The notes under the pieces were generated by a model, which was not told where the DNA came from, did no database searches, and saw only the letters and a list, made by a program, of their open reading frames with translations. This document shows, one piece after another, positions 1 to 64,000 of a stretch of 64,000 nt of DNA. Position numbers and translations under genes: made by a program. The stretch spans positions 19,158,001-19,222,000 of the forward strand of contig NC_090357.1 of assembly GCF_035084215.1 (NCBI RefSeq), in the 5' to 3' direction. This DNA is from Heptranchias perlo (lineage: Eukaryota). Positions within the stretch are counted from its first letter, which is position 1. Every line of letters begins with the position of its first letter.

Positions 1-13619: not shown

Positions 13620-13878
13620 TTTATTAAATGTAGAGGACAGAAAAGAGAGTACCAGACAGGTAAACATAAACGAGAGTATGTGCACGAAGGAACGGGGAGT
13701 GAGGTTGCAGCTTCTACCCAAAGGGCAACAGGATAATATAATTCTCAATTGCGCTTTGTAAACTACTGCTTAAATACTGTAAGGTATTGATTCTTGCTTG
13801 TGCTAAATAAAGTCATATGGCTATTGACCATTATGGAGTCAGTCTCGAACAATTGAACAGACAGTCAGATTAACTACA
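13620..13878 (+). repeat. 3' LTR (homologous portion; may extend left to TGTAAGG at ~13139)
   Basis: Direct repeat of 4924-5136 ending in TAACTACA. Confidence 0.75.
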
Positions 13879-14164
13879 GTATTAATATCATGACTATAAG
13901 AGGAGGGTAAAGGCTGGGTACACTGCAATATGTGACTCACCTCCTTCGCAGATGATATAAAGCTAATGAAGGTGGTAGACTGTAAAGTTGAACATGATAA
14001 GCTATCAGTCAGCTGTGGCTCAGTGGTAGCTCTCACCTCTGAGTCAGAAGGTTGTGGGTTCAAATCTCACTCCAGAGACTTGGGGCCCGATTTTACCGCG
14101 GGATGATTGATGTGATTAGCCGGCAGTTACGGGTTCCGCGCTTCTCAGCTGCGTGCCGGCGGCC

Positions 14165-14210
14165 TGCGCATGCGCATTGACGTCTGAGCGATGGTTGCGC
14201 TCTATTTAAA
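14165..14210 (+). promoter_or_regulatory. Putative Pol II promoter of the Harbinger Myb gene
   Basis: NRF1-type palindrome TGCGCATGCGCA (14165-14176), CRE-like TGACGTC (14178-14184) and TATTTAAA (14203-14210) upstream of ATG 14260. The TATTTAAAGGGGCAGTCC block recurs in copies A and C. Confidence 0.55.
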
Positions 14211-14259
14211 GGGGCAGTCCACCAAAGCCCCTCCAGCCACAAACTACACTCCATCAAGG

Positions 14260-16130
14260 ATGGAGGAGCACAGGGGTAAGGCTGCTCCCCGTTTCACGGA
14301 CCACGCCCTCCAGGTGCTGCTGGACGGGGTCCGCATGAGGAGGGAGACGCTGTTCCCCACGGATGGAAGGAGGTGCCCTGCCAGCGCCACCAAGAGGGCA
14401 TGGGAGGAGGTGGCCGCGGAGGTCACAAGCAGGGGAAACACCACCCGCACTTGGATTCAGTGCCGCAAGAGATTCAATGACCTCACCAGGTCCGGAAAAG
14501 TGAGTACACTAACACACTCTGCATCACTCCATCTTCCACATCACCTCAAACACCTCACAACCCCATCTCCACTGACAGCACTGCGCTCCCGCACCAATCC
14601 TCACAGCCACCCAACTATCAGCCTCACAGTGCCTGCACGTACCCACCGTCCCTGTCCCCACTCGACCACTACCACACACCCCAATGCCCATACAATGGGA
14701 TGGCCATGTGGCACACGCATCCTCCCATCCATCTGGCACACGCTCAACCCAATCACACCAATGCTTGAAGCGTCTCACATTGTAATCATCACTCAATAAC
14801 GTTTTTGTGTTTTGCCCTCACAGGAGAAGAGGGCCAGGAACGCACGCGATAGGGCACGCACCGGAGGGGGCCCGCCACACGAGATGGCCCTGACAGACGC
14901 CGAGGTCAAGGCACTGGAGATCAGCCGCACGCTGCATTGCCTGTCGATGGCGGATGGCGAGTCTGGTTCTGGCGAAACGGCCGGTAAGGGAAAGCTGGCA
15001 CTCATCACTCATGATCGTGAATGATCTTAGCATCACATGGCATATGCCGCACCGCCACATTTGGTCACATGCCTGATATTTCCCTCTGTTCTCTTGCAGG
15101 ACCGTCTGCGATCGACGTCTCGGTTGAGGGCGATTCCTCAGAGGACATGCCCGTCTCTGAGGGTGCATCGTCACACATGAGCCTTGCATCCACCAGCGCA
15201 GATACACACACCTCGGTGGGTCCCCCCCCTCAGCTAGTTGGGATTGCACATGGTGAGTCACCGCGCACACGTGAGCATGAGCAGACCCTGGTGGCAGGGT
15301 CAGCCGCGGAGGGTCCGCGTCGGTGGGAGCACTCTTCTCCAGGCTTTGCTCAGCCGGACCCAGATGCTGAACCCAGGGGGCCACCTGTCAAAAGGAGAGT
15401 CGTCGAGAGGCACCAGAACATTGCTGAGGTACTGGGAGAGGTGCCACGCGCACTCTCCACAATCGCACGGAGGATGGAGGAGTCCAACTCCTGCATGAGG
15501 GGAATGGTGGCACAGGTGCAGGAGGGTATCGCCGAGATAGTGTCGCAGGGACGTGAAGGCATCTCTGAGATAGTGTCGCGGGTAGGTGTGGGAACGTCTA
15601 CGGTGGAGGACAGGCTAGCCTCCCTCGAGCGTCACGCACAGCTCACCAATGAGTCCATCCAGGCCCTCACAACGGCTGTTCGGATTCAGGGTGAACAACA
15701 TTCTGCCGCCATCAACAGGTTGATAGATACATTGGAGGTGGCCTTGCAAGGTCTCACCCACGTCATCCAAACTGCCGTCCAGCAGGGTGGAAGGGGTGAT
15801 GTGGGCCTTGGCCATGAGAGGGAAGATGGTGAACGGGGAAATGGAAGTGTGGACGCTACTCAAGGCACCCCCAAGTCTCACCCGTTGCCCCCCTCTCAAC
15901 CAGTGCCCGCAATAGTCCATCCTCTCCAGGTGGCCGAGTCTGCCCCTGCACAGGTGCAGGAGGAGCAGTCTGTGGAGGTGCCCTCACGGGCACCGAAACC
16001 CAGGGGGCGTCGGCCCAAAGCATCTACCCAGTCAGGGCATGAACAGGAGCAACCTGCCACCACCTCTGCTGGAGCCACAGGGGTAGCACCACGTAGGGGG
16101 TCCCGAAAACGAACGCCTAAAGTTCCGTGA
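14260..16130 (+). CDS. Harbinger Myb/SANT-like DNA-binding protein, 476 aa, join(14260..14499,14824..14983,15100..16130)
   Basis: Continuous frame over canonical GT-AG introns (phase 0, then phase 1). Contains KAAPRFT...WEEVAAEV...RTWIQCRKRFNDL and the RTGGGP motif of the NAIF1/MSANTD type, and ends in basic RRGSRKRTPK. Confidence 0.88.
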
Positions 16131-16427
16131 GCACACAGGGATTGCACCAGGGTGTTTGTCGTTTTTTTAAAATTTTCTACTCTTTGAATGTCACCACAAA
16201 ATAAACTCACTTTTTCTCACCAATGCTGCCACCTCTTGTCCATAATTCTGCGGCTTGTGCAATATGTCCCTTCCGTGCGCCTCATCATGACGACGACCAC
16301 CCCGTCCCACCCATTGGGCATAATCCAGTGGGTGCAGGTGTACAGGCACCACTCTTCTGTGGAGGGAGCCTGTATGGACCCTCGTCTGTGCACGTTATGA
16401 CATGTGAACGCCTCACACAGTGTGATG

Positions 16428-17661
16428 TTAGGAGAACCGTTGGCATATGAGTGCCTCCCTGGCCTGACGAGCACGCAGGTGAGCCAGTGTTCGGCGCATG
16501 GGTCGTTCCTCCTCCTCTCCCTCTTCCTCCTCCTCCTCTTCCTCCTCCACCTCCTCCTCATTGTCGTCCTCAATGTGGGTGGCGGGTGTGCATGGGGCCT
16601 CCTCCAGCGGCACCCCTCTCTGTAGTGCCATGTTGTGCAGGGCACAGCAGACAACTATAATTCGTCCCACTCGGAGTGGCGTGTATTGGAGCGCTCCCCC
16701 GGAATGATCAAGGCACCTGAAGCGCATCTTGAGCAGCCCTATAGCCTGCTCAATTGTAGACCTGGTAGCAATGTGGCTGTCATTATACCGACGCTGTGGC
16801 TCGGTAATGGGGTTCCTCAGAGGTGTCATAAGCCACGTGTGCAGGGGATATCCCTTGTCGCCGAGGAGCCAGCCGTTGCCGGCGTTGGGTGCGTGGAAGA
16901 GGGGCGGGATGGTGGACTCCGAGGACGAAGGCATCGTGGCAGCTGCCAGGGTATCTGGCGCACACGTGTAGGAATCTCTGGCGGTGGTCACAAATGAGCT
17001 GGGCGTTCATGGAGTGATACCCTTTCCTGTTGATAAACAGCCCTGGCTCATGTGGAGGTGCCCGTATTGCTATGTGGGTGCAATCGATTACACCCTGCAC
17101 CCGTGGGAAGCCAGCCACAGCATGGAATCCAACCGCCCTCTCCGTCTGGCTGCGCTCATCCATGGCGAAGTTGATGTAGGTCGAGGCCCTGCGGAACAAC
17201 CCATCGGTGACCTGCCTTATGCACTTGTGTGCAGACGACTGACAGACCCCGGTGATGTCCCCCGTGGCACCCTGGAAGGATCCGGAGGCGAAGAAGTTGA
17301 GGGCAGTGGTGACTTTGACGGCGACGGGTAAGAAGATGCTGCTTGGTCCATCCGGGAGCAGCTCGTCATTGAGGAGGCTGCAGATGTCGGCGACTACCTG
17401 GCGAGTGACTCTGAGCCTCCGTATGCACTGCTGCTCAGAGAGGTCCATGAAGCTATGCCTCGGTCTGTAGACCCTGTGCGGAGGGTAGTGCCTCCTGCGA
17501 CGCATCTCTCTCTGCGGATGCCCTCCATCCTGCTGTGCAGGTGGATGTGCCGCAGCACCGTGTTGTGGGGATGCACGTCTCTGAGGCGGACGACGTGGAC
17601 TGCGAGGCTGCTGAGGCTGGTCATGCTGTTCGTCCTCCGAGGATGTCAACGCAGCACCCAT
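16428..17661 (-). pseudogene. Harbinger (HARBI1-type) DDE transposase, ~411 aa when repaired, broken by one 2-bp deletion near 16920
   Basis: ORFs 16783-17661 and 16428-16991 join at HDAFVL/ESTIPP, where copy D reads ctc-cgg-gag-tcc. Catalytic motifs IDCTH, LGDKGY and [15 protein letters not shown] are all present. Confidence 0.9.
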
Positions 17662-18589
17662 CTGGCAGGTTTAGGTTTGTGGGGTTGTGCACGCTAGAAA
17701 AGTGTGTCCTCGCACAGGGGTTGGACTTCCACGCCGGTGAATCTTCTTGCTTGGAGGAGGGTGGTGGAGGGCAGGCGTTGCCCAATGTTACGGAGTGTCC
17801 TCCTGCGTTGGTGAAGGCTCTCCCCCCCCCCCACCTGTGGAATGCACCTTGGCAGCTGCCACAGGCTGCTGGCTGCAACACGTCCGTTGAGAGTGTGAGT
17901 GTTTCCCCCAGTATGGGAAACAGTCTCATTTCACTGTAAAATCCCACACCTGTTAAATAAACAGCTCAATCAGGTCATTTAATGACCTGAAATACCAAGA
18001 TAAATACACTCAAGTGGAACCCCGCTGGCTTTAATTGCCTGCGGGATTCCCACCAGCGGGGCCAACGCACGCACCCCCGCACGTCAGCGCGCAACCCGGA
18101 AGTGGGCGGGATCGAGGCGCGATCCGGTCCCGCTCCTCGAAACCGGGATTTTAGAGGCCCCCCCGCCGAGAACGCACCCGGAACCGGGTGCTAAAATCGG
18201 GCCCTTGAGCACAAAATCTAGGCTGACACTCCAATGCAGTACTGAGGGAGTGTTGTACTGTCAGAGGTGCCACCTTTCAGATGAGACTTTAAACCAAGGC
18301 CCCATCTGATATAAAAATCCCATAACACCATTTTGAAGAAGAGTAGGGGAGTTCTCCCCGGTGTCCTGGCTAATGTTTATCCCTCAACATACAACACTAA
18401 ACCAGATTATTTGGTCATTATCACATTGCTATTTGTGTGACCTTGCTGTGCACAAATTGGCTGCAGCATTTCCCACATTAGAACAGTGACGACACTTCAA
18501 AAGTACCTCATTGACATAAAGCACTTTGGGACGTCCTGAGGTCATGAAAGGTGCTCTATAAATGCAAGTCTTTCTTTTTACAAAAGGAT

Positions 18590-19260
18590 TTGAATATACT
18601 TGGGAATTGGGCAGACAGGTGGCAGATGAAATGCAATATAGAGAAATGCAAAGTGCTTCACATGGGGACATAAAATCCAGGACAGGACTATTACTTAAAT
18701 TGAAAGAAAATAATGTGTCTGGAAAGCTGGTGGTCTTGATTGACAATAAATTGAAGCTATCATCATACTGCTCAATGGCAGTGAGTAAAGCAAATCAGAT
18801 GTTGGGATGTATTATTGAGCTGAAATAGTGAAGTAATCCTGCCACTGCATTAACACTGTGTACTGTTTTGGTTGCCTTCATATAAAAAGGATATTGTAGC
18901 TTTTGAAAGGATACAGAAGAGGGCTACCAGAATGGTTAAGGAGATGGAGGAATTAGATTATGAGGAGCAATCATGTAAACTGGGCATGTTCTCACTGGGA
19001 AAGAGAAGGTTGAGAGGTGTTACGATTGCTGTTCTTAGGATTCTAAAAGGACTAGATAAAAGGAACCGTTTCATCTTGTCCAGAACAGTAGACGACACGG
19101 CCTGTGCTTGAAGGGGGATAAATTCAAAACTAATCTGAGAAAACAATATTTCAGTGAGCAAGTGGGCAATCTATGGAACAGACTTCCTAGGGAGACGATG
19201 GAAGGCGATAGTGCTGCTTCATTCAAATCCATTTTCTTTCAGAAAATAGTATTTTGGGAT
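18590..19260 (+). mobile_element. Old CR1 LINE 3' fragment
   Basis: ORF 18872-19111 ERIQKRATRMVK...LGMFSLGKRRLRG. Confidence 0.75.
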
Positions 19261-19995
19261 ACATTATATGAGTAATTTAAGAGAAATGGTTAAGTGTCGC
19301 ATGCTTGGGAGGGACAGATGATTTTGGACCTATAGTTCCCAAAGCTTTCCACCACTGGGGGTTTTCCTTGCCTCATGTCTGGGTCTGTTGTAGCCTAATT
19401 GATAGAGATTGATTGTCATGATTAGTCAACAACTCTGTTATCATTGTATCATGCGACTACCAGGGTGATAGAAGGCGAATTAGGTAGTCCTTGGTCGTTT
19501 CTTCATGAAGCAATTCCTATGTTCCTCTGGGGGTCTTTAGAAGCAGCCAAATTATTGGTTAGCAACAAAAGGCAGGTGACTGAAGAACATTTTTGCCTGA
19601 TTTCTGTTTTTTTTAAAATAGAAAAAAGTCCAAAAAAATATGATTTTTTAAAAATTCATTCTATGGAAATAAATTATACACCCAAACGGTTCACTGTTAC
19701 TCTGAATCAATGGGCAATTGAATTGATCTGCACAAAATCAGTGGTTTCTGTGGGGAAGATGTGTCTTGAACATTTCCATTACACCATATGGGCAGTTACA
19801 CTGCAAAATGAAACACATGCATTTCCTCCCTACCTTCATCGAACCTGTTGATCTGTCATTTTAAACTTAAACTGAAATAAACACACTCTGGAAAGGAGAC
19901 ACCATTCATGATACAGGAATTATGACCAAAGAATTATGTATAAACGAGATGTTTTAAAGAAAGAAATAAACTGAACAGATTTAAGAGAACATCGA

Positions 19996-20053
19996 ATGGA
20001 GGGTATATTACTGCAGCTGATCTTGTTCTTTCTGACACAGACTGGTGTAGCAG
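19996..20053 (+). CDS. Leader (signal peptide) exon
   Basis: MEGILLQLILFFLTQTGVA-G, ending in the phase-1 donor CAG|gttagt. Confidence 0.75.
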
Positions 20054-23000
20054 GTTAGTGCTCTGATTAAATTCCGTTAATCCGATCGCTGTATTACATT
20101 TATTGGTTCAGACTGCAACTCATCTCAAATGTTTGCTGATGCTGAATCCTAAACATGTTAAGAGTAACACGACTGGATCATTCAAATAAAAGTTCTGTAG
20201 TCATTAATATAATTTAAAAATATTATTTTGATACAAAGTTTCTACTTAGGTCCTTATATGGTTTATGTTTTAATAGAAATAAAGTGATGGAAAATTCCTT
20301 ACTAATAAAATACAGAATTGGCCAACATTTACAATGCAAGGATTTTGCTGGAACTCTGTGTTGTAGATTGAAGTTCAGCAGGAGGGTCGGGTACTCAAAT
20401 CCTGAATGTTCACAATGTAACATGTTTTGTAGCTATATAGAGTCTTTAGGGTGAAAATGAATACCGGGTTATCATTCAACTTCTAACATATGTTATAACA
20501 ATGATTTCATTTGTGAACTGAGATTGAATACTATAAAATTCACATGAAAAACTATGAACATTGTGTTCCTATTTTTTTTTCCATTGTGATTTTCTTCATA
20601 ATATTACAGGTAGATGTGTGTGATCAGGTCTCAGGTTATGTTCAGCAGATGAGGTATTTTATCCCATAAGTATCCCGGTTGTTGGGGAAGTGACTGCTGT
20701 GTCTCGTCAGTGCCCTTGAGAAGACAGTCCGTCACATAAATTGTATATTTAATTATACTGCAAGTGAAACTGACTGGATCCATACAGTCTGGTACAGGGG
20801 CTTTATTTTAAGAGTGATGTAAGAATTAACAATTCCCCATCAATCTATCTTAAAGGGCAATAGTGTGGCCTGCAGTTCTGACATTGAATCAGGTATTCTT
20901 AGCAGCTGTGTGAGATTGCTGAAGATTGACACAGTTTATTTCCAAGAGTCTCATTACATATATATTATATGGTGATGATAATCAATGTCCATCTGGCTGT
21001 AGATAGAAGAGGACAAGGGATATGGTTAGAGATTTATAATTAGACAATTGTTTTTATAGTTAATGTCAAAGGGTGCTGTAATACCACACATATCACTCAG
21101 ACCTGTATCTATAGAGCATGATGGTCAGCCAGCAGGCCTGAGATACACTGCTGACTGCACCTCACACTGTAAATTAACTACAATGGAGCTGTATGCTTGA
21201 ACGTATGCACAGAGCTCTGTTCATGGACGATTCATTTTTAACATTAAAGAGCATGAACAGAGTGGTCAACATTTTCGAAACATGAAAAAGATTTTAAAAA
21301 GGCCTGGGTACTTTGAAAATGCGACTTTGCACTGGGTTGGAGTTATACTGCAACTCATGTAAACTTCAAACAGACACAGTGACTACCTACTGCACAATGT
21401 TTCGATTCTGGATTTACGTAGAATTACATAGAATTTACAGCACAGAAACTGGCCATTCAGCCCAATTGGTCTTTATGCTCAACGCGAGCCTCCTCCCACC
21501 CGACTTCATCTAACTCTATCAGCATGTCTTCTATTCCTTCTCCCTCATATACTTATCTAGCTTCCACTTAAATGAATCAATGCTATTCACCTCAACTACT
21601 CCATGTGGTAGCAAGTTAAATATTCTAACCACTCACTGAGTAAAGAAGTTTCTCCTGAATTCCTTATTGGATTTATTAGTGATTGTCTTACATTTATGAG
21701 CCCTAGTTTACTGATTACTGATCAGTGCCTCAATCTATCATCAGTGCTACAGTTTAAACGAAACATATAGATTGATACAGAATTGTTACATCATTCTTAA
21801 AGTTTATGAATTAACATCTGTGGTGACTTACAGCTACAAGTATTTAATAAAAAATATTGTAGGCTACAATTTAAAACCCCAGAGATGTCCTCCATATATA
21901 AGGTACAGCTTAAAAAAAAGCTATTCAAGGAATTAGATGACTCAGATAATGTAGAATGGGTGAGACAATGGACATTTTGGTCCTGAAATTCTGCAGAGGA
22001 GCTCCAGGATTTCCTGCTGTAATTCTGGCAAATCCCACCCCCCCCACCCCCAGGAAAATGCTGTTAATGGTTTAAAATGGCTGTGTATGCTCTTTCCCTG
22101 GGAGTTCCACCAGTCTCCCACCTGAGATACAGCAGGAGACTTGGAAAACCCCCCTTTCAGGGCCTTTATGGGTGATGTACCCAGATTCCAAACTTGGTTA
22201 CTTTTTAAAAGTTATGAACATTTTCAACAATAACAATATCTGCATCTTGGTGGGAAACTGTTGGCATTACAACCGGATAGACACATTTGGGTGAAATCAT
22301 GCTGTGCGATGTTAGAATTTTTCTTTGTCTTCATTTATAGAGGATATCACTTGAAGCCCCTTGGCCCTCTAGTTTCAACAAAGACTTTATTTTAAATGAG
22401 TTGACATTAAATAGTGGCCAAAGAAATTTTGTTCAAATACATTAATTCAGTTGTGTGCTAATACTACAGAGCACAAGATCACCCCTTAAGTATTTTGGTG
22501 GCTGATTTTCCAATATTTGGACAAGTAAATAAGTCAGGCTCTTCCTTTCTAGTTCTCATTAATATTCTTATAAATTTCCAGATTTTGAAATCATCCCCTA
22601 GAACATTTCACTCAGGGCGACCCGAAGCACTTTACAGCCAATTAAGTGCTTTTGAAGTGTAGTCACTGTTATAATGTAGGAAACATGGCAGCAGATTTAC
22701 GAAAAGCAATGATTTAATAACCAGATTATCTGTTTTAATGGTGTTGGTTAAGGGAAAAGCTTTGGCTAGGACACCAGGAAAATTCCCCTGATCTTCTTCA
22801 AATAATGCCACAGGATCATTTACATCCAGCTGAGAGGGCAGATGGAACCTCGGTTTAATGTCACACTCGAAAGACGGCACCTCCGACAGTGCAGCACTCC
22901 CTCAGTACTGCACTGAAGTGTCAGCCTAGATTTGGTGGTCAAGTCTCTGGAATAAGACTTGAACCCACAACCTTCTGAGTGTGCTACCACTAAGCCATAG

Positions 23001-26000
23001 CTGGCTGGGGTACGGGGGCCCAATTTCAAAGTTTGCAGATGACACAAAACTTGGAAGTGTAATTAACAGTGAGGAAGATAGTAACAGACTTCAGGAGGAT
23101 GTAGACAAACTGGTGAAATGGGCAGACATGTGGTAGATGAAATTTAATACAGAGAAATGTGAAGTGATGCCTTCTGGAAGGAAAAATAAGAGGTAATAAA
23201 AACTAAATGTTACAATTTTAATAATGTACAGGAACAAAAAGATCTGGGGGTTCACAATCACAAATCTTTGAAGGTGTCAGGGCAATTCGATAATGCTGTT
23301 AAAAAAGCATACGAGATCCTTGGCTTTATAAATAAATGGTATAGAGTACAAAACCAAGGAAGTTATGTTAAACCTTCATAAATCACTGGTTGGTATCAGC
23401 TAGAGTATTGTGTCCAATACTGGGCACCACACTTTAGGAAAGATCTCAAGTACCATAATGATACCAGGAATGAGGGGTTTCAGTTACATGGAGAGCGTAG
23501 AGAATTTGGGATTGTTCTCCTTAGAGCAGAGAAGGTTAAGGGAAGATTTAATAGAGGTGTTCAAAATTATGAGAGATTTTAATAGGGGAAATAAGGATAA
23601 ACTGTTTCCACTGTTGGGCAGGTCAGTAACCAGAGAACACAGATTTAAGGTAATTGGCAAGAAGTAGGGGCAGATGAGGAGAATTTTTTTTTTATATACA
23701 CGGCAAGTTATGATCTGGAATGCACTGCCTGAAAGGGTGGTGGAAGCAGATTCAATAGTAACTTTCAAAAGGGAATTCGATATATACTTGAAAAGGAAAA
23801 AATTACAGGGCTATGGGGAAAGAGCGAGGCAGTGGGATTAGTTGGATAGCTCGTTCAAAGGGCCGGCACAGGCACGATGGGCAGAATGACCTCCTTCTGT
23901 GATGTAAAATTTTATGATTCTATGAAACGGGGACTTTTTTCAATAGAACAGAGAAGGTTAAGATTCTAGTTAGTGAGTCAGTACCTCAAAGGACAGAATT
24001 TTAAGATCACCACAAAAAGGGTGGAGAGAGGGGTTAGGAATTTATTTTATGCTGAGGCTTGTTAGGAATGCCTTACAAGAAACAGCAATGGAGGCATAAT
24101 CCATAAAGTTTTTAAAAAGGGAAATGAATAATATTTTTAAAATTTAACGGGTAAAATCCAATGATTATATGGAGCTAAAACAAATCAGAATAGATGGGAA
24201 TCAAAAGCAAAATACTGTGGATGCTGGAAATCTGAAATAAAAGCAGAAAATGCTGGAAATACTCAGCAAATCAGGCAGAATCTGTGGAGAAAGACACAGA
24301 TTTAGTGGGCCCGATATTAGGAGGGAGGCGGGTTGGCAGCGGGGGGTCGACTGGGCATGTGGGTAACGCGTTCGGTGAAATCAGTGATCGCAGCCTAATT
24401 GAAGGTACTTACGCGTGCTTCCGGGTTTCCTGTTGCAGACCTGCGCAGCGGGCGCACTGCGCACCCGCATCACAGGCTGTCAGCAGGAGGAGCCCTATTT
24501 AAAGGGGCAGTCCTCTGATGTTCGTCATGCAGCAAAGGACCAAATTGGCAGCATGGAGCAGTCCAGAGGCAAGGCTGCTCCAAGGTTCTCAGACTCCTCA
24601 CTCCAGGTGCTGCTCGATTGGGTCAGGAGGAGGAAGGAAACGTTTTTCCCAGCGGACGGGAGGAAGTGGCCTGCCTCTGCCACCAAGAAGGTCTGGCTCG
24701 AGGTGGCAGAGGAGGTCAGCAGCAGCAGTAACATCTCCCGAACCTGGGTCCAGTGCAGGAAGCGCTTTAATGACCTAACCAGGTCAGCCAAAATAAGTAT
24801 ACTTACGCATTCTCCCACACTCCGTCTTCCACATCACCTCCACCACCACACAACTCCTTCTGCACTGCCACGACAATGTTCTTGCATCACTCCTCACATC
24901 CACTGAACCATCATCCTCACCTTGCCTGCACTTACTCACCGCCCCAGTTCCCATTCGAACACTACCACGCAACCCACTCCTCATACAATCTCATGGCTGT
25001 GTCTCACACGCATCCTCCCATGCCCTCACGGTCACCCCCACACACACCAATGCATGCAACTATGCAACCATTACTCAATCCTCAATCATGCCTCTCTGTG
25101 TTTTGCATTGATAGGAGAAGAGATGCCAGAAGGCCCAGGAGAGGGATGATGGCGAAAGGGGACATGGAAGTGGGGATGCCACTCAAAGCGCTTCCATGTC
25201 TCACCCGTTGCCCCCCTCTCAACCCGGACTCACAATGCTGCCTCCTCTCCAGGTGGCAGAGTCTGCCCCTGCACAGGTGCAGGTGGAGCAATCTTTGGAG
25301 GGGCCCTCACGGGCACCGAAACCCAGAGGACATCTGCGCAAAGCATCTCATCGGTCAGGACATGGACAAGAGCAACCTGTCACTACCTCTGCTGAAGCCA
25401 CAGGGGTAGCACCACGTAGGGGGTCCCGTAAACGTAAGGCTAAGGTTTTGTGAGCACAAAAGTGTATGACGGAATGTCATGTTTTTCATTTAGATTTGTT
25501 TCTTTTGCCAACCACGTTAAATTTTGTAACCACTACTGCCACGTCTTTGCAAATCTTGTCTGGTTTGTGCAATAATTCCCTTTCCTGAGGATCACCCTGA
25601 AGACCCACACCTGATGCCACCCATTGGGTCACTGCAGAGTGGGCGTAGGTGTATTTGCAGGGCTCTTTTGTGCAGACGACTGAGACGCTGGAGATGTCCC
25701 CGGTGGCACCCTGGAAGGATCCGGAGGAGAAGCTGAGGGCAGTGGTGACTTTGATAGCGACAGGTAAGAAGATGGTGCTCGGGCCAGCCAGGAGCAGCTC
25801 GGCATCAAGGAGGCTGCAGATGTCCACGACTACATGTCGAGTGACTCTGAACCTCCGTGTGCACTGCTCCTGAGAGAGGTCCAGGAAGCTGAGCCGTGGT
25901 CTGTAGACCGTGTGGTGAGGGTAGTGCCTTCTGCAATGCATCTCTCTCTGCGGTTGCCCTCCCTTCTGCTGTGCAGGTGGATGTGCCACAGCACTGTGTT

Positions 26001-29000
26001 GTGGAGCTCCACACATCAGAGGTGGATGGCGTGGCCGGCGAGGCTGGTGTTGCTGTTCGTTCTCCGATGCAGCTATGGCGGCCCCCATCCGGAAGATGTA
26101 CGTTTGAGGGGGTCCGCAAGGTAGGTAAATGTTCTGCACATTGGAGTTGGTGAATTTTAGTGTTAGGAGGAGGGTGGTACAAGCCAAACTTTGTCCAAAG
26201 TGACAGAGTGGCTTCCTGCAATGAGTGAGGATCTCCCCCCCCACCCCCCCACCACCCCCCACCCGACCTGTCAAATGGACTTTTGCAACTCCCACTGGCT
26301 GGTGGCTGCAACATGTCTGTTTCAACTGGTAGTGTTTCCCCCAGTACGGGAAACACACTCAGTTGACATGAAAATCCCACCCCTCCTAAAATATCCTCCC
26401 AATCAGTTCTGCAAACGACCTGAACTGTGTTATTAATTGCTTTCAGTGGGATCCCACCAGCTTTAATTGCCGGTGGGAGTCCTTCATGCGGGGGCTGCGG
26501 CGCATCTCAGCATGTCATTGGGGAACCCAGAAGTGGGCAGATTGGAGCTGGGCTCCGGACCCGCCCCAGGAATCCCCAATTTTAGCAGCCACCCCCCGCC
26601 ACGAATGCACCCGCTCGGCTATCTGAAAATTGACCCCAATGTTTCAGGTCGATGACCTTTCGTCAGGACTGGAAGAACTTAGAGATTTAACACCCCATTT
26701 TGGCTTGCACCATCATTCTTTTTGTCATTTAATCATTCCTGCCCTCCATCCTATCATAGACCTTCCCTTTTGCACCTTCCTCCTCCCCCCATTGCCCTTT
26801 GCCTGGCTCTGTAACTGCTTAAAAATTGTTTAATCTTCAACTTCTTCCAGTTCTGACAAAAGGTTGTCGAGCTGAAATATTAACTTTGTTTCTTTCGCCA
26901 CAGGTGCTGCCTGACTTGCTGGGTATTTCCAGCATTTTCTGCTTTTATTACACAATAAATGGATGTGGTCATGCTTATACTATGTTCATGCTCTGACCAG
27001 ACCACATCTTAAGTGCTTTGTTTGGTCTAGTCATTAAGACACAGGGGAGAAACTCAAGCCCTGGAGATAGCTCAGAGAAGAGCCACAAACTGATTCCCAG
27101 CAGCAGAGGACTGAGCTATGGGGAAAGAGAGGAGAAACTTGGGTTATTCAGCATTGAAAGAAAGTTAATTGAGAGGTGACCTTCCAGAGGTATACAAGAT
27201 AGTGAACTGTATGGACACAGTAAATCCAGAATATTATTCCAAACTAAAACATGAGAATAGGACAAATGGCATAAGTTCAAACTATTAAAAAAGGCAAATT
27301 TAGGACCAATATCAGGAAATTTTCTTCACAGTGACCAACACATTGAATGCATTTCCAGGCAGAGTGGTGGAGACAATAACCCTGGAATCATAGAAGAGAC
27401 AATTAGATGCCTTGGGAGAGGGAGGGAAGGGATTTTGTAATGAGAGGAAGTCTATTTATGACTTAGGACTAGCATCACTAGGTGCAAAGAGAACAATTAT
27501 TAGTCAGATGTGAATTTTCTTGAAACAACCGAATAAGATTTATTAGGAACAACCACACAAGTGTTTCCATCCCAAACATACTACAGTCCAATTATCGATG
27601 GGAATACAATTCACCCATGTAACAGAGAAGTGAGGGAAACGCTCCTCTGACATCACACCTGACCATTGGGCCCTCTTGCTTCTGTGTGTAGGACTAGCTC
27701 AGCAGACAAATTCTCCTGCTTACAAACTTATGGAAGGAGTTTTTATATCTATTGCTCCACCTCTACAGGGGTTTCTCTAATTACAAGAGATGGATCAGCA
27801 TACCCCTACTGCCTGAGCCAATGGAACAACTCTATTGCCCTGGCTGCATCTGGATCACATTTACTGAGACCACCTCTCTTCCTCCACACAACATACACCA
27901 TTATTTCAAAGCAACCCAACACATCAGGAAGATACTGTTCCTGCCTTAATGGGTCTACCATTTAGCATGAATCAAATATACCACTGAACTGTAAACAAGA
28001 ATATTCGATTCACAGTTAGATAGCTAAATACACATTAATAAAGCAGGAGATTAACCCCGTCTTATAAACTGTGGGGTCGTCCTGGATGGATCAGCTAAGA
28101 TGAATGGCCTTTCTCATCTGCAATTATCTTGAGATCTACCTAATAAATGGGTATATTGATCTTTTAATATACTAGTGGCAATGATTTGCTGCTCTGTTAA
28201 ACTTACTGTGTAAACACTATTAAAGTCACCAAATGTGTTTGATGATTTTTGCTATAATTTTATTATGGGACAATTTCCCTTCTTCATTCGTCAAAGCAAA
28301 ATTGTGAACATGTGCATTACACATATTTACAATTTCACAATAAATAATAAATCTTCCCCATTATTAGTAGACGAGTCTGATTGGGTCTAAGATTACATTC
28401 AGCAAATGTTGCATTTTGTCCCATTAGGTGTTCCGGTGATTGGGGAGGTGACTCAGCCCCGTCTGGTCAGTGTCCTGCGAGGAAAGTCAATCACAATAAA
28501 CTGTATGTTTAATTACACTGCAAATGTCAGTGATTGGATCCATACAGTCTGGTACAGGAGCTCGCCAGGGATCGCTGATACTCACTATAAAGGGAATGAG
28601 CTGAGCTGCATTCCTGAGATTACTCCGGGTGTTTCTAGTCGTTGTGTTATGTTATTGAAGATTGAAAATGTTTCTTTCAAAATCTCCGATTCTAATTATA
28701 CCTGTGTGGTGAAAGTACCAACTGTCTACCCGCCCATAGAGAGAAGAGGACCAGGAACACGATTGCATGTCAATGGTAAATTGTGTGTATATATCATAAA
28801 CGGATAATACTTTTATATGAATAACTACTGTTACCAGAATTTAATAGGTAAAGATAATGGAATGCAATGCCCAATGTGATCATTTCTGAACTGCTGGGAC
28901 CATGAAAGTGCCATTCCATGGAAGGTAATGAATGATGAATGTTGGATGTAAAATTGGACTGGTAGTCCAGAGTTCTGATTGATTTATCTTCGGGGCCAGG

Positions 29001-32000
29001 GACAAAGTTCATAGAACTTTTATTCCGGATTCGGTGAATCCATGATGGGCCAAATGGCACCCGGTACGTGGATAGAACAGGCTTGGTAGGCCAAAGGCCT
29101 TTTCTCAGTCTATTGTTATGTTTTTTTTTTCTACATTAGGTACACTGATCAGTGCCTCAGCCAATTATTGGTATAATAAAATGTGGACCTACTCCATTAC
29201 AATGAAGCCTAGGCCTGTAGACACAGTTTCAGCAGGGGAGTGGGGGGGTGGGGGGTTCAACTTTGGTAAACAGCAGCTTTGGTAGCAATGCTGATGCATA
29301 TTTCTTCTCCATAGTCCAGGAATGCTGAAGCCATATGTAGTATGTCATCCCCAACTGCTATTGGCTAATTCAGCACAAGGTCCCTCCTCATCTGTACTGT
29401 TCAATTACTTTTTATTCTTGGAATCCATAAATGCCCCAAAAGACAGTTTAACTGAACCAACCATTTGCCTCCCCTCCCCCACAAATGGGCTCGAAAGCAA
29501 AATAATAATTGATAATGAACTACCTGTCTGACATCAAGTTGTGGATAGGTCAGAACTTTTTCCAGCCCAGCATCAAGACTGAAGCCATTCTTTTTGGCTC
29601 TCACCAGTCTTTGTGCCTCAACCATTGGTTCCAATCCACTTCTCAAATGGTTGCTCAGACTGAACCCAACCAAGTACAGTCTCAGTGTCTTGTTTGACCC
29701 AGAGCCAAGATTTAAACTCCACATGACGTCCACTAACAAGATTGCCTACTTCCAGTTCCATAACATCCCCATCTATGTCCCTACTTCACCGCCAAAACCA
29801 CTGAAACTCTCATCTACTCCTTCATCACCCTTGACCCCTCTGTCCTTGCCAACTACTGCCCCATCTTCAACCTCCCTTTCCTCACCAAAGTCCTTGAATG
29901 TGTAGTCGCCTCCCAACAATTTTTTTTTAAACATTGATGATACTTGCACCTCACTGGGAGGCTGCACATCGTGCAACTGGAATTATACATGTAGCTTCTT
30001 GGAAAATGTCAGCATTAACTGCGAGTGACTCACCTCCTGACTCCCCAAAGCCTTTCCACCATCTACAAGGCACAAGTCAGGAGTGTGATGGAATACTCTC
30101 CACTTGCTTGGATGAGTGCAGCTCCAACAACACTCAAGAAGCTCGACACCATCCAAGATAAAGCAGCTCGCTTGATTGGCACCCCATCCACCACCCTAAA
30201 CATTCATTCCCTTCACCGCCGGCGCTCAGTGGCTGCAGTGTTGACCATCCACAGGATGCGCTACAGCAACTCGCCAAGGCTTCTTCGACAGCACCTCCCA
30301 AACCCGCGACCTCTACCACCTAGAAGGACAAGAGCAGCAGGCACATGGGAATGACACCACCTGCACGTTCCCCTCCAAGTCACACACCATCCCGACTTGG
30401 AAATATATCGCCCTTCCTTCATCGTCGCTGGGTCAAAATCCTGGAAATCCCTTCCTAACACAACTGTGGGAGAACCGTCACCACACGGACTGCAGTGGTT
30501 CAAGAAGGCGGCTCACCACCACCTTCGCAAGGGCAATTAGGGATGGGCAATAAATGCCGGCCTTGCCAGCGACGCCCATATCCCATGAACGAATAAAAAA
30601 AACCTCCATTTAGGAGTTTTATAATATTAGTGTAAACATAATATACATATAATTTAGGTTCTTCATTTCTAGTTCTTATTTTTCCCCAATCATAAATAAT
30701 AATTCAATTTAACTTAAGGTCTTATACAAACAAATCTAATATAATTTCAGATCCTTCATTACAATTCAATATACCCAAATGAAAATTGAGTAAAAACGTT
30801 TAGGCATTATGCCACAAATCCTATGTAATTTCAGGCTATCTATTGGCATCTTGAAATACTAACAGAAATCAAATAGCAACATTACAATATAAAGAGACTA
30901 GAGAGACATACTGCAGATCTATCACAATAGCAGTGATCCAGGGTGCAGGCAGAACTGGTGTCCACACTTAATTCGCATTTACTGAATTTGGGCCTAAAGA
31001 TGTGAAATCCCCCAATTCCCATTGAAACAACATCGGGCCTCATGCAAAATTTAACATATTAGATAAAAACATAAAAATGAAAAACTGAAATGCCATTCTT
31101 ATCACTAAGGGGAAGGCATTTTATGTGACTCTGCCATTTGATGGGCTGTATGATCTTCACCAATCATGAGATACAAATTATATTCACGATACACTCTGAA
31201 CACCCACTGTGTAATTCGCTTATTGAAATGGAACTGCTATATGCTTTGAATGTGTAAAGCTTGTTTGACATTGGTTTGCTATTTTTTTTAAAAAACATAA
31301 ATACAACATCACTGTATTTGACGTTGTATGTTACAGTGCCGCCATCTCCTCCAGCAATTTCTATTACTCAGGAAGAGTTAATAGCTGGGAACGAGTCTGT
31401 TTTGTACTGCCTTGCTGGGGGCTTTTATCCTCAGAATATCTCCATTAAATGGCTACACAAAGAACAAACCATTTCTCACAATGGTCAATCTTCACAAGCA
31501 GATGGTAAAATTAGATATACGACCAGACTGTTCACCTTCAGGAACTCGGATGGCACATTTAATGTTACCAATCGAATGATTTTTGTCCCCACCTTGCAAG
31601 ACCATGGTACAATCTGTACTTGTCAAGTCCATCATACGATGTGTAAAAGGCTGATAAAACATATAACACTGAATGTGAACTGTAAGTATGTTCAATTAAT
31701 TAATTTGTGGCCTTCTGTTTTTAATTTTCTATTATATAGCACACTTCCAATGGAAGTCTAAGGCGGCCTAATCGCTAACTGCTTCACTGAAGCTTTAAGG
31801 TAATTTGGCAATGTCAGTCTAGAGTGTCTGTGTGAATGGCAGTCTGAGCTTGGAGTGTCCAAGTTAGCACACTGTCCTTTCACATCTGGGTCTGAAATTC
31901 AGCTCAGAAGATTGGGATGAAGGCCTTTTGTCTCTGCTGGGTATCTTATGTCTTAGGTAAATTGGGCAATCTCAATGAAACTGGCCCTGCAGATGGGGTT

Positions 32001-35000
32001 GCTCTTCTATAGTTGAGGCAAAGGCACATCATTTGGCAGAGTAGCAAGATTTTGACTCTGAAGCTGGCTGAGCTATACCTGACTTGGGAGTGCTTGAAGT
32101 GGCCCACTCTTTTTTGCTAAAATTCTTTGCCTTGATGAGCACGGAAAATTCAACACAATTGAAAGTAGAAATCTCCCTTTATTACATTTACGATGGACTT
32201 AACACTTAAGATTATATACTTGCCAGTAGAATGCATTTCCCCTTTAATGAATATATTGGAACCTAGTACACTGCTCACTTCTCTTGTAGAAATTGTTGAT
32301 TTCAGTGTAGGCTTATAGTATGTGGATCTATCACTGGCAAATTATACTCCTAATTGGTAATGGGTTTCAATGACTTATGCTTAATTTTATAAAGTGGCCT
32401 AAATTATATTTTTGACATTGTTAATGAAAATGATAAATCTGATCTATGCAAACTATTTATTGAGGTGAAGGGCTCAAATACCCAGTGACTCAGGTTAAAA
32501 TTGAGAAAGTTAGGAATAGAAAGGGAAGTCAGTGGGGCATTTTCAACTAAGGGGTATAAATTTAGGAAATAAACTGCCAGGAAAGACCTCTGAATTATAA
32601 TATAAATGAACTCAAGAACTAATTAGATGTGTTTTTGAAGGCAGAGGAATTGAGGGAAATTGGAAGAAGGTGAGGTTTGTCTACTAAAAAGGGTCGGATT
32701 AGTCGGGCTTTCTCCTATTCATAAAAATTCTGTCAAAGGCTCACCAATCTGCTACATCACATGTACAACTTCACATAGTCCTGATCACAACAGGATGGTC
32801 AGGAGAGATACCTCCACCGTGAACAAGGAAGTGGAAATTGGAGAATAAGTCAATCTGTGTTACTTTTGCACATTTTCAGTGACTGGTTTGAGAGTGGTGT
32901 CAATTAGGAATGGTTTGTCTGCCTTTCTTTTGGTTAGGAGGACACATCTAATAAATGGAAATAGAATTTCATTTTAACAATCAATCCTTTCATAAGTGTA
33001 ATAGGAAGACAGGAACAGGAATGGGCCATTCAGACCCTCAAGCCTGTTCTGCCATTCAATAAGATCATGGATGATCTGTATCCTAACTCCATTCACCCAC
33101 CTCGGCTCCATATCCCTTAATACCCTTGGCTAGCAAAAATCTATCGATCTCAGATTTAAAATTATTAATTGAGCTAGCATCCATTGCTTTTTGTGGGAGA
33201 GTGTTCCACACTTCTACCAGTCTGTGTGAAGAAGTGTTTTCTAACTTCTCTCTTGAATAATCAAAACAATTACCCCAATACTTTAAAAAAAACAGTTCTG
33301 TGCCCTTGGATACATATTTATACAGAAAGGGCATACCTGCAATGGATGCTTCAATTTCCTGTCAGTTTTGTCTGTCCTCTGACCAAATGTACACAGTTCT
33401 ACGAAGCTTTATTGAATCTGCCGATATTACTAATTACTTTCCACTTCCATGGTTCTGATTCAGATGGTCCGCAGCCCGTTATACATTACAGGTCTTCTGA
33501 TTCAGACCAGCTCCTTCCACTGCTCCAAGATGTCATCCATGCCACTCCCCAGTCATTTCTTGAACTAAACTGTACAGCAGACAGTAACCCAGCATCCACA
33601 GTTATCTGGAAAAAGAAATCCTGGGGGCAAAGTGGAAGCATACAATTGGCTGCTGGAGTAAGCAGTTCAGTCCTGAAGAAAATGAGTGTTGATGATTCAG
33701 ACAGTGGAGAGTATATTTGCAGAGCGCACAATGCATATGATTTAAAAGAACACGTTGTTGGAATACACATACTATCTGGTTTGAAAAGTAAGTGCAATGA
33801 TGCTACCTGCAAAAAGGAATGTTTCTTCATTATGAATTCTCAGTGTAGAGCAAACTGAGAGAAGAGTAATTTATTATAAACTCAAAACATTAACTCATCT
33901 TTTTGCCTTTTCATGTGCCAGACTTAAATGATTTGATTGTAAAGTATACAGCTTTGTAAGAAAAAGAATAACCCTGCGGTCAGTGAGCCCATCAACCTTA
34001 CAAGGTGTAGTATCTAAGAAAAGGACCAGATGAATATTTAAGTTCTTTACCTTAGCTCCCCATCAAAAAAACATCTGGGGATTTAACATCCATGTCTAGA
34101 GGATTACTAGATGCCTAAATTTTGCTCCCTTGAACTATCTAACATTAACCAGCCTGAAGAATATTAACCCGTATGTGACCAATCACCCTTCAGAGGGCCA
34201 GTACACTGCTGAAAGAATGAGGTAACCTCAAAGAGAAAGTCAGGCAATGAAATCATGAACTAACATTCCTTATTAACATACTTATGATAATATATTTAGC
34301 ATCATTTTAATATTAAACATTACAAGTATTCAATATACTTGAGTAGATGTTATTAACTAACAATTAATATCTGAGGTTACAAAGGCAGTTGAAGTGGATC
34401 ATAATAAATCAATACAAGCTGGGCTCTACTTATTAGTAGTTGATGTTATGCTTAAGGTCCAAGATTGACATGAAGACAGCGAGGTTCGTTTAGGTTAGAC
34501 TTCAAATATAGCTGCCAAGTTAACAACTTTGAATAGTGAGTATGTCGAATATATTAAGACTAGCTAATTCAGTTCATTGCTGATGAGCTTGCAGCTTAGC
34601 AACATTAGCAATATTCTTAGATCTTATACAAACTAGTTCTTTCAAATCAACATCTTCTATGATTCTATTGCAGGCAATTGGGACTAGCTTAGTGGTATAA
34701 ACTGGGTGACATGGACATGTTGGGCCGAAGGGCCTGTTTCCATGTTGTAAACTTCTATGATTCTATTATAGAGTTGGTGGTCTCCCCTCTCTGAGCTGTT
34801 TGTGCTTGCCTCAGAGATATCAGCATAATTAATCTCTTCTATCAGAGTTTTACATCCTCCTTCTTTCTCAGCAGCACCAACCTCTTTTGTGATCTCAAAA
34901 ATAAGTTAACTTGCAAACTGTAAAACCCTGACAAAACAAGGGGCATCAACTCAGATTGCATGTTGGAAAATTTTGCAAACTCCCGCTTGCCCAGAATGCA

Positions 35001-38000
35001 CAGACGTGTTTGAAAAATCTTTCCATCTGTTGTGAGGTTAAAAAAAAAATCCAGTTGAATTCCAGGCTTTTGAGTCAGACTGAGACCTTCAAGTGAAAAC
35101 ATGAATGGAGGCATCAAAAGACAATTCAGTGGGTAAATTTAATCAGGTCATTGTGAAATATGTAGTTACTTTTTCATTTAAAGAAAATGTTTAAAACTTT
35201 ATTTGACATTAGAAATTTTAGTTTTAGAAAAAAAAGTGGATTTTTTTTTCAAAAAGCATTTTGAATGATTTGATTGGTTAATGGTGAATTTTAAAAAATT
35301 TAGATAAAGTTTTGCCATTATAAATATTTCATATTGATTTTCAATGTGAAATGTCGATATTAAAAACGTGACTCAACTTCTTGACACAAAGTAAAGTTGG
35401 ACGACAGGAAATGTATACCATATGCAAGGTTCTATAAATATGCCATGAGTCACCAGGCACAAATGTTACAGTTTAAGTAACGATTCCAGCTGATCTATCA
35501 TTTTTTTAAAATATAGATTGATGCAAAACAACTCAAATACAGCTAGGTTACCAGTATTGGTGAAAATAGCTTTATCTGTAATGCAGGCCTGAAGTTGTAC
35601 TATGCCTAAAACAGTAATATTACATTGCCAAGACTTGCTGAATTGTTGAAACAAGGACTGACGTATTCCTACCTCCTGCAATGTGGCATGGAGATCCTGC
35701 ACTGGCACTCATGGAGAAAATGAAATTTAAGTCACAAATCATGATGTTAATACTATATTGAGACAGTATACCAGGAATGCAATTTAGCTTGTATTTATCA
35801 CCATTCTTTTACATTGAAGCAGATCATGAGAACTTAAACTGCTTTTCTGTTCCTTTACAGGTAGTTTTCCAGTCCGAACTGTGACAATGCCAATCTTCGT
35901 GGTGTCTGTCATTTTATTACTGATCTGGGCCAGTAGATGGAAAGGTAAATTAACAGTGGCTGACTAGAGGCACAAATGTGAAGTGACGGTTTTAATAGCC
36001 ATTAACTCATTCACCACTTGATGTGATTTGGTTTAGTTAACAGAATTTGGAGTGAGAAAAAAAAAATCAAGCCACCAAACCTGCTCAATAAGATATTCCT
36101 CCAATGCTTGGTCATGGGACAATGATAGACAGCATCATTATTGCAGCTGTTCAGAGTGGTTGCAAGATGCAGTAAATGAAGTGTCACAGAGATAGCATGT
36201 CACAAATGATGGATGCTATTCAGTACATAATCTGTGCATCAAATGAAATGGTAATTTAAATAGATGATGGTAAACAAATATTAATGGAACTATGTGGAAA
36301 GGTGTTTGATTTGTTCTGAAATACAGGGACTTAAGTTAGAATAAGATCATAAAAAAATACACATTTCTGAAAATTATTAGCAATGCACAATAATTTGGGA
36401 GGTGGTTGAGAGATGTATTTACATGTCGTAAGCTAAATTATTTCATTAAAGAAATCTGAGCTTTCCTCAGGACTGTAATGCCATGTGGTGGCTTGGAAGG
36501 ACCTGGTAGCATAGAAATGTAATGTTGTGGTCACCTTCACAGCCTGGCAGAGCTGTCCCTGTGTGAGCAGGTCCTGTTCAAGGAGACAGCATGATTCAGT
36601 CACAGTCTCTCTCAGGTATTACAGACAATAAAGGGAGATAGGTGTGCCAAATCCTGAACATGTTATTCATGCGACAAGGACAAGAGTGTGTCAAATGCAT
36701 CAGGTGAAATTACGCCTGCTTGCCTTTCCTTCACATCAATTTTTCCTCTTCTAAATCGAGGAGTACCGTAGGAATTCCCATGCTGAAATATTAGCATGTT
36801 GCCAGTAAAATAGCAGCAGTCAGCAAGACTGTGCTGGCCAAAGGATTCTGCAGCATCAGTGTTGCAATGCAAAAATAAAGCACCAAACACCACCAAGATA
36901 ACGCACAAACAGGAAACCAAAAATATATAAAAGAGCGCCTTCAATAAGTAATAATCAAACAGAGCTTTAAGAAATAACCTCCCCAATGCCACAACAGAAA
37001 TCCCAGCAGCATATAAAGAATGACCAGGTGAAAAAACACAGATTGCAAAATTTTCTTAATAATACATAATCATCTTATTTCACAGATAAGTACTGCCCTC
37101 GCAATTGTGGGTAAGTCACAATCTAACCTGTTACTCTTTTAGTATAAATGATAGATTGAACAACTGTTTGAGCTAATCTGCACCAAATAACATGCACATT
37201 TACAAACACCAAGCTACAAAACTTAATCATTGCAGTATACAGTTCCGGAAACTCTAAAGCTTAGACTCAATGACCAGCGGCTGACTCCACAGCCTTACTT
37301 CATTTGGCACTATGCTAGACAGCAGAGTTTGGATGAACTGAAGTTTACAGAGTGAAGCATAGGAAGCCGGCCAGGAGAGCATTGCAATAGTCAAACCTGG
37401 AAGTAACAAAGGCATGGCTGTGGGTTTTATCAGAAGATGGGTTAAGGCAGGAGCTGAGGCGAGTGACATTATGTTGATGGAAGTAGGCGATCTTTATGAT
37501 GGAAAGGATATGGGGTTCGAAGCTCAGCTCTTGGTCGAATAGCTTACTGAGGTTGCAAACAGTCTGGTTCAAACTGAGACAGTTGCAGGGGAGGGGGACG
37601 GAATCTGTGACCAGGGTACGGAGTTTGCGGTAGGGACCGAAGATTACGGCTTCAGTCCCACTTAGACTGGATGTTGGATAAGCAGTCTGACAGCACAGAG
37701 GCAATGGAGGTGTTGAGACAGGTAGAGGAGAGGTAGAGCTGCGTGTCATCAGCGTACATGTGGAAGTTGACCACATACCTTCGGATGATGTCACCAAGGG
37801 ACCGTGTATAGATCCTTGGAGGACTCTGGAAGCAACAGTTAAGGGGCTGGAAGAAAAGCCATTGCTGGAGATGCTCAGCCTAAGATTGGATGGATAAGAG
37901 TGGAACCAAGCGAGGGCAGTCCCACTGAGCTGGACAATGTAGGAGAGGCATTGGAAGAGGATGGTGTGACTAATCATTTTGGAGGCTGCAGAGACGTCGA

Positions 38001-40581
38001 AAGGCTTGGAGTGGCCTGGTGCACCACGGTCACAGTCACAGAAGATGTCATTTGTGACTTTGATTAGGGCTGTTACAGTGATGTGGCAGGGGTGGAAACC
38101 TGATTGGACAGATTCAAACAGAGCTACAGGAAAGATAGGTACAGATTTGGGAGATGAGAACACATTCAAAGAATTTGGCGGGGAAAGGGAGGTTGGAGAT
38201 AGGGCAGTCGTTTACAATGACAGAGAGGTCGAGGGTGAGTTTTTCGAGGAGAGGGTGACGAAATCGGTTTTAAAACAGTGAGGGATAGTACTTGAGGAGA
38301 GGGAATCATTTACAATGTCAGCTAGCATAGGGACCAAGAAGGAAAGTTGGATTATCAGTAATTTTGTGGGATTGATGTCTGCGAGGAGCTCAGAGACGGC
38401 ATGAGGGAAGATGGGAGAAAAACTAAGAAAGACAGGGGTTCAGGGCAGGAGGAAGCCTGGGGGGTCGGGGGTGGTTAGGCTTGGTAAGCATAGAGAAGTA
38501 GCAGAAGCAGCTGAATGGATGGTCTCAGTCTTAGTGACTAAGAAGTCCATGAGCTCCTCACCCTTGTTGTTGAAGGTGAGGGTGAATGGGGGCAGGAGTG
38601 AGGTGTTTAAAGAGATAGTTAGTAGTGGAGAAAAGAAGAATGAATTAAATGCCAAGACTGTAGACTGAAGTAAATAAACCAAACACATGAACTCAGGACA
38701 AGTGCACTTAGAGATGCTATCTGGTGTATATAACTTACAAATGATACATTTGAGATGTGGCCGTTTACTGGAACTTCACACTAACAAAGCACAATTCAGA
38801 GAGAAAGGAGAAAATCTAATCACAGTAGCACTAGAGACTATAGACACAAAGGGCTCAATTTTGAAATGGTGGCAGGTTGGCAGCGGGGGGGTGAAGATGC
38901 AGTGGCAAACCTGAATTTAAAAAAACTTACCGTTTCTGAAGCGATCGCAATGTAATTGATGGTGATTAAAGTTGTTTCCGGGTTTCACGCCCGGCAGCCA
39001 GCCTGATTGACAGGCTGGCTGCCGACAGAAACTGAAACACCGAGGGGGTTGGGGGGGAAAGAGAGAAAGAGAAAGAGAGAGCGAGACGAGTCATCCAGCG
39101 CTGGAACGGAAGATCGGGGGGGGGGGGGCGGGGAGGGGGAAGATCAGCGGGGGGGGAGGGCGGTGGAAAGAGTGGAAGATTAGGGCGACATCGGGGGGAG
39201 GGGGAAAGAGGGGGAGATCGGAGAGGGAGATATCGGACATCAGAGCAGGTTGGAAAGGTAGGTTGATTTTGTGTTTTAACTTTGTGCAATGGTTTGTTAT
39301 TTCATTTATTTTTTTTTCTTTTTGCCTGATCTGGCCAGGCGAGAATCAGAAGCCGTGGGAAAGCCGCCCAGGTAAGTTAAAAATCATTCTAACTACCTAA
39401 TATGTCACAAGTAAAATGCCTTAAGTATCTCAATGAGGTACATTTGGTTCTTTAACTATGATCCCGCCGGCTTTAATAGCGCACACAGGTGGGTTTGTGG
39501 GAAACTCGGAAGTCAGCGGGCTGGAGCCGGCTTCTGAACCTGCTCTGCCTTTCTGCAATTTTCGCAGCCCCGCCCCCCCCCGCCCCGGCAATTTAAATTT
39601 AAAATTGAGCCCAAAATGTTAGTTTGTCTGAACCCTGAGTTTTGTCAAAGGTATTTGTTTTTGGCTATAAACTGACATGGTAGAGATAATAGCGTCAAAT
39701 ACATTCCACTTAATTTCAAATTTTGTTTGGCACCATTTATGGTTTTAATAGTCATTAAGATAAATCAATGGTCATTACACCAACAGATACAGAATTTATT
39801 AAATGTCATTTTAACATTGCATTTGATGCTAAAATTTCATCTCCAAGGAGAATACTGCACAGTTACATTCTCCACCCAGCTCCTCCACGCCATCCCGAAC
39901 AACTTTTAGTCATTCCTACAACGTAATTATCTGCTCTCCAACATACCATCACAAATAATATTCATTTCATTCCCCTCAGAGCACAGATCATTTAGCTTCA
40001 CGTTATAACTCAGAGGCAGAAGTATTGGCATCATGGTTTTAGAAGCAATAAGCCACTCAAATCCACCAGACCTCAGCGAGGATTTGATAAATTAAATTAC
40101 AGGACAATAACTTGGTTGGATTATCAGAAAACCATTTTTTCAGCTAATCTAGTCCTAGAACTTTTATTTCAAAATGTGGACATGCAAAAGACATAGCAAA
40201 TCATCCTTTGACATGAAAGCTTGAATTACCTGGTCAGCAATATTGGCAGCTAATCACGGTCTGATGAGTTAATTCATCGTTGGCACAGTGAAGGTTAAAT
40301 GGATTGGGTGGAATCATTGACAGGGTAGTTTGTACTATGTCTATGGAAGAAGCTGATTTGATGGACTAAATTACCTTGCTTATTCTGTGCTTTATGTTCT
40401 TAGATCACCTTTAAATGAGCTTCACTGCAGCAGAATGATAGAATCATCCCTCACAGGTTTGCCATTTTGTTTACCCATTAGGAATTCAAAGGAACAGGGG
40501 AACCAATGGAGAGCGGTTGAAAGTGACAAAGTAGAAGATGTTGATGCTCAAAAGGACGAAATAACATCCTCAGAATTCTGA
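19996..40581 (+). CDS. Ig-superfamily receptor, leader-VJ-C1-C2/I-TM-cytoplasmic, 427 aa, join(19996..20053,28428..28775,31337..31681,33464..33787,35861..35944,37086..37110,40482..40581)
   Basis: All junctions are GT-AG. The first five introns are phase 1 and the last is phase 2. The exons sum to 1284 nt with no internal stop. The three Ig exons and the TM exon are firm; the leader and tail exons are less certain. Confidence 0.8.
20670..21038 (+). pseudogene. Decayed duplicate of the VJ exon (pseudo-exon) in intron 1
   Basis: Pieces translate as NCIFNYTASETDWIHTVWYR, NSVACSSDIESGILSSCVRLLKID and DRRGQGIWLEIY, matching the exon at 28428-28775. It has frameshifts, stops and no donor site. Confidence 0.88.
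21418..21710 (-). mobile_element. CR1 LINE 3' end
   Basis: Reverse complement of the CR1 tail seen at 4020-4250 (aagaagtttctcctgaattcc, ggccattcagcccaa). Confidence 0.75.
22620..23002 (-). mobile_element. Deu-domain tRNA SINE (SacSINE1-like)
   Basis: Reverse complement of the Deu core (gacggcacctccgacagtgcagcactccctcagtactgca) and of the B box. Confidence 0.8.
23020..23925 (+). mobile_element. CR1 LINE 3' fragment
   Basis: Starts at KFADDTKL, includes ORF 23410-23667 and ends in the tail tatgattctatga. Confidence 0.85.
24203..26952. mobile_element. Penelope-type element with inverted terminal arms, split by Harbinger copy C
   Basis: The arm 24235-24303 plus 26641-26690 is the reverse complement of 26830-26950 (aataaaagcagaaaatgctggaaatac). 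Each arm has a hammerhead-like core. Confidence 0.65.
24307..26637 (-). mobile_element. PIF/Harbinger copy C, non-autonomous (two internal deletions)
   Basis: Termini GGGCCCGATATTA and GAAAATTGACCCC with flanks agt/aat. Myb exon 1 is open (24552-24791). Exon 2 is fused into late exon 3 near 25131. The transposase deletion matches copy A. Confidence 0.9.
28428..28775 (+). CDS. V-set Ig exon with germline-joined J-like strand
   Basis: VTQP...SITINC...TVWYR...LKIENV...DSNYTC...RGPGTRLHV. Acceptor ccattag and donor G|gtaaat; 348 bp, phase 1-1. Confidence 0.93.
29510..29915 (+). mobile_element. L2 LINE fragments
   Basis: LSDIKLWIGQNF...KTEAILFG, similar to the L2 at 37254-38630. Confidence 0.6.
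30020..30602 (+). mobile_element. LINE 3' end (CR1/L2 group, second family)
   Basis: ORF 30025-30354 IYKAQVRSVMEYSPLAW...KKLDTIQDKAARLI, ending in gaataaaaaa. Confidence 0.8.
31337..31681 (+). CDS. C1-set Ig exon
   Basis: LYCLAGGFYPQNISIKW, NSDGTFNV and TCQVHH are C1-set hallmarks. Acceptor ttacag and donor T|gtaagt; 345 bp. Confidence 0.93.
33001..33258 (-). mobile_element. CR1 LINE 3' end
   Basis: RLVEVWNTLPQKAM...FKSEIDRFL in ORF 33083-33334; similar to 42311-42560. Confidence 0.8.
33464..33787 (+). CDS. C2/I-set Ig exon
   Basis: YGP...LELNCTADSNPASTVIW...DSGEYICRAHN. Acceptor ttcag and donor A|gtaagt; 324 bp. Confidence 0.9.
35861..35944 (+). CDS. Transmembrane exon
   Basis: SSFPVRTVTMPIFVVSVILLLIWASRWK. 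Strong acceptor ttttctgttcctttacag and donor AAG|gtaaat; phase 1-1. Confidence 0.85.
37086..37110 (+). CDS. Cytoplasmic mini-exon (DKYCPRNCG)
   Basis: Acceptor ttatttcacag and donor GG|gtaagt; 25 bp, phase 1-2. Confidence 0.7.
37254..38630 (-). mobile_element. L2 LINE ORF2 fragment (intronic)
   Basis: ORF 37345-38169 contains QSGFHPCH, ALIKVTND and HAFVTSRFDYCNALLAG. Confidence 0.85.
38851..39612. mobile_element. Harbinger-related MITE (762 bp)
   Basis: Perfect 12-bp TIR GGGCTCAATTTT / AAAATTGAGCCC and TSD AAA. Subterminal ggttggcagcgggggg and atcccgccggctttaat are shared with the coding copies. Confidence 0.85.
40482..40581 (+). CDS. Probable terminal cytoplasmic exon (NSKEQGNQWRAVESDKVEDVDAQKDEITSSEF*)
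   Basis: Acceptor ttttgtttacccattag, phase-2 compatible with 37110, lying in a unique non-repeat stretch. Confidence 0.55.
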
Positions 40582-40769
40582 GCATCGAGGGAATCTCATT
40601 CACAAGCTCTTCATCTTTTTTTTTACAAAGTACCATTTAGACCAGAATCTCTTTTGTGCTGAGCCCCCACTTTCAGAGACTCATGTCCCATGTGTACCCC
40701 CTCCCCTTTTCTAAGAAACAGTATTTTTGTACAGAACAAGAGAATATTATTTTCTTGGCGAATATAACA

Positions 40770-41985
40770 TCTGTGGATGTGGTTTATTTGGATTTTCAGA
40801 AGGCCTTTGATAAAGTACCATGTAAGAAGTTAGTGTGCAAAATTAAAGCACATGGGATTGGCGGTAATATACTGGCATGGATTGAAAATTGGTTAACGCA
40901 CAGGAAACAGAGAGTAGGAATAAATGGGTCTTTTTCGGGGTGGCAGGCAGTGACTAGTGGGGTACCGCAGGGATCGTTGCTTGGGCCCCAGCTATTCACA
41001 ATATATATCAATGATTTGGATGAGGGAACCAAATGTAATATTTCCAAGTTTGCTGATGACACAAAACTAGGTGGGATTGTGAGCTGTGAGGTGGATGCAA
41101 AGAGGCTTCAATGTGATTTAGACAAGTTGAGTGAGTGGGCAAATACATGGCAGATGCAGTATAACGTGGATAAATGTGAAGTTATCCACTTCGGAAGGAA
41201 AAACAGAAATGGCAGAGTGTTATATAAATGGTGTTAGATTGGGAAATGTTGATGTACAAAGCGACCTGGGTGTCCTTGTACACCAGTCACTGAAAGCAAA
41301 CATGCAGGTGCAGCAAGCAGTTAGGAAGGCAAATGGTACGTTGGCCTTCATTGCAAGAGGATTTGAGTACAGGAGCAAGGATGTCTTACTGCAGTTATAC
41401 AGGGCCTTGGTGAGACCACATCTGGAGAATTGTGTGCAGTTTTGGTCTCCTTACCTAAGAAAGGATATACTTGCCATAGAAGGAGTGCAGTGAAGGCTCA
41501 CCGGACTGATTCCTGGGATGGCAGGACCATCGTATGAGGAGAGATTGGTTTGACTCGGCCTGTATTCACTCGAGTTTAGAAGAATGAGAGGGGATCGCAT
41601 TGAAACATATAAAACTCTGACAGGGCTAGACAGACTGGATGCAGGGAGGATGTTTCCCCCGGTTGGGGGGTCCAGAACAAGGGGTCACAGTCTCAGGATA
41701 CGGGGTAGGACATTTAGGACTGAGATGAGGAGAAATTTCTTCACTCAGAGGGTGGTGAACCTGTGGATTTCTCTACCACAGAAGACTGTGGAGGCCAAGT
41801 CACTGAATATATTTAAGAAGGAGCTAGATAGATTTCTGGACACAAAAGGCATCAAGGGGTATGGGGAGAGACCGGGAATATGGTATTGAGATCGAGGATC
41901 AGCCACGATCATATTGAATGGCGGAGCAGGCTCGAAGGGCCGAATGGCCTACTCCTGCTCCTATTTTCGTTGTTTCTTTGTTTCT
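40770..41985 (+). mobile_element. CR1 LINE, 5'-truncated (RT to tail)
   Basis: YLDFQKAFDKV, SGVPQGSLLGP, KFADDTKL and a CR1 tail. Confidence 0.92.
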
Positions 41986-42310
41986 ATAATATTGCTCAAG
42001 ATCTCGCATCCCAACCCTTTGACAAAACAAAATTTTTGCCTAAAAAACTGCAAAGGCTCCTCTCATGGCACTGTTCTCTCAGCTAAGAGTGTTATAACGC
42101 ATAAAATGATGTTCTATTCCTCAATGATAAGCACAGGCTCATCCTGCTGATTTAGTTCATTTCATTTTATTTAATTACCAGTGCAAAAAATGTAATTGCA
42201 TTCTAGGGAGGAGATGGCTGCATAATTGAATGGAAACATTTCTTTCCACAGGCCTGAAAACAAACTCAGTCATTACTATGCAAAGTGAAAATGACCCAAA
42301 AGCTTATACG

Positions 42311-45300
42311 TAGGAACAAAGGAACAGGAGTAGGCCATTCAGTCCCTCGAGCCCGTTCCGCCATTTGATAAGATCATGGTTGATCTGTGATCTAACTCCA
42401 TATACCTGCCTTTGGTCCCTTAATACCTTTGGTTGGCAAAAAGCTATCTATCTCAGATTTAAAATTATCAATTGAGCTGGCATCAATTGCCGTTTGTGGA
42501 AGAGAGTTCCAAACTTCTACCATCCTTTGTGTGTAGAAATGTTTTCTAATCTCACTCCTGAAAGGTTTGGCTCTAATTTTTAGACTGTGCCCCCTACTCC
42601 TGGAATCCCCAACCAGCAGAAATTATTTTTCTCTATCCACCCTATCTGTTCCCCTTAATATCTTATAAACTTCGATCAGATCACCCCTTAACCTTTGAAA
42701 CTCTAGAGAATACAACCCCAATTTGTGTAATCTCTCCTCATAACTTAACCCTTGAAGTCCGGGTATCATTCTAGTGAACCTACGCTGCACTCCCTCCAAG
42801 GCCAATATGTCCTTCCGAAGGTGCGGTGCCCAGAACTGCTCACAGTACTCCAGGTGCGGTCTAACCAGGGTTTTGTATAGCTGCAGCATAACTTCTGCCC
42901 CCTTGTACTCTAGTCCTCCATAGATATAAAGGCCAGCATTCCATTAGCCTTATTGATTATTTTCTGCACCTGTTCATGACACTTCAATGATCGATGTACC
43001 TGAACCCCTAAGTCCCTTTTACCATTTGGAAAGTACCCTGTTCTATCCTATTTTGGTCCAAAATGGATGACCTCACATTTGCCTACATTGAATTCCATTT
43101 GCCATAGTTTTGCCCATTCACCTAATCTATCAATATCCCTTTGTAAATTTGTGTTTTCATCTCCACTGCTTACAATGCCACCAATCTTTGTGTCATCGGC
43201 AAAATAGATATGAGACTTTCTATAACTTATCTAAGTCGTTAATAAATATTGTGAATAATTGAGGCCTCAAGGCAGATCCCTGCAGGACTCCACTAGTCAC
43301 ATCCTGCCAATATGAGTACCTACCCATTATCCCGACTCTCTGTCGCCTTTCGCTCAGCCAACTTCCTAACCAAGTCTGTACTTTTCTCTCGATTCCATGG
43401 GCTTCTATCTTCGCTAACAGTCTCTTATGAGGTATTTTATCAAATGCCTTCTGGAAGTCCATATAAATAACATCCATTGACATTCCCCTGCCCACTACTT
43501 TAGTCACCTCTTCAAAAAAATTCAATCAGGTTTGTCAGGCACGACCTACCTTTCACAAATCCATGCTGGCTCTCTCTGATTAACTGAAAATTTTCGAGGT
43601 GTTCAGTCACCCTATCCTTAATTATAGACTCCAGCATTTTCCCCACAACAGATGTTAGGCTAACTGGTCTATAATTCCCTGGTTTCCCTCTCTCTCCTGT
43701 CTTAAAAAGCGGAGTGACATGTGCAATTTTCCAATCTAGAGGGACGGTTCCTGAATCTAGAGAACTTTGAAAGATTATAGTTCGGGCATCTGCAATGTGC
43801 TCATCTATTTCCTTTAAAATCCTGGGATGGAAACCATCTGGTCCTGGGGATTTTTCACTCTTTAGTGCTATTATTTTCTTCATTACTGTTGTTTTACTTA
43901 TGTTAATTTTATTGAGTCCCTGTCCCCAATTCAATATTAGTTTTCTTGGGATTTCTGGCGTGCTATCCTCTGTGTCAGTACTTACAGTAGAAAAAAGTAA
44001 TTATTCATCATGTCTGCCATTTCCCCATTGTCAATGACAATATCCCCACTTTCAGTTTTTAAGGAGCCAACACTACTCCTGACCACTTTCTTTTTCCTAA
44101 AGTTCTTCGTATTGGTTTTGATATCCCTTGCAAGTTTCTTTTCATAATCTCTTTTTGTAGCTCTTACTATCTGTTTTGTGACCCTTTGTTGATCTTTGTA
44201 TCTTTCCCATTCGCCAGGATCTCTGCCATTTTTTGCCTTTTTGTACGCCCTTTCCTTATGTCTTATACTGTCCCTTACCTCTTTAGTTGTCCATGGCTAT
44301 TTTTTTTGGCAAGTAGAGTTCTTGCCCCTCAGGGGTATAAACCGGTTCTGTATCACGTTAAATGTTTCTTTAAACATTTCCCACCGATCATCAGTCGTTT
44401 TACCCATTAACAGATTTGCCCAGTTTACTGTGGACAGTCTCTGTCTCATCCCATTGAAGTCGGCCTTACCCAAGTCTAGAATCTTAGCAGCTGATTCACT
44501 TTTTTCCCTTTCAAACACTACCTTGAACTCGATCATGTTATAATCGCGATTGGATAGATGTTCACGCACAGTTAAGCTGTTAACTAGATCTGGTTCATTA
44601 CTCATAACTAAATCTAGTATGGCTTGCCCCCTTGTTGCCTCCAGGACATACTGCTGTAGAAAACTATCCCGGACACACTCAAGAAATTCACTACCTGACA
44701 GTTGCTAGTCTGCTTTTCCCAATCTATGTGAAGGTTAAAATCCCTCATTAAGACCACTATGCCTTTGTTACACACTTGTCGAATCTCTGCATTTGTACAA
44801 TGTAGCACTTCAGAGCTGCTGCCAGGGGTCCTTTACACAACTCCCACTATAGTCTTAGATCCTTTCCTATTTCTCAATTCAACCCATAAGGTCTCTGTTG
44901 GCTGCTTACCTCTCGTTATATCCTCCTTTATCATTGAAGTGATTTCATCTATAATCACTAAGGCTACTCCTTCCCCTCTTTCATTTTCCCCTATCTCTCC
45001 TGTGGACCTTATAACCTGATATATTTAGTTCCCAATCCTGACCATCCTGCAGCCATGTCTCAATAATAGCTATCATGTCATACCATCCAATTTGAATTTG
45101 TGCCTGTCGTTCATTTAATTTATTCCTTATACTCCGTGCGTTTGTATATAGAACTCTTAGTTGGGCCACACAGCCTAGCCTGTCCTTCAGCTTTGATGCT
45201 GGGTTAATCGCTTTACACCTTCTAGTTTTCACTTTATCTGTAGTGCCTAAAGTATACTCTCTTTCTGCTGCTCTACGCTTTTCCCTTTCACTTGTTCTTG

Positions 45301-46510
45301 AACAACTATTTGTACTATTTGTATTGTAAATTTCCCCTGGGTTTTCCACTCTCTTGCTGCTTTCAACTTTGCTCTCTTCTGACTCCCCGTTCAGGTTCCC
45401 ATCTCCCTGCCACTCTAGTTTAATCCCTCCCCAACAGCAGTAGCAAACCCCCCTGCGAGGATATTAGTCCCGGATCTGTTGAGGTGCAACCCATCCGGCT
45501 TGTACAGGTCCCACCTTCCCCAGAATCAGTCCCAATTCCTCAGGAATCTAAATCAATCTCTCCTGCACCAACCCTCCAGCCACGCATTCATCTGGTCTAT
45601 TCTCCTATTCCTATACTCACTAGCACGTGGCACTGGGAGTAATCCTGAGATTACTACCCTTGAGGTCCTGCTTTTTAACTTATTTCCTAACTCCTTATAT
45701 TCTGCTTGCAGGACCTCATCCCTCTTTTTTACCGATGTCGTTGGTACCAATATGTACTACGACCTCTGGCTGTTCACCCTCCCCCTTCAGAATGTCCTGC
45801 AGCCGCTCAGTGACATCCATGACCCTGACACCAGGGAGGCAACATACCATCCTGGAATCACGTTTGCGGCTGCAGAAACCAGTAGTTTTATGCTTCTAGC
45901 TTTTAATTCAATTTTATCCAATTCCCTAACTCGGAGAAAAAAAAGGCTGCGATACTCACCAGCCAATCACCTACCTGCTGTCCTGTGATGTCACTCCTTG
46001 TTTTTTCACCGATTGCCTCTCTGCTGGGCTGGAGCCTGTCGGTAGGCCCAGAGTGTAGGTAGGCCTTCGAGCCTGGGCCTTTAGTAGTGCTCCGAGTCCT
46101 GCGCTCTCTCCCAGGTCCACACCCGCCTGTAGCTCACCCCGAGTGTAGGTAGGCCTTCGAGCCTGGGCCTTTAGTAGTGCTCCGAGTCCTGCGCTCTCTC
46201 CCAGGTCCACACCCGCCTGTAGCTCACCCCGAGTGTAGGTAGGCCTTCGAGCCTGGGCCTTTAGTAGTGCTCCGAGTCCTGCGCTCTCTCCCAGGTCCGC
46301 TCCCGCCTGTAGCTCACCCCGAGTGTAGGTAGGCCTTCGAGCCTGGGCCTTTAGTAGTGCTCCGAGTCCTGCGCTCTCTCCCAGGTCCACGCCCGCCTGT
46401 AGCTCACCCCGAGTGTAGGTAGGCCTTCGAGCCTGGGCCTTTAGTAGTACTCCGAGTCCTGCGCTCTCTCCCAGGTCCGCTCCCGCCTGTAGCTCCGCTC
46501 CGAGTGTACG
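42311..46510 (-). mobile_element. Near-full-length CR1 LINE: 5' tandem monomers, partial ORF1 (SGNH-esterase type) and frameshifted ORF2 (APE + RT)
   Basis: ORF1 RVVISGLLPVPRA...NAWL (45553-45750). APE YTNARSIRNK...IETWL (44981-45349). RT GPDGFHP, NYRPVSLTS, QHGF and DFQKAFD (43220-43934). Confidence 0.92.
46051..46500. repeat. Tandem array of 5 x 90 bp at the CR1 5' end
   Basis: Unit gagtgtaggtaggccttcgagcctgggcctttagtagt... starts at 46051, 46141, 46231, 46321 and 46411, with few substitutions between units. Confidence 0.95.
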
Positions 46511-49172
46511 CAACACCTTCCTGAGAAATGGATACATTCTCGATCACTCAGCTCCCCACGAGAAATAGTTACTAAAACCGACCAACTTAAAAATTCTATC
46601 AAGTTCTGGATATGGAACATCATTATTACAACAGTATTTGTAGATCCTCAATTGTGTAAACTTTATCCACATAAAACTGCAGCCATACAAAACTTAAGGC
46701 AGCGATGGCAGATTCACCTCAACCATCCCCTCTCGTCCCCCACCGCCTTCAATTTTCTCCCCTTACCTCCTGAAGATAGAATCTCGCACTGGAATACCAG
46801 TTTCATAGGCATTACCAGTCCTCCTGCACTTTGCCTAAATGACCATTCTTCACATTTCAGCTCGGACAGTGTGCTGACTGCCTCGCGATGGAGTGGTCTC
46901 CTTTCCAAAATTTTTTGGCTAGCAGTTTGCATGTCCAAGTTTGCAGTTAAAATCAATGGATTCAAATTTCCCAGCTTCTATCCACAATGTGCCTGGGATG
47001 GGATGGCTGATTGGAAAGAAAAGAAAGAAACTCCTGCTCCACTCTGTAATCTTGAATATCAGCGAGGGGGCCTGAAACAGGCATCAGGCCCTTCATTTAC
47101 ATATGTAAGGGGCCTAACACCTGTTTTAGGTGGCCAACAGGGACCCCTAAAAAATCTCCCAAATGTCTTTATGGCATCCTTTGGGTGCGGAACGTTTGTC
47201 CCAAAATTGGCTCTCGTTGCGCCCATTTTACACCCATGAAATGAGGTCCAATTTTGACCCCATGAGCTTTAAAGGGTGCAAGATATTACAGTGGTCAACA
47301 GTCTTCTTTTGGGTATGCCATCCTGTGGATGTCTGACAGCCTAATACAATCATGGGAGATACATATTTGATGTCCTTTGTTTCTGGTTGAACTTCAAAGG
47401 AGTTCTGACAAGTATCTCATGCAGGCTAGCCCAATTCATAAGTCCCTCACATGCTATTAGAAAGCGAGGCAACTGGCTACTGGGGGAGGGGGATGCTGGG
47501 GACAGGAGAGTGTTATGCATTAAATTCTATGTAGCGTCATTGTTAGGCAATGTTATCAGATCAAGTTTTATGGCAACCTTTAGTACAGGAATTGTGGTTC
47601 TTTGTTATTTCCCATGTTCTGAGGAGGTATAGCTGGGAGGCGGGGAGAACCATGTAGAAGAAACAGTGACATTTGCATATATTGCTGCAAATTTACTGTT
47701 ATTTTTGGTGATGTCACTTCCAGGATTGTTTTGATAATATTTCTACAGAACAGATTTGGAAGAAAAGTTACTTTTAATGTTTTTTTTTCAAGCAATGTGT
47801 ATTCTCATGAGTTGTTTTTTATTATTAAAAAAGGCATTTAGATGAAAGGTGGTTAGCGTGCCAAACAGTTGTTTCCCCAGAGACTAAACACTAATCAATT
47901 CATCATCATTTACTGGACTAGTAATCCAGAGAATGTGACTTCAAATCCCACCATGGCAGTTTGAGAATTTGAATTCAATTAAGAAAGAACAAAATTTGAA
48001 AATAAAAAGCTGGCAGCAGTAAAAAGTAACCATGAAGCTGTTGGATTGTCGTTAAAAACTCAACTGGTTCACTAATGTCCTTTAGGAAGGAAACCTGCCG
48101 TCCTTACCCAGTCTGGTCGATATGTCTGTGACTCTAGTCCCACACCAACGTGGTTGACTCTTAACTGCCCTCTGATGTGGCCTAGCAAGCCACTCCATTG
48201 CATCAAACCGCTAGAAAGGAACAAATGAATAAAACTGGATGAACCACTTGGCTGTGAGTAAGGACATGACAAAGGCATTCCCAGCCCAAACAACCCTGCA
48301 AAGTCCTCCTCATTAACATCAGGGGACTGGTGTCAAAGTTGGGAGAACTGTCTCACAGACTAGTCAAATAACAGCCGGACATAGTTATACTTACAGAATC
48401 ATACCTATCAGCCAACGGATAGACATTGTGGGGGGAAGGGAGCAATTGGCTCTGGGAGTTCTCAACGTTGACTCTAGATCTCATGAAATCTCATGGCTTC
48501 AGGTAAAACGTGGGCAAGGAAACCCTACTGCTGATAACCACCTCCCGCCCTCCCTCAGCTGATGAACCAGTCGTTCTCCATGTTGAACACCACTTGGAGG
48601 AAGCACTGAGGGTAGCAGGGGTATAGAATGTACTCCAGGGGGTCGATTTTAGGATGGCCGAGCGGGTGCATTGGGGGTGGGGGGCTCGTAAAATCGGGGA
48701 ATCCCGGACCGGGTCTGGAGCCCAGCTCCAACCTGCCCACTTCCAGGTTCCCCAGTGACGCGTTCGGGTGCGCGCAGCTCCCGCATGCGGGACTCCCACC
48801 GGCAATTAAAGCCAGCGGGATGACAATTTAAACACTTACTTGCCTGGTTGAGGTCCTTGACAGACCTCATTGACAGGAGATTTTGGCAGGGGTGGAACTT
48901 TCAAGTATTCTCTGCGTGTTTCCCGTGCTGTGGGAAACACTCCCTGTTTAAGCAGATGTGTTTCAGCCAGCAGCCAGTGGGAGATGCAAAGGATTATTTG
49001 ACAGGTGGGGGGAAAACCTCATTTATTGCAGCAGGGCACTCTGTCACTTCAGACAAAGTTTTGGCTGCAAGATCTTTATCTTTACACTCAAAATTATTAA
49101 TTTATACCCTAAACTCTGCTGTCCAAACACACTTACCTACTTTGCGGACCCCCTCAAACTCACACCGTCAGG

Positions 49173-50340
49173 ATGGGGAACGCCATGGCTGCATTCATCA
49201 CTTCATCCGAGGACAAGCAACATCACCAGCCTCGCCAGGCACGCCATCCACCTCCTCCGCATGGAGCTCCACAACACAGTGCTGCGCCACACGCACCTGT
49301 ACAACAGCAGGGAGGGCAAGAACAGAGAGAACGGCATCGCAGGAGGCACTACCCTCGCCACAGGGTCTACAGACCGAGGCTCAGCTTCCTGGACCTCCCT
49401 GAGGAGCAGTGCATACGGAGGCTCAGAGTCAGCCGTCAGGTAGTCGCGGACATCTGCAGCCTCCTTCATGCCGAGCTGCTCCCGGCTGGCCCGAGCAGCA
49501 TCTTCTTACCTGTCGCTGTCAAAGTCACCACTGCCCTCAACTTCTTCGCCTCCGGATCCTTCCAGGGTGCCACCGGGGACATCGCCGGGGTCTCTCAATC
49601 GTCTGCACACACGTGCATAAGGCAGGTTACAGATGGCTTGTTTTGCAGGTCCTCACACTATATCAACTTCCCCATGGATGACCTCAGCCAGATGGAGAGG
49701 GCAGTGGGATTCCACGCTGTGGCTGGCTTCCCACGGGTGCAGGGTGTAATCGATTGCACCCATATAGCAATACGAGCACCTCCACATGAGCCAGAACTGT
49801 TCATCAACAGTAAGGGCTATCACTCCATCAATACTCAGCTCATCTGTGACCACCGCAAGAGATTCCTTCACATGTGCGCCAGATACCCTGGCAGCTGCCA
49901 CGATTCCTTCAACCTCCGGGAGTCCAACTTCCCGCCCCTTTTCCACGCACCAAACATCCCTAAGGACTGGCTCCTCGGGGACAAGGGATACCCCCTGCAG
50001 ACATGGCTCATGACACCTCTGAGGAACTCCACCATCGAGCAACAGCGTCGCTATAACGACAGCCACATTGCTACCAGGTCTACAATTGAGCATGCTATCG
50101 GGCTGCTCAAGATGCGCTTTAGGTACCTTGATCGTTCTGTGGGAGTGCTTCAATTCGCACCAGATAGAGTGGGACGCATTATAGGCCCCATCCACATCTG
50201 TCACCCATATTGAGGAGGCAGAGGAGGAGGAGGCCGAGGAGGAGGAGGCCGAGGAGGAGCAGCAAACCATGGGCAGAACAGCAGCTCACCTGGCTGCTCG
50301 TGAGGCCAGGGAGTCACTGATATGTGAACGGTTCTCCTAA
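49173..50340 (+). pseudogene. Harbinger DDE transposase, copy D (open for 346 aa, then a deletion of the CCxLHN helix shifts the frame)
   Basis: IDCTH, LGDKGY and [12 protein letters not shown] are present. After GRII the VVCCALHN segment seen in copy B is missing. Confidence 0.9.
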
Positions 50341-50656
50341 CATCAGACAGTGTGAAGAGTCCAGTCCTCACCACCTGGACAGCGGAGCGGCCACATCAGC
50401 CCCCTCCCCCACCCCCTGCACAAAATAGTCATGCAACTACACCTACACCCACTGTAGACTGACCCAATGGGTGGCATCAAGTGTGGGTGTTCATTGTGAA
50501 CCTCATGAAAGGGAGTTATTGCACAAGCCAGTCAAGAATGGGCAAGATGTGGCAGTAGTGGTGATAATAATAAGATTTATTGTGAATGGAAAACAAAACA
50601 AATATAAATAAAAAACATGACAAAGCGTCAAACAACCTTATGCATCCCCTTTGTGC

Positions 50657-52509
50657 TCACAAAACCTTTGGCTTACGCTTCCTACTACTCCTACATGGTG
50701 CTTCCCCTGTGGCTGCAGCAGAGGTAGTGGCAGGTTGCTCTTGTTTATGCCCTGACCGATTAGATGCTTTGGGCTGATGCCCTCTGGGTTTCGGTGCCCG
50801 TGAGGGCCCTTCCAAAGACTGCTCCACCTGCACCTGTGTAGGGGCAGACTCGACCACCTGGAGAGGAGGCAGCATTGCGGGTATTGGTTGAGAGGGGGGC
50901 AACGGGTGAGATGTGGAAGTGCTTTGAATGGCGACCCCACTTCCATGTCCCCTTTCACCATCATCCCTCTCCTGGCCAAGGCCCACATCACTCCTACCAC
51001 GCTGCTGGACGATAGTTTGGAGGACATGTGGGAAGCCTTGTAAGGCCAGTGCTAGTGTATCTGCCTGCCTGTTAAAGTCTGCATAAAGTTGCTCACCTTG
51101 AGTCCGAAGGGCCGTTGTCAGGGCCTCAATGGCCTCGTTGTTGAGCCGTGCTTGAAGCTCAATGAAGGCTAGCCTTCCCTCCATCGCTGACATTCCCGCT
51201 CTTACCCGCGATACTATCTCAGAGATGCCCTCATGTCCCGGTGACAGTATCTCAGAGATTCCCTCCTGTACCTGTGCCACCATTCCACTCATGCAGGAGT
51301 TGGACTCCTCCATCCTCTGCACGATTGTGGAGAGTGCGCGTGGCACCTGTTCCAGCATCTCGCAAATGTGCTGCTGCCCTTCGATCATTCTCCTTTTAAT
51401 GGATGGCCCCCAGGATTCAGCATCTGTGTCCAGCTGAGCAGAGCCTGGAGAAGAATGCTCCCACTGACGTGGACTCTCCACAGCTGCCCCTGCCACCAGT
51501 GTCTGCTCGTGCTCACTTGTGTGTGGTGACTCACCACGTACAACCCCAACTAATTGACGACGGGGACCCACCGAGGTGTGTATATCTGCGCTGGTGGATG
51601 CCTCGCTCAGATTTGACGGTGCCCCCTCAGAGGCCGATAGGTCCTCTGAGGAATCGCCCTCCGCCGTCACGGCAGTCGCTGAAGGCCGTGTAAGAGAACA
51701 GAAGGCAATATTAAGCATGATGACAGATGTTGAGATGCTGAAGATGGCAAGGCATATTAACATCATTTGCTATTGTGAGTGCTGAATGTTAAAGTTCTGT
51801 CACCAGCCGTTTGTCGGGTGGCAGTCTCGGCGTCCCCCACGGACAGGCACTCGAGGGTGCGGCTCAATTCGAGAGCGTCCTCTCCGCATCCGTGAGCATC
51901 ACCAGATGTTGTGGCCCCCCTCTGGTCTTCGCCCTCTCCCGTGCATTGTGGGCTCTCTTCTCCTATAAGGGGAGAAAGTAGAGAGGCATGAGTGAGTGAT
52001 GGTGAGATGGCCAATCGCTGAATGCATTGGTTTGGGTGAGGGTGACCGTGAAAGAGATGCATCAGAGGGTGAGTATGAGACAGAGCCATGAGATTGTATG
52101 AGGATTGGGTTGAGTGGTAGTGGTGGGATGAGTACTGGCGAGGTGAATAAGTGCAGTTAAGTTGAGGATGAGGTTTGAGTGGGTGTGAGGAGTGATGTGA
52201 TAGAGTAGTGTTGGCAGTGAAGAATGAGTTGGGGGGTGGGGCGGTGATGTTGAAGTCAGTATGTAGGAGAATGAGTAAGTGTACTCACTTTGGCTGACCT
52301 AGTTAGGTCATTAAAGCGCTTCCTGCACTGGATCCAGTGCGCGAAATGTTGCTGCTGCTGCTGACCTCCTCTGCCACCTCGAGCCACGCCTTCTTGGTGG
52401 CAGAGGAAGGCCACTTCCTCCCATCGGCCGGATAGAATATGTCCCTCCTCCTCCCCTGGAGTGAGGCATCATTAAACCTGGGAGCAGCCTTTCCCCTGGG
52501 CTGCTCTAT
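50657..52509 (-). pseudogene. Harbinger Myb/SANT-like gene, copy D
   Basis: Exon 3 is open (ORF 50657-51766). The start codon reads ATA, and exons 1-2 carry deletions and frameshifts. Confidence 0.82.
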
Positions 52510-53072
52510 GCCGCTGCCTTGGTTCTTCGCTGCAGGAGCAGCATTGGAGGACTGCCCCTTTAACTAGGATTCCTCCAGCTCACCGCCAGTGACGCAGGTG
52601 CACAGTCCGCCCACTGCGCAGATTTCCAACGGGAAAACCGGAAGCCAAGGTAAGTGGCTTCAATTTACTTGCAATCGCGTGGGGAACCCACCGATTTTAC
52701 TGGGCGGGTTACCCACTCGCCCAATCGACCCCCCGCTGCCAACCCGCCTTCCTGGTAATATCGGGGCCTAGGTGTGGGACTTCAATGTCCATCATTAAGA
52801 GTGGCTCACTAGTACCACCAGTAACCGAGCTGGCCAAGTCCTGAAGGACATAGCTGCTAGACTGGGCTTGCAGCAGGTGGTGAGAGAACCAAAACGAGGG
52901 AATAACCTACTTGACCTCGTCCTCACCAATCTACCTGTCGCAGATGCATCGGACCATGGCAGTATTGGTAGGAGTGACCACCGCACAGTCCTCGTGGAGA
53001 CCAAGTCCCATCTTCACACTGAGGACACCTTCCATCGTGTCATGTGCCACTATCGCTGTGTTAAATGAGATA

Positions 53073-53151
53073 ATTGTAAACAATTTTACAACACCAAGGT
53101 ATAGTCCAACAAATTTATTTTAAATTCCACAAGCTTTCAGAGGCTTCCTCC
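53073..53151 (-). mobile_element. 79-bp Penelope-like tail insertion with a 12-bp TSD
   Basis: Reverse complement matches 165-240. Flanked by ttaaatgagata at 53061-53072 and 53152-53163. Confidence 0.8.
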
Positions 53152-55196
53152 TTAAATGAGATAGATTAAGAACAGATCTAGCAGCTTAAAACTGGGCATC
53201 CATGAACTGCTGTGGGCCATTGGCAACAGCAGCAGCAGAATTGTATTCCACCATAATCAGTAACCTCATGGTCCAGGATGTCCCTCACTCCTCCATCACC
53301 ATCAAACCAGATGACCTAGGCTGGCTCAATGAGGAGTCTAGAAGAACATGCCAGAAACAACACCAGGTGTACTTGAAACAAGAGGAGGAGGCTCCGTGAA
53401 CATCCCCATCCTCTATGATGGTGGATCCCAGCATGCGAGTGCAAAAGACAAGGCTGAAGTGTTCGTAGCCATCTTCAGCCAGAAGTGCAGAATGGATGAT
53501 CCTTATTGGCCACCTGCTGAGGTCCCCACCATCACAGATACATGTCTTCGGCCAATTCGATTCACTCCACGTGCTGTCAAAAAACGGCTGAGTGCAATGA
53601 ACACAATAAATGCTATGGGCCCTGACAATATCCCAGCGGTTGTGATGAAGACCTGTGCTCCAGGCCTAACCTTGCCTTTAGCTAAGCTGTCTCTGTACAG
53701 CTACAACATTGGCATCTACCCGACAATGTGGAAAATTGCCCAGGTACGTCCTGTCTGTGAAAAAGATATTGGGGTCACTTTTAACTTGCCAAAATTGATA
53801 TTAACGGGCCGGTAATGGCCTCAAAGTGTGGTTGGAAGGCTTCCCACCCCGTTCACGCCAATGATCAGCCCACTTCCACATTCAATGGGGCCTACTGCTG
53901 GGCAGAAGACCCTGCCTGTTCCAGGCAGTAGGCCCCTTTTAATAAGCAAATCGGGGTCCTATGACGTACATAGGGTGCTGATTGCCATTTTAGAATAGAA
54001 TTGGTCAGAGCATGTACCACGCAGTCTCCGACCAATTTCACAGACAATAAAGACGCAGAGGCCCTGGAACGATAAGTTTTAAATGAACTTTTGTGGGGCC
54101 ATGAGGAACAGGAATGATTTTCAACCATATTCTCACGGGACACTTATAATATCCAAGTGGATATAAAAAGAAGTTCCTCTTCCTGGTTACAATTAAGATG
54201 TTACCTGGTGGTGGACAACAGCTTAGGGAATATGAAACAACAAATGATACAAAAATGGTCAGCTTTGTCCAAAAACATTAAAAAATTTTAATAGCTCTGC
54301 TTTTATTTTTTGCTTATACCATGATTAAAAAGCATTCAATAGAAAGATGGCAGATAACTAACTTCACAAAATGCCTCTGCTTTGTAATAAATGTGCAGAA
54401 TAAACATGGCACAATCATTTCTTTCCAAGACAAGTCTCTGCATGTTATTTGAACTTAAATTCTATCAATGCATATTTGAAGAGTCAGACGTGAAACCAGA
54501 CTGAGGGAACCAAACTAAATGAAATCATCCATTGTCATAACCACAGATTACCCAAGAAAAAAAAAGGAAACATGTGATCCACTAGCATACATTAAACTGT
54601 GCCATACTACCATTAAATTAAATTTGTTTTAACATATTTGATAAAGATGATTTCCTGTGAAAGTGAATAGTGAAGCTCGATTGCACTTTTATTGTCCATT
54701 TGGTACCTTTGTAATATTTTAGTTTAAACATAATTGCACCGCGTACGTCTCCTTTCAGATAATTTTACCTTTTCAAAAAGATTACCAGAAGAAGCACAAA
54801 TAGCATCACACTGTTGGTCCAGTGAACCTGCAGCTATCAAGTTTTCTTGTGAAATTTTGGAAAAAAAAATAATTCAAGTCCTGAGTTATTTTTCTAAGAA
54901 AGTCTGCTGTCTGGAAGCAAATCTGTGTGGTCTTCTTTCATCTCCTGCAAGGGGAGGGCTTGCAATCAGTAACCATAGCTCAAGTCTCAATGACTGCCAA
55001 AAAGTCAAATCGTGCACTTCAAAATATTTAATCAGATCGAGTTCCCTGTATATGGTATCATGGCTAGTATCCAGCAGTGTATTGCATTCAAGTATAGAAT
55101 GAACTGCGTCGAGACTGGGATCATGGTGCTATACCCACTGCTTCCTATTTGTAAAGAGCAGAACAGTTTTATATTCGATGAGAACGGGGGTTGCGA

Positions 55197-57350
55197 GGGG
55201 GGGATTTTAACCCCCAAGAACGGGTGGGTTGGGGGCGGGGGAGAAGTTAAAATAATTGATTTTTCCAGTGCAACCCGGCTCCATCACGCCCACTTCTGGG
55301 TTTAACGGAGGTGCTTTTAGACACATGCGAGGAACCCACTTGCCGGAGGCAGCTCCATAATTAGTGCAGGCAGGCGGGTACTAATGGGAGCTATTTACAT
55401 CATTACGCGACGTTAAGTAGGTGTTTTTCCAATTGAATTAAAAATATATTTGAATTAATGCTTCCAGGACGGGTGTCCCGGGGCTGGTGAATCCAGCCAG
55501 TGAACCAGAGGTGAGATTGAACCGCAGTTCATGGGGTTTTTTAAATTGTGATTGCCGATATGAGAAAAAGCTCAGTGATTACAGCTGGTGCCTCTGTTCC
55601 CTCCAGCAAACCTTTGGTAGAGAATTCTTGTGTTCATACAGTGTTTTCAGAACTTTGGAGGCTTTCAAATGGACAAGATCAGGATGGGTGATGCCATGGA
55701 TGTATTTGGTAGGACATCGGAGGAGGAAGACAATGACCATCCACGACAGCGACATAGTGCATGTTGAAGATGCGCTTCAGATGCCCAGATTGGCCTGGAG
55801 GCACCCTTCAGTACGTACCAGCGAGGGTATCGAGAGTTGTAGTGATGCGCTGCGTCCTGCGCAACATACCACAGCAGAGAGGATTAGAGGTGGAGGACGA
55901 CGAAGGCACTCGTCAATCATCCTCTGATGATGAGAACATTGAAGAAGAGAGGAGGAGGACAATGAGCAATATGAAGATGAGACACCTGTCGCCAGACCAG
56001 CCGCGTACATTGCTGCCAGGGATGCCCTCATATCTCAAAGGTTCACTTGGACAGAGTGGGGAAAAGAAACATTGAGATACTCCGGGCTGCTCCCACCATC
56101 ACCGATGCTCCCCCCGCCTTTGCACAAAACAGTCCTTCAACCATGCAAACACCCATTGCACAACCGCCCAACGGGTCCCGTCATATATTGACATTCATCA
56201 TGAAGCAAATGAAAGGACGAGTTGGCACTTGGGGTGCAATAATGGTCAAGGTGTGGAAGTGGCGCTATTAAATTTTATATGCTGAGATTAAAAAAGGGAA
56301 ATTTCACAACATAACATTTCCTCAAACACCCACGCGCATACCCTTGGTGAACTGTGAATCACCAGGTGAAAACCCAACCGTCTAGCAGGACTCATTTGCA
56401 CTGGTACATGGTTGAATGTCCTGTGACGGTCCACCCTCAGAAGGAATGAGGTCCTCTGAGGAATTGTTGTTATGCATCTCTGCAGATTCTTCTTGTACCC
56501 GTGAAGGTCCTGGAAGACAAAAGCGATGTGAATTAGTCCTGCCAAAGTAACAATCTTGCCAATCACCACACTCAGGCTTCTTATAATCCAGTCATTGATG
56601 AAATAAAGATCATGTATTCACCCGATGAATGCAGTGCATTGGGTGAGGGTGACTATCAGATAGATGCATCACATTGTATCAGGATTGGGGTGAGTGGCAG
56701 CAGGTGGATGGATACATGGGGAGATGAGGAAGTACATAGGAAGTGAAGGATGTGGGCTGCTGAAACTTAAGTGGGTGTGAGGAGTGATGTGGTGGAGTAG
56801 GCTTGGCAAGACGGAGTGAAAGGGGGGCATTGTACACCACAGGATGTGGGTGAATCAGCAACTGGACTCACTTTTCCTGATCTGGTTAGGTCATTAAAAC
56901 GCTTCCTGCACTGCATCCAAAAATGGGCCAAAAAAAAGCTGCTCACCTCCTCAGCCACCTCCAGCCAGGTCTTCTTGGTAACAGAAGCAGGTTTCCTCCT
57001 CCCATTGCTGGGGTAAGTTATGGCCCTCCTGCTCCTCACTGCACCCAGCAGTACTTCAACGGAAGCATTGGTAAATCTGCGCTTTGTGAAACCATGCGTA
57101 AATTCCTCATGTCTCCTCCAAATATCATTTTTGCATTGGCCCTTTGAATAGTGGACTTCAGATCATGTCATGCGGGTGCACGGTACACCCGCTGTGCAGC
57201 TTGGAGACGCGAAACCCAGAAGAAAAGAAATGTAATCCTTCAATTAAGTTGCAATCGCAGAATCCGACCCGCTAACCTTACTTCCAGGTTCCGCGTCTGG
57301 AAAAAATTCCCCCCGGCTCACTTCCCGGCTCAGAGTAAATGTCAGAGCCC
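55197..57350. mobile_element. PIF/Harbinger copy E, older diverged subfamily with internal deletions
   Basis: Transposase tail MLKMRFRC...GGTLQY (55761 onward, +) and Myb exon 1 KKTWLEVAEEV...QCRKRFNDLTRSGK (57039-56871, -). Termini are degraded, so boundaries are approximate. Confidence 0.8.
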
Positions 57351-60300
57351 AGGAGTCTGGCACAGTGTTTAAAAAAGGTTGCTAAATAAATTTGTACGGC
57401 TAATGACTTCATGTATTTTGCTTGACTGCGATGACTAGTAGATACGCACAGCTTATCAAGTATGCAAACATTGTCTGGGAAGCTAACAGCTGCTGTAGTT
57501 GTTTGATTTCGATGAAACCAGTGAGCTTCAGTCTCTTTAAAGGGTATTGTGCTTCTGGAAAAGATTGGTACTTCCTTTTTTGTGTATGCAAACAAAAAAT
57601 GAAGTGATCTAATTTATGTAAATACATCAGCTTCTTCACATTGGATCCATGCTGTCTGACAAGGACTTTGGACTTTGCCGAAACCAAACCAAACGTATAA
57701 AGTAGCAGGTGTTGTCCTGTGCATTCTGGCTGAAGAAAAATAAACATTTACAGATTGCACGAGTATAAGCATTACCTCGAATACAGATTGGCTTTCAAAG
57801 TAGGGCCGACTTCTCAGAGCTGAGAAGTATATAAAAAAACCAATATTTTTTGTTTTGACATGAAACCCACAGAGTGCACATCTATAGAATTCCTGTGAAG
57901 ACTGTATGTTGGGTGTACTGAGGAACAAGAGAGTTAAGTACCTTTCTCAAGCCCTGCAGAAAGAATCAAAGGAACTCATGACTGGTTTCTCTGTTGAACC
58001 TTTTGTGAACTGGCTGCTGTATTTTGAACGGATTTCAAATCTGGCTTAAAAATGATTTTTTGGGAATGTTAGAGAAATCAGCTTAGAGCTATTTGTCTCT
58101 GCCAGGAATTAAGGTTCTGACGGCAGAGGGATTTTACAGGGCGGGGGGATAAAGGAGTGAGGGGATCATGTAGGGTGTGTGGAAGCCTGGTAGCGGGCAG
58201 CACACCCGGAAAGCTCGGGGACATAGCGGCCCTGCTAATCATAACGGCAAGGCCTCAATTAAATAAAATGTCCCAGCCTCCTGCCCAACACCCAGCCAGG
58301 TTTACTGCCTGGCCTGTGGTCAGGAGCGGGAATTTGGCGCAGGAGGCCGCAGCCAGGGACCCATGGGAATCAGTAATTGCATCAATTTCTCCACCCGAAC
58401 TAAGTTTTCTGGTTTGTGGGGTACATCCTGTATCTACGATTATTGAAAAATGCAATAGATTTTAAAAACGCAAGCAGATAGGATTTACATTAGGCTAAGT
58501 GCACAACTTTGCTCTTACGTACCCTGCAGTAGGGCTGTCCTTTAATCGGTCACTCAGCAACTGCCTTGAAGAGGTCATTAACACATAGAAACTACATTTT
58601 TAAATCTTTCCTCAGTTGCCATAGATACAGGATGGCCCCAGAACACAGCATTCATTTATTTTAAAATAATGGACATGTTGTACTATTAAAAAACATAGAA
58701 TTCACTCTCTACAACACGTCAGCTGTGCATCATTGATGACAATGAAGTCAGTCTGTTTCCAAGTGGTTATTGGCTTCCATTTTTCTGCTGCTGAGCATTT
58801 GCTGTGCTTTTACAAATACTAATTAAAACCAAAGTGTTGAAAACAAACACTCATCAGCACCAGTGTGCGTGCTGTGTACGTGTCCACAGTATATTTGATC
58901 ACTATCCTCATCTATGAAAATTAGAATTTTATTATCTTTCTTTTATCCCATTTCAAATATTTAGAAATGCAGCCCAAATCGTATGACAAGTCATATAATG
59001 CCAGCAGCTGCTCGGCAATTCAGTACACACCCAGTTACTGGAGGATTGCCAGCATCTCACCCAAGTGGTCACTCTTCATGTACGAACTTATGCTGCGAGC
59101 GTTAATGTGCTCAGAAGCTGATGTCATCCTCTCCGGATGTGCACACACTATATTTATTTGCGAGGGTCACCGAGTAACGATTACATATGGTTCCAGTCAT
59201 ACATCCCAATCGTGGCAAACACATAGTCACTGTTGGAGGAGCACTTGCTAAGTACCCTCGCTGGGGGTTAGTCTGCACGGTCGGTTGATCTGAGCTAAGG
59301 CTGTGGGGGAGGGAATGCTGCAACTGGAAAACAAATAAATGGTTCTTCTTCTGACAGCCATGTATTTAAAATGGAACAGATTTTGCAGAAAAAATAATGG
59401 CATCTGAAAGACACACACCGTTATTAATGCGCAAATCGGCCAGCAACTTGAAGCGAGGAAGAAATACTCCGTGAATTGCGAATCGCCACAAGTTAGCTTC
59501 GCGAAAAGGCATCTCGTGCTTAACCTCCCAGTGATTTCCATGAGATTGCTACATTTGTAAATTAATTGCCCATTAAACTTGCCACAAAAAGTCAGGTAAT
59601 TAACAGGGCAAGTACCCTTTTAACATGATAAATGTTAATGATTAGCAATCAGCCTCTCTTGTCCAGAAAGTAAACAATTAAGTGTGGAATCTCATTCCTT
59701 CAGGTTGCAAATTGTTTTGGGAGATTTTAAAAATCTTAATCTTTCTGTACCTGATTTGACATTGAATTCACTCTCTCTAATTCACCCTCCTTCTCAGTCC
59801 TTCCTCTGTTTATTTCTCAATCCTTTAATCTCATTGGTTAAAGAGATACACTGTTTGTCCCGTCCTTCACCAAGGGCCCAGATGTCCTGGCTGTGCCATT
59901 ATCAGTTCGCACTTCTGGCCAATTTTTGGGCAAAAAAAATTTTAAAAGCTAAATGTGCAATTGTTAGTCTAACAGGGCATTCCACAAGATGCTCCACTCA
60001 AGCAAAATCTGGCCTTTTGAATCGATGGTGTACTAGTAATCATCAGGGAAGCACCAGATTGGTCTCATGGCTGAAGACTCAAACACTAAACCATGGCAAG
60101 ACTATCAAGATCAATGGAGCTTTCCTCAAGCAGGAATTACAACTCCCAAGGCAAGATGAGAAAAAATACAAATTGTCACGAAGTATGTTCAGATTGACTG
60201 ATATCCTCGTGGGCCTTTTCTGTTTCTTTCATTTGATCTTCTCTGAACAGATTTACAGAATTTAAAGTTCATTCCAGAATTAGAAGGGGATCAGGTGCCT

Positions 60301-61393
60301 AAAGCAATAAGTCACTGAATTAACCTCACTAATCACCTGGTTATTACCGAAGGACATTCAGTAATTTTCACAATTTAACTATTAATTTAGTTATCTACCA
60401 GAGTCAGAATCTGTAACTTCCTCCATCCCATGTTGCAAGAAAAGCTTGTTTGCAGAGACGGGGGCGGGGGGGGGGAACAAATGTGGAAGTAACTTAAAGA
60501 CACAAGCATGGCATGGGACTCGGTCATACAGACCAAAGCGACCCTTCAGTCATATATAATGTACTCGCCCTATCTCAACACAAGTAAAATGAGATTTTAG
60601 AAGTCTTGTGTATTGCTCCAACCTCCTGTAAGTTGCATTTTAGTGTACCGTGACTTACCGCAGACCACAAAATCTCAGGAGTCCTAAATATATTTCCTGC
60701 TAGAACTGCAAAGAATTTTCATGCAAGAGATAAATGAAAGTAATGGAGGGGGCTGAGTCAAAGCCACAGCTAGTTAAACAGATCAAACAAGGCTAGAAAA
60801 GTTGAGTCTGTCGTACTTCAGTGTCAAAAGGTTTAAAAAAAAGACGTACATGCTGCTTTCTTCCAACCAGATGGCATGAATTTACAAGCACCTGTCAATC
60901 TGTAGACTAACCTTACTAACAGATGGCATCTAATTGACCTTAGGACATTTTGGGCTTTACTGACATTTCCTGGAGAATTTTGTGAATTTACAACATTATT
61001 TACATCTTAAATGCAGCATTTAAAGCCAATCAACATGAAATCTAGATTACTGCCACAGCCATCCTGAATGTTAATTTGGAAATAATGGGAAATCTTTGAG
61101 TATGTTCCATAACAGTTCACACGCTGGTGATTGTATCCCAACCAGGATCTATACTGACAGACCAGCAATCAGACTGTTTATTTTACATTAGCTTTGAGAC
61201 TGCATCTCAGCCATGATCCGAACTCACTGGAACATTGGAAGTGTTGGATTCTTACATTCTCAAAGCCTTTTGAAAATACAGTCTTGCCTTTGATAAGTCA
61301 GTCCTGGAGACAAAGGCACTTAACTCAATGGGCAGCAAACTCCATAACACGTGAAAGCAAGCTGATGGCCATCTGTGGCGTTAGACAAGTATT

Positions 61394-63554
61394 GGGACGG
61401 AAATTGCGCTGAGTGGCGAACGAACGTCGCCCGCCACTTGTAACTAATTCACCTATAAACTTTTCACTGACTTCTGGGTGCCAACTTGCATCTATGGAGA
61501 CCTGCAAGAAGTGCAAAGGTCTTTCCCAGGCTTCTCTGAGCTGCGAGAGCGGGGAAAAGATCGGTCTCTCCCCATCAGCTTGAAGCATCCTTCACAAGCC
61601 ACACAGATCAAGAACCAGGAAATGTCAGGTAGATTAGTAAATTCTCTATAAAATCAGTTCGAGAAAGAGATCTAAGGAGAAGACAAGACTAAAAGACAGA
61701 GGTAAAAGAGTCAGAAAGAATAAGTAAAAAAAACAATTTAATTTTTTTTTAAATATAAAAAATGTCTCCAATAATAATTTACCATTATTTAAAAAGGGAC
61801 AGAGAGAGAGATAGACTGAGTAATTACAGGCCAGTCAGTCTAACCTTGGTGGTAGGCAAATTATTGGAATCAATTCTGAGGGACAGGATAAACAGTCACT
61901 TCGAAAGGCACGGAGTAATCAAGGACAGTCAGCATGGATTTGTTAAGGGAAGGTTGTGACTGACTAACTTGATTGAATTTTTTTGAGGAGGTAACAAAAA
62001 GGGTCAATGAGGGTATTAAGTTTGATGTAGTCTACATGGATTTTAGCAAGGCTTTTGACAGATTGGCAAACTGGTCAATAAATACCCATGGGATCCAAGG
62101 GAAAGTGGCAAGTTGGATCCAAAATTGGCTCAGTGGCAGGAAGCAAAGGGTAATGGTTGACGGGTGTTTTTGTAACTGGAAGGCTGTTTCCAGTGGGGTT
62201 CTGCAGGGCTCAGTACTAAGTCCCTTGCTTTTTGTGGTATATATCAATGATTTAGACTTAAATGTAGGGGGCATGATTAAGAAGTTTGCAGATGATACAA
62301 AAATTGGCCGTGTTGGTTAATAGTGAGGAGGAAAGCTGGAGACTGCAGGAAGATATCAATGGACTGTTCAGGTGGGCAGAAAAGTGGTAAATGGAATTCA
62401 ATCCGGAGAAGTGAGGTAATGCATTTGGGGAGAGCAAACAAGGCAAGGGAATACACAATAAATGGGAGGATACCGAGAGGTGTAGAGGAAGTGCGGGATC
62501 TTGGAGTGTATGTCCACAGGTAGATAAGATGGTTGAGAAGGCATATGGAATGCTTTCCTTTATTAGCCAAGGTATGCCAGAACTGTATAAAATGGGACAG
62601 AGAGATAGACTGAGTAATTACAGGCCACAGCTTGAGTACTGCATACAGTTCTGGTCACCACATTACAGGAAAGATGTGATTGCACTAGTGAGGGTACAGA
62701 GGAGATTTATGAGGCTGTTGCCAGGATTGGAGATTTTTAGCTATGAGGAAAGATTGGATATGCTGGGGTTGTTTTCTGTGGAACAGAGGAGGCTGAGGGG
62801 TGATTTAATTGAGGTGTATAAAATTATGAAGGGCCTAGATAAAGTGGATCGAAAGGACCTATTTCCCTTAGCAGAGAGGTCAATAAGCAGGAGGCATAGA
62901 TTTAACATGATTGGTAGAATGATGAGAGGGGAGCGGAGGAAAATAATTTCACTCAGATGGGTGCTGGGGGTCTGGAACTCACTGCCTGAAAAGGGTGATA
63001 GAGGCAGAAACCCTCATCACATTTAAAAAGTACCTGGATATGCACTTGAAGTGCCACAACCTACATGGCTGCGGACCAAGTGCTGGAAAGTGGGATCAGG
63101 CTGGTTGGCTCATTTTTTGGCCGGTGCTGACACGATGGGCCAAATGGCCTCCTTCTGTGCCGTAAATTTATGATTCCAACAATTAATACTGGGAGGAACG
63201 AATCTCCACATTTTTAAAAGTTAATTTTCAGGATCGGAGATTGTTTGGCAGTTATCAATACTTACCACACTGTTAAAAATTAGTTTAGACCTAAAAAAAA
63301 AACCCAGCGTACCTTTTAAAGGTGGAGATTAGTTTGTGTCCAGCTAGGCAGGAAAGTTCGTGCTAGTCCATTCATTCAGCTGGCAAGGTCTCGAATGCAA
63401 AGCTTTCAAACGAGCAGGGCAAATGGTAGAGCAATTTCCGGATTTCTGCATTTGACTGCGGACGTGCACTCTCTGGAACTTGCGATTCCATTTGCCCTGA
63501 AATAACGATGAGTCCTGTTAGCCTCGCTGTAATTTCCCGAGCAATTTCCGGGCC
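61394..63554. mobile_element. TIR-bounded non-autonomous DNA element with a nested CR1
   Basis: GGGACGGAAATTGC at the left end and GCAATTTCCGGGCC at the right end (12/14 inverted match). No clean TSD. Confidence 0.5.
61788..63177 (+). mobile_element. CR1 LINE RT-to-tail fragment
   Basis: NYRPVSLT, QHGF, DFSKAFD, KFADDTK and a CR1 tail. Confidence 0.9.
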
Positions 63555-64000
63555 AACATTTATGTCAGGGCTTACCTGCATTAGGTCAATTAATAGCTCG
63601 ACGATGTGGTTTGTGACTTTTTAACCCAGATGCATAAGTTTGTTAATAATTAACTAGATTATCTTGACTGGCCGCTCTTAAAAAAAAAATTCATGGTGAG
63701 CCAACAAAATGGACACCATTCTCCTAGCATGCCGCTACAGAAGCCATTTTGGGGGTGTTACCTTTCTTAAAATTTTTCCTTAGCTTAAAAAATGAGCTTT
63801 TAAGAGAAAACCTGTAAATTATGGACAAACATTTTCCATTTTTGTCACACATTTTTGAATGACTGCAAGAAGAAATCACTGGTCCCACTTCATGTACAAG
63901 ATTAGTCACTAACAGGAAATGTGAAAACTAAATTATGGTATAGATGCAAAAAGATCATTCACACACACAACAGTAAGTTTCAATATTTATTTTATGGATG

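Follow-up and report, generated by a model that had tools for sequence, protein, structure and literature searches.

Germline-joined VJ-C1 genes are the raw material for models of how antigen receptors originated, recent examples reportedly being UrIg (2023) and UrIg2 (2025). Adhesion molecules of the nectin, Necl, and CRTAM type combine an ectodomain of V, C1-like, and C2/I domains with a PDZ-binding tail. SIRPs are non-rearranging type I receptors in which a membrane-distal V domain with a J motif precedes two C1-set domains. They occur as paired forms with an ITIM tail (alpha), a basic membrane-span residue and a short tail (beta), or a short tail (gamma) (PMC12975943). The secreted UrIg contains three C1 domains; in UrIg2 their number is nine to eleven (PMC12227049, PDB 9DMX). 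Siglecs harbor a V-set domain with a critical sialic-acid-binding arginine followed only by C2-set domains (PMC6829431). A joined VJ-type V is also present in NKp30, the CD28/CTLA-4/PD-1 family, NITR, CD8, CD79, and PRARP (PMC11599192).

The window, i.e., the whole 64,000-nucleotide stretch of Heptranchias perlo DNA that was analysed, contains a gene on the + strand at 19996-40581 that is confirmed as a real, intact, germline-joined (non-rearranging) type I membrane receptor gene. Its product begins with a leader and a V domain encoded by one exon, continues with a C1-set and then an I-set domain, and ends in a membrane span and a tail of 45 residues (Table 1). An earlier note had proposed seven GT-AG exons and a 427-residue protein, and this model holds: all seven exons are open, the six introns have GT..AG ends throughout, and the exons sum to 1284 nt (427 codons plus the stop) and are collinear with an orthologue from Pristiophorus japonicus. 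Introns 1-5 are in phase 1 and intron 6 is in phase 2. The leader is split such that its final residues are encoded by exon 2, and its exon 1 portion is similar to the leaders of family members (MQLLLKLLFILQT..). The start of exon 4 is placed at 33464 rather than at the in-phase alternative acceptor 33506 because the alignment to the orthologue begins at 33466.

Table 1. Positions in the window of the receptor gene exons and of the duplicated V exon.
Feature	Position	Strand	Content or basis
Exon 1	19996..20053	+	Start codon plus the bulk of the signal peptide (MEGILLQLILFFLTQTGVA + 1 nt); donor gttagt
Pseudo-V	20670..21040	+	Decayed V-exon duplicate in intron 1; phmmer, six-frame translation; DNA alignment
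Exon 2	28428..28775	+	Single-exon VJ domain
Exon 3	31337..31681	+	C1-set domain (..LYCLAGGFYPQNISIKW.., DGTF, CTCQVHH)
Exon 4	33464..33787	+	I-set / Ig_3 domain (..LELNCTADSNPASTVIW.. DSGEYICRAHN)
Exon 5	35861..35944	+	Membrane span SFPVRTVTMPIFVVSVILLLIWASRWK
Exon 6	37086..37110	+	25 nt; Cys-containing juxtamembrane stretch (D)KYCPRNC(G)
Exon 7	40482..40581	+	Acidic tail NSKEQGNQWRAVESDKVEDVDAQKDEITSSEF; stop codon 40579-40581

Searches were run exon by exon, and full-length searches used orthologues as queries. The best orthologue, P0001 from P. japonicus (408 aa), aligns with the exons in order, with identities of 67% (V), 70% (C1), 68% (I-set), 59% (membrane span), and 55% (last exon); exon 6 is matched as well. 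Judged by sequence, this collinear match is far above chance expectation. The proposed type I V(J)-C1-I-set architecture is borne out by Pfam matches and a membrane span. Exon 3 scores as C1-set (E = 1e-11) and, at a lower level, as C2-set_2 (E = 3.3e-8), while exon 4 scores as Ig_3 (E = 1e-9) and I-set (E = 4e-7). The V exon matches V-set with E = 3.3e-5 and 24.5 bits, slightly below the 26-bit cut-off, which the V domain of P0001 clears with 35 bits.

The V exon has the canonical core of Cys25 (28502-28504), Trp41, and Cys92 (28703-28705), together with an extra, family-invariant pair, Cys60-Cys72. The V columns that are invariant across the family are C25, C60, C72, C92, G107, and G109. A J-type G strand, GPGTRLHV (G107-P-G109-T110-R-L-H-V114, nt 28748-28771), continues in frame up to the splice donor. 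A germline-joined V with a J strand and no RSS had been claimed, and V and J are indeed contiguous in one exon ending at a splice donor; an RSS scan finds no heptamer-spacer-nonamer within 20 kb of the V exon, with weak matches only at 7776 and 63266. The hallmarks of rearranging Ig and TCR loci, a V ending in an RSS and separate (D)J segments, are thus absent from this exon. The other germline VJ receptors named above share the joined VJ-type V but are built as a single V or as V plus an I or C2 domain, without a C1-plus-I-set stalk.

Against PDB V-lambda domains, the V exon scores 18-25 bits, and the best 60 of its 961 PDB matches (E up to 1) consist almost entirely of antibody V domains, with one shark VNAR. 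In the Atlas search, its neighbours are mixed V-set proteins (PD-1, CTLA-4, IgSF3, CD22/CD33-like, and generic V-set clusters), and no family can be called. The description of the ectodomain as antigen-receptor-like is therefore apt only in the general VJ+C1 sense, which is common to SIRPs, and the V domain shows no strong resemblance to those of Ig or TCR. The AF2 model of the V exon alone has a mean pLDDT of 65.7, with the G strand below 50, and was left out of the fold searches. The PDB matches of the C1 exon include UrIg2, SIRP gamma D3, B7-H6, and Ig CH domains, the best single-domain match being B7-H6 (37.9 bits); its Atlas neighbours are C1-set clusters throughout, one of which is SHPS1. 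The I-set exon matches titin, contactin, and DSCAM, and no similarity was found between this third domain and SIRP D3.

The outer edge of the membrane span is marked by a conserved arginine (codon 35875-35877), which belongs to an R..P.FV motif kept in shark, ray, sturgeon, and paddlefish proteins. In the AF2 model of P0001, a helix spanning residues 340-371 takes in the equivalent R347. The arginine of the window gene lies at the membrane edge, not inside the span, and is devoid of the N-x-x-R context of FcR-gamma-coupled receptors. The exon 6 stretch corresponds to DRYGPCNC in P0001 and has equivalents in P0031 and P0032. The conserved 45-residue tail differs from the stub of typical activating receptors; it is acidic, harbors no ITIM or ITAM, and its C-terminus fits the class I PDZ-ligand pattern, with orthologues ending in ITEF, MTSEF, and TTSEL.

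HMMER searches with the V exon against 1.84 billion proteins return six full-length relatives (E = 1e-23 to 1e-43), after which there is a steep drop, and the relatives found beside the best orthologue are all from elasmobranchs, in keeping with the shark origin suggested in the earlier note. The same architecture is encountered in Huso (sturgeon), Polyodon (paddlefish), and Albula (bonefish), such that the family comprises members from many sharks and rays, sturgeon, paddlefish, and a bonefish. The automatic names given to predicted members in RefSeq and UniProt are Siglec-8/10/11/12/13/14, MAG-like, sialoadhesin-like, syg-2-like, and SIRP-alpha-like. The gene had been thought to represent an undescribed chondrichthyan immune receptor family. 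Literature searches found no paper describing this SIRP-like VJ-C1-I family. It is not restricted to chondrichthyans, however, as it extends to Huso, Polyodon, and Albula, and many of its predicted members are already deposited in RefSeq and UniProt.

Members fall into two types. Type A proteins, among them the product of the window gene, have an [F/I]xxR..P[I/L]FV membrane motif with the arginine at the membrane edge, no ITIM, and a conserved acidic tail ending in [S/T]-E-[F/L]. In type B proteins, the V domains are 43-60% identical to that of the window gene, the C1 and I domains have diverged, and the long tail bears three ITIMs (xxYAxV, VSYADI, and SEYSVV); the short type B variants P0051 and P0052 instead carry a mid-membrane arginine and tails of 6-9 residues. 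Proteins of both types are located on contigs of identical size in Hemiscyllium (57,068,925), S. canicula (106,706,591), and S. torazame (135,740,748). Divergence between the types is uneven: the V domains score 134 bits (161 for the orthologue), compared to ~40-58 for C1 (170) and ~52-62 for the I domain (135). In the C1 tree, the window C1 groups with the type A sequences in one clade (98/97), and the type B sequences form another (100/99). The V tree contains a hint that the type A V is nested in shark type B V domains, as in gene conversion, but type B monophyly withstands the AU test (p = 0.48), so this claim was dropped. Comparison of the predicted proteins demonstrates that the family is conserved across sharks, rays, and chondrosteans, with paired forms that are inhibitory or have an arginine in the membrane.

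The earlier note had set SIRPs aside because of the extra C2/I domain. This exclusion is not supported, as SIRPs are the only named outside family reached in the large searches and the paired forms are SIRP-style. In searches of 5.8 billion proteins, the only matches outside the family are SIRP alpha and beta, with just 25-28% identity, although proteins sharing GF[FY]PQNIS.KW may have an advantage in the word-indexed search. This stretch is common to the C1-set domains that follow the V in the window gene and in SIRPs. Over its full length, the V domain shares 28% identity with pig SIRP alpha D1, the GPGTRL strand included, and the start of the C1 domain is 46% identical to the start of D2. 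Both the window gene and SIRPs encode non-rearranging type I receptors, in which the J motif of the membrane-distal V lacks the leading aromatic residue (RGPGTRLHV in the window gene, SGPGTRLFV in pig SIRP alpha). At the family level, the likeness extends to ITIM-tailed forms (YAD[IL], SEY..V) and short-tailed forms with a basic membrane-span residue. The differences lie in the third domain, which is I-set in the window gene and a second C1 in SIRPs, in the membrane-edge arginine, and in the 45-residue acidic PDZ-type tail, which has no SIRP counterpart.

A one-to-one orthologue among characterised genes was not found in the sequence searches, in line with the earlier note. The link to SIRPs is weak, and SIRP orthology itself is not shown, because Ig and UrIg2 V-C1 match about equally in the PDB search, where the family profile scores 99.7 bits with MAG D2-D3, 99.6 with an Ig heavy chain V-C1, 94 with UrIg2 V-C1, and 79.8 with SIRP alpha. 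In the C1 tree, the family branches next to SIRP D2, apart from the SIRP D3 side (85/83); neither this tree nor the V tree includes Ig, TCR, or MHC outgroups. In the V tree, the family is not grouped with SIRP V domains, and its nearest outgroup is a paddlefish CD28-like V on a long branch. The AF2 model of P0001 (pLDDT 79.4) has its best global superposition with SIRP alpha (TM 0.47/0.60). A Foldseek search of the PDB with this model yields MAG, nectin-1, CD22, Necl-4, CD155, and SIRP alpha, all with E = 1e-19 to 1e-13, and these model-based ranks do not discriminate between families, as titin scores similarly.

On these grounds, we favor, with a probability of roughly 60%, the reading that the window gene, with its intact germline-joined VJ-C1-I-set, belongs to type A, one lineage within an old family of SIRP-like paired IgSF receptors in fishes. 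By analogy with SIRP D1, the membrane-distal VJ domain would bind a ligand via its CDR-like loops. The type A protein of the window gene would not signal via ITIMs. Signalling or positioning could instead depend on the strongly conserved membrane segment with its arginine and proline motif, which might pair with an adaptor that has an acidic membrane span. The juxtamembrane cysteines may also contribute, as may the acidic tail, whose [S/T]-E-[F/L] end is a putative class I PDZ ligand.

A broader proposal, which we regard as tentative and somewhat doubtful, is that the family represents, in fishes, an ancient VJ-C1 lineage that does not rearrange, either the SIRP stem or a third lineage beside UrIg and UrIg2, with inhibitory/activating pairs already present in the ancestor of cartilaginous and bony fishes. 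In the SIRP-stem version, tetrapod SIRPs would have arisen when a second C1 took the place of the I-set domain. If this proposal is true, the origin of SIRP-style paired receptors moves back to the time when antigen receptors arose. The locus itself shows that a VJ-C1-I-set family, comprising inhibitory, mid-membrane-Arg, and type A forms, is conserved in elasmobranchs and in basal ray-finned fishes. The relation to SIRPs and the chromosomal position, if resolved, could tell when SIRP-type paired receptors originated and could add a data point on VJ-C1 lineages before or beside RAG-mediated rearrangement.

Several features would also suit an adhesion molecule of the nectin/Necl/CRTAM type, acting in cell-cell adhesion rather than immune signalling. 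The three-domain ectodomains of nectin-1, nectin-3, Necl-4, and CD155 stand near the top of the Foldseek list (E = 1e-15 to 1e-13), the C1 exon also scores as C2-set_2, and the conserved tail end would fit a class I PDZ ligand. However, the fold resemblance is non-discriminating, C1-set scores above C2-set_2, and no nectin, CADM, PVR, or CRTAM match appears in any sequence search. The sister genes, moreover, have ITIM tails or a mid-membrane arginine, which are typical of immune paired receptors, and we consider an adhesion molecule unlikely.

A relic of the antigen-receptor precursor lineage, i.e., a third paralogue beside UrIg and UrIg2 instead of an innate receptor of the SIRP type, is distinctly unlikely. 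Like the window gene, UrIg and UrIg2 come from elasmobranchs, have their leader split, and encode VJ in a single exon ahead of C1 (PMC12227049). Among PDB entries, UrIg2 ranks first for the C1 exon (summed E = 9.8e-11), and its V plus C1 aligns with the family profile. Its score with the C1 exon, however, adds up three weak domain matches (19, 6, and 13 bits), leaving per-domain similarity at no more than 19 bits. Neither gene appears among the HMMER and word-index matches. Both lack an I-set domain and ITIM- or Arg-bearing paired paralogues, whereas the window gene encodes one C1 and then one I-set.

The automatic names of the relatives suggest a true Siglec, a sialic-acid lectin like MAG, CD22, or sialoadhesin. 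MAG Ig1-3 and CD22 d1-d3 are top Foldseek matches with a similar three-Ig shape, MAG D2-D3 aligns with the C1 plus I portion of the family profile, and the membrane-proximal domain has the ..C.A.SNP...W.. pattern of an I-set/C2-type domain, as in Siglecs and MAG. The tails of the type B sister genes also combine an ITIM with a distal ITIM, as those of CD33-type Siglecs do. Against this assignment, the V domain keeps the canonical B-F cysteine pair with Trp41 and includes a J strand, no arginine occurs in its F strand (NYTCVVKV), domain 2 is C1-set, and no Siglec is found among the best 60 of the 961 PDB matches of the V exon (E up to 1). We judge a true Siglec very improbable. Current annotation conceals the family under Siglec and MAG names, and "Siglec" names in shark and ray genomes are unsuitable for inferring sialic-acid biology.

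There is little likelihood that the model is non-functional or misassembled (a recent pseudogene, or exons never joined by splicing), as might be suggested by the lack of RNA support in the runs found, the decayed V copy, and the transposon-filled introns, since the seven exons are open with consensus splice sites, the 55-70% identity to the orthologue preserves exon order, the 25-nt exon, and the stop position, and the family-invariant residues are all retained.

No splice junctions of the window gene were seen in the reads of the six sequencing runs found; these missing junctions are not evidence of silence. Each run contains 5-7% of the query words, and the reads represent intronic repeats at 29.7-30.7 kb and 33.0-33.2 kb. 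Two exact read contigs of low depth cover 28356-28510 and 33543-33693, the former of which spans the boundary of intron 1 and exon 2 and thus derives from unspliced RNA or DNA. Intron 1, which is 8.4 kb long, harbors the pseudo-V, matched in phmmer with the V exon as query at 20694-20819 (E = 4.5e-11) and 20823-20972 (E = 1.4e-6). Its decay is evident from stop codons, indels including a 24-nt insertion, and loss of the F-strand cysteine and the donor. The window is free of N runs, and the introns are rich in transposons, which are its sole content besides the receptor gene.

The gene is a member of a SIRP-like, non-rearranging VJ-C1 paired-receptor family that carries an I-set domain in the third position. 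The earlier note had modelled it as seven exons encoding 427 residues, and this model is borne out: all exons are open, each of the six introns begins with GT and ends with AG (phase 1 for introns 1-5, phase 2 for intron 6), and the exons total 1284 nt, i.e., 427 codons plus a stop codon. The window contains no N runs. The leader is divided between e1 and e2, a feature of antigen-receptor V genes, but the intron between them (intron 1) spans 8.4 kb. The exons were translated and searched one by one, and full-length searches employed orthologues as queries. Against Pfam, e2 narrowly misses the V-set cut-off of 26 bits (E = 3.3e-5, 24.5 bits), e3 matches the C1-set (1e-11) ahead of the CD80-like C2-set_2 (3.3e-8), and e4 matches Ig_3 (1e-9) and I-set (4e-7). 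The V core is canonical, harboring Cys25, Trp41, and Tyr-x-Cys92. A J-type strand (GPGTRLHV) lies in frame in the V exon with no RSS near it, as had been noted before; the scan of both strands returned weak matches only, at 7776 and 63266.

Exons of the gene and other features of the window (+, forward strand; -, reverse strand)
Feature	Position	Strand	Remarks
Exon e1	19996-20053	+	Open; hydrophobic leader, last leader residues in e2
Exon e2	28428-28775	+	Open; V-set
J-type strand G107-P-G-T-R-L-H-V114	28748-28771	+	Unbroken within e2, followed by the splice donor
Exon e3	31337-31681	+	Open; C1-set
Exon e4	33464-33787	+	Open; Ig_3 / I-set
Exon e5	35861-35944	+	Encodes SFPVRTVTMPIFVVSVILLLIWASRWK, membrane span
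Exon e6	37086-37110	+	25 nt; encodes KYCPRNC
Exon e7	40482-40581	+	Acidic tail with ITSSEF end
Decayed V exon copy	20670-21040	+	Intron 1; stop codons, 24-nt insertion
Harbinger/PIF-type DNA transposon, at least 4 diverged copies	~5900-8800, 14190-17660, 24400-26400 (intron 1), 48850-51880	both
LINE reverse-transcriptase fragments	9973-10638 (-), 40656-41493 (+), 43512-43934 (-)	both	RVT_1, E = 1e-8 to 1e-22
Highly repeated elements	29700-30660, 33025-33220		Introns 2 and 3

A HMMER search with the V exon against 1.84 billion proteins retrieved six relatives with E-values between 1e-23 and 1e-43, beyond which the matches fell off steeply. The best of these, P0001 from Pristiophorus japonicus (408 aa), is colinear with every exon of the gene, sharing 67% identity in the V domain, 70% in C1, 68% in the I-set domain, 59% in the membrane span, and 55% in the last exon. 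Even the 25-nt e6 has a counterpart (DKYCPRNC vs DRYGPCNC), and the alignment to P0001 is the basis for placing the e4 acceptor at 33464 rather than at the in-phase alternative 33506. This conservation is the strongest support for the gene model. A single search of sequencing runs found no transcript support; its matches comprise the intronic repeats and two exact low-depth contigs, one of which spans the intron 1/exon 2 boundary unspliced, and are uninformative either way. That the gene is real and belongs to the family described here is very likely.

The relatives carry inconsistent automatic names (sialoadhesin-like, Siglec-8/10/11/12/13/14, MAG-like, syg-2-like, SIRP-alpha-like, and HMCN2). 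Three forms can be distinguished from an alignment combined with a scan of the tails and membrane spans. Type A comprises the present gene, Pristiophorus P0001, Hemitrygon P0031, Scyliorhinus torazame P0032, S. canicula P0010, and Hemiscyllium P0008. These proteins have GFYP in the C1 domain, a membrane segment of the form [F/I]-x-x-R-x-[V/I]-[T/S]-x-P-[I/L]-F-V, juxtamembrane cysteines, and no ITIM; the elasmobranch tail is acidic, of ~45 residues, and terminates in [S/T]-E-[F/L]. Huso P0037 and Polyodon P0030 are near type A in architecture and membrane-span motif.

Type B is found in Rhincodon, Stegostoma, Hemiscyllium, both Scyliorhinus species, Heptranchias, Cetorhinus, Carcharodon, Heterodontus, Mustelus, Leucoraja, Rhinoraja, Narcine, and Mobula. 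Its second domain is diverged (GLYS.NISF.W) with retention of the C1-set match, its membrane span is uncharged, and its tail of 120-130 residues harbors three ITIMs (x-x-Y-A-x-V, VSYADI, and SEYSVV). One type B protein, P0040 (Hemiscyllium ocellatum "Siglec-8 isoform X2", 610 aa), has tandem V domains (residues 18-131 and 133-246) followed by C1 and I-set domains. Heptranchias P0051 and Pristiophorus P0052 combine the type B ectodomain with tails of 6-9 residues and, unlike type B, a mid-membrane Arg (LIWIFVIRFIAVAAF.. and IWSFIIRSIAVAAY..); these short forms resemble classic activating receptors, as counterparts to the ITIM-tailed receptors of type B. The teleost protein Albula P0027 has a V-C1(GFYPQN)-I ectodomain with LVYADI and TIYSEV in the tail.

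Residues C25, C60, C72, and C92, as well as G107-x-G109, are invariant in all 22 aligned V domains, and the additional C60-C72 pair is a family signature. Contigs that encode type A and type B proteins are of identical length in Hemiscyllium, S. canicula, and S. torazame; thus, the two genes most likely share a chromosome in these three species. The earlier suggestion of an undescribed chondrichthyan family stands insofar as no paper describing it was found in the literature, but the family extends to ray-finned fishes (Huso, Polyodon, and Albula). Its conservation spans cartilaginous fishes and basal ray-finned fishes, and its members carry wrong names in databases.

The C1 tree places the gene within elasmobranch type A (98/97) and type B in a separate clade (100/99). 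Because the latter contains both sharks and rays, the split between the two types predates the shark-ray divergence. Their divergence is markedly uneven between domains. The V domain of the gene shares 43-60% identity with type B (up to about 150 bits; 161 bits with P0001), while the values are 34-46% for C1 (about 31-58 bits; 170 bits with P0001) and 32-46% for the I-set domain (about 28-62 bits; 135 bits with P0001). In paired receptors, the ligand-binding domain typically stays alike while stalk and tail drift apart. The V tree hints at type A V domains nested inside shark type B, as gene conversion would produce; since the AU test (p = 0.48) gives this nesting no support, no conversion is claimed.

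Beyond the family, SIRP alpha and beta were the only proteins reached (E = 1e-10 to 1e-36, 25-28% identity) when 5.8 billion proteins were searched with P0001 and with a family profile. The V exon aligns end to end with the first domain (D1) of pig SIRP alpha (RGPGTRLHV vs SGPGTRLFV), and the start of the C1 exon is 46% identical to the second, D2 (GGFYPQNISIKW vs AGFFPQNISLKW). The Atlas neighbours of the C1 exon include an SHPS1 cluster, and the AF2 model of P0001 superposes globally best with SIRP alpha. The SIRP family consists of V-C1-C1 paired receptors in ITIM-bearing, DAP12-coupled, and short-tailed forms (PMC12975943). However, the third domain of the present gene is an I-set domain unrelated to SIRP D3. 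In the PDB profile search, SIRP alpha (79.8 bits) is outscored by MAG D2-D3 (99.7 bits), an Ig heavy chain (99.6 bits), and UrIg2 (94 bits, its match to the C1 exon being three weak domain matches added up). The V and C1 trees were built without Ig, TCR, and MHC outgroups. For these reasons, the label is "SIRP-like" and not SIRP. A SIRP-like paired receptor is considered the right frame with a probability of about 0.55. The initial observation of this receptor is confirmed, and its interpretation is supported in part.

UrIg and UrIg2 share with the gene a split leader, a single-exon VJ, and a C1 domain, but they lack an I-set domain and contain 3 (UrIg) or 9-11 (UrIg2) domains of the C1 type (PMC12227049). 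UrIg2 forms dimers. Siglecs are characterized by a critical F-strand Arg in the V domain and a stalk of C2-set domains only (PMC6829431). The present V domain lacks this Arg, and its stalk is not exclusively C2-set. Among the 60 listed PDB matches of the V exon, there is no Siglec; nearly all are antibody V domains, along with one shark VNAR. It is evidently the I-set domain and the ITIM tails that gave rise to the automatic names. With nectin and Necl, the resemblance is one of fold only, which is non-discriminating, and no search returned a sequence match.

In this glycosylated type I receptor, a membrane-distal VJ domain sits atop a C1 and I-set stalk, and the family includes both inhibitory and Arg-in-membrane members. 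The V domain would bind the ligand, and its similarity to ITIM-bearing paralogues suggests that this ligand may be common or related. Lacking an ITIM, type A proteins would be unable to recruit SH2 phosphatases. About three quarters of the membrane-segment positions are kept between sharks and paddlefish, which argues for a specific intramembrane contact, possibly with an adaptor bearing an acidic membrane span. The Arg of the present gene, however, is placed at the outer border of the span and is not in the N-x-x-R context of FcR-gamma partners. Candidate palmitoylation sites are the conserved juxtamembrane cysteines. The [S/T]-E-[F/L] terminus fits the pattern of a class I PDZ ligand; such an end on a long, conserved tail sets type A apart from a typical activating stub. 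This specific signalling route is proposed tentatively.

Besides this gene, the window contains mobile elements only. Very weak V-like matches at 57407-57794 (- strand, 57639-57794, E = 0.048; + strand, E = 3.3) are probably due to chance. The decayed V copy in intron 1 is about two-thirds identical in DNA to the functional exon, with an exact common run around GACTGGATCCATACAGTCTGGTACAGG; its F-strand Cys and splice donor are gone. Two tandem V exons, an arrangement retained by Hemiscyllium P0040, may have been present in the ancestor. Each Harbinger/PIF-like copy harbors a Myb/SANT ORF, a DDE_Tnp_4 transposase, and a 369-aa ORF with no Pfam match, two of the latter being 67% identical when compared. 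One LINE fragment begins 75 nt past the stop codon of the gene. Contigs matching the repeats in introns 2 and 3 number in the thousands, come from runs of two different organisms, and show 88-99% identity, with summed depths to about 8e5; the repeats are probably SINE/LINE-type elements common to related species.

What the first reader, a model, noticed from the sequence alone, without database searches (positions are those of the whole stretch)
20670..21038. Hidden pseudo-VJ exon in intron 1, sharing an exact 24-nt tract with the functional V exon
Seen in sequence: a frameshifted copy of the V exon lies between the leader and the functional V, and is absent from the ORF track. It is visibly diverged along its length, yet TGGATCCATACAGTCTGGTACAGG is identical at 20775-20798 and 28535-28558. 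It also has a longer segment after the conserved Trp. Inference: the gene once had two tandem V domains or mutually exclusive V exons. An upstream pseudo-V could also act as a gene-conversion donor, as pseudo-V segments do at chicken Ig loci. The exact tract could equally reflect former selection around the invariant Trp.
Basis: partly seen in the sequence, partly recalled or inferred. Interest (0 to 1): 0.7.

Follow-up and report, generated by a model that had tools for sequence, protein, structure and literature searches.

The report
Half-overwritten dead exon in shark receptor
This is a broken spare copy of the outermost-domain exon of a shark immune-type receptor gene, likely skipped in splicing, whose front half is much better preserved than its back half, likely because a working copy once overwrote it rather than because it donates sequence the way chicken antibody pseudogenes do.

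Summary
Observation confirmed. 20670-21038 is a dead copy of the V exon at 28428-28775 (68% identical, 7 indels, stops, 5' splice site lost), and the 24-nt tract is exact. The gene is an Arg-transmembrane (likely activating) V-C1-I receptor, gene C, in a three-gene paired-receptor cluster; this scan noted the family before on other DNA (e1-8656466, e1-10275703). The tract is unlikely under uniform decay (p 0.004-0.007) but is not a specific conversion mark: it encodes the near-consensus C strand, its third positions also match paralogue A, a polymorphic-site test gives p 0.15, and a dead C1 copy in the neighbouring gene also holds a 24-nt exact run. The stronger signal is that the copy is a mosaic: private changes at 7 of 89 conserved sites up to the tract's end, 42 of 135 after (change-point p 0.0008). 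The back half is at the intron baseline, the front half well above it. Best reading: long-dead exon, front half refreshed in the germline from an intact V exon, the reverse of the proposed donor direction. No pseudo-V array, RSS or two-V relative was found. Known kind (KIR pseudoexon 3, SIGLEC11/16); modest interest.

The parts
19590..19995 (+). Upstream/promoter region of gene C, homologous to that of neighbouring gene B (inverted, about 57 kb away)
   Evidence: 61% global identity vs 47% shuffled; local score 53 vs shuffled max 29
19996..20053 (+). Leader exon (19 codons + 1 nt, phase 1)
   Evidence: only hydrophobic ATG..GT candidate homologous to gene B's annotated leader; none found between 21040 and 28427; splice to V inferred
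20054..20669 (+). First 616 nt of intron 1; homologous to the whole 536-nt intron 1 of gene B, so the dead exon sits at the ancestral V position
   Evidence: 62% global vs 45% shuffled; no homology to gene A intron 1 (45%)
20610..20669 (+). About 60 nt of intron shared with the intact V's acceptor region (28367-28427)
   Evidence: 49 of 63 identical, score 47 vs shuffled max 29
20670..21038 (+). Dead V exon copy (pseudo-V)
   Evidence: 233/344 identical to the intact V, 6 indels in the exon plus 1 in the acceptor, stops, donor lost
20670..20798 (+). Better-preserved front half of the dead exon
   Evidence: 105/128 identical to intact V; private changes 7 of 89 conserved sites
20775..20798 (+). 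24-nt exact tract, C-strand codons W-I-H-T-V-W-Y-R; right edge of the preserved half
   Evidence: best change-point falls on its last base
20799..21038 (+). Decayed back half, starting with a 24-nt net longer segment (22+2 nt) that holds a TAA at 20820-20822
   Evidence: 128/216 identical; private changes 42 of 135, spread 15/12/15 over codon positions
21039..21040 (+). Lost 5' splice site (AT where the intact exons have GT)
21755..21854 (+). Intron patch homologous to intron 2 of gene B, collinear with the blocks above
   Evidence: score 57 vs shuffled max 29
28428..28775 (+). Intact single-exon V domain (twin tract at 28535-28558)
   Evidence: Pfam V-set E=3.4e-5, 24.4 bits, just under the curated cut-off of 26; AG/GT ends
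31337..31681 (+). C1-set exon
   Evidence: Pfam C1-set 45.6 bits, cut-off 21
33464..33787 (+). I/C2-type Ig exon
   Evidence: Pfam Ig_3 39.3 bits, I-set 30.4 bits
35861..35944 (+). Transmembrane exon with an Arg at its outer end
37086..37110 (+). Short cytoplasmic exon
   Evidence: matches the sawshark orthologue P0001
40482..40581 (+). Last coding exon, short tail without ITIM; the seven exons give an open 427-aa frame

Best explanation
The segment is a frameshifted, donor-less copy of the V exon inside intron 1 of an intact V-C1-I receptor gene, likely skipped in splicing, and its front half was likely overwritten long ago in the germline by gene conversion from an intact V exon of the same cluster, with the 24-nt tract marking the right-hand end of that refreshed block. 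Shown: the lesions; its place at the ancestral V position (leader, intron 1 and a downstream patch match gene B); the mosaic decay with its break at the tract's last base; the back half at the neutral intron baseline. Inferred: V was duplicated within gene C, the upstream copy died early, and the longer segment after the Trp would have blocked conversion from running further, so only the front 190 nt were refreshed. The most likely donor is gene C's own V 7.8 kb downstream; paralogue A or B is not excluded. It likely has no present function.
For: Mosaic: private changes at 7/89 vs 42/135 sites where the three intact V exons agree (Fisher 2.6e-5; still 7/71 vs 42/135, p=5e-4, with the tract left out; 31/110, p=2.5e-4, with the poorly aligned stretch after the tract left out). 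Change-point scan puts the break at 28559, permutation p=0.0008; the same scan on the three intact exons gives 0.08, 0.15, 0.58. Back half 59% to the intact V, equal to the 62% intron baseline between genes C and B (p=0.40); front half 82% (p=7e-7). Back-half changes fall 15/12/15 over codon positions, as for neutral decay. Informative sites group the copy with gene C's V 16 times vs 3 and 4, including states rare in the family (28506, 28521, 28548). Exon-sized exchange is visible elsewhere in the cluster: A and B share exon tracts at 82-87% while their introns do not align; gene C's V is at dS 0.40-0.47 from A/B while its C1 and C2 are at 1.3-1.5 (trees agree).
Against: At synonymous sites the front half is not closest to gene C's V: dS 0.55 to C, 0.17 to A, 0.32 to B (only 27 sites); 7 front-half sites have the copy equal to A and B against C, as many as the copy's own private changes, which a single recent copy from C would not predict. 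All 6 front-half sites shared with C are non-synonymous and some are ancestral. The front half carries 3 coding indels plus 1 in the acceptor. No orthologous pseudo-exon from another shark could be examined, so the conversion has no phylogenetic test. Skipping is inferred from the lost donor only. The intron baseline is a C-versus-B comparison and only a proxy for the age of the copy.
Confidence: 0.57

Rival explanations
1. Simple dead duplicate with no conversion: the front half decayed slowly by local mutation rate, chance, or because it is held as an intron-1 regulatory element 0.6-0.8 kb from the start codon; the tract is ancestral sequence kept by selection in the intact V and by luck in the copy.
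For: Tract is near family consensus (7 of 8 residues in two catshark inhibitory-type proteins; His in 11 of 15, Arg in 10 of 15 other elasmobranch rows); all 8 third positions also equal paralogue A; polymorphic-site p=0.145; intact paralogues share runs of 21 and 22 nt; gene B's dead C1 copy also has a 24-nt exact run (p=0.33 in its homologous part, 0.04 over the whole exon); synonymous sites do not favour gene C as donor.
Against: A 4-fold step in decay exactly at the tract end (p=0.0008) is unexplained by chance; 4 indels in the front block sit badly with strong constraint; the intact exons show no such step.
Confidence: 0.3
2. Germline conversion ran the other way: the dead copy donated the tract to the intact V (as SIGLEC16P did to SIGLEC11).
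For: Precedent in PMC5701461 (abstract and Background read); the sawshark orthologue P0001 differs at 4 of the 8 tract residues.
Against: The anomaly lies in the copy, not in the intact V (change-point p=0.08 and at another place); the tract carries near-consensus residues, not decayed ones; only Val at 28548 is clearly a shared rare state (1 of 15).
Confidence: 0.07
3. The copy is a somatic gene-conversion donor that diversifies V transcripts in lymphocytes, as chicken pseudo-V segments do.
For: Same orientation, upstream, 7.8 kb away (chicken light-chain donors lie within 20 kb, PMC10917233 passage); front half 82% identical.
Against: One copy only against 49 and 120 in chicken; single-exon V with no RSS-like site nearby (hits only at 7776 and 63266); no excess of AID hotspot motifs in V (16 WRCY vs 19 and 22 in C1 and C2); an identical tract is the one place where a donor can add no diversity; frameshifts every 20-40 nt would make most tracts destructive.
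Confidence: 0.03
4. The exon is, or until recently was, used as a second tandem V domain or a mutually exclusive alternative.
For: The extra 24 nt after the Trp are in frame, and the whole copy is +21 nt (in frame overall); KIR pseudoexon 3 arose from a three-domain ancestor.
Against: Splicing the leader to either candidate acceptor stops after 23 or 35 codons; donor lost; back half neutral; 6 of 6 top relatives have one V stretch.
Confidence: 0.03

Closest known systems
KIR2D pseudoexon 3 (human lineage III KIR; PMC3504360 passage)
   Same: A dead Ig-domain exon between the leader and the first used domain of a paired immune receptor, not put into mRNA.
   Different: KIR pseudoexon 3 is a distinct D0 domain that is intact in some relatives; here it is a second copy of the same V, heavily decayed, and no relative with it intact was found.
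SIGLEC11/SIGLEC16 germline gene conversion (PMC5701461, abstract and Background)
   Same: Head-to-head paired-receptor genes whose 5' region and V exon are more alike than the rest; ITIM member beside charged-transmembrane members.
   Different: There the donor is a whole non-functional allele and events are recent; here the dead part is one intronic exon copy, seems the recipient, and the events are old. The proteins are not Siglecs.
Chicken Ig somatic gene conversion from pseudo-V arrays (PMC10917233 passages)
   Same: A pseudo-V upstream of a functional V, same strand, within 20 kb.
   Different: No rearrangement, no array, no evidence of somatic diversification.
SIRP alpha/beta-type paired V-C1 receptors (label recalled; SIRP chains among profile hits, 2wng E=1.2e-18)
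   Same: Single-exon V, C1-set second domain, inhibitory and Arg/Lys-transmembrane partners.
   Different: Third domain is I/C2-type; V carries an extra Cys pair; orthology not tested here.

Membership tests
Chicken-type somatic Ig gene conversion | Acceptor is a rearranged V(D)J gene | tested here: not met
   V is one exon through the G strand; RSS-like sites only at 7776 and 63266 (RSS consensus recalled)
Chicken-type somatic Ig gene conversion | Array of many pseudo-V donors | tested here: not met
   4 matches of 22 candidates in the genome: 3 intact V, 1 dead; DNA search 2 of 2, both in this gene; counts are lower bounds
Chicken-type somatic Ig gene conversion | AID-dependent templated tracts in transcripts | not testable with these tools
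   needs raw lymphoid reads
Ig-domain pseudoexon (KIR pseudoexon-3 type) | Domain-coding exon remnant between leader and first used domain | tested here: met
   leader assignment by homology
Ig-domain pseudoexon (KIR pseudoexon-3 type) | Not incorporated into mRNA | tested here: inconclusive
   donor lost and early stops; no transcript seen either way
Ig-domain pseudoexon (KIR pseudoexon-3 type) | Relatives in which the exon is intact and adds a domain | tested here: not met
   6 of 6 hits at E<=2.5e-30 have one V stretch; one representative per 50% cluster, so limited
Paired receptors with germline V-exon conversion (SIGLEC11/16 type) | ITIM-bearing and charged-transmembrane genes side by side | tested here: met
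   gene A (P0006) has tyrosine motifs, genes B (P0009) and C have a transmembrane Arg and no such tail; motif reading is from established knowledge
Paired receptors with germline V-exon conversion (SIGLEC11/16 type) | V exon closer between genes than the remaining exons | tested here: met
   dS 0.40-0.47 (V) vs 1.3-1.5 (C1, C2) for C vs A/B; trees
Paired receptors with germline V-exon conversion (SIGLEC11/16 type) | Shared ligand and co-expression | not testable with these tools
   needs binding and expression data
Siglec (database label of the relatives) | V-set followed by C2-set domains only | tested here: not met
   second domain scores C1-set 45.6 bits over C2-set_2 33.7; Siglec layout from PMC5701461
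Siglec (database label of the relatives) | F-strand Arg that binds sialic acid in place of the canonical Y-x-C (recalled) | tested here: not met
   family V alignment has the canonical F-strand Cys

The most novel reading that the evidence does not exclude
A non-rearranging shark innate-type receptor has its V domain somatically diversified in lymphocytes by conversion from an intronic pseudo-V whose front half is kept homologous for that purpose, which would put templated diversification outside antigen-receptor genes in jawed vertebrates.
Probability: 0.03. Interest if true: 0.85.

Novelty: new member of a known kind. Interest (0 to 1): 0.27.

Why it matters
As read here it is a molecular fossil: it records V-exon duplication and exchange inside an old paired-receptor cluster of sharks, the same germline process known from primate KIR and Siglec genes. 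It gives a neutral marker for dating when the likely activating gene took on a V exon of the other lineage. It would matter far more only if transcripts showed somatic templating, for which there is no evidence.

Tried and rejected
RNA: no RNA holder listed (3 runs, one sample, kind guessed, best share 0.16). Laying 19700-37000 was swamped by repeats. Laying 27450-29480 gave 3 contigs: one of 156 nt covering 28356-28510 unspliced, two 34-nt partial fits at 28104-28137; no splice joint; uninformative. Orthologous dead exon in other species: no tool here holds other shark genomes; look-ups of earlier findings by sequence and by relatives gave 0, near place 0. Short V-only proteins: 0 of 3 candidates. 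A separate leader for the intact V between 21040 and 28427: none in the scan, and its upstream DNA does not align with the promoters of A or B. RSS and AID-hotspot scans negative. Misalignment after the tract as cause of the mosaic: rejected. The tract as a stand-alone conversion mark: rejected. Siglec membership: rejected. Sequence search of solved structures gave only generic Ig hits. Literature searches for this family or exon found nothing specific (open-licence library only; no supplements read). GENECONV itself is not installed; a polymorphic-column permutation stood in for it.

Full report
Observation. The segment 20670-21038 aligns to the intact exon 28428-28775 with 233 of 344 ungapped columns identical, and the 24-nt tract is exact at the stated places. 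It has six indels in the exon and one in the acceptor, an in-frame TAA at 20820-20822, and AT in place of the donor GT at 21039-21040. Splicing the leader to either candidate acceptor (20610 or 20670) stops after 23 or 35 codons. The longer segment after the Trp is 24 nt net (22+2).

The gene. Seven exons (19996-20053, 28428-28775, 31337-31681, 33464-33787, 35861-35944, 37086-37110, 40482-40581) give an open 427-aa frame with AG/GT ends: leader, V, C1-set, I/C2-type domain, a transmembrane segment with an Arg, and a short tail. I call it gene C. A genome search with V scored 22 candidates and found 4 matches, all on this contig: C, the dead copy, and two intact V exons on the opposite strand 38 and 62 kb before the window. 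These belong to gene B (P0009, transmembrane Arg, no tail) and gene A (P0006, tyrosine-motif tail); the contig length printed for those two entries equals that of the window's contig, which identifies the species as the sharpnose sevengill shark. Reading A as inhibitory and B and C as activating rests on established motif knowledge. Relatives occur in sharks, rays, paddlefish, bonefish and coelacanth under Siglec-, MAG- or SIRP-like automatic names. Two earlier notes of this scan describe the same family; I had reached the family reading before looking and checked its layout here.

Where the copy sits. The promoter region, leader, intron 1 up to the copy, and a patch at 21755-21854 are collinear with gene B's non-coding DNA (61-62% global identity against 45-47% shuffled; local scores 53, 69, 57 against shuffled maxima of 29), and match nothing in gene A. 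Leader to copy is 616 nt; leader to V in gene B is 536 nt. The flanks of the intact V match neither paralogue, apart from about 60 nt of acceptor region shared with the copy (49 of 63). The first 300 nt downstream of the copy align with nothing. So the dead copy holds the ancestral V position and the intact V is the displaced one (inference).

The tract alone. Under uniform decay a 24-nt run is unlikely: p=0.004 by shuffling, 0.004 stratified by conservation, 0.007 by simulation. It is not a specific conversion mark, however. Only 6 of 169 polymorphic columns fall in it, p=0.145. All 8 third positions are also identical in paralogue A; the 4 differences from A are all first or second positions. 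Two catshark inhibitory-type proteins match 7 of its 8 residues; among 15 other elasmobranch rows His is in 11 and Arg in 10, and only the Val (1 of 15) is clearly rare. Intact paralogues share runs of 21 and 22 nt. Gene B carries its own dead C1 copy about 0.6 kb upstream of its live C1, and this also has a 24-nt exact run (p=0.04 over the exon, 0.33 in the homologous part). Within the front block the tract has p=0.07.

The mosaic. At sites where the three intact V exons agree, the copy differs at 7 of 89 up to the end of the tract and 42 of 135 after it (Fisher 2.6e-5). A change-point scan puts the break at 28559, the base after the tract, with permutation p=0.0008; the three intact exons give 0.08, 0.15 and 0.58. 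The result holds without the tract and without the poorly aligned stretch after it. The back half (59% to C, 58% to B) equals the intron baseline (62%); the front half (82% to C, 76% to B) is well above it. Back-half changes are even over codon positions (15/12/15).

Mechanism. Most likely the upstream copy died early and its front 190 nt were later overwritten in the germline from an intact V, the extra segment after the Trp stopping the tract. The anomaly lies in the copy, so it is the recipient. Exon-sized exchange is a visible habit of the cluster: A and B share V, C1 and C2 tracts at 82-87% while their first introns do not align, and gene C's V is at dS 0.40-0.47 from A/B while its other domains are at 1.3-1.5. 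In trees, elasmobranch C and A/B clades are cleanly split on C1+C2 (99/98 and 100/99 support) but not on V (23 and 24 rows; four C-type models lacking most of V were left out of the V tree, isoforms and fragments were not entered; the copy is a long branch and unplaced). Against this reading: the front half is synonymously closer to A (dS 0.17) and B (0.32) than to C (0.55) on 27 sites, and 7 front-half sites side with A and B against C, so the donor is not pinned down and a no-conversion account (slow or constrained front half) keeps about 30%. Timing is also mixed: the copy keeps the A/B-type last codons, whereas C orthologues in sawshark and epaulette shark share C's derived ending, suggesting the duplication predates those splits, yet the copy shares some states with this species' C that the sawshark orthologue lacks, as later conversion would give.

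What is not supported. A chicken-type donor role lacks every testable feature: one copy, no rearrangement signals near the exons, no hotspot excess (chicken figures from passages of PMC10917233). No relative with two V stretches was found (6 of 6 top hits).

Comparison. Closest known cases are KIR pseudoexon 3 (passage of PMC3504360) and SIGLEC11/16 germline conversion (abstract and Background of PMC5701461). Passages of PMC12227049 concern UrIg2, a different gene. Other papers were seen as search listings only. Searches found no paper on this family or exon in the open library; no supplements were read.

Verdict. Real feature, known kind, with one unexplained but probably ordinary twist (the mosaic). 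Interest 0.27.

Noticed in passing
G000:C36, about 41.6-41.9 kb before the window start (L011): Gene B has a dead, frameshifted C1 exon copy about 0.6 kb upstream of its live C1, the same 'dead copy first, live copy second' layout; the live C1 plus about 330 nt of intron is 87% identical to gene A's.
   Followed up: partly
window 28428-28775 vs L002, L003: Gene C's V is about three times closer at synonymous sites to genes A and B than its C1 and C2 exons are, pointing to an old V-exon swap between receptor lineages.
   Followed up: yes
L002 and L003 V exons: A vs B: dN 0.26 over dS 0.16 in V, against about 0.5 in C1 and C2, suggesting diversifying selection on V (not tested statistically).
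   Followed up: partly
P0001, P0013, P0014, P0015, P0018, P0043: Of six C-type orthologue models from other species, five lack most or all of V and the sixth lacks a leader; either the 5' end of this gene is often broken or it is hard to annotate.
   Followed up: no
P0003 and P0017; P0024 and P0071; P0036 and P0073: Short-tail and long-tail members pair within species in sawshark, skate and coelacanth, as expected of concerted evolution.
   Followed up: partly
window 20816-20825: The extra segment after the Trp creates a consensus-like 5' splice site at 20819; use unknown.
   Followed up: no
window 5500-8800, 14100-17900, 24200-26800, 48500-52600: Several copies of a two-ORF element whose ORFs resemble a Harbinger-type transposase and a Myb/SANT-like protein (label recalled, not searched); one lies in intron 1 between the dead and the intact V.
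   Followed up: no
window 45971-46543: Tandem array of about 90-nt units open in one frame.
   Followed up: no
G000:C36 around the window start (-768 to 138): A 378-nt inverted repeat pair at 97.6% identity straddles the window start.
   Followed up: no
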